From assembly GCF_023036475.1 (NCBI RefSeq), contig NZ_JAJQKI010000007.1, positions 60,114 through 84,113 on the forward strand: a stretch of DNA of 24,000 nt, in the 5' to 3' direction. Numbering within the stretch: position 1 is the stretch's first letter; the number at the start of each line of letters is the position of its first letter. This document shows, in pieces, positions 1 through 24,000 of this stretch. Origin of the DNA: Bacillus pinisoli. Lineage in GTDB: Bacteria; Bacillota; Bacilli; Bacillales; SA4. A model generated the notes under the pieces. It was not told where the DNA came from and did not search any database. It saw only the letters and a program-made list of their open reading frames with translations. Made by a program: the position numbers and the translations under genes.

Positions 1-888
1 ACATCTTTCCTTCACCCTACTACCGTGTATAAATATGAGCTAGAGAATGGTACACTTCAGACACTAGCGGAGACCAATCTTTTATTTGATGTTTCGGAAT
101 ATGAAACAACGCAAGTGTTTTATCTGTCAAAGGATGGCACTTCTATACCAATGTTCTTAACTCACAAGAAAGGATTGCAACTAAACGGTCAAAATCCAGT
201 TATTCTTTATGGATATGGTGGATTCAATGTTAATATCACTCCATCGTTTAATCCTGCCATTCTTCGTTGGTTAGAAAAGGGTGGCATTTATGCCGTAGCC
301 AACCTAAGAGGTGGTTCAGAATATGGTGAAGAATGGCATAAGGCAGGAATGTTAGAAAAGAAACAAAATGTTTTTGATGATTTTATCTCAGCAGGAGAAT
401 TTCTTGTAAAGAATAACTACACGTCCAAGCAAAAATTATCGATTATGGGTGGATCGAACGGTGGTTTACTAGTTGCTGCCTGTATGGTACAACGTCCAGA
501 TCTATTCGGTGCAGTCATTTGTAGGGTACCTGTGATTGATATGCTTCGTTATCATAAGTTTACCATTGGTCGTTATTGGATCCCTGAGTATGGAAATGCA
601 GAAGTGGCAGAGCATTTTCCGTTTTTATATGCCTACTCACCACTTCATAATGTAAAAGAGGGAGAAAAGTATCCAGCAATATTAATTGCTACTGCTGATA
701 GTGATGACCGCGTAGTTCCTGCACATGCTAAGAAATTTGCTGCTACATTAAAAGAGAAGGCGAACCCATCTTCAACGATGCTTCTTCGCCTTGAATCAAA
801 GGCAGGACATGGTTTAGGGAAGCCTACATCTAAACTAATAGATGAGTGGGCAGATTTTTATACCTTCCTTGATAAGGAGCTCGTATAA
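1..888 (+). CDS. Prolyl oligopeptidase (S9A serine peptidase), C-terminal catalytic domain; 5' end lies outside the window
   Basis: Frame 1 is open from base 1, with no stop before the GTG at 25, so the gene is cut by the window edge. Alpha/beta-hydrolase triad motifs are visible: GGSNGG (Ser), DSDDRV (Asp) and AGHGLGKP (His). A strong terminator follows. Confidence 0.85.
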   Translation, partial: TSFLHPTTVYKYELENGTLQTLAETNLLFDVSEYETTQVFYLSKDGTSIPMFLTHKKGLQLNGQNPVILYGYGGFNVNITPSFNPAILRWLEKGGIYAVANLRGGSEYGEEWHKAGMLEKKQNVFDDFISAGEFLVKNNYTSKQKLSIMGGSNGGLLVAACMVQRPDLFGAVICRVPVIDMLRYHKFTIGRYWIPEYGNAEVAEHFPFLYAYSPLHNVKEGEKYPAILIATADSDDRVVPAHAKKFAATLKEKANPSSTMLLRLESKAGHGLGKPTSKLIDEWADFYTFLDKELV

Positions 889-896
889 CCCAATTC

Positions 897-932
897 GTGT
901 ACATGAAAAATTCTTTCATGTGCACTTTTTTA
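897..932 (+). terminator. Rho-independent terminator of the peptidase gene
   Basis: 12-bp stem GTGTACATGAAA (897-908) / TTTCATGTGCAC (914-925) with one G-U pair and a 5-nt loop, followed by a T-run at 926-931. Confidence 0.8.
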
Positions 933-1024
933 TTTGCTTTTCACTCCAACCTAATCATGTTGATTAAAATTACGATGATTGTAGAGAATATAAATGTAAA
1001 GTTCACTAGAAGGAGGTTTCTTTC

Positions 1025-1234
1025 ATGCCTAAAGTTGAAGTTTCCTGTGCAATCTCAAACTGCACATTCTATGGAGAAGGTAATATTTGTACGGCCGAAA
1101 AGATTATGGTCGAATTAGATAAACATTACCGATATGATACAGAAATGGCATCTGAATTATCTGAAAAAAATCATATAGATCAGGCTGGCAACTCAGCTGA
1201 AACTTGTTGCAAAACCTTTAAGCCAAAACATTAA
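1025..1234 (+). CDS. DUF1540 domain small cysteine-containing protein
   Basis: AGGAGG at 1011-1016 lies 8 nt before the ATG. The N-terminal CxxxNCxFxxxxxxCxAxxIxV pattern (VSCAISNCTFYGEGNICTAEKIMV) is as I remember for DUF1540. The gene has its own terminator. Confidence 0.7.
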   Translation: MPKVEVSCAISNCTFYGEGNICTAEKIMVELDKHYRYDTEMASELSEKNHIDQAGNSAETCCKTFKPKH

Positions 1235-1247
1235 GAATTATTGGAAG

Positions 1248-1278
1248 CGTACAAAATAAGTTTTTGTACGTCTTTTTT
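1248..1278 (+). terminator. Rho-independent terminator
   Basis: 9-bp perfect stem CGTACAAAA (1248-1256) / TTTTGTACG (1262-1270), followed by TCTTTTTT. Confidence 0.75.
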
Positions 1279-1391
1279 AGATTGTATGGCTATTACTAAG
1301 TCATTCTCATTGACAAATTACATTATATTTTATAAGATTGCCATTGTTGACTAAAGTATATAAAACCAATCAGAATACGGGGGTTTAAAGT

Positions 1392-2225
1392 GTGAAGAAG
1401 TTTTTAATAGTATTACTAGGATTAACATTTATTCTTTCTGCTTGTGGAGGAGAAGACAGTGGAAAGACGGATGAGCAAGTGAATGATGAGCAAGCAACTG
1501 ATGATTTGACAACAGCTGAGGGTGATTTGCTCTCTACGATCCAAGAAAGTGGAGAATTAAAAATAGGAACTGAAGGTACATATCCACCATTTACATTCCA
1601 TGATGAATCAGGAGAACTTACTGGTTTTGACGTGGAAATCGCTCGTGAAATTGCAGCACGTTTAAATGTAGAACCGGTATTCTTAGAAACACAGTGGGAT
1701 GCTATGTTTGCAGGATTAGACGCAGAACGTTTTGATATGATTGCCAACCAAGTTGGAATTAGACCAGATCGTCAAGAAAAATATGATTTCTCTGATCCAT
1801 ATATTTCTTCTGCTGCTGTTTTGGTTACGAGAAAAGATAATGAAACTGTAAATAAGTTTGAGGACATTAATGGACTTAAAGCAGCACAATCATTAACAAG
1901 TAATTATGCGGATCTTGCAAGAGAGAACGGTGCAGAGATTCAAGGAGTAGAAGGATTTAATCAAGCAATTGAGTTATTAAGCTCACAACGTGTAGATGTT
2001 ACAATTAATGATAAACTTTCAGTACTTGATTACTTAAAGCAAAAACCAGATGCACCAATTAAAATTGCTGCAACTTCTGAAGATGCTTCTCAAAGTGGAT
2101 TAATGTTTAGAAAAGGTAATAAGACATTGGTTGATGCAGCGAATAAAGCACTCGCAGAAATGATAGAAGACGGAACTTATCTTAAAATTTCTGAAAAATG
2201 GTTTGGTGAAGATGTTTCTAAGTAA
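1392..2225 (+). CDS. tcyA: L-cystine/amino-acid ABC transporter substrate-binding lipoprotein (TcyA-like)
   Basis: GTG start with a GGGGG RBS at 1379-1383. Lipobox LSAC in [23 protein letters not shown] type 2 fold motifs are present: [21 protein letters not shown] and [10 protein letters not shown]. The C-terminal [13 protein letters not shown] closely matches my recollection of B. subtilis TcyA (YckK). It is followed by permease and ATPase genes in the tcyABC order. Confidence 0.8.
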
Positions 2226-2913
2226 TATATTTACTGACCCAGAAAAAATGGACCGGTTATTATCAATTTTATGGAGTTCCTTTCCACCTTTAGTGGAGGG
2301 AGCTCTTTATCATACGGTTCCATTAACACTTATATCATTTATCGTTGGACTAATTTTCGCTGTATTAACGGCACTTGCTAGGATTTCCGGAAACCCGCTA
2401 CTCTCTGCACCAGCTAGAACATATGTATCCATCATTAGGGGAACACCTCTGTTAGTTCAGTTGTTCATCATATTTTATGGTTTACCGACAATTGGAATCA
2501 TCATTGATCCATTTCCTTCTGCGGTTATTGGTTTTTCATTGAACGTGGGTGCGTATGCTTCTGAGATTATTAGAGCGGCAATCTTATCCACTCCTAAAGG
2601 ACAATGGGAGGCTGCATATTCTATTGGTATGAACTATCAACAAGCATTAAGACGAATTATCCTACCACAAGCCTCACGTGTATCTATACCGCCTTTATCT
2701 AATACATTTATTAGCCTTGTTAAAGATACTTCACTCGCGTCTCTTATTCTAGTAACGGAAATGTTTCGGCGAGCACAGGAAATTGCTGCACAAACATATG
2801 AATTTTTATATTTATATACAGAGGCAGCGGTCCTATACTGGATTATATGTTTTGGACTGTCTATTATTCAAGACAGACTTGAAAACAGATTAGATCGATA
2901 TGTTGCAAAATAA
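2212..2913 (+). CDS. tcyB: Amino-acid (cystine) ABC transporter permease (TcyB-like)
   Basis: His/Glu/Gln/Arg/opine-family permease motifs are present: [18 protein letters not shown], and an EAA-loop-like [23 protein letters not shown]. The start is ambiguous among TTG 2203, GTG 2206, ATG 2212 and ATG 2248, and none has a good SD. It overlaps or abuts the end of tcyA, so translation is probably coupled. Confidence 0.8.
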
Positions 2914-2930
2914 GATAAAGGAGTTTCAAG

Positions 2931-3665
2931 ATGATTGAAATTCGAGAATTACATAAGCAGTTTGGAAGCTTAAAGGTATTAAAAGGAATAAACTTAAACA
3001 TTGAAAAAGGAAAGGTCGTTGTCGTCATTGGGCCTTCAGGTTCAGGAAAGACTACATTACTCCGTTGTTTAAATATTTTAGAGACTCCTACTATTGGGAC
3101 AGTGAAAATAGGAGACGTAGCTCTGAATTTTAATCAAAAGGTATCAAAAAGTGAAATTCAATCTTTTCGTAAGTTGACGGGTATGGTGTTTCAAAACTAT
3201 AACTTATTTCCACATTTTACGGCATTGGAGAACGTGATTGAAGGACCAGTAACGGTAAAGAAAATGCGAAAAGATGAAGCGAAACAAAATGCTGAAATGT
3301 TACTAGAAAAGGTTGGATTGAAAGAAAAAATTAATCAGTATCCTTTTCAATTGTCAGGTGGACAACAGCAACGAGTTGGAATAGCTAGAGCTCTGGCTAT
3401 TGGTCCAGAAGTGATGTTGTTTGATGAGCCGACCTCTGCTCTAGATCCAGAACTAGTTGGTGAAGTTCTAAAAGTAATGAAAGATTTAGCAAATGATGGT
3501 ATGACTATGATTGTTGTTACTCATGAAATGAGCTTTGCGAAAGAAGTAGCTGATGAAGTAATATTTATGGATCAAGGTAAAATTATTGAGAGAGGTACAC
3601 CAGCTGATCTTTTTTCAAATCCAAAAGAAGAACGAACTCGACAATTTTTAAACTTATTAAAATAG
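2931..3665 (+). CDS. tcyC: Amino-acid ABC transporter ATP-binding protein (TcyC/GlnQ-like)
   Basis: AAAGGAG lies 7 nt upstream of the ATG. Walker [10 protein letters not shown], signature LSGGQQQR, Walker [12 protein letters not shown] and H-loop VTHEM are all present. Confidence 0.85.
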
Positions 3666-3696
3666 TTTTCACCATTTAACATCTTTAAATAGCCCT

Positions 3697-3738
3697 AACC
3701 CTAAACCGCTTGGAACATAAGGTTTAGGGTTTTTTTTA
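3697..3738 (+). terminator. Rho-independent terminator of the tcy operon
   Basis: Stem CCCTAAACC (3699-3707) / GGTTTAGGG (3721-3729), followed by an 8-T run. Confidence 0.8.
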
Positions 3739-3778
3739 TGGAGTGATACGCTAATCCTCCGTTTTATTTACATAAAAA

Positions 3779-3807
3779 TGGAAAAACAAAGATAGTGTTG
3801 TTATAAT
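3779..3807 (+). promoter_or_regulatory. Candidate sigma-A promoter with extended -10 (TGtTATAAT) for the CoA-ligase gene
   Basis: TGTTATAAT at 3799-3807. A weak -35 TGGAAA at 3779-3784 sits at 17-bp spacing, about 40 nt upstream of the RBS AAAGGAGGA. Confidence 0.4.
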
Positions 3808-3846
3808 ATTTATAATAATCAGATTTCTAATAAAGGAGGAATCTTC

Positions 3847-5433
3847 ATGCATGTTCCATTAACATTAACCCATTTTCTTGACCGTGCCGTTCAACTTTAT
3901 GGAGAGAAAGTGGGGGTTATTGATGAAACTAGAAGTTTAACCTACTCAGAATTACATAACCGAGTGAATCAGTTATCGCATGGATTGAAAGCGCTTAATA
4001 TACAAAAAGGAGATAAGGTTGCTTACTTGGCTCCTAATATTCTAGAGATGCTTGAGGGCTTTTACGGAGTGTATCAGCTAGGTGCTGTGATGACACCGCT
4101 GAATACAAGACTTCAACCAAAAGACTATTTATTTATTCTAAACCATAGTGAAAGTAGAATTCTGTTCGTAGATGAAGAACTCTTTCCACAAATTGAAATA
4201 ATCGTTGATCAACTAGAAACAATTGAAAATATCATTCTTATTAATGGAAAGAAGACTTATCCAGGTGTTATTCATTATGATCATTGGCTAGCTAAATTTC
4301 CTTCAACTACTTTTCCGCGTGTTGAGTTAGAAGAAACTGACATCGCAAGTTTATTATATACAAGCGGGACAACCGGTAATCCTAAAGGTGTCATGCTCAG
4401 TCATAGAAGTAATTATTTGCATGCATTAAGTGCAATGCATCATTTAAGGGTATCAGATGACGATATTTATTTACATGTTTTACCTATGTTTCATGTAAAC
4501 GGATGGGGAGGTCCATTTTACTATACAGGAAATGGTGCTACTCATGTGATGCTAAGAAAAGTAGATGCAGAATCTATCTTTAGATTAATCGAGCAACACA
4601 AGATTACTGTGTTGCATATGGCCCCAACCGTATTAAATAGCTTAATACAATTTTATCAAGAACATAAAATTCAACTATCACACTCTGTTAGAGTAGTTAT
4701 CGCTGGCTCAGCTCCAGCACAAGCATTTGTTCGAAAAGTGGAAGAAGAAATGGGATGGGAGTTTATCCAGGTGTATGGAATGACTGAAATCTCACCATTA
4801 ATTACAACTTCTGTTATTCGCTCGCATCATATAAATGTATCAAAGGAAGAGCAGTATAAAATGAAGGCGCAAGCAGGGTATGGAATGATTGGATCTGAAG
4901 TAAAGGTTGTTAACGATGACGGGGCTGAGGTTACTCGTAATGGCTGTGAAATAGGAGAAATTATTACCAGAACAAATGGTGTAATGGAAGGATACTGGAA
5001 GAATCCAGAAGCAACGAAAGATACCATCAAAAATGGTTGGCTGTACACAGGAGATATGGCCATTGTAGATGAACGAGGTAATATTCAAATAGTAGACAGA
5101 AAAAAAGACGTTATTATTAGCGGCGGAGAGAATATATCTTCTATTGAGGTAGAGGGCGTATTATATGAGCATCCTGCCGTACTCGAAGTAGCCGTAATTG
5201 CAATTCCTGATGAAAAATGGGGTGAACGACCTCATGCTGTCGTTGTTTTACGTAATGACTGCATGGTTTCTGAAGAGGAACTCTTATCATTTGCTGGTAA
5301 CAATCTGGCTAAGTTTAAGATTCCAGCATCCATTTCATTTCGCTCGGAACTCCCTAAAACGGCTTCTGGTAAAATCCAGAAAGTAGAAATCCGGAAACAA
5401 TTTTGGGATAAACAAGGAAGGTTTGTAAACTAA
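3847..5433 (+). CDS. AMP-dependent acyl-CoA synthetase / fatty-acid-CoA ligase (ANL superfamily)
   Basis: AMP-binding motif I YTSGTTGNPKGV. Other ANL motifs are present: MFHVNGWG, YGMTE, GWLYTGD, and IISGGENISSIEVE with the C-terminal K of SGKIQK. Overall it resembles medium/long-chain FACS of the Thermus ttLC-FACS type. Confidence 0.85.
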   Translation: MHVPLTLTHFLDRAVQLYGEKVGVIDETRSLTYSELHNRVNQLSHGLKALNIQKGDKVAYLAPNILEMLEGFYGVYQLGAVMTPLNTRLQPKDYLFILNHSESRILFVDEELFPQIEIIVDQLETIENIILINGKKTYPGVIHYDHWLAKFPSTTFPRVELEETDIASLLYTSGTTGNPKGVMLSHRSNYLHALSAMHHLRVSDDDIYLHVLPMFHVNGWGGPFYYTGNGATHVMLRKVDAESIFRLIEQHKITVLHMAPTVLNSLIQFYQEHKIQLSHSVRVVIAGSAPAQAFVRKVEEEMGWEFIQVYGMTEISPLITTSVIRSHHINVSKEEQYKMKAQAGYGMIGSEVKVVNDDGAEVTRNGCEIGEIITRTNGVMEGYWKNPEATKDTIKNGWLYTGDMAIVDERGNIQIVDRKKDVIISGGENISSIEVEGVLYEHPAVLEVAVIAIPDEKWGERPHAVVVLRNDCMVSEEELLSFAGNNLAKFKIPASISFRSELPKTASGKIQKVEIRKQFWDKQGRFVN

Positions 5434-5518
5434 ATAACCAATTACGAGAAGATAGATAGAATTTGTCATAACCGACACCTTTATTTTATTATTTCTTTGG
5501 TTTGTCAATAAAGGGAAA

Positions 5519-6196
5519 ATGAACTATGGTTCTTCTGCAATAAATACCATTGCACGAGATGATATCTTTAGCTTTTATGAAACGTATATCACAAATGGGT
5601 TAAAGATGTTGAAAAGTACAAAAGAATTGCTTCTAGTAAAGGGGGTTTGGCAGCGATCCCCATATATACCGGTTCCTAAAGAAGTAGAATTTGTTAAAAA
5701 AGAACGTTTCTTACAAACGTGGTTTGGTGATCAAAGGCCCCTTTCTGGTATTGAAATCGGGAGCTTATTCTATAATGTCGTCACTAATTCTATTGGTGTT
5801 ACTTTAATGAATGGATTCCTTCAAGTTACCGAAAAAGGAGATATTCATGACTTCATTAAGAGAGGAAAAGCAATTGCTGAGAAGCATATTGAAGTATTTA
5901 CCCAATTATTAAAAAAGGACGACTTACTTCCAGCAGCTTCTTGGAATGGAGGAGTAACTGCCTCGAAAGTTTCTCCTTTTTCAGAGAAATTAATACTTTC
6001 CTTGATTAGTTTATTAAATAATCAAGGTATTAGTAATTATGGTGAAGCAATCTCAAATTCGTTCCGGAAAGATCTAGCCTCAGATTTTGCGCGCTTAGCG
6101 GCTGAAGTAGGACAATATGCAGAAGAAGGTTCAAAATTACTCATTCACTATGGCTGGATGGAACAACCGCCTCTTGGTAAAGGGAAGGTCAATTAA
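5519..6196 (+). CDS. DUF3231 family protein, apparently lacking the N-terminal ~100 aa typical of the family
   Basis: RSPYIPVPKEVEFVKKERFLQTWFGDQRPLSGIEIGSLF and the C-terminal GWMEQPP match the central and C-terminal parts of DUF3231 proteins as I remember them (~330 aa). The SD is weak (AAGGGA, very short spacing). The upstream in-frame sequence hits a stop at 5453-5455 and shows no family-like residues. Confidence 0.6.
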   Translation: MNYGSSAINTIARDDIFSFYETYITNGLKMLKSTKELLLVKGVWQRSPYIPVPKEVEFVKKERFLQTWFGDQRPLSGIEIGSLFYNVVTNSIGVTLMNGFLQVTEKGDIHDFIKRGKAIAEKHIEVFTQLLKKDDLLPAASWNGGVTASKVSPFSEKLILSLISLLNNQGISNYGEAISNSFRKDLASDFARLAAEVGQYAEEGSKLLIHYGWMEQPPLGKGKVN

Positions 6197-6231
6197 AAGT
6201 AATTTTCTTATTAAGGAAATTACATTGACTA

Positions 6232-6262
6232 ACGGGTACACTATTGTGCCCGTTTTTTTTTG
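6232..6262 (+). terminator. Rho-independent terminator
   Basis: Stem ACGGGTAC (6232-6239) / GTGCCCGT (6246-6253) with one G-U pair, followed by a 9-T run. Confidence 0.75.
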
Positions 6263-6386
6263 TGGGCTGTATTCATATAGTATATTTAGAGAAGATCCTT
6301 TTGTAAGAGAGCTTACAGAAATCATTTAGTTCTTCTTGTAAACTTAAGAATAATAGTAGACGAAATTGAATGGGAGGAACGAATGA

Positions 6387-7616
6387 ATGAGTAGAATGTT
6401 GCTACTAAGTTTTATTTTTTTCTTAACCGCATGCAGTCAATCAACCATTACTACTGATCAATCACTTACACTTGAACAAAGTTATGAAGAGTCGGAAAAA
6501 CAGGCCCAGAATACAACTGTCAGAATGTTTATGTGGGGTGGCGATGAAGGTATCAATTCTTACATGGATCAATGGGTAAAGCCAAGACTGATGAATAACT
6601 ACGGTATTAATCTAGAAAGAATACCTATGGACACGAATGAAATTTTACAAAAGCTAATGAGCGAAAAGAAAGCAAACAAAGAAGAAGGTACAATTGATGT
6701 CATTTGGATTAACGGAGAAAATTTTAAGAACGCTAAAGAACAAGACTTACTATTTGGACCATTTGTAGAAAAACTCCCTAATTATTCTCAATTTATAGAT
6801 ACGGAAAGTCTCGAAAGTCAATTTGATTTTGGAACAAAGATTGACGGTATGGAAGCTCCTTGGGGAAAGGTTCAATTTGTATTCTTATACGACAGTGCTA
6901 AGATCGAGGATCCACCGAGCAATTTTAGTGAGCTAAAAGAATGGATACAAAAAAATCCCGGTAAATTTACATACCCTGATGCTGGAGACTTTACAGGAAA
7001 CGCATTTTTAAGACACTTACTCTATGAATCCATAGGGGGACCTGAGATTTTATTAGAAGAGGGTTATCAGGAAAGTAAAGTCAGTAATTCGACTGAGTTT
7101 ATGTGGAACTATTTAAATGATATTAAGCCAAATTTGTGGAGGCAAGGTAAAACTTATCCAACAACGCTTTCCGACTTGGATCGGCTTTATAGTCAAGGTG
7201 AAGTGTGGATGACGATGGGCTACAATGAAGCAAGAGCGGAAAGTCAAATAAATGATGGGATTTTTCCAAAATCAACACGCTCATTTGTGCTAGATACTGG
7301 TTCAATTGGTAATACTCATTTTTTAGCGATACCCTTTAACAGTCCTAATAAAGTTGGAGCACTAACCACTATTAATTTTTTACTATCACCAGAAGCTCAG
7401 TTAACAAAATATGAATCAACATATTGGGGAGAAAATTTATCTTTAGACCCTTCAAGGTTATCTAAAGCAGACCAAAGCAAATTAGCTTCTATTAACAGAG
7501 GGAATTCTGTGCTATCGCCGGAAACCCTAAAGAAAAGCCTATTACCTGAAGTGGATGCAAAATATGTAGAATGGATCAAGGAGAATTGGTTAAGTGAAGT
7601 TGTTCAAACAAGATAG
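6387..7616 (+). CDS. ABC transporter substrate-binding lipoprotein, YnjB/COG4134-like (substrate unknown)
   Basis: GGAGG at 6373-6377 lies 9 nt before the ATG. Lipobox LTAC in MSRMLLLSFIFFLTACSQ. Length is ~400 aa, with VRMFMWGGDEGIN and IDVIWINGENFKNAKEQDLL motifs that I associate with the YnjB family. It is the first gene of a coupled 7-gene operon. Confidence 0.7.
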   Translation: MSRMLLLSFIFFLTACSQSTITTDQSLTLEQSYEESEKQAQNTTVRMFMWGGDEGINSYMDQWVKPRLMNNYGINLERIPMDTNEILQKLMSEKKANKEEGTIDVIWINGENFKNAKEQDLLFGPFVEKLPNYSQFIDTESLESQFDFGTKIDGMEAPWGKVQFVFLYDSAKIEDPPSNFSELKEWIQKNPGKFTYPDAGDFTGNAFLRHLLYESIGGPEILLEEGYQESKVSNSTEFMWNYLNDIKPNLWRQGKTYPTTLSDLDRLYSQGEVWMTMGYNEARAESQINDGIFPKSTRSFVLDTGSIGNTHFLAIPFNSPNKVGALTTINFLLSPEAQLTKYESTYWGENLSLDPSRLSKADQSKLASINRGNSVLSPETLKKSLLPEVDAKYVEWIKENWLSEVVQTR

Positions 7617-8460
7617 TTGGATTTGGGCCTTACTCCCGGCAGTAGCATTGACGTTTCTGTTTGTTGGATATGGTGTAGGAATGTCTGTTCTATATAGTAT
7701 CTACGATGATGGTAATTGGACTTTGGAAAATTATCTATTACTTTTTAAAAATAAGAGTTTCCTACATTCATTACCTTATAGTTTGTATATAACGTTCGTA
7801 TCAACAACCATTTCTATCATACTAGGGATTATTATTTCAAAAGTACTCTATCGCGGAATAAGAAAGAATTTCTCAAGGCTTCTTATCTGGATACCGATGC
7901 TGTTTCCTCATTTTGTATGGGGGTACATTCTGTATCTTCTCTTATCTCAATCAGGTTTCATTTCTAGCTTATTATTCGAATTAGGTATGATTGATAAGAT
8001 GGAAGATTTTCCAATCATTTTTAGAGAGCAGACGGGATTAGGTATCATACTAACTTATGTATGGAAGGAAACACCATTTGCGGTATTAATGCTTCTTCCT
8101 ATACTTAGTCAAATTAATCAAGATGAAGTAAATGTGGTGAGGACGTTAGGCGGAAATGAATGGGATGTATTTAAGACAGTAGAATGGCCAAGGATTTTAC
8201 CAGTTGTATTAGAGACATCAATCATTATATTTTCGTTTGTATTATCTGCTGTAGAGGTACCTTTACTTTTAGGAGTCACATACCCCAAAACTTTATCTGT
8301 CTTATCTTATGATTGGTTTTTTGAAGGCGATTGGAGTAACAGAGGTCTCTCTTATGCAACAATGACGATCGTATCGCTATTTATTATTTCTATAATGCTA
8401 TTAGTACAATGGGTGATGCAAAAAAATCGTTATAGAATGATGAAAGGAAATGGAAGCTAG
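7594..8460 (+). CDS. ABC transporter permease (YnjC N-half-like)
   Basis: GTG start with AAGGAGA (7578-7584) 9 nt upstream. It overlaps the SBP gene by 23 nt. It is a multi-TM protein with an EAA-like loop (VVRTLGGNEWDVFKTVEWPRILP). Confidence 0.8.
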   Translation: MKLFKQDSWIWALLPAVALTFLFVGYGVGMSVLYSIYDDGNWTLENYLLLFKNKSFLHSLPYSLYITFVSTTISIILGIIISKVLYRGIRKNFSRLLIWIPMLFPHFVWGYILYLLLSQSGFISSLLFELGMIDKMEDFPIIFREQTGLGIILTYVWKETPFAVLMLLPILSQINQDEVNVVRTLGGNEWDVFKTVEWPRILPVVLETSIIIFSFVLSAVEVPLLLGVTYPKTLSVLSYDWFFEGDWSNRGLSYATMTIVSLFIISIMLLVQWVMQKNRYRMMKGNGS

Positions 8461-9262
8461 CATGTTTAAGAAAATCTTATACAATTGGTTTTTCCTTTTT
8501 TTCATCCTTTTATTTGTAGTTCCGGTCATGTATCTCCTCATAAGAAGTATTACGATTGGGTGGAGATGGGAGAGCTTTGACTTCATTAGCATAAACATAG
8601 ATGGCTGGACGGAGTTATTAGGCAACTACGATATAAACAGGGCCATATTAACATCTGTCACGATCAGTCTAGTCGTTATTCTATTAAATGTAATCATTAG
8701 TTTGCCTGCTGCAAAAGAGTTGGCTTTTAGAGATTTTAAAGGGAAAGCCTTCGTTGATACTATTCTTCAATTACCGATTCTATTTCCGAGCTTAGCCATG
8801 GTTATGGGTATCCATATTACCATGATAAAACTAGGCTTAACCGATCATTGGATAGGTGTTAGTTTAGTTCATCTTATTCCGACGGTCCCTTACTCAATAC
8901 GTATTTTCCGAGCGGCTTTCGAACACTTAGGACCACATCTTGAATTACAGGCAATATCACTTGGGGCGAGTAAAAGAAGAGTATTTTACCATATTTACTT
9001 TCCGCTTTTATTGCCAAGTGTGAGAAGTGTCATTTTTCTTACAACGGTAATTTCCTTAAGCCAATATGCCTTAACAGCAATCATAGGTGGAGGAAATGTT
9101 ATGACACTTGCTATGATTTACTTTCCCTATTTATCAACAGTTAATGAAAATTTGATCGCTAGCTTTTCTCTATTGTTTGGTATCATTCCATTTCTTGTCC
9201 TTCTAGTAATTGAAATTTTAATACAACTGTTGATACCATATCGCAAGTCCCTTTTCTACTAA
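8450..9262 (+). CDS. ABC transporter permease (YnjC C-half-like)
   Basis: It overlaps the upstream permease by 11 nt; an alternative in-frame ATG lies at 8462. It is multi-TM with an EAA-like loop (LQAISLGASKRRVFYHIYFPLLLP). Confidence 0.8.
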   Translation: MEASMFKKILYNWFFLFFILLFVVPVMYLLIRSITIGWRWESFDFISINIDGWTELLGNYDINRAILTSVTISLVVILLNVIISLPAAKELAFRDFKGKAFVDTILQLPILFPSLAMVMGIHITMIKLGLTDHWIGVSLVHLIPTVPYSIRIFRAAFEHLGPHLELQAISLGASKRRVFYHIYFPLLLPSVRSVIFLTTVISLSQYALTAIIGGGNVMTLAMIYFPYLSTVNENLIASFSLLFGIIPFLVLLVIEILIQLLIPYRKSLFY

Positions 9263-9276
9263 TTTATTACTTTTAT

Positions 9277-10278
9277 ATGAAACAGAAGGAGGTGTTCACC
9301 ATTACAGGTAAAGTAATTGAAATACAGTCTTTAAGTAAACAATTTAAGTCAACAGAGCTGTTCAAGGAAGTAAGTTTAGTTATAGAACCTTCAGAAATTA
9401 TAAGTATTGTTGGACCCTCAGGTACAGGTAAGTCGACCTTTTTAAAGTGTATATCAGGTTTAGAATCTGTTACGAAAGGCAAGGTTTTAAGTGGAGGGAC
9501 TGATTTAACAAATGAACCAGCAAATAAGAGGCCATTTGTCATGATGTTTCAACAATCTTTATTATTTCCACATATGACTTTGAAGGAGAACGTTGAGTAT
9601 GGACTGCTTTTTTCAAAAATGCCAACTGAAGAGAGAAACAAAGTAGTAGAAGAATTTTTAAAGAAGGTTGACTTAGATTCTTACGCTGAAGCTTATCCAC
9701 ATGAACTATCTGGTGGTCAAAAACAACGTGCAGCCTTAGCACGCGCACTCATCCTTAAACCTGACCTACTCTTATTAGATGAGCCCTTTAGCAGTTTAGA
9801 TAAAGAGTTACGACAACAGCTAAGAATATGGGTAAAAACAATGATAAAAGAACAAGAAGTCTCAGCTATATTTGTTACTCATGATATGGAGGAAGCTATG
9901 ATCATGGGTGATCGTATCGCAGTGTTTGCAAATGGTGGTATACAGCAGATTGGACATCCAGAGGAGTTGCATTACCATCCTAAAAATAAATATGTAGCAA
10001 AATACTTCTCGGAAGGTGTGCTAATTGACGAAAACCGTTTTGTACATGTCAATAAATTAACTATGCAGGAGAAAAAGGAATTCTATCTTTCATGGAAAGG
10101 TAAGGTTGCAAACTCTTTTTATAAGCATGGACTTACTTATGTGTCGATCTTTATTGAAGAACTAGATCAATCAATAATGATGACTAGTCAAGATAAAATA
10201 GAAAAAAATAGCGAAATTACGATCGGAGTATTAAAAGAAGAAGATTTAATACTCTTTGAAAAGGCGATGAAACAATGA
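9277..10278 (+). CDS. ABC transporter ATP-binding protein with a C-terminal extension (YnjD/PotA-FbpC-like)
   Basis: Walker A GPSGTGKST, Q-loop MMFQQ, signature LSGGQKQR, Walker B LLLLDEPFSSLD and H-loop VTHDM are present. A ~100-aa C-terminal domain resembles TOBE-type regulatory domains. The start is uncertain; see the finding at 9277-9303. Confidence 0.85.
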   Translation: MKQKEVFTITGKVIEIQSLSKQFKSTELFKEVSLVIEPSEIISIVGPSGTGKSTFLKCISGLESVTKGKVLSGGTDLTNEPANKRPFVMMFQQSLLFPHMTLKENVEYGLLFSKMPTEERNKVVEEFLKKVDLDSYAEAYPHELSGGQKQRAALARALILKPDLLLLDEPFSSLDKELRQQLRIWVKTMIKEQEVSAIFVTHDMEEAMIMGDRIAVFANGGIQQIGHPEELHYHPKNKYVAKYFSEGVLIDENRFVHVNKLTMQEKKEFYLSWKGKVANSFYKHGLTYVSIFIEELDQSIMMTSQDKIEKNSEITIGVLKEEDLILFEKAMKQ

Positions 10279-10940
10279 AAAATCCAAAGGGAGCAGTAAA
10301 AATTGGCATAGTGGTGGTTATAGTCATGGTGCTTATCTGGTTTAATCAAAACTATCTTTCAATTGAACCTCAGTCCATTCGTAAGTGGATTTTATCTTTT
10401 GGTATACTTTCTCCTATTATTTATATTTTGTTGTACACAGTAAGACCGATTGTATTGTTTCCCGCTTCGTTATTATCATTATCTGCGGGTCTAGCGTTTG
10501 GTCCTTTGTGGGGCACTGTATATACCATTATTGGAGCCACTGGTGGAGCAGTCCTTGCCTTCTTTATATCTAGGAAGCTTGGCAAAAGTTTTCAGAAGAA
10601 AGAATGGAAAGGTCGAAAAGAAGTGATTGAAAAACAGTTAACACAAAATGGATTTTTATATGTCTTATTACTTAGACTCATTCCACTTTTTAATTTTGAT
10701 ATGATTAGTTATTTGTCAGGTTTATCGAAAGTAAAATTTTCACATTTCGTTATAGCAACCATCATTGGGATTATTCCAGGGACTTTTGCTTACAATTTCC
10801 TAGGTTCAAGCCTACTAGCCTCTTCTTGGTGGGTCATTACTATAGCTATTATCTTGTTTGCAACGGTAACGATTGTCCCTCTTCTAATTAGTTCAACACT
10901 TAGAGAAAAACTTGGTTTTTCCAAGAATGGAGATCAATAA
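10275..10940 (+). CDS. TVP38/TMEM64 (DedA-related, YdjX/YdjZ-like) membrane protein
   Basis: ATGA start/stop overlap with the ATPase gene. The family core VRPIVLFPASLLSLSAGLAFGPLWGTVYTIIGATGGAVLAFFISRKLG is present, with multiple TM segments. Confidence 0.8.
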   Translation: MKNPKGAVKIGIVVVIVMVLIWFNQNYLSIEPQSIRKWILSFGILSPIIYILLYTVRPIVLFPASLLSLSAGLAFGPLWGTVYTIIGATGGAVLAFFISRKLGKSFQKKEWKGRKEVIEKQLTQNGFLYVLLLRLIPLFNFDMISYLSGLSKVKFSHFVIATIIGIIPGTFAYNFLGSSLLASSWWVITIAIILFATVTIVPLLISSTLREKLGFSKNGDQ

Positions 10941-10941
10941 C

Positions 10942-11523
10942 ATGCTTGATACACATGGACGGAGATATGTGCAACCAATCATTGGTCGTGCGGCAAAAAT
11001 CTTATTAAAAATAGGTTTAACACCTAACCAAGTAACTTTTATTTCATTCTTAATCGGTGCTTCCTCAGGCGTATTTTATTATTTCAGTTATCCATGGTTA
11101 GCGGTATTTGTTCTATGGCTATCCGGATTTCTAGATGCAGTCGATGGAACTATGGCAAGGGAGACCGAAACATCTCCTTTTGGCACAGTGATGGATGTTA
11201 CATTTGATCGATTAGTAGAAATTAGTGTCATACTAGGTATCGCCTTTGTTTACCCGGAAATCCAGTGGGCGCTTTTACTGTTAAGTGTTTCAATTATTTT
11301 TTCAATTACTATTTTTTTAACGGTTGGTGCGGTTTCAGAGAGACAAGGTATGAAAAGTTTTTATTATCAAGCGGGATTAGCTGAAAGAACAGAAGGATTT
11401 ATTTTCCTCACTTTAATGATGGTCCTACCTAAATATGTATTAATCATTACATTGTTGTTTTTTGTTATTGAAGTATTTACAGGTTGTCAAAGGTTCTTGG
11501 AGGCTAAGAGAATATTAAGATAG
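10942..11523 (+). CDS. CDP-alcohol phosphatidyltransferase family protein (YnjF-like, ~194 aa)
   Basis: Signature DGTMAR-x7-G-x3-D-x3-D (DAVDGTMARETETSPFGTVMDVTFD). I prefer ATG 10942 (GGAG at 10929-10932, 9-nt spacing) over TTG 10912 or ATG 10927. It starts 1 nt after the TVP38 stop and is a polytopic membrane protein. Confidence 0.8.
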   Translation: MLDTHGRRYVQPIIGRAAKILLKIGLTPNQVTFISFLIGASSGVFYYFSYPWLAVFVLWLSGFLDAVDGTMARETETSPFGTVMDVTFDRLVEISVILGIAFVYPEIQWALLLLSVSIIFSITIFLTVGAVSERQGMKSFYYQAGLAERTEGFIFLTLMMVLPKYVLIITLLFFVIEVFTGCQRFLEAKRILR

Positions 11524-11576
11524 ATTTTAAGGATATTGAGATAAATAAAGGTTCAAACACAAGGGAGAGTTTATTT

Positions 11577-13004
11577 ATGAAGAAGTACGATCTCATTGTC
11601 ATAGGTGGTGGTGCTGGGGGATTAACAGTAGCTGCTGGAGCCGCTTCATTAGGTGCAAAAGTTGCATTAATAGATAAAGAAGAACAATTAGGCGGAGATT
11701 GTTTACACTATGGATGTATTCCATCAAAAGCATTAATTGAAACAGCAAAAATAGTACATGACACTCATAAAGCTACACAACTTGGACTAAAAGTGGAAGG
11801 TTCTGTCAATATGGAGCAAGTTAAACAAAGAACCATGGCCGCGATTCAATTGATACAGAAACATGATAGCGTAGATCGTTTTCAACAACTTGGTATAGAT
11901 GTTTATAGGGGAAAAGGTAGTTTCAAATCTTCTCAAGAAGTAAGAGTTAGCGATGGCCATGTCCTTCATGGAAAGAGAGTGGTGATTTCTACTGGTTCCA
12001 GACCTTTTATACCACCTATTAAAGGATTAAAAGAAGCAGGCTTCATAACAAATGAATCCATTTTTAACTTAGATTATGTACCTAAAAACCTACTAGTTGT
12101 CGGCGGTGGTCCTATCGGTTTAGAGTTGGCACAAGCAATGGCAAGACTTGGTAGTAATGTGACGGTGGTAGAACGTTCTTCTGACATTTTACTCCGTGAA
12201 GACTATGAAATTAGAAAAACAGCTCGTCATTTGCTCTCTAAGGAGATGACCATTCTCACTAATTCTAATGTAGAAAAAGTAGAAGTAATTGAACAGGAAA
12301 AAATAGTGACGGTTCATAGAGAGAAAGAGCATATTGAACTCAAAGTAGATGAAATCCTGGTTGCAGTTGGTAGGGTTCCTAATTCAGATTCACTAGAACT
12401 ACAAAATGCCAACATTAATTCAGACGATCGAGGGTTTATAAAAGTGAACAATTATCTGCAAACTAATATACCTTCGATTTACGCAATTGGAGATGTAGTA
12501 GGAACCATGCCGTTTACTCATGTTGCCGGTATGGAAGGAAAGTTAATTGTCCAAAATGCTGTCTTAGGTTTAAAAAGAAAGGCAAATTATGAATCAATTC
12601 CATGGAATACCTATACAGCACCAGAAATATTCCATTTAGGGTTAACAGAAGAAGAAGCTAAATCCAAGAAGATATCTTATAAAGTCTTTAAAGTCGATTT
12701 AAATGATGTCGATCGGTTTGTATCAGATCATGACATGAGCGGTTTTGTGAAAATATTAACGGATCAAAAAGGTTTTATCATTGGCGCCCATGCAATTGGA
12801 AAGGGTGCTGGAGACTGGATGCAAGAGGTAGTACTAGCTAAACAGTTTAGAAGGAAGTTAAGAGATATATCTCAAGTGATTCATCCATATCCAAATCATG
12901 CAGCAGCTGTACAACGAGCGGCGGATTTATATTGGAGAGAGGCCTTATTTACAGGCTGGATTCCGAAAATCGTTAAAATGTATGTAAAGTGGTTTAGATC
13001 ATAA
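11577..13004 (+). CDS. Class I FAD-dependent pyridine nucleotide-disulfide oxidoreductase (Lpd/MerA-like fold, function unknown)
   Basis: GGGAGAG RBS 7 nt upstream. FAD motif VIGGGAGG, redox-active disulfide GGDCLHYGCIPSK, NAD(P) motif VVGGGPIGLE and the AIGDV motif are present. It lacks an NmerA domain and a C-terminal Cys pair. The C-terminal HPYPNH lacks the Lpd His-Glu spacing. Confidence 0.85.
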   Translation: MKKYDLIVIGGGAGGLTVAAGAASLGAKVALIDKEEQLGGDCLHYGCIPSKALIETAKIVHDTHKATQLGLKVEGSVNMEQVKQRTMAAIQLIQKHDSVDRFQQLGIDVYRGKGSFKSSQEVRVSDGHVLHGKRVVISTGSRPFIPPIKGLKEAGFITNESIFNLDYVPKNLLVVGGGPIGLELAQAMARLGSNVTVVERSSDILLREDYEIRKTARHLLSKEMTILTNSNVEKVEVIEQEKIVTVHREKEHIELKVDEILVAVGRVPNSDSLELQNANINSDDRGFIKVNNYLQTNIPSIYAIGDVVGTMPFTHVAGMEGKLIVQNAVLGLKRKANYESIPWNTYTAPEIFHLGLTEEEAKSKKISYKVFKVDLNDVDRFVSDHDMSGFVKILTDQKGFIIGAHAIGKGAGDWMQEVVLAKQFRRKLRDISQVIHPYPNHAAAVQRAADLYWREALFTGWIPKIVKMYVKWFRS

Positions 13005-13007
13005 CAA

Positions 13008-13034
13008 ATGAGTGAGTACATGATACTCACTCAT
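13008..13034. terminator. Terminator-like hairpin without a clean U-tract, in a convergent spacer
   Basis: 11-bp perfect stem ATGAGTGAGTA / TACTCACTCAT with a 5-nt loop, starting 4 nt after the reductase stop. The flanks are only moderately T-rich on either strand. Confidence 0.4.
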
Positions 13035-13070
13035 AAATCTTGGCTGTTTTCGTATAGATTGTTGCTTTGC

Positions 13071-13098
13071 GTAAAAATCCCAAAAGCCGGATTTTTAC
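13071..13098. other. 10-bp perfect hairpin (GTAAAAATCC / GGATTTTTAC)
   Basis: Seen directly. The loop is 8 nt and there is no adjacent U-tract on either strand. It lies between convergent genes. Confidence 0.3.
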
Positions 13099-13232
13099 CT
13101 TAGTATCTAGATACTTCTATACATAAAGAGAGTTGCTCTTTTCTGATTCTACCTCGATTTGCTTCTAAAACCGGTTATATACCCAGAATAATTGTACTAA
13201 AAGCAACAAAGTTTTAGAAAAGAGCCTAAATT

Positions 13233-13913
13233 TTAAAGCTCACTTAATAACTGATTGCTCCGCTCAACATGGATAGAAAGTCGTAAAGTTTTTTTTATGA
13301 TGCCTTCTTTTTTTAGCTGACTCATGATGGCGCTAGTGGTCTCTCTTGAGGAGCCAACCATGTTTGCCACATCTTGATGCGTTAATTTCATTTCAATTGT
13401 TTGCCATTCATTTTTACGTCTACCTGTTTTTTCACTTAGTTTAAGAAGTAAGTAGATAATTCTATATTTCACGTCACCTAGTGCTATTTTTTCACTAAGA
13501 CTGTAAAGATCTTTTAGTCTTGTTGAAAGAATATTAATCAATTTAATAGCTATTTTCGGATTTTTTTCAATGAATGTTTCAAACTCAGCTTTACTAATCA
13601 TGCATAAATACGTTTCTGTCATTGCTTCTGCATACGTATCGTCATCAGTAAGGGCTAAGGATGATGTTTCACCGAATATATTTCCGTCTACTAAAATATC
13701 TAAAGTAAACTGTTTTCCATTTTGATTTGTTTTAAATAATCTTACTTGACCCTTTTTTAACAGAAATAATGCTTCTATTGGTTGTTCAGGAGAGAAAATA
13801 ATTGTTCCTTTTTTGACTGGTTTCATTTCACTCATTTCATCAATTATTTGCAGTTCCTCCATTGGCAATTCATCTAACAAACTAATTTGAGAGAGTAGAA
13901 ATAATTTATCCAT
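13233..13913 (-). CDS. Crp/Fnr family transcriptional regulator
   Basis: N-terminal cNMP-binding-like beta-roll (FSPEQPIEALFLLKKGQVRLF, IFGE) and C-terminal HTH (THQDVANMVGSSRETTSAIMSQLKKEGII). There is no Fnr-type Cys cluster. RBS AGAAGGAA lies 8 nt upstream. Confidence 0.85.
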   Translation of the reverse strand: MDKLFLLSQISLLDELPMEELQIIDEMSEMKPVKKGTIIFSPEQPIEALFLLKKGQVRLFKTNQNGKQFTLDILVDGNIFGETSSLALTDDDTYAEAMTETYLCMISKAEFETFIEKNPKIAIKLINILSTRLKDLYSLSEKIALGDVKYRIIYLLLKLSEKTGRRKNEWQTIEMKLTHQDVANMVGSSRETTSAIMSQLKKEGIIKKTLRLSIHVERSNQLLSEL

Positions 13914-14031
13914 CTAGTTAATTCCTTCTTTCTAATGAAACTAGGTTATTCCTATTATAAAGTATTTTTACAAGATTCGTAGTAAATTAGCTTAGTATTA
14001 AAAGTAGAATCTCTTAGAAGGAGGTAGGAAT

Positions 14032-14265
14032 ATGGAGTATGTGTTATTTACAATGAATGGATGTTTAAAGTGTTTAGAAGCGAAGAAATTGCTAAACGAA
14101 TATCGTTATTCTTATATTGAGAAAAATATTCTTCTAGACGTTGATGCAAGGATAGAGTTATTGAAACATGTAAACGAATTAGTCGCACCTGTTCTACTAA
14201 ATCTAAAGAATAATCAAGTGCTATTATGGCATGAATTAAAAAACCAGAAGACGATATGTGAATAA
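14032..14265 (+). CDS. Glutaredoxin/NrdH-like small thioredoxin-fold protein (CxxC = CLKC)
   Basis: AAGGAGG at 14019-14025. The pattern VLFTMNGCLKCLEAKKLL ... VAPVLL fits beta1-CxxC-alpha1 plus the cis-Pro loop of glutaredoxin-like proteins. It is transcribed divergently from the Crp/Fnr gene. Confidence 0.65.
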   Translation: MEYVLFTMNGCLKCLEAKKLLNEYRYSYIEKNILLDVDARIELLKHVNELVAPVLLNLKNNQVLLWHELKNQKTICE

Positions 14266-14278
14266 TCATCTTCTGGTT
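14236..14278 (-). terminator. Terminator of the minus-strand FAD oxidoreductase gene, embedded in the 3' end of the grx-like CDS
   Basis: 14-bp stem AACCAGAAGACGAT (14242-14255) / ATCATCTTCTGGTT (14265-14278) with one mismatch. The A-run at 14238-14243 gives a U-tract on the minus-strand transcript only. Confidence 0.6.
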
Positions 14279-14288
14279 AGGTAAACAC

Positions 14289-15374
14289 TTAACTCTTAAA
14301 TGTTTGGATAAAGTTCTGATCAATTTTATTTTTAAGATACCATGCTAAGCTATGGTGAAAATAGTATTTGTTATACAATAATAATCCCTCTTTTTGACCT
14401 GTTGAAATAATGGACAAATAGTTCTTTTGTGGTTGAAAAGATGTTAAAGGTTCATCGTTTACACAAGCTATGATATTATTCCAAAGAATAGGACTTTGCC
14501 TAACAGCATATACACCGTTTTTAGGGAGACTTTTATAATTCATTAGAGTTACACAGTCACCAGCACCGAATATAAAAGGGTACTGCTCATTTTGTAAATA
14601 CTGGTTTACAAGTAGGAAGTTATCTGAGCTCACTTGTAGGTTAGAATGCTTAAAGAGTAACGGAGCTTTGGGACCCGTTAGCCATAACAAACCATTATGA
14701 CTTATGGCTAAGCCTGATTCCGTTTTGACTTTACTTTCATTAACATAGGAGACACGTTCATGTTCATAAATATGAACTTCTTTTTTTCGTGCTAAATCTT
14801 TTACCACATTCGTGATTTTTTTTGGGTAGTTACTTAACAACTGATTGGAGCAAATTAGTGTTACGTTTGACTGAATTTGATTTCGTCGTTGATAGGCCTT
14901 AATCGAAAGGGCTAATTCTAAAGCGGATGCTCCACCACCTACAATGATTGGTTGTTCCTTTACCCTCAACTTATTTATACTTTCAGGATACATAAACGTT
15001 GGTTTTATTGGATAAATATTATCAATAAAATTAGGGGGATTTTCACCGATGGATCCTATATCAAATGAAACGATGTCAAAATACACTTTTCTTCCAGAAG
15101 AGCATTCAATATATTTAAGATTAGGTTCTATTTTACCTACATATTCTTCAATAAATTCAATAGAAGGGTGAATGGTAAACTTGCGTATATCTATCCTGAT
15201 CTCGTCAATAGAATAGAGACCCTCTGAGTATCCAGAAAACATTCCAGAATAATATTGAAATGGAGAAGGGGATATGACGATAAACTTAATACCATTTAAG
15301 TCTTTTTCTTCTTTGATCTTTTTTAGGCAATATAAATGGGCATGTCCAGCACCAACTAACACAATAGTCTTCAT
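14289..15374 (-). CDS. FAD-dependent pyridine nucleotide-disulfide oxidoreductase of the GxGHAH type (resembles TIGR03169, the 'N-terminal to SelD' family)
   Basis: N-terminal MKTIVLVGAGHAH, followed by YYSGMFSGYSEGLYSIDEIRIDIRKF. A second dinucleotide motif IIVGGGASALELA and a late GAGDC motif are present. RBS AGGAGG is upstream. The family assignment is from memory of family motifs. Confidence 0.75.
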   Translation of the reverse strand: MKTIVLVGAGHAHLYCLKKIKEEKDLNGIKFIVISPSPFQYYSGMFSGYSEGLYSIDEIRIDIRKFTIHPSIEFIEEYVGKIEPNLKYIECSSGRKVYFDIVSFDIGSIGENPPNFIDNIYPIKPTFMYPESINKLRVKEQPIIVGGGASALELALSIKAYQRRNQIQSNVTLICSNQLLSNYPKKITNVVKDLARKKEVHIYEHERVSYVNESKVKTESGLAISHNGLLWLTGPKAPLLFKHSNLQVSSDNFLLVNQYLQNEQYPFIFGAGDCVTLMNYKSLPKNGVYAVRQSPILWNNIIACVNDEPLTSFQPQKNYLSIISTGQKEGLLLYNKYYFHHSLAWYLKNKIDQNFIQTFKS

Positions 15375-15465
15375 ATCATCCTCCTGCCACTACTACGGAC
15401 TTAAAAGAAATAGCCGCCTGATTCTTAAAAAATCAAGAAGTAATCCTCTTTTACTACCTAGAGAG

Positions 15466-15481
15466 TTGTGTTTAAACACAA
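15466..15481. promoter_or_regulatory. Perfect 16-bp palindrome TTGTGTTTAAACACAA (TGTG-N6-CACA core), candidate Crp/Fnr-family operator
   Basis: Seen directly. It lies in the 308-bp divergent region between the FAD oxidoreductase gene (start 15374, minus) and the DsrE-like gene (start 15683, plus). The geometry matches the TGTGA-N6-TCACA class of Crp/Fnr sites. Confidence 0.45.
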
Positions 15482-15682
15482 AATTTTCTTATTCAATCAT
15501 ACTAAGAAACACTAAATGATTTCTGTAACCTATCTTACATAAATTTTAACGTGGAGTATAGATGACTTTTCGATACGAGCTTTGCAAAAGAAGTGTTAAA
15601 AATGTAAGGTAACTTACTGATTGCAGAGTGAAAAAGTAATAGAATTAACAATGAAATTAAAACTAATTAAGGAGTGAGATTT

Positions 15683-16036
15683 GTGAAGAAATTTGCAATC
15701 TTCGTACATGCATCTGAAACTGAAGGAGCTAAAGCATTACATTCGTTATTATATGCACAAGAGCTTCATGAAGCAGGTCATCAAGTAAAAGTTATTTTTG
15801 ATGGAGCGGGAACCGTCTGGGTTAAATTGTTTGAAGACCCGCATCACAAATTTAATCCATTATACAAAGTAGTAAAAAAACTTGGAGTCATTGAAGGCGT
15901 CTGTGAGTTTTGCGCTGGCGCATACGGTGTAAATGAAGAAGTTAAGCAATCCGGACATGTCTCATTGGGTGACATTAATGGACATCCGAGTTTAGTCAAG
16001 TTTATCGAAGAAGGGTATCAAATTATAACATTATAA
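15683..16036 (+). CDS. DsrE/DsrF-like (sulfur-relay fold) small protein
   Basis: I prefer GTG 15683 (AAGGAG at 15669-15674, 8-nt spacing) over the track start at 15674. It is ~117 aa, with FAIFVHASE...KVIFDGAGTVW and a conserved-looking Cys pair VCEFCAGAYG, typical of the small DsrE-like architecture. Confidence 0.65.
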   Translation: MKKFAIFVHASETEGAKALHSLLYAQELHEAGHQVKVIFDGAGTVWVKLFEDPHHKFNPLYKVVKKLGVIEGVCEFCAGAYGVNEEVKQSGHVSLGDINGHPSLVKFIEEGYQIITL

Positions 16037-16041
16037 GTAAC

Positions 16042-16082
16042 AAAAAAAGTAATGTGGCTCAAATGGTCACATTACTTTTTTT
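16042..16082. terminator. Bidirectional terminator shared by the convergent DsrE-like and amidase genes
   Basis: Stem AAAAGTAATGTG / CACATTACTTTT, with core 16049-16056 / 16068-16075. It is flanked by a 7-A run upstream and a 7-T run downstream. Confidence 0.75.
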
Positions 16083-16129
16083 CTAGGTGATAAAAGGAAG
16101 GGGTTACATTACAGTTTGCTGTAAAACTA

Positions 16130-17584
16130 TTACTCTAATTTTGGTGAACGTCTATGATTGGTTGCTTGTTCATAAGCATAAGCATATTTAATTAGTATTG
16201 GTTCACTGAATGGGCGTCCTACCATTTGCAATCCTGCTGGAAGTGTTCCATAGCTATACCCCATAGGAACTGTTAGCGCAGGGAAGCCTGTTGGTGGACT
16301 CATTTGATAGCTATTGTTTCCATGTGGACTTTCCAAATCACCTACTTTTCGAGGAGGATAGTTCCAAGTTGGAAAAATAATGATGTCCACATCTTGATCC
16401 GTCATTGCTTTTAAGATAGCCAGACGGTAGACCTCACGATTTACCTCGGATTTGAAAAAGTCTGGATTCCCCTCAAGTGGAAGCTCTACACTTTGGGCAT
16501 ATTTCAACCCTTTTTGAATAGAAGGGTGGTATTGACCAGAATTAATGATATCGTCAAGGGTTTTTACAGGTGCATTGGGTCCGAGTGTTTCTAGGTATGC
16601 ATTGATATCCTTTTTCATCGTAAAAGGTCCGTTTGTATCTTCAAAAAGTTTCTCTAAGTTTGAGATGTGAAAGTCATCTACAATTTTAGCACCTTGATTT
16701 TCTATATCCTGAATGGCTTTTTCCATTATTTCTCTTACCTCAGGATCTATTTGGTCAGTAGGAAAGTACTGGCGAAGAACACCAATTTTTGCATCCTTAA
16801 GACCGTTTTTATCCAAATAATCTAAGTAACTCCCAACGGTATTTCCTATACTTTTTGCTGTAATAGGATCATTCGTGTCGTATCCAGCGATTGCCTCTAA
16901 AATGATTGCTGCATCTGTAACAGTTCTAGCTAATGGACCACCAATGTCTTGACCTAAAATGATAGGAACAATCCCATCGCGACTAGTAAGTCCCATTGTT
17001 GAACGGATCCCGACTAAGCTAGTATGAGCACCGGGTCCTCTAATTGAATTACCTGTGTCGGTTCCAAGGCCAACGGCTGCAAAGTTTGCAGCAATTGCAG
17101 CAGCTGTACCGCCACTTGATCCAGCAGGAACCCTTTCAATGTCATAAGGATTTAAAGTTGTTCCACCGATAGAGCTAACGGTTTCGTTTGGACTAAATGC
17201 AAATTCAGCCATATTAGACTTTGCTATAATAACGGCGCCTGCTTCACGTAATTTTGCAACTTGATAGGCATCATCAGGTGGAACAGACCCTTCAAGTGAC
17301 TTAGATCCAGCAGTTGTTGGCATATCGTATGTATCATAATTATCTTTGACAATGATAGGTATGCCATGTAAAATTCCGCGGGGCCCTTTTTGTAATCGTT
17401 CTTCGTCCAGCTCAGCAGCCGTTTCAAGGGCTTTCCTGTTGATAATGGTAATTGCATGAATAATAGAATCATATTTCTCAATTCTATCTAAGTACATTTG
17501 GACAAGTTGTTTGGATGTAATATTTCCTTGTGACATAGCGTGTTGTAATTCAAGGATTGTAGCTTCCTCAAGTTTAAACGACAT
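16130..17584 (-). CDS. Amidase (amidase-signature family, GatA-like fold)
   Basis: AS signature GGSSGGTAAAIAANFAAVGLGTDTGNSIRGPGAHTSLVGIR plus the upstream catalytic-Lys region IIVKDN. RBS AAAGGAGG lies 7 nt upstream of the ATG. Confidence 0.85.
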   Translation of the reverse strand: MSFKLEEATILELQHAMSQGNITSKQLVQMYLDRIEKYDSIIHAITIINRKALETAAELDEERLQKGPRGILHGIPIIVKDNYDTYDMPTTAGSKSLEGSVPPDDAYQVAKLREAGAVIIAKSNMAEFAFSPNETVSSIGGTTLNPYDIERVPAGSSGGTAAAIAANFAAVGLGTDTGNSIRGPGAHTSLVGIRSTMGLTSRDGIVPIILGQDIGGPLARTVTDAAIILEAIAGYDTNDPITAKSIGNTVGSYLDYLDKNGLKDAKIGVLRQYFPTDQIDPEVREIMEKAIQDIENQGAKIVDDFHISNLEKLFEDTNGPFTMKKDINAYLETLGPNAPVKTLDDIINSGQYHPSIQKGLKYAQSVELPLEGNPDFFKSEVNREVYRLAILKAMTDQDVDIIIFPTWNYPPRKVGDLESPHGNNSYQMSPPTGFPALTVPMGYSYGTLPAGLQMVGRPFSEPILIKYAYAYEQATNHRRSPKLE

Positions 17585-17737
17585 GGTTCAACCTCCTTTA
17601 GTGGGGTATATAAGGTGCGGATTGGCCTTATGTATTTTACTATTTAGAGAGACGAAATATTTATTAATTAGTATATGATAGATTTTATTTTGATACTAGT
17701 CGTAATTAACATAATAGAACTTCTCAGTTATTTTATA

Positions 17738-17766
17738 TTGAAATAAGAACATTTGTTCTATATAAT
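17738..17766 (+). promoter_or_regulatory. Near-consensus sigma-A promoter (TTGAAA-17 bp-TATAAT) with a Cheo/LexA-type box AGAACATTTGTTCT (17746-17759) in the spacer
   Basis: Read directly: TTGAAA (17738-17743), 17-bp spacer TAAGAACATTTGTTCTA, TATAAT (17761-17766). The box has the GAAC-N4-GTTC core of the Bacillus SOS operator consensus CGAACRNRYGTTCG. It points toward the RHH/LAGLIDADG genes about 170 nt downstream. Confidence 0.55.
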
Positions 17767-17933
17767 TGTTATATATAACCACTAAATCATCCACTTTAAC
17801 TTCATTTTGCTAAGAATTAGCTGGAATTTTCTCCTATATTTTTTCTAAGTCTTTGTTCTTTTCAAAACTTAAAGAGGGAAGTACTTAACACTCTTCTCGA
17901 AATCAAATTTTTCAATTAAAGGAGATTTTTTAT

Positions 17934-18269
17934 ATGTGGGAACTAATCAATGGAAAGTTAGTACAAAAGAAAGTTTCATCAAGAGTAAAATTTAGAACTA
18001 ATATCAGTGAATTAGTCTTATTAGAAGTAGATAGATTGTCCCTTAAATATGAAATCCCCAAAAATCACATTATTGAAATGGCTTTAAAAACCCTTATTCT
18101 AAATGATGTTATTATTACCAATACAATGGTTAAGCCCAAAGATAGAATTCAGTACAAGACCACTTATGATAAAGAATTACTAGAACAAGTAAGAGATTAT
18201 GCAAAAAAAAATAAAATACACGTAAATCAACTAATTGAATACAGCATGGGTTTAATTATACAAGAATAA
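17934..18269 (+). CDS. Hypothetical DNA-binding protein with two tandem ribbon-helix-helix-like repeats
   Basis: AAAGGAGA RBS 8 nt upstream. Residues 17-55 and 71-109 align without gaps at a fixed offset of 54 (RVKFRTNISELVLLEVDRLSLKYEIPKNHIIEMALKTLI vs RIQYKTTYDKELLEQVRDYAKKNKIHVNQLIEYSMGLII). Each repeat has a strand-helix-turn-helix pattern typical of Arc/MetJ/CopG RHH modules. Confidence 0.55.
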   Translation: MWELINGKLVQKKVSSRVKFRTNISELVLLEVDRLSLKYEIPKNHIIEMALKTLILNDVIITNTMVKPKDRIQYKTTYDKELLEQVRDYAKKNKIHVNQLIEYSMGLIIQE

Positions 18270-18296
18270 CTTTTTGTCTAAATGAAGAGGAGGTAA

Positions 18297-19136
<840 letters not shown>

Positions 19137-19277
19137 AGTAGAAGAGCTTACGATTGTATAAGTTTTTTTACTTTTACATTTTTTCTAGTTTACATAATAT
19201 CTATTATCGGTAACAATTAATTAAAACAAAAATATATCTCATAATCATAAGTAAACTCGATTTTGAGATAAAAAATT

Positions 19278-19311
19278 AAAATAAAAAGACCTTAGAGTTT
19301 TCTAAAGTCTT
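19278..19311 (-). terminator. Rho-independent terminator of the lipoprotein gene
   Basis: On the minus transcript, AGACUUUAG / CUAAGGUCU forms 9 bp with one G-U pair and a 6-nt loop, followed by UUUUUAUUUUAAUUUUU. Confidence 0.65.
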
Positions 19312-19319
19312 TACACTAA

Positions 19320-20426
19320 CTATTGAAATGGCATCCACATTACACACCACACATTATTATTGTCTTTCTCTAATTTAAATTGTAGAATCTCACCATCTTG
19401 TATAAACTCTATATTTGTACGATTTGGACTTACATGATTAATAGTAAATTCTCTTACTTTACCAAGTTTTCTCATAAACGTATCAATATTTTTTACATTA
19501 GCTACATTCTTAGACTCTGCTACATATTGGTCAATTGAAATGCTATCTTTATTTAGATCATGGTAATAATATAATGTTTCAAAATCCTGTCCTGCTTGCG
19601 TGTACATATACAGTTTAAATACATCAAACGGCTGTAAATTCGCTAATAAAACTGGTTTTTTTTCTTTATTCTCTTTAAAAATTTCAAAAATATGGACTAA
19701 TTTGTCTTCTAGTATTAATAGAGATTTATCAAGCTGAACTTTAATTGGTTGATCTGTGATAAATTTATGAATTACCTTTTGGTTATTTTCAGTTTCAGTA
19801 TATAAATATTCAATTTCAGATCCATCTGGGATGAATTGTTGCAGTTGAGAAAAAGCTTCATCTGTTAACTGGAAGGTAGAAAAAATTCCGTTACTGTCAA
19901 TTTTTACAGACCGAGAATCAATGACCCCTACAAGCTTTCCATTCCCTTTGAAAATAGATTTTTCCACAATCAAGTCCATCATCACTTTACCATGCTCTTC
20001 TTTAGTTGTTAAAAAAGCTTCTGTAACATATTTTCCTTTTGGTAAAGATGGTAGGATAAATTCTTTTTCTATTAAGTCTTTAGATTTAATTACTACTTCT
20101 TTTTCTCCTTGAGTAACTGTGGGGTTCTCAACTGAATGTTGATAAACCTTTTGACCATTTACATCGTAGATTATTAAGTCTGCATACAATTCGCTTGAAA
20201 AAGTAAGTATCTGCTCTTCATTTGAAATATTTTCAACTTTATAGACAACATGAATCTCATGATTCACCTCTTCCGCTTTCACATACGTTTTAAACGTAGT
20301 TAACACTTCTTTTGAGTCTTCAACTGAATTCCTACCACTTACTTCTTCAATGGAAGATCCACACCCGCTAGCAAATGCAATGGTTAATGCAGAACTAACC
20401 AATAGTATCATTTTTTTATGTTTCAT
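19320..20426 (-). CDS. Multi-domain lipoprotein of unknown function with an N-terminal BsuPI-like (protease-inhibitor Ig-like) domain
   Basis: I prefer ATG 20426 (AAGGAGA 8 nt upstream) over the track start at 20453. Signal peptide and lipobox: MKHKKMILLVSSALTIAFASGCGSS. The segment HVVYKVENISNEEQILTFSSELYADLIIYDVNGQKVYQHS resembles the BsuPI domain pattern (TLTFxSGQxYDFxVxDxxGxxVWxWS). Confidence 0.65.
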   Translation of the reverse strand: MKHKKMILLVSSALTIAFASGCGSSIEEVSGRNSVEDSKEVLTTFKTYVKAEEVNHEIHVVYKVENISNEEQILTFSSELYADLIIYDVNGQKVYQHSVENPTVTQGEKEVVIKSKDLIEKEFILPSLPKGKYVTEAFLTTKEEHGKVMMDLIVEKSIFKGNGKLVGVIDSRSVKIDSNGIFSTFQLTDEAFSQLQQFIPDGSEIEYLYTETENNQKVIHKFITDQPIKVQLDKSLLILEDKLVHIFEIFKENKEKKPVLLANLQPFDVFKLYMYTQAGQDFETLYYYHDLNKDSISIDQYVAESKNVANVKNIDTFMRKLGKVREFTINHVSPNRTNIEFIQDGEILQFKLEKDNNNVWCVMWMPFQ

Positions 20427-20689
20427 ATTCTCTATCTCCTTCATAGTGATCATTTACATAATCTTAGACGTGGTAAGACGGAATCTGTTACAAAGTCATG
20501 TTATTTTTTTACAATTGTTTCATTCGTAAGATCTGTTACATCATGTAGAAACCAAAAAAATCAAAAGCTGAATCTAACAATTCTGAGGATGGATAGGTAT
20601 CGCTAATATTAATTAGTATTTAAAGCTGTACCAATTAAATAGATTATCATATATAATGAGGAAACTACTTTGTTAAGGAGTGAATGAAA

Positions 20690-20890
20690 ATGGCTAAATC
20701 TAAAGCTAAAAAATGTAGAGAAAAACTAGTTCGCGAAGGAAAAAGGAATCCTGAGAACAGTAGAAGCCCCTTTGCTTTTATGGACTTAACGACAAAGAAA
20801 ACAAAAACCAAGAAAGATCTACTCTATCGTAATAAATATAAGAACCAACATTCCAATCAAGGAAATGATGGTTCTTTTTATTTTGCATAA
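20690..20890 (+). CDS. Small, highly basic hypothetical protein (66 aa)
   Basis: AAGGAG (20675-20680) lies 9 nt before ATG 20690; the track start at 20684 is too close to the SD. The product is MAKSKAKKCREKLVREGKRNPENSRSPFAF.... The last ~15 codons run through its own terminator hairpin. Confidence 0.45.
   Translation: MAKSKAKKCREKLVREGKRNPENSRSPFAFMDLTTKKTKTKKDLLYRNKYKNQHSNQGNDGSFYFA
20842..20884 (+). terminator. Rho-independent terminator overlapping the 3' end of the small basic ORF
   Basis: Interrupted stem GAACCA-A-CATT-CC (20842-20854) / GG-A-AATG-A-TGGTTC (20861-20874) with a 6-nt loop, followed by TTTTTATTTT. Confidence 0.65.
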
Positions 20891-21039
20891 CTGAATGACT
20901 TGAAAACTAACAATCCGCTCTTCCCTCCTTTCTCCATTACCAATAAGCCCACACCTTGCTAACTCTTGTCTCATAGTATAAAAACGCCTGATGGTTTCGT
21001 TATTACCATTTGGACTTTTTATGACCAGGAGTGAGTTGG

Positions 21040-22095
21040 TTGAAATTCAATCATGATAAAGTTATTTTTTTCTTCTTATTCGTTTCTGTTAGTTTGGGCG
21101 CTCTCTTATGCTCAGGTGGAAACCATTCTAATCAAACTACTCCTCAATCACAAGGTCAACCGCAAATCGTTAACGCGTTTGAAAGGTTTTTAACTGGCAA
21201 TGTACAAGGATTACTTGACAACCAGACTAACAACAATTTGCTATTAAATAATACGGGTAATGACTCCAACGAACTTACACATGAATTTAGTAAAGAAAGA
21301 GCTGTAGAAGTTACGAATAGAATTAATAACAAGTTAAAGAACTCAACACCTAATAGCGAAGAAGAAAATACTAATGCTGATGGGAATAACTCAGGTAATA
21401 CTAACAAGGTAGATTTAAATTCAGGGGATTTACCAGAGATTATTTGGGGAATTGACTCTGCAAGTGAAACAACAGAAGAATTCTATCGATGTGTAAGTGA
21501 TAATTTTGGAAATCCTGTAGTGTTTGGTCGCTACCTAGGTGAACGAGAAGGTGTGTCAGCAGGCCTTACAACAGAACAGGTAAATCTAATCCATGAAAAA
21601 GGAGATTATATTCTACCAATCTTTAATCATTTTAATCATGCAACAGGTTATGAGAAAGGTGTTACAGAAGCAGAAGAAGCAATTCGTTTTGCTGAGGAAG
21701 TTGGTGTACCATCTGGAGTGGCACTCTTTGCAGACATTGAACCTAACTACCCGGTTGACTCAGCTTTCATTAAAGGATGGTATGAGACGATTGCAGCGTC
21801 GGATTATAAATCTGGTATTTATGGTATTTTTGACCCTGCACGTGACCTTTATACTGCCTATAACAATGCAGTCGCAGAGGATCCTAATATTCAAGAAAAT
21901 AATATCATTTGGACAGCATCTCCTAATACAGGTATCACAACAGAGGAGAATGCGCCTGATTTCAATCCTGAGGCACCAGAAGGATCTCTTGCTTGGGGAT
22001 GGCAATATGGAATTGATGCAGAGGCTTGCAATATTGACACAAATCTCTTTAAACGCGAGATTATTCAATCTCTTTGGGGACCTGGATCAAAATAA
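21040..22095 (+). CDS. Lipoprotein with an N/Q/T-rich linker and a C-terminal DUF1906 (Rv2525c-like, glycoside-hydrolase-like) domain
   Basis: I prefer TTG 21040 (AGGAG at 21027-21031, 8-nt spacing) over GTG 21031. Signal peptide with lipobox ALLCSGG. A low-complexity region rich in N, Q and T follows. The C-terminal part (IWGIDSAS...FGRYLG...AEEVGVPSGVALFADIE...GIYG) matches my memory of DUF1906. Confidence 0.65.
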   Translation: MKFNHDKVIFFFLFVSVSLGALLCSGGNHSNQTTPQSQGQPQIVNAFERFLTGNVQGLLDNQTNNNLLLNNTGNDSNELTHEFSKERAVEVTNRINNKLKNSTPNSEEENTNADGNNSGNTNKVDLNSGDLPEIIWGIDSASETTEEFYRCVSDNFGNPVVFGRYLGEREGVSAGLTTEQVNLIHEKGDYILPIFNHFNHATGYEKGVTEAEEAIRFAEEVGVPSGVALFADIEPNYPVDSAFIKGWYETIAASDYKSGIYGIFDPARDLYTAYNNAVAEDPNIQENNIIWTASPNTGITTEENAPDFNPEAPEGSLAWGWQYGIDAEACNIDTNLFKREIIQSLWGPGSK

Positions 22096-22096
22096 T

Positions 22097-22135
22097 AAAA
22101 ATTAACCTCTTCAAAATTAGAAGACGTTAATTTTT
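22097..22135. terminator. AU-rich long hairpin between convergent genes (possible bidirectional terminator)
   Basis: AAAAATTAAC-c-TCTTC (22097-22112) / GAAGA-c-GTTAATTTTT (22120-22135). It forms 15 bp, but only three are G-C pairs. It overlaps the last codons of the minus-strand CXXC gene. Confidence 0.45.
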
Positions 22136-22429
22136 ATTAACAGGCTCTTGTTTATATTTTAGTAAAAACGGAACAAACAAAGAGATAAAAAAACCTACAA
22201 AAATCATAATCGATAGTTTTGGCAAAAGCGATAGCATAGACAATAACTCGCCAAATACCAACATCGGTACAATTACAAGTAATGTTACTAAGGCTTGTGA
22301 GCCATTTGTTACTTTATAGGTTTTACTACATTTTTGGCATTTCATTGGTTTGTATGCCGTCCATATATTTTTAAATATATTCTTCCAGGTAAATGCATGG
22401 CCACATTCAATACATGTGTGATTATTCAA
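22127..22429 (-). CDS. CXXC-20-CXXC type putative zinc-ribbon membrane protein (TIGR04104-like)
   Basis: N-terminal CIEC-x21-CQKC, followed by two hydrophobic TM segments. It has a TTG start with a weak SD (AGGATGA). Confidence 0.6.
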   Translation of the reverse strand: MNNHTCIECGHAFTWKNIFKNIWTAYKPMKCQKCSKTYKVTNGSQALVTLLVIVPMLVFGELLSMLSLLPKLSIMIFVGFFISLFVPFLLKYKQEPVNKN

Positions 22430-22505
22430 AAGTCATCATCCTAAATATTCGTTTACTTTCACTTTAACACAATTCTATCCTGACTTACATGTCAAAAATC
22501 TAGCA

Positions 22506-22514
22506 ATTATAACA
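22506..22514 (-). promoter_or_regulatory. Candidate extended -10 element (TGTTATAAT on the minus strand) for the CXXC gene
   Basis: The reverse complement of ATTATAACA is TGTTATAAT, about 80 nt upstream of the TTG start. No convincing -35 element. Confidence 0.3.
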
Positions 22515-22597
22515 ACATGGTGTCAGCGTCACGTTTTTAGACCTCAAGGAGCTCACGCAAGAGCCAAATTATAAGAAATTACTTTAGTTGCCTAAAC

Positions 22598-22628
22598 ACC
22601 AAAAAAGCTGCTCAAATCTGAGCAGCTT
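22598..22628 (-). terminator. Rho-independent terminator of the dehydrogenase gene
   Basis: 10-bp perfect stem AAGCTGCTCA / TGAGCAGCTT (22605-22614 / 22619-22628) with a 4-nt loop and a U-tract on the minus transcript. It begins at the stop codon. Confidence 0.75.
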
Positions 22629-23767
22629 TACGGCTTTAGCACCACTTTAATGCAATCATCCTCACGGTCATTGAATATTTTATACCCGTGACTCGCTTCA
22701 TTTAGATTGAGTTTATGTGTGATCATGTCTTTTGGATCAAACTCTTTATTTATTATCTTTTTATACAGTTCAGGCATTAAATGAATGACAGGAGCTTGTC
22801 CCATTTTAACGGTTATATTTCGTGAGAAAAAGGCACCAAGTGGGAAATTATTGTAGTTTGCACCATAGACGCCAGTTAATTGAACGGTTCCAAATTTCCG
22901 TACGGCCTTTGTTGCGATTTGGATAGCACCTAGTGTTCCACCTTGAAGCTTCAATTTCTGCTCAATATATTCAAGTGGTGATTTCTTCCCATCCATTCCA
23001 ACACAATCAATGACAACGTCAGCACCGCCACCAGTGATTTCTTTAATATGCTCTCCCATATCTGGATATTCAGTGAAATCGAACGTCTCCACCTTATTCG
23101 TTTGCTTCGCATGATGTAATCGGTAGCCTAAATAATCAACTGCGATGACACGTTTGGCTCCTTCCATCCAAGCGAATTTTTGAGCCATGAGTCCAACTGG
23201 TCCACAACCTAAAACTACAACTGTATCCCCTTTTTTTACACCGGCATGAAGAACACTCCAATAGGCAGTAGGTAGGACATCACTTAAGAATAATAAGGAT
23301 TCATCCTCAAGTTCACAGGATTCTGGTACAAGGAAAGGTGTAAAGTTTCCGTAGGGTACCTTTAGATATTCGGCTTGCCCACCTGGATGGTCACCAAATT
23401 TTTCTGTATATCCAAAATAACCACCTGAATCATAGTGTGGGTTAGAGTTATCGCATTGACTTTCCATTTCATGCTGACAATAAAAACATTCTCCACATGA
23501 AACATTAAAAGGAATGACGACCCGGTCTCCTTTTTTTACTTTGGTCACGTCTGGTCCTACCTCTTCTACGATACCCATCGGTTCATGCCCTATAATATAA
23601 CCTTCTGGCAAGGGCATGTTCCCTTGGTATAAATGCAAATCTGAGCCACAAATAGCGGTAGTTGTGATCTTTACAATTATATCATCTTGTTTTTCAATTT
23701 TCGCATCGGGTACCTCTCTTACCTCAACTGAGTTGGGACCTTTGTAGGTTACAGCTTTTATCGTCAT
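22628..23767 (-). CDS. Zn-dependent medium-chain dehydrogenase, glutathione-independent formaldehyde dehydrogenase-like (B. subtilis YycR-like)
   Basis: Catalytic Zn ligands are present in the AICGSDLH and GHEP motifs. Structural Zn Cys cluster CGECFYCQHEMESQC. Rossmann motif VLGCGPVGL. The C-terminal DDCIKVVLKP matches my recollection of YycR almost exactly. Confidence 0.85.
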   Translation of the reverse strand: MTIKAVTYKGPNSVEVREVPDAKIEKQDDIIVKITTTAICGSDLHLYQGNMPLPEGYIIGHEPMGIVEEVGPDVTKVKKGDRVVIPFNVSCGECFYCQHEMESQCDNSNPHYDSGGYFGYTEKFGDHPGGQAEYLKVPYGNFTPFLVPESCELEDESLLFLSDVLPTAYWSVLHAGVKKGDTVVVLGCGPVGLMAQKFAWMEGAKRVIAVDYLGYRLHHAKQTNKVETFDFTEYPDMGEHIKEITGGGADVVIDCVGMDGKKSPLEYIEQKLKLQGGTLGAIQIATKAVRKFGTVQLTGVYGANYNNFPLGAFFSRNITVKMGQAPVIHLMPELYKKIINKEFDPKDMITHKLNLNEASHGYKIFNDREDDCIKVVLKP

Positions 23768-23940
23768 GCACCTCCATCAACTATATAAATATAGTTTCCA
23801 TCCAATGACATAATCTTACTCTTCCATGTTATGTTATTTTTTGAAAGGTTCTTTTCGCACACTTTGTTGCTTTTTATGAGTTTGGATGAGAGTAACCCGT
23901 CTCGTTTCATTTAACTTAGAAAAGAGTAATTCAAATAAAA

Positions 23941-23982
23941 CAGAAGCATATTAACTTTTTATCTATAGTTAATATGCTTCTG
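23941..23982. terminator. Bidirectional terminator-like hairpin at the window edge
   Basis: 15-bp perfect stem CAGAAGCATATTAAC / GTTAATATGCTTCTG with a 12-nt loop. AAATAAAA lies upstream and TTTTCTATTT downstream. It probably terminates a minus-strand gene located beyond position 24000. Confidence 0.55.
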
Positions 23983-24000
23983 TTTTCTATTTAAATTGTG

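Follow-up and report, generated by a model that had tools for sequence, protein, structure and literature searches.

A seven-gene operon of Bacillus pinisoli belongs to a cross-phylum gene module that probably builds a membrane lipid from an imported compound

Seven plus-strand genes at positions 6387-13004 of the window (the whole 24,000-nucleotide stretch of Bacillus pinisoli DNA analyzed here) are the Bacillaceae form of a conserved module, the Escherichia coli form of which is ydjXYZ-ynjABCD together with ynjE and ynjF. We postulate that this module probably turns an imported compound into a membrane lipid that has not been described. In the reading that we prefer, to which we assign a probability of about 0.4, a polar hydroxylated compound would be imported, reduced, and joined to CDP-diacylglycerol, and the product would be moved across the membrane. 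The compound would probably carry redox-active sulfur or selenium.

The seven open reading frames were all found at the coordinates given here, and their junctions bear out the proposal, made in an earlier note on this DNA, of a coupled operon. The SBP gene (stop at 7616) overlaps that of permease 1 (GTG at 7594) by 23 nt, which in turn (stop at 8460) overlaps that of permease 2 (ATG at 8450) by 11 nt; a 14-nt gap separates the end of permease 2 (9262) from the ATG of the ATPase (9277). As the note had described, the ATPase and VTT genes have an ATGA in common at 10275-10278, and 1 nt lies between the VTT stop (10940) and the transferase ATG (10942), which is preceded by GGAG. The sole real gap, 53 nt between transferase and reductase (11524-11576), is not significantly structured (dG -4.8 kcal/mol, z -0.35) and finishes in a GGGAGAG ribosome-binding site. 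On its 5' side the transcription unit is bounded by the intrinsic terminator that belongs to the preceding DUF3231 gene (6231-6254, plus strand; 10-bp stem with 5 G-C pairs, then T9). A plus-strand hairpin 4 nt past the last stop codon (13008-13034; dG -14.9 kcal/mol, z -3.4) is probably an atypical terminator and the 3' boundary, counted as atypical because it has no adjacent U-tract. Inside the operon, the plus strand holds two other terminator-like hits (7919-7939 and 12906-12922), both weak, and the total of seven hits is within the shuffle expectation (4.3 ± 2.2), in keeping with the claim that no terminator appears before 13008. With its overlapping or abutting junctions and no internal terminator, the sequence predicts a single transcription unit and gives no hint of separate transcripts.

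The first four genes encode an ABC importer of the YnjBCD type. The lipoprotein SBP (6387-7616; 409 aa; lipobox L-T-A-C16) passes the NCBIfam YnjB-family model (NF008633/PRK11622; 462 bits, cutoff 203) and aligns with E. coli YnjB over 377 aa at 35% identity (E 1e-72). Its AF2 model has a pLDDT of 89.9, and Foldseek assigns it the cluster-D SBP fold, among PotD, TbpA, and PhnS-type proteins, with no close solved relative. Because the best solved relatives are only 12-19% identical and bind widely different ligands, the fold points to no ligand. Invariant polar and aromatic residues are identical in all context groups and in YnjB; the conserved residues are Asn, Asp, Glu, Gln, and aromatics, which is not an oxyanion-binding set. 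Permease 1 (7594-8460; BPD_transp_1, 65 bits) matches the N-terminal half of YnjC (residues 37-231, E 1e-12) and permease 2 (8450-9262; BPD_transp_1, 43 bits) the C-terminal half (residues 356-492, E 2e-9), so that two Bacillus proteins correspond to one fused protein in E. coli. The ATPase (9277-10278; 333 aa; ABC_tran, 121 bits), the counterpart of YnjD (30% identity, E 2e-31), is PotA/PhnT/CysA-like, has a C-terminal extension, and falls under all NCBIfam equivalog cutoffs. In model scores, the permeases and ATPase come closest to the systems for AEP, polyamine, molybdate, and sulfate. The SBP was rejected as PotD (19 bits against a cutoff of 582), and thiamine SBP models gave no match; SBP and permeases fall in none of the characterized thiamine, iron, or polyamine families. 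JGI labels the ABC system as polyamine, and the KEGG label for ynjBCD is presumably thiamine.

The E. coli gene order given in the earlier note proved correct: ydjX, ydjY, ydjZ, ynjA, ynjB, ynjC, ynjD, and ynjE share a strand, ynjF is convergent with them, and homologies were found to YnjB, YnjC, YnjD, YdjX/YdjZ, and YnjF. The suggestion that the same combination recurs across phyla holds, with one qualification: the ABC, VTT, and transferase components are homologous, whereas the thiol-redox enzyme is analogous only, an FAD CxxxxC reductase in Bacillus and the AhpD-like YnjA in E. coli. Present in 5384 of 5426 complete genomes, the E. coli locus belongs to the core genome; ydjXYZ-ynjABCD is a single FNR-activated operon, and ynjE is likewise FNR activated (PMC3688515). 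The literature searched held nothing on the function of ynjF or ynjBCD and no experiment tying these proteins to a lipid.

The transferase (10942-11523; PF01066 [CDP-OH_P_transf], 49 bits) is a YnjF-type CDP-alcohol phosphotransferase (30% identity to YnjF over 174 aa, E 1e-17). Its correct product, 193 aa from the ATG at 10942, is identical to the NCBI Bacillus pinisoli protein. The full CDP-alcohol motif, D65xxD68GxxAR73x7G81xxxD85xxxD89, is intact and suggests a catalytically competent enzyme; MLDTHxR and KSFYYQxGLAERTEGF are family specific. The AF2 model is closest to DIPPS/PIPS, with A. fulgidus IPCT-DIPPS at the top (4mnd, TM 0.72), and DIPPS is also the best PDB sequence match; the label PIP/AIP synthase failed its test. 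DIPPS has a cytidylyltransferase fused or adjacent, whereas the Bacillus cluster has none, either fused or adjacent to the transferase, and CDP-diacylglycerol would for that reason be the most economical donor. Given that DIPPS, a near structural relative, uses a soluble CDP-alcohol to form a phosphodiester that is itself soluble, the product need not be a lipid.

The VTT/TVP38 membrane protein (10275-10940; COG0398, DedA superfamily; VTT_dom, 100 bits) is the counterpart of YdjZ (32%, E 1e-28) and YdjX (33%, E 2e-22); it scored just 24.6 on the UptA model (cutoff 250). COG0398 proteins are putative phospholipid scramblases, and their commonest DedA fusion joins VTT to an FAD reductase (PMC10127716). 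The last gene encodes an FAD/NAD(P)H pyridine-nucleotide disulfide reductase (11577-13004; 475 aa; Pyr_redox_2, 216 bits; Pyr_redox_dim, 85 bits) with the redox center C42xxxxC47 (C42-LHYG-C47), the family motifs GG[DE]C..GC[VI]PSK and IHPYP, and a conserved, basic, amphipathic C-terminal tail. The catalytic His is a Tyr in three Bacillaceae homologues. The protein falls under the cutoffs of Lpd, MerA, and PRK06370.1-3; it is not MerA (374 bits against 454), having neither the C-terminal Cys pair nor the NmerA domain, and merR/T/P genes were not found nearby. Among the three partners checked for cysteines, the VTT protein and permease 1 have none and the SBP only that of its lipobox. These three are therefore unlikely reductase targets, and a small molecule or lipid is favored.

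Two independent scans, of 80 genome loci anchored on the SBP and 80 metagenome loci anchored on the transferase, found the genes co-localized, in places rearranged or fused, in Bacillales, Clostridia, Spirochaetota, Desulfobacterota, and Proteobacteria. In the 57 SBP-anchored loci with full flanks, the transferase occurred in 27 and a VTT gene in 28, with 23 loci holding the two together (Fisher p = 2e-7 for co-occurrence, kinship ignored); arrangements differed among Bacillaceae, Chengkuizengella, Planococcus, Exiguobacterium, Tepidibacter, and Spirochaetales. Around the transferase (22 loci with at least 5 kb on each side), a YnjB-type ABC system lay within 6 kb in 17/22, a free-standing VTT gene in 13/22, a VTT-reductase fusion in 3 more, and a redox gene of some kind in 17/22. 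Which redox partner accompanies the module varies between an FAD CxxxxC reductase, an HdrD-like CCG flavoprotein, a PrdB-like selenoprotein, the AhpD-like YnjA, and a rhodanese. The neighborhood linkage that the earlier note had proposed to check is thus strong from both anchors, kinship ignored. The VTT-FAD reductase fusion is present in four independent loci (L040, L142, L144, and L151), a YnjF-like transferase is fused to a YnjB-like SBP in P0256, and some variants carry an MprF-type flippase-like domain (PF03706) beside the VTT gene. Coupling is frequent and not obligatory, since about one-quarter of YnjF-like loci have no nearby ABC system and many YnjB-type ABC loci (Rhodobacterales, Chloroflexota, and most Desulfobacterota) lack both the transferase and the VTT gene.

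In 16 loci the gene immediately preceding the transporter encodes an APH-family kinase. This kinase was found in 0/27 loci with the transferase versus 8/30 without (p = 0.005, kinship ignored). The APH family includes thiamine, choline, and methylthioribose kinases. TIGR04282/TIGR04283 transferases, named arsenosugar-biosynthesis glycosyltransferases by NCBI and found in clostridial variants, never share a locus with the YnjF-type transferase. This pattern fits two alternative routes for activating and attaching one imported alcohol, Pcs-like with the transferase and Lic/Kennedy-like with the kinase or TIGR04282/TIGR04283. Neighbors in other genomes include rhodaneses, a PrdB-like selenoprotein, diclust_near_Sec, an SclA-like desulfurase, a YedE-like protein, and TIGR03169, which lend indirect support to the earlier guess of a sulfur or selenium compound.

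From these gene contents we infer the biochemical steps, their order, and that the product is a lipid. Outside the cell, the SBP would capture a small, polar compound with a hydroxyl group, which the ABC importer would take in, after which the reductase may reduce a disulfide, selenosulfide, or comparable oxidized group on it; an HdrD-like CCG flavoprotein, PrdB-like selenoprotein, AhpD-like YnjA, or rhodanese would stand in for the reductase in other lineages. The transferase would then condense the compound's hydroxyl with CDP-diacylglycerol, giving CMP and a "phosphatidyl-X," and the VTT protein, of a lipid scramblase/flippase family and often reductase fused, may move the lipid between leaflets. 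Uptake followed by transfer has the same logic as choline uptake and phosphatidylcholine synthase (ChoXWV/Pcs). Because the redox modules of the various lineages are non-homologous, the redox genes can also be read otherwise than as reducing what is imported.

An alternative hypothesis is that the transferase makes a phospholipid with a thiol or selenol head group, which the VTT protein flips outward to serve outside the cytoplasm as a reductant or antioxidant and returns when oxidized, the attached or fused FAD reductase re-reducing it with NAD(P)H and the importer supplying or recovering the head group. The VTT-reductase fusions, the amphipathic tail, which suits a membrane surface, the absence of a cysteine pair from the VTT, permease 1, and SBP sequences, and the frequency of redox genes around the transferase all agree with such a shuttle. 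It is nonetheless entirely inferential, and we know of no thiol lipid of this kind; several loci (Exiguobacterium L021, L029, and L042) have transferase and ABC genes and no reductase, and some alternative redox partners are soluble and not obviously tied to membranes. We regard it as unlikely. Synthesis of a soluble phosphodiester, in which a soluble CDP-alcohol (e.g., CDP-glycerol) is joined to the imported alcohol to give a compatible-solute-like or wall-precursor product and no phospholipid, would suit the DIPPS matches and the many halophilic or alkaliphilic Bacillaceae among the hosts (Halobacillus, Salipaludibacillus, and Alteribacter are such genera). The missing cytidylyltransferase, the persistent lipid-handling partners (VTT and the MprF-type domain), and the occurrence of the module in E. 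coli, clostridia, and spirochaetes make this quite improbable.

Lipid-free salvage of a cofactor or metabolite is similarly doubtful. Here the importer would bring in thiamine, polyamine, or some other onium or sulfur compound, perhaps in disulfide form, for the reductase to regenerate, and the transferase and VTT proteins would have other substrates; the company of the SBP in the Foldseek comparison, the nearest transport systems of the permeases and ATPase, and the upstream kinase speak for it. Against it are the PotD and thiamine SBP model results and the conserved transferase-SBP linkage and fusion, which it leaves unexplained. Firmicute thiamine transporters usually have a riboswitch, and no TPP or other riboswitch was present in the window or six related loci. 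In a metal or metalloid reading, species of selenium, tellurium, arsenic, or mercury would be taken up and reduced, and the roles of the MerA/Lpd-like flavoprotein and the DedA-type protein would be those known from reported selenite/tellurite phenotypes. This reading draws on the 374-bit MerA score, the neighbors listed above other than the rhodaneses, the TIGR04282/TIGR04283 genes, and reported tellurite reduction by Lpd- and GR-type flavoproteins (PMC4960239). With the MerA cutoff missed, the accompanying mercury features absent, SBP residues unsuited to oxyanions, and no role for the transferase, there is little likelihood of this explanation. Fortuitous juxtaposition of an ordinary importer with unrelated membrane and redox genes would accommodate the many bare YnjB-type ABC loci; linkage from both anchors, in several phyla, in varied orders and orientations, and with gene fusions, along with translational coupling in the window, renders it very improbable, and we disfavor it.

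A Crp/Fnr-type palindrome, TGTAAGAGAGCTTACA, an exact match to TGTAA-N6-TTACA at 6302-6317, lies 70 nt upstream of the SBP start codon and is a candidate operator. In six related loci (L003, L008, L012, L013, L018, and L019) the same palindrome stands shortly before whichever gene comes first in the operon, its position kept despite differing gene orders. Convergent with the operon is a gene for a Crp/Fnr-family regulator (13233-13913, minus strand; cNMP_binding and HTH_Crp_2), homologues of which adjoin the operon in L002, L004, L008, and L013. This regulator probably controls the operon through the palindrome; having a single Cys, it would not carry an Fnr-type Fe-S cluster. The only other exact palindrome in the window (15524-15539) and a one-mismatch copy (15603-15618) lie in the divergent intergenic region between TIGR03169-like and DsrE-like genes. 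The former (14289-15374, minus strand; 264 bits, cutoff 310), a pyridine-nucleotide-disulfide oxidoreductase resembling the "N-terminal to SelD" family, has homologues in 16/80 SBP-anchored loci, Leptospirales L039 among them, and is an accessory gene of the extended cluster. The DsrE/DsrF-like gene (15674-16036, plus strand; PF02635, 35 bits), next to the palindrome-bearing region and with just one homologue among related loci, is a possible, weakly indicated member of the regulon.

Seven open reading frames, all on the plus strand, span positions 6387 to 13004 and encode, in order, a lipoprotein substrate-binding protein (SBP), two permeases, an ATPase, a TVP38/COG0398 protein of the DedA superfamily (the VTT protein), a CDP-alcohol phosphotransferase (the transferase), and an FAD-containing CxxxxC disulfide reductase (11577 to 13004). 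The tight gene junctions described in the earlier note were recovered: the SBP and permease 1 genes overlap by 23 nt, the two permease genes overlap by 11 nt, an ATGA overlap joins the ATPase and VTT genes, and 1 nt separates the VTT gene from the transferase gene. A 14-nt gap lies between permease 2 and the ATPase, and a 53-nt gap without significant structure precedes the reductase. The transferase starts at ATG 10942, giving a protein of 193 aa; the longer ORF opening with TTG does not mark the true start. Both this protein and the SBP match Bacillus pinisoli entries at NCBI with 100% identity, which places the window in that species. A canonical terminator (6231 to 6254) ends the preceding gene, and the final stop codon is followed by a hairpin (13008 to 13034; dG -14.9 kcal/mol, z -3.4) in which a U-tract is absent. 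Terminator-like matches inside the seven-gene stretch were weak and not commoner than in shuffled sequence, in keeping with the earlier claim that no terminator appears within it. The gene order is kept in Bacillaceae loci L002 to L008 (L-numbers denote related loci from the scans of genomes and metagenomes). An exact TGTAA-N6-TTACA palindrome is found 70 nt 5' of the SBP start codon (6302 to 6317). The co-directional genes, junctions, boundaries, and palindrome site all agree with a predicted single operon.

The sole other exact copy of the palindrome in the 24 kb, at 15524 to 15539 with a one-mismatch copy alongside, falls in the intergenic stretch (15375 to 15673) between divergent TIGR03169-like and DsrE-like genes. 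The same palindrome stands 5' of the operon's leading gene in both Chengkuizengella loci, in Anoxybacteroides, and in three other Bacillaceae, although the identity of that gene varies among them. A gene for a Crp/Fnr-family regulator (13233 to 13913) is adjacent to the operon, and its homologs are adjacent in four related loci. Because they have the palindrome in common, we suggest that the operon and the downstream redox genes may form one regulon.

The SBP belongs to the YnjB family (NF008633/PRK11622, 462 bits against a cut-off of 203, residues 15 to 404) and is 35% identical to Escherichia coli YnjB over 377 aa (BLASTP, E 1e-72). A lipobox (LTAC16), two BPD_transp_1 proteins, an ABC_tran protein, and overlapping genes mark the system as a binding-protein-dependent ABC importer. 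Permeases 1 and 2 match two halves of YnjC, and the ATPase is 30% identical to YnjD (both by BLASTP), so that the YnjBCD-type transporter named in the earlier note has counterparts for each component. The permeases come closest to aminoethylphosphonate, molybdate, sulfate, thiamine, and polyamine systems, far under every cut-off, and the ATPase is PotA/PhnT-like, under every equivalog cut-off.

Two existing labels for the transporter were rejected. On the model for the spermidine/putrescine SBP PotD (NF007048), the operon's SBP reaches 19 bits where the cut-off is 582, and structural similarity to PotD comes with only 14 to 18% identity. "Putative thiamine transport" is a label that we take to be KEGG's for ynjBCD; no thiamine SBP model matches, ThiP models give 40 to 51 bits against cut-offs of 395 to 970, and TbpA (2qry) is a mere 15%-identity fold match to the SBP, so a ThiBPQ-type assignment was set aside. 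Thiamine transporters in Firmicutes usually have a TPP riboswitch upstream. Rfam searches at gathering thresholds of the window and six related loci detected only an unrelated T-box, in L027. With the PotD, thiamine SBP, and ThiP models all missed or below cut-off, the SBP and permeases lie outside the characterized thiamine and polyamine families, as a YnjBCD-like transporter had been expected to.

The SBP family alignment (78 members including YnjB) contains 58 columns conserved at 90% or more. Invariant side chains are N57, D104, W107, N109, E111, N112, F113, D147, E156, Q163, and Y196, together with D201, F202, T203, F207, W251, N309, N318, Q338, E388, and W401. Since these are identical in YnjB and in every context group, that is, whatever genes surround the transporter, they argue for a ligand that is common, or closely related, across the groups. 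Asn, Asp, Glu, Gln, and aromatic residues characterize the invariant set, which has no Arg/Lys cluster; such a composition would fit a polar ligand, either rich in hydroxyls or cationic, better than an oxyanion. A PDB sequence search with the SBP gave nothing at E <= 1e-3, and Foldseek found only cluster-D relatives at 12 to 19% identity; because these are remote and their ligands disparate, no ligand can be deduced from the fold.

The transferase is a member of the CDP-alcohol phosphotransferase superfamily (PF01066, 49 bits against 22), with a complete DxxDGxxAR...GxxxDxxxD signature and invariant D65, D68, G69, A72, R73, G81, D85, and D89. It aligns with E. coli YnjF over 174 of its 193 aa (30% identity, E 1e-17), the relationship proposed earlier, and has in common with YnjF the motifs MLD(T/R)H (N-terminal) and KSFYY..GL.E.TE, as well as adjacency to ynjBCD-type genes. 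This YnjF-type family comprises only 39 clusters (50% identity, E <= 1e-30).

Source annotations label the transferase archaetidylinositol-phosphate synthase or PGP synthase. PIPS, AIPS, and DIPPS, which are CDP-alcohol phosphotransferases whose acceptor is a polyol phosphate, are indeed its best NCBIfam, PDB-sequence, and Foldseek matches, with equal size, a six-helix core, and an identical metal-binding signature; the AF2 model (pLDDT 84.5; seven helices, including an N-terminal amphipathic helix) is nearest DIPPS and PIPS in Foldseek (TM about 0.72), and PgsA is more distant (0.54). Unlike PIPS and AIPS, however, the transferase falls under the family cut-offs (72 against 170 for the PIP model NF045883 and 107 against 180 for the archaeal model NF040950), and the inositol-phosphate-binding residues of MtPIPS are not conserved. 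In MtPIPS, R155 and R195 bind the phosphate of inositol-1-phosphate, and S132 and K135 are also implicated (PMC4634129). In a HMMER alignment to 6h53 (MtPIPS), "ERPER" is matched by "ERTEG," which places Gly152 at R155, and S132 and K135 become Leu126 and Gly129; the transferase has an invariant R184, and the equivalent of R195 is not placeable in the alignment. PIP or AIP synthase was therefore rejected on score and on residues. Neither an inositol-phosphate synthase nor a PIP phosphatase was seen among the window's annotated genes or in the neighbor families that recur in the related loci.

The VTT protein falls in the COG0398 branch (PF09335, 100 bits against 33.9; UptA equivalog, 24.6 against 250) and is 32 to 33% identical to YdjZ (E 1e-28) and YdjX (E 2e-22), the E. 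coli relatives with which it had been compared. Its putative role is that of a lipid scramblase or mover across the membrane. The reductase is a class I pyridine-nucleotide disulfide oxidoreductase (Pyr_redox_2, 216 bits; Pyr_redox, 79 bits; Pyr_redox_dim, 85 bits) whose redox motif, GGDC42LHYGC47IPSK, is kept across neighborhood homologs; its scores stay under the Lpd and MerA cut-offs and under those of the PRK06370.1-3 subfamily. MerA (374 bits against 454) was rejected, the C-terminus (...KMYVKWFRS) having no Cys pair and the window no mer genes. Lpd (E3) was likewise rejected, at 390 bits against 409 and with no E1/E2 genes nearby; its dyad region has the sequence IHPYPNH, in which the presumed site of the Glu of the E3 dyad (HPxxxE) carries His or Tyr, so the His-Glu dyad is missing. 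The His of IHPYP, the class's usual acid-base catalyst, is replaced by Tyr (V/IYPYP) in the reductases of three Bacillaceae loci (L006, L007, and L008). A DsbD-like protein thiol relay through the membrane partners was discarded for permease 1, the SBP, and the VTT protein, none of which has a cysteine pair. The sole Cys of the transferase is not conserved.

A survey of COG0398 DedA proteins named PF07992 and PF02852 as their commonest fusion partners, left this association unexplained, and linked the subfamily to aerobic metabolism (PMC10127716). The operon's VTT protein belongs to the same subfamily, and the neighboring reductase has PF07992 plus PF02852 as a separate, unfused protein. In contrast to the survey, the pair occurs here inside an importer-transferase module that is FNR activated in E. 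coli and common in anaerobes. A Desulfofustis fusion (L040) consists of VTT_dom (79 to 192) followed by Pyr_redox_2/dim (246 to 693), and in three metagenome loci (L142, L144, and L151) the genes ynjB-ynjC(fused)-ynjD-ynjF adjoin a VTT-reductase fusion of 720 to 740 aa. Long Planococcus reductase ORFs resembling N-terminal fusions were dismissed, the extension being a stop-to-stop ORF artifact over the divergent transferase gene. The reductases of L023, L024, and L059 (Planococcus) do have a real C-terminal extension; its ~90 aa include a hydrophobic segment and an additional domain that the Bacillaceae proteins lack.

Scanning genomes with the YnjB/SBP alignment yielded 80 loci, the ORFs of which were searched with the window and E. 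coli proteins. The hosts were Bacillaceae, Paenibacillaceae, Planococcaceae, Exiguobacterium, Clostridia, Halanaerobiales, Spirochaetota, Desulfobacterota, Chloroflexota, and Rhodobacterales. Full flanks were available for 57 of these loci, which are phylogenetically non-independent; 27 of the 57 had the transferase, 28 had a VTT gene, and 23 had both (Fisher p 2e-7). Gene order differed between hosts: reductase-VTT-SBP-permeases-ATPase-transferase in Chengkuizengella, a divergent transferase gene adjoining reductase-VTT-SBP-... in Planococcus, SBP-...-transferase-YdjZ-rhodanese-YdjX in Tepidibacter, and reductase-ATPase-SBP-permeases-transferase with a VTT gene nearby in a Spirochaetales genome. 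In metagenomes, the YnjF-family alignment identified 22 strong loci flanked by 5 kb or more on each side. A YnjB-type ABC system was present within 6 kb in 17 of the 22, a free-standing VTT gene in 13, a VTT-reductase fusion in 3 more, and some redox gene in 17; L153, L156, and L158 showed E. coli-like arrangements. Approached from either gene, then, the recurrent association claimed in the earlier note was recovered.

In one protein-cluster representative (P0256, 591 aa), a YnjF-like transferase is linked to a YnjB-like SBP by a helix that resembles a signal peptide and has a cleavage-like site, AFA|AD; the SBP part shares 39% identity with the window SBP. The topology is plausible; this single representative could be a true fusion or a gene-calling artifact merging overlapping genes. 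In Halodesulfovibrio and relatives (L041, L043, L044, L056, and L026; ~9900-12300), an IU-nucleoside-hydrolase-like gene lies directly 3' of a YnjB-like SBP gene, and no YnjC/D-type permease or ATPase was detected near the SBP in these loci.

When all neighboring ORFs were clustered and annotated with Pfam and NCBIfam, the redox gene proved to vary by lineage. The FAD CxxxxC reductase occurs in Bacillaceae, Paenibacillaceae, Planococcus, Leptospirales, and the metagenome loci with fusions (L142, L144, and L151). The E. coli redox partner is AhpD-like YnjA, and rhodaneses are found in L022, L027, L028, L036, L061, and L076. L036 also encodes a YedE/FdhT-like protein and a GltD-like flavoprotein with an HdrD-like CCG domain ("diclust_near_Sec," 567 bits against a cut-off of 530), and L061 encodes an SclA-like cysteine desulfurase/selenocysteine lyase. 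We also detected a PrdB/GrdB-like gene with a conserved in-frame TGA (NPG-U-YICHQS), predicted to encode a selenoprotein, in L016 (6770 to 7561), L017 (8970 to 9764), and L020 (8960 to 9757), as well as in L086, L098, and L099. In several Bacillales, this gene sits between VTT and MprF-type flippase-like genes on one side and the YnjB-type transporter on the other; an MprF-type flippase-like domain adjoins the VTT gene in L016, L017, and L020. Homologs of the TIGR03169 "N-terminal-to-SelD" oxidoreductase were found in the window (14289 to 15374) and in 16 of the 80 loci.

An APH-family kinase gene is located directly 5' of the transporter in 16 loci, mostly of Desulfobacterota. Variants in Clostridia and Halanaerobacter combine the transporter and YdjX/YdjZ with TIGR04282 (DUF2064/CofC-like), TIGR04283 (GT2), an APH-family kinase, and an IU-nucleoside-hydrolase-like gene. 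Operons of this type, which also encode a CCG/diclust_near_Sec protein, occur in L080 (778 to 10353), L036 (1201 to 17056), L061, and L068, the last with UDP-galactopyranose mutase and a galactofuranosyltransferase in addition. The transferase and the APH kinase never occur in one locus (p = 0.005), nor does the transferase occur with TIGR04282/TIGR04283-type genes; because of this mutual exclusion, we read the two gene sets as alternative ways of attaching one imported alcohol.

NCBI names TIGR04282 and TIGR04283 "arsenosugar biosynthesis glycosyltransferases." Rv0540 and Rv0539 are presumably their respective equivalents. Rv0539 (MtxS) makes the MTX lipid donor (PMC12088412). This donor, a polyprenyl-phospho-5-methylthioxylose, serves mycobacterial LAM. 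By analogy with the MTX/LAM pathway, the clostridial and Halanaerobacter gene set could make a lipid-linked 5-substituted pentose, and its presence in Clostridia is a hint that the substrate may be a 5-substituted pentose or a riboside. None of the TIGR04282, TIGR04283, kinase, or hydrolase genes is in the window, a difference from the MTX and arsenosugar pathways. Since it comes from the clostridial variants only, we treat the arsenosugar/methylthio-pentose reading as a lead, not a conclusion.

The K-12 locus (L001; b1750 to b1758) has the gene order given in the earlier note. The parallel drawn with it stands for the SBP, permeases, ATPase, VTT protein, and transferase, all of which are homologous, and fails for the reductase, which has no counterpart at the E. 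coli locus. The two modules nonetheless each have a thiol-redox partner and are alike in Crp/Fnr-family control, exerted by FNR in E. coli and, as predicted here, through a Crp/Fnr-type operator and the neighboring regulator. E. coli alone has a fused permease, two VTT paralogs, a transferase gene on the opposite strand, and YdjY, AhpD-like YnjA, and the rhodanese YnjE, three proteins without a counterpart in the window operon, whereas the latter has split permeases, one VTT gene, an in-operon transferase, and the FAD CxxxxC reductase. In E. coli, ydjXYZ-ynjABCD are reported to make up a single operon under direct FNR activation (site at -60.5), and ynjE to be FNR activated as well (PMC3688515); ynjABCD are mildly induced by BaeR overproduction (PMC2731931), and ynjE/ynjF appear as a convergent "excludon" pair in PMC12288877. 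The K-12 ydjX-ynjF region (1833401 to 1841403) is core genome, at least 80% of it being present in 5384 of 5426 complete genomes. Literature searches on the ynj and ydj genes, TIGR04282/3, TIGR03169, and arsenosugar biosynthesis returned no functional study of the module, only the FNR and BaeR regulation and the COG0398 survey; as previously supposed, this literature assigns no function to ynjF, ynjBCD, or ydjX/ydjZ.

Together, the importer, CDP-alcohol transferase, VTT protein, and reductase point to a functional unit. We postulate, with a probability of roughly 0.4, that a hydroxylated compound would be imported and reduced at a disulfide, selenosulfide, or group of that kind, that it would then be condensed with CDP-diacylglycerol, and that the VTT protein would move the product across the membrane. 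CDP-diacylglycerol is the proposed donor because the cluster has no cytidylyltransferase to make another CDP-alcohol. In its logic, the proposed route resembles choline uptake coupled to phosphatidylcholine synthase (ChoXWV/Pcs), in which a binding-protein-dependent importer supplies an exogenous alcohol that a CDP-alcohol-family enzyme condenses with CDP-diacylglycerol. In LicABCD choline decoration, the alcohol is instead attached through a kinase, a nucleotidyltransferase, and a transferase, a route comparable to the variants with APH kinase, TIGR04282, and TIGR04283. Both known systems differ in that they use another SBP family and lack a dedicated redox enzyme and VTT protein.

Other explanations appear less probable. 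The product might serve as a lipid-anchored redox shuttle, a variant of the same idea that we consider unlikely. The module might instead make a soluble phosphodiester in the manner of DIPPS; the structural proximity of the transferase model to DIPPS favors such a product, but the missing cytidylyltransferase counts against it, and we regard it as quite unlikely. We would give similarly low odds to the salvage of a cofactor independently of lipid, and metalloid handling seems improbable to us as well. That the genes are juxtaposed by chance is very improbable, the combination recurring in both scans.

Beyond the four-step reading, we speculate that the module makes a new class of membrane lipid from an imported S-, Se-, or As-bearing polyol or pentose-like compound, with the VTT protein and attached reductase flipping the lipid and keeping it reduced. 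As a whole this proposal is doubtful. All component families are known and the module logic has precedent, and a new lipid class is a real possibility for the product. In the proposal, the product would be a phosphatidyl-thio-, seleno-, or arseno-sugar or a related redox-active head group. Were this so, it would account for the absence of a product of the orphan genes ynjF, ydjX, and ydjZ from laboratory lipidomes: the precursor would have to be external, and the operon is FNR induced under anoxia. If the reading is borne out, a function could be assigned to a core-genome E. coli operon and to its relatives in many phyla, bacteria would have a new uptake-dependent pathway to a phospholipid head group, and the long-unexplained fusion of COG0398 DedA/TVP38 proteins to disulfide reductases would have a concrete context. 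Two results are useful whatever the mechanism: the neighborhood map separates transferase-type, kinase/glycosyltransferase-type, and transporter-only forms, and the current labels (archaetidylinositol-phosphate synthase, spermidine/putrescine SBP, mercuric reductase, and thiamine transporter) fail their own criteria.

Upstream of the operon, positions 1392 to 3665 encode another ABC importer, unrelated to the YnjB-type one and of amino-acid type (SBP_bac_3, a single permease, and an ATPase), which is followed by an acyl-CoA-synthetase-like gene (3847 to 5433) and a DUF3231 gene (5519 to 6196). The downstream redox neighborhood (13233 to 16036) encodes the Crp/Fnr regulator (minus strand), a glutaredoxin-like protein of 77 aa (plus), the TIGR03169-like oxidoreductase (minus), and the DsrE-like protein (plus). 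Farther downstream, a low-GC segment (27 to 31%; 17934 to 20453) contains an ORF without a family match (17934 to 18269), a LAGLIDADG_3 homing-endonuclease-like ORF (18303 to 19136), and, on the strand opposite to the latter, a gene for a BsuPI-domain protein (19320 to 20453).
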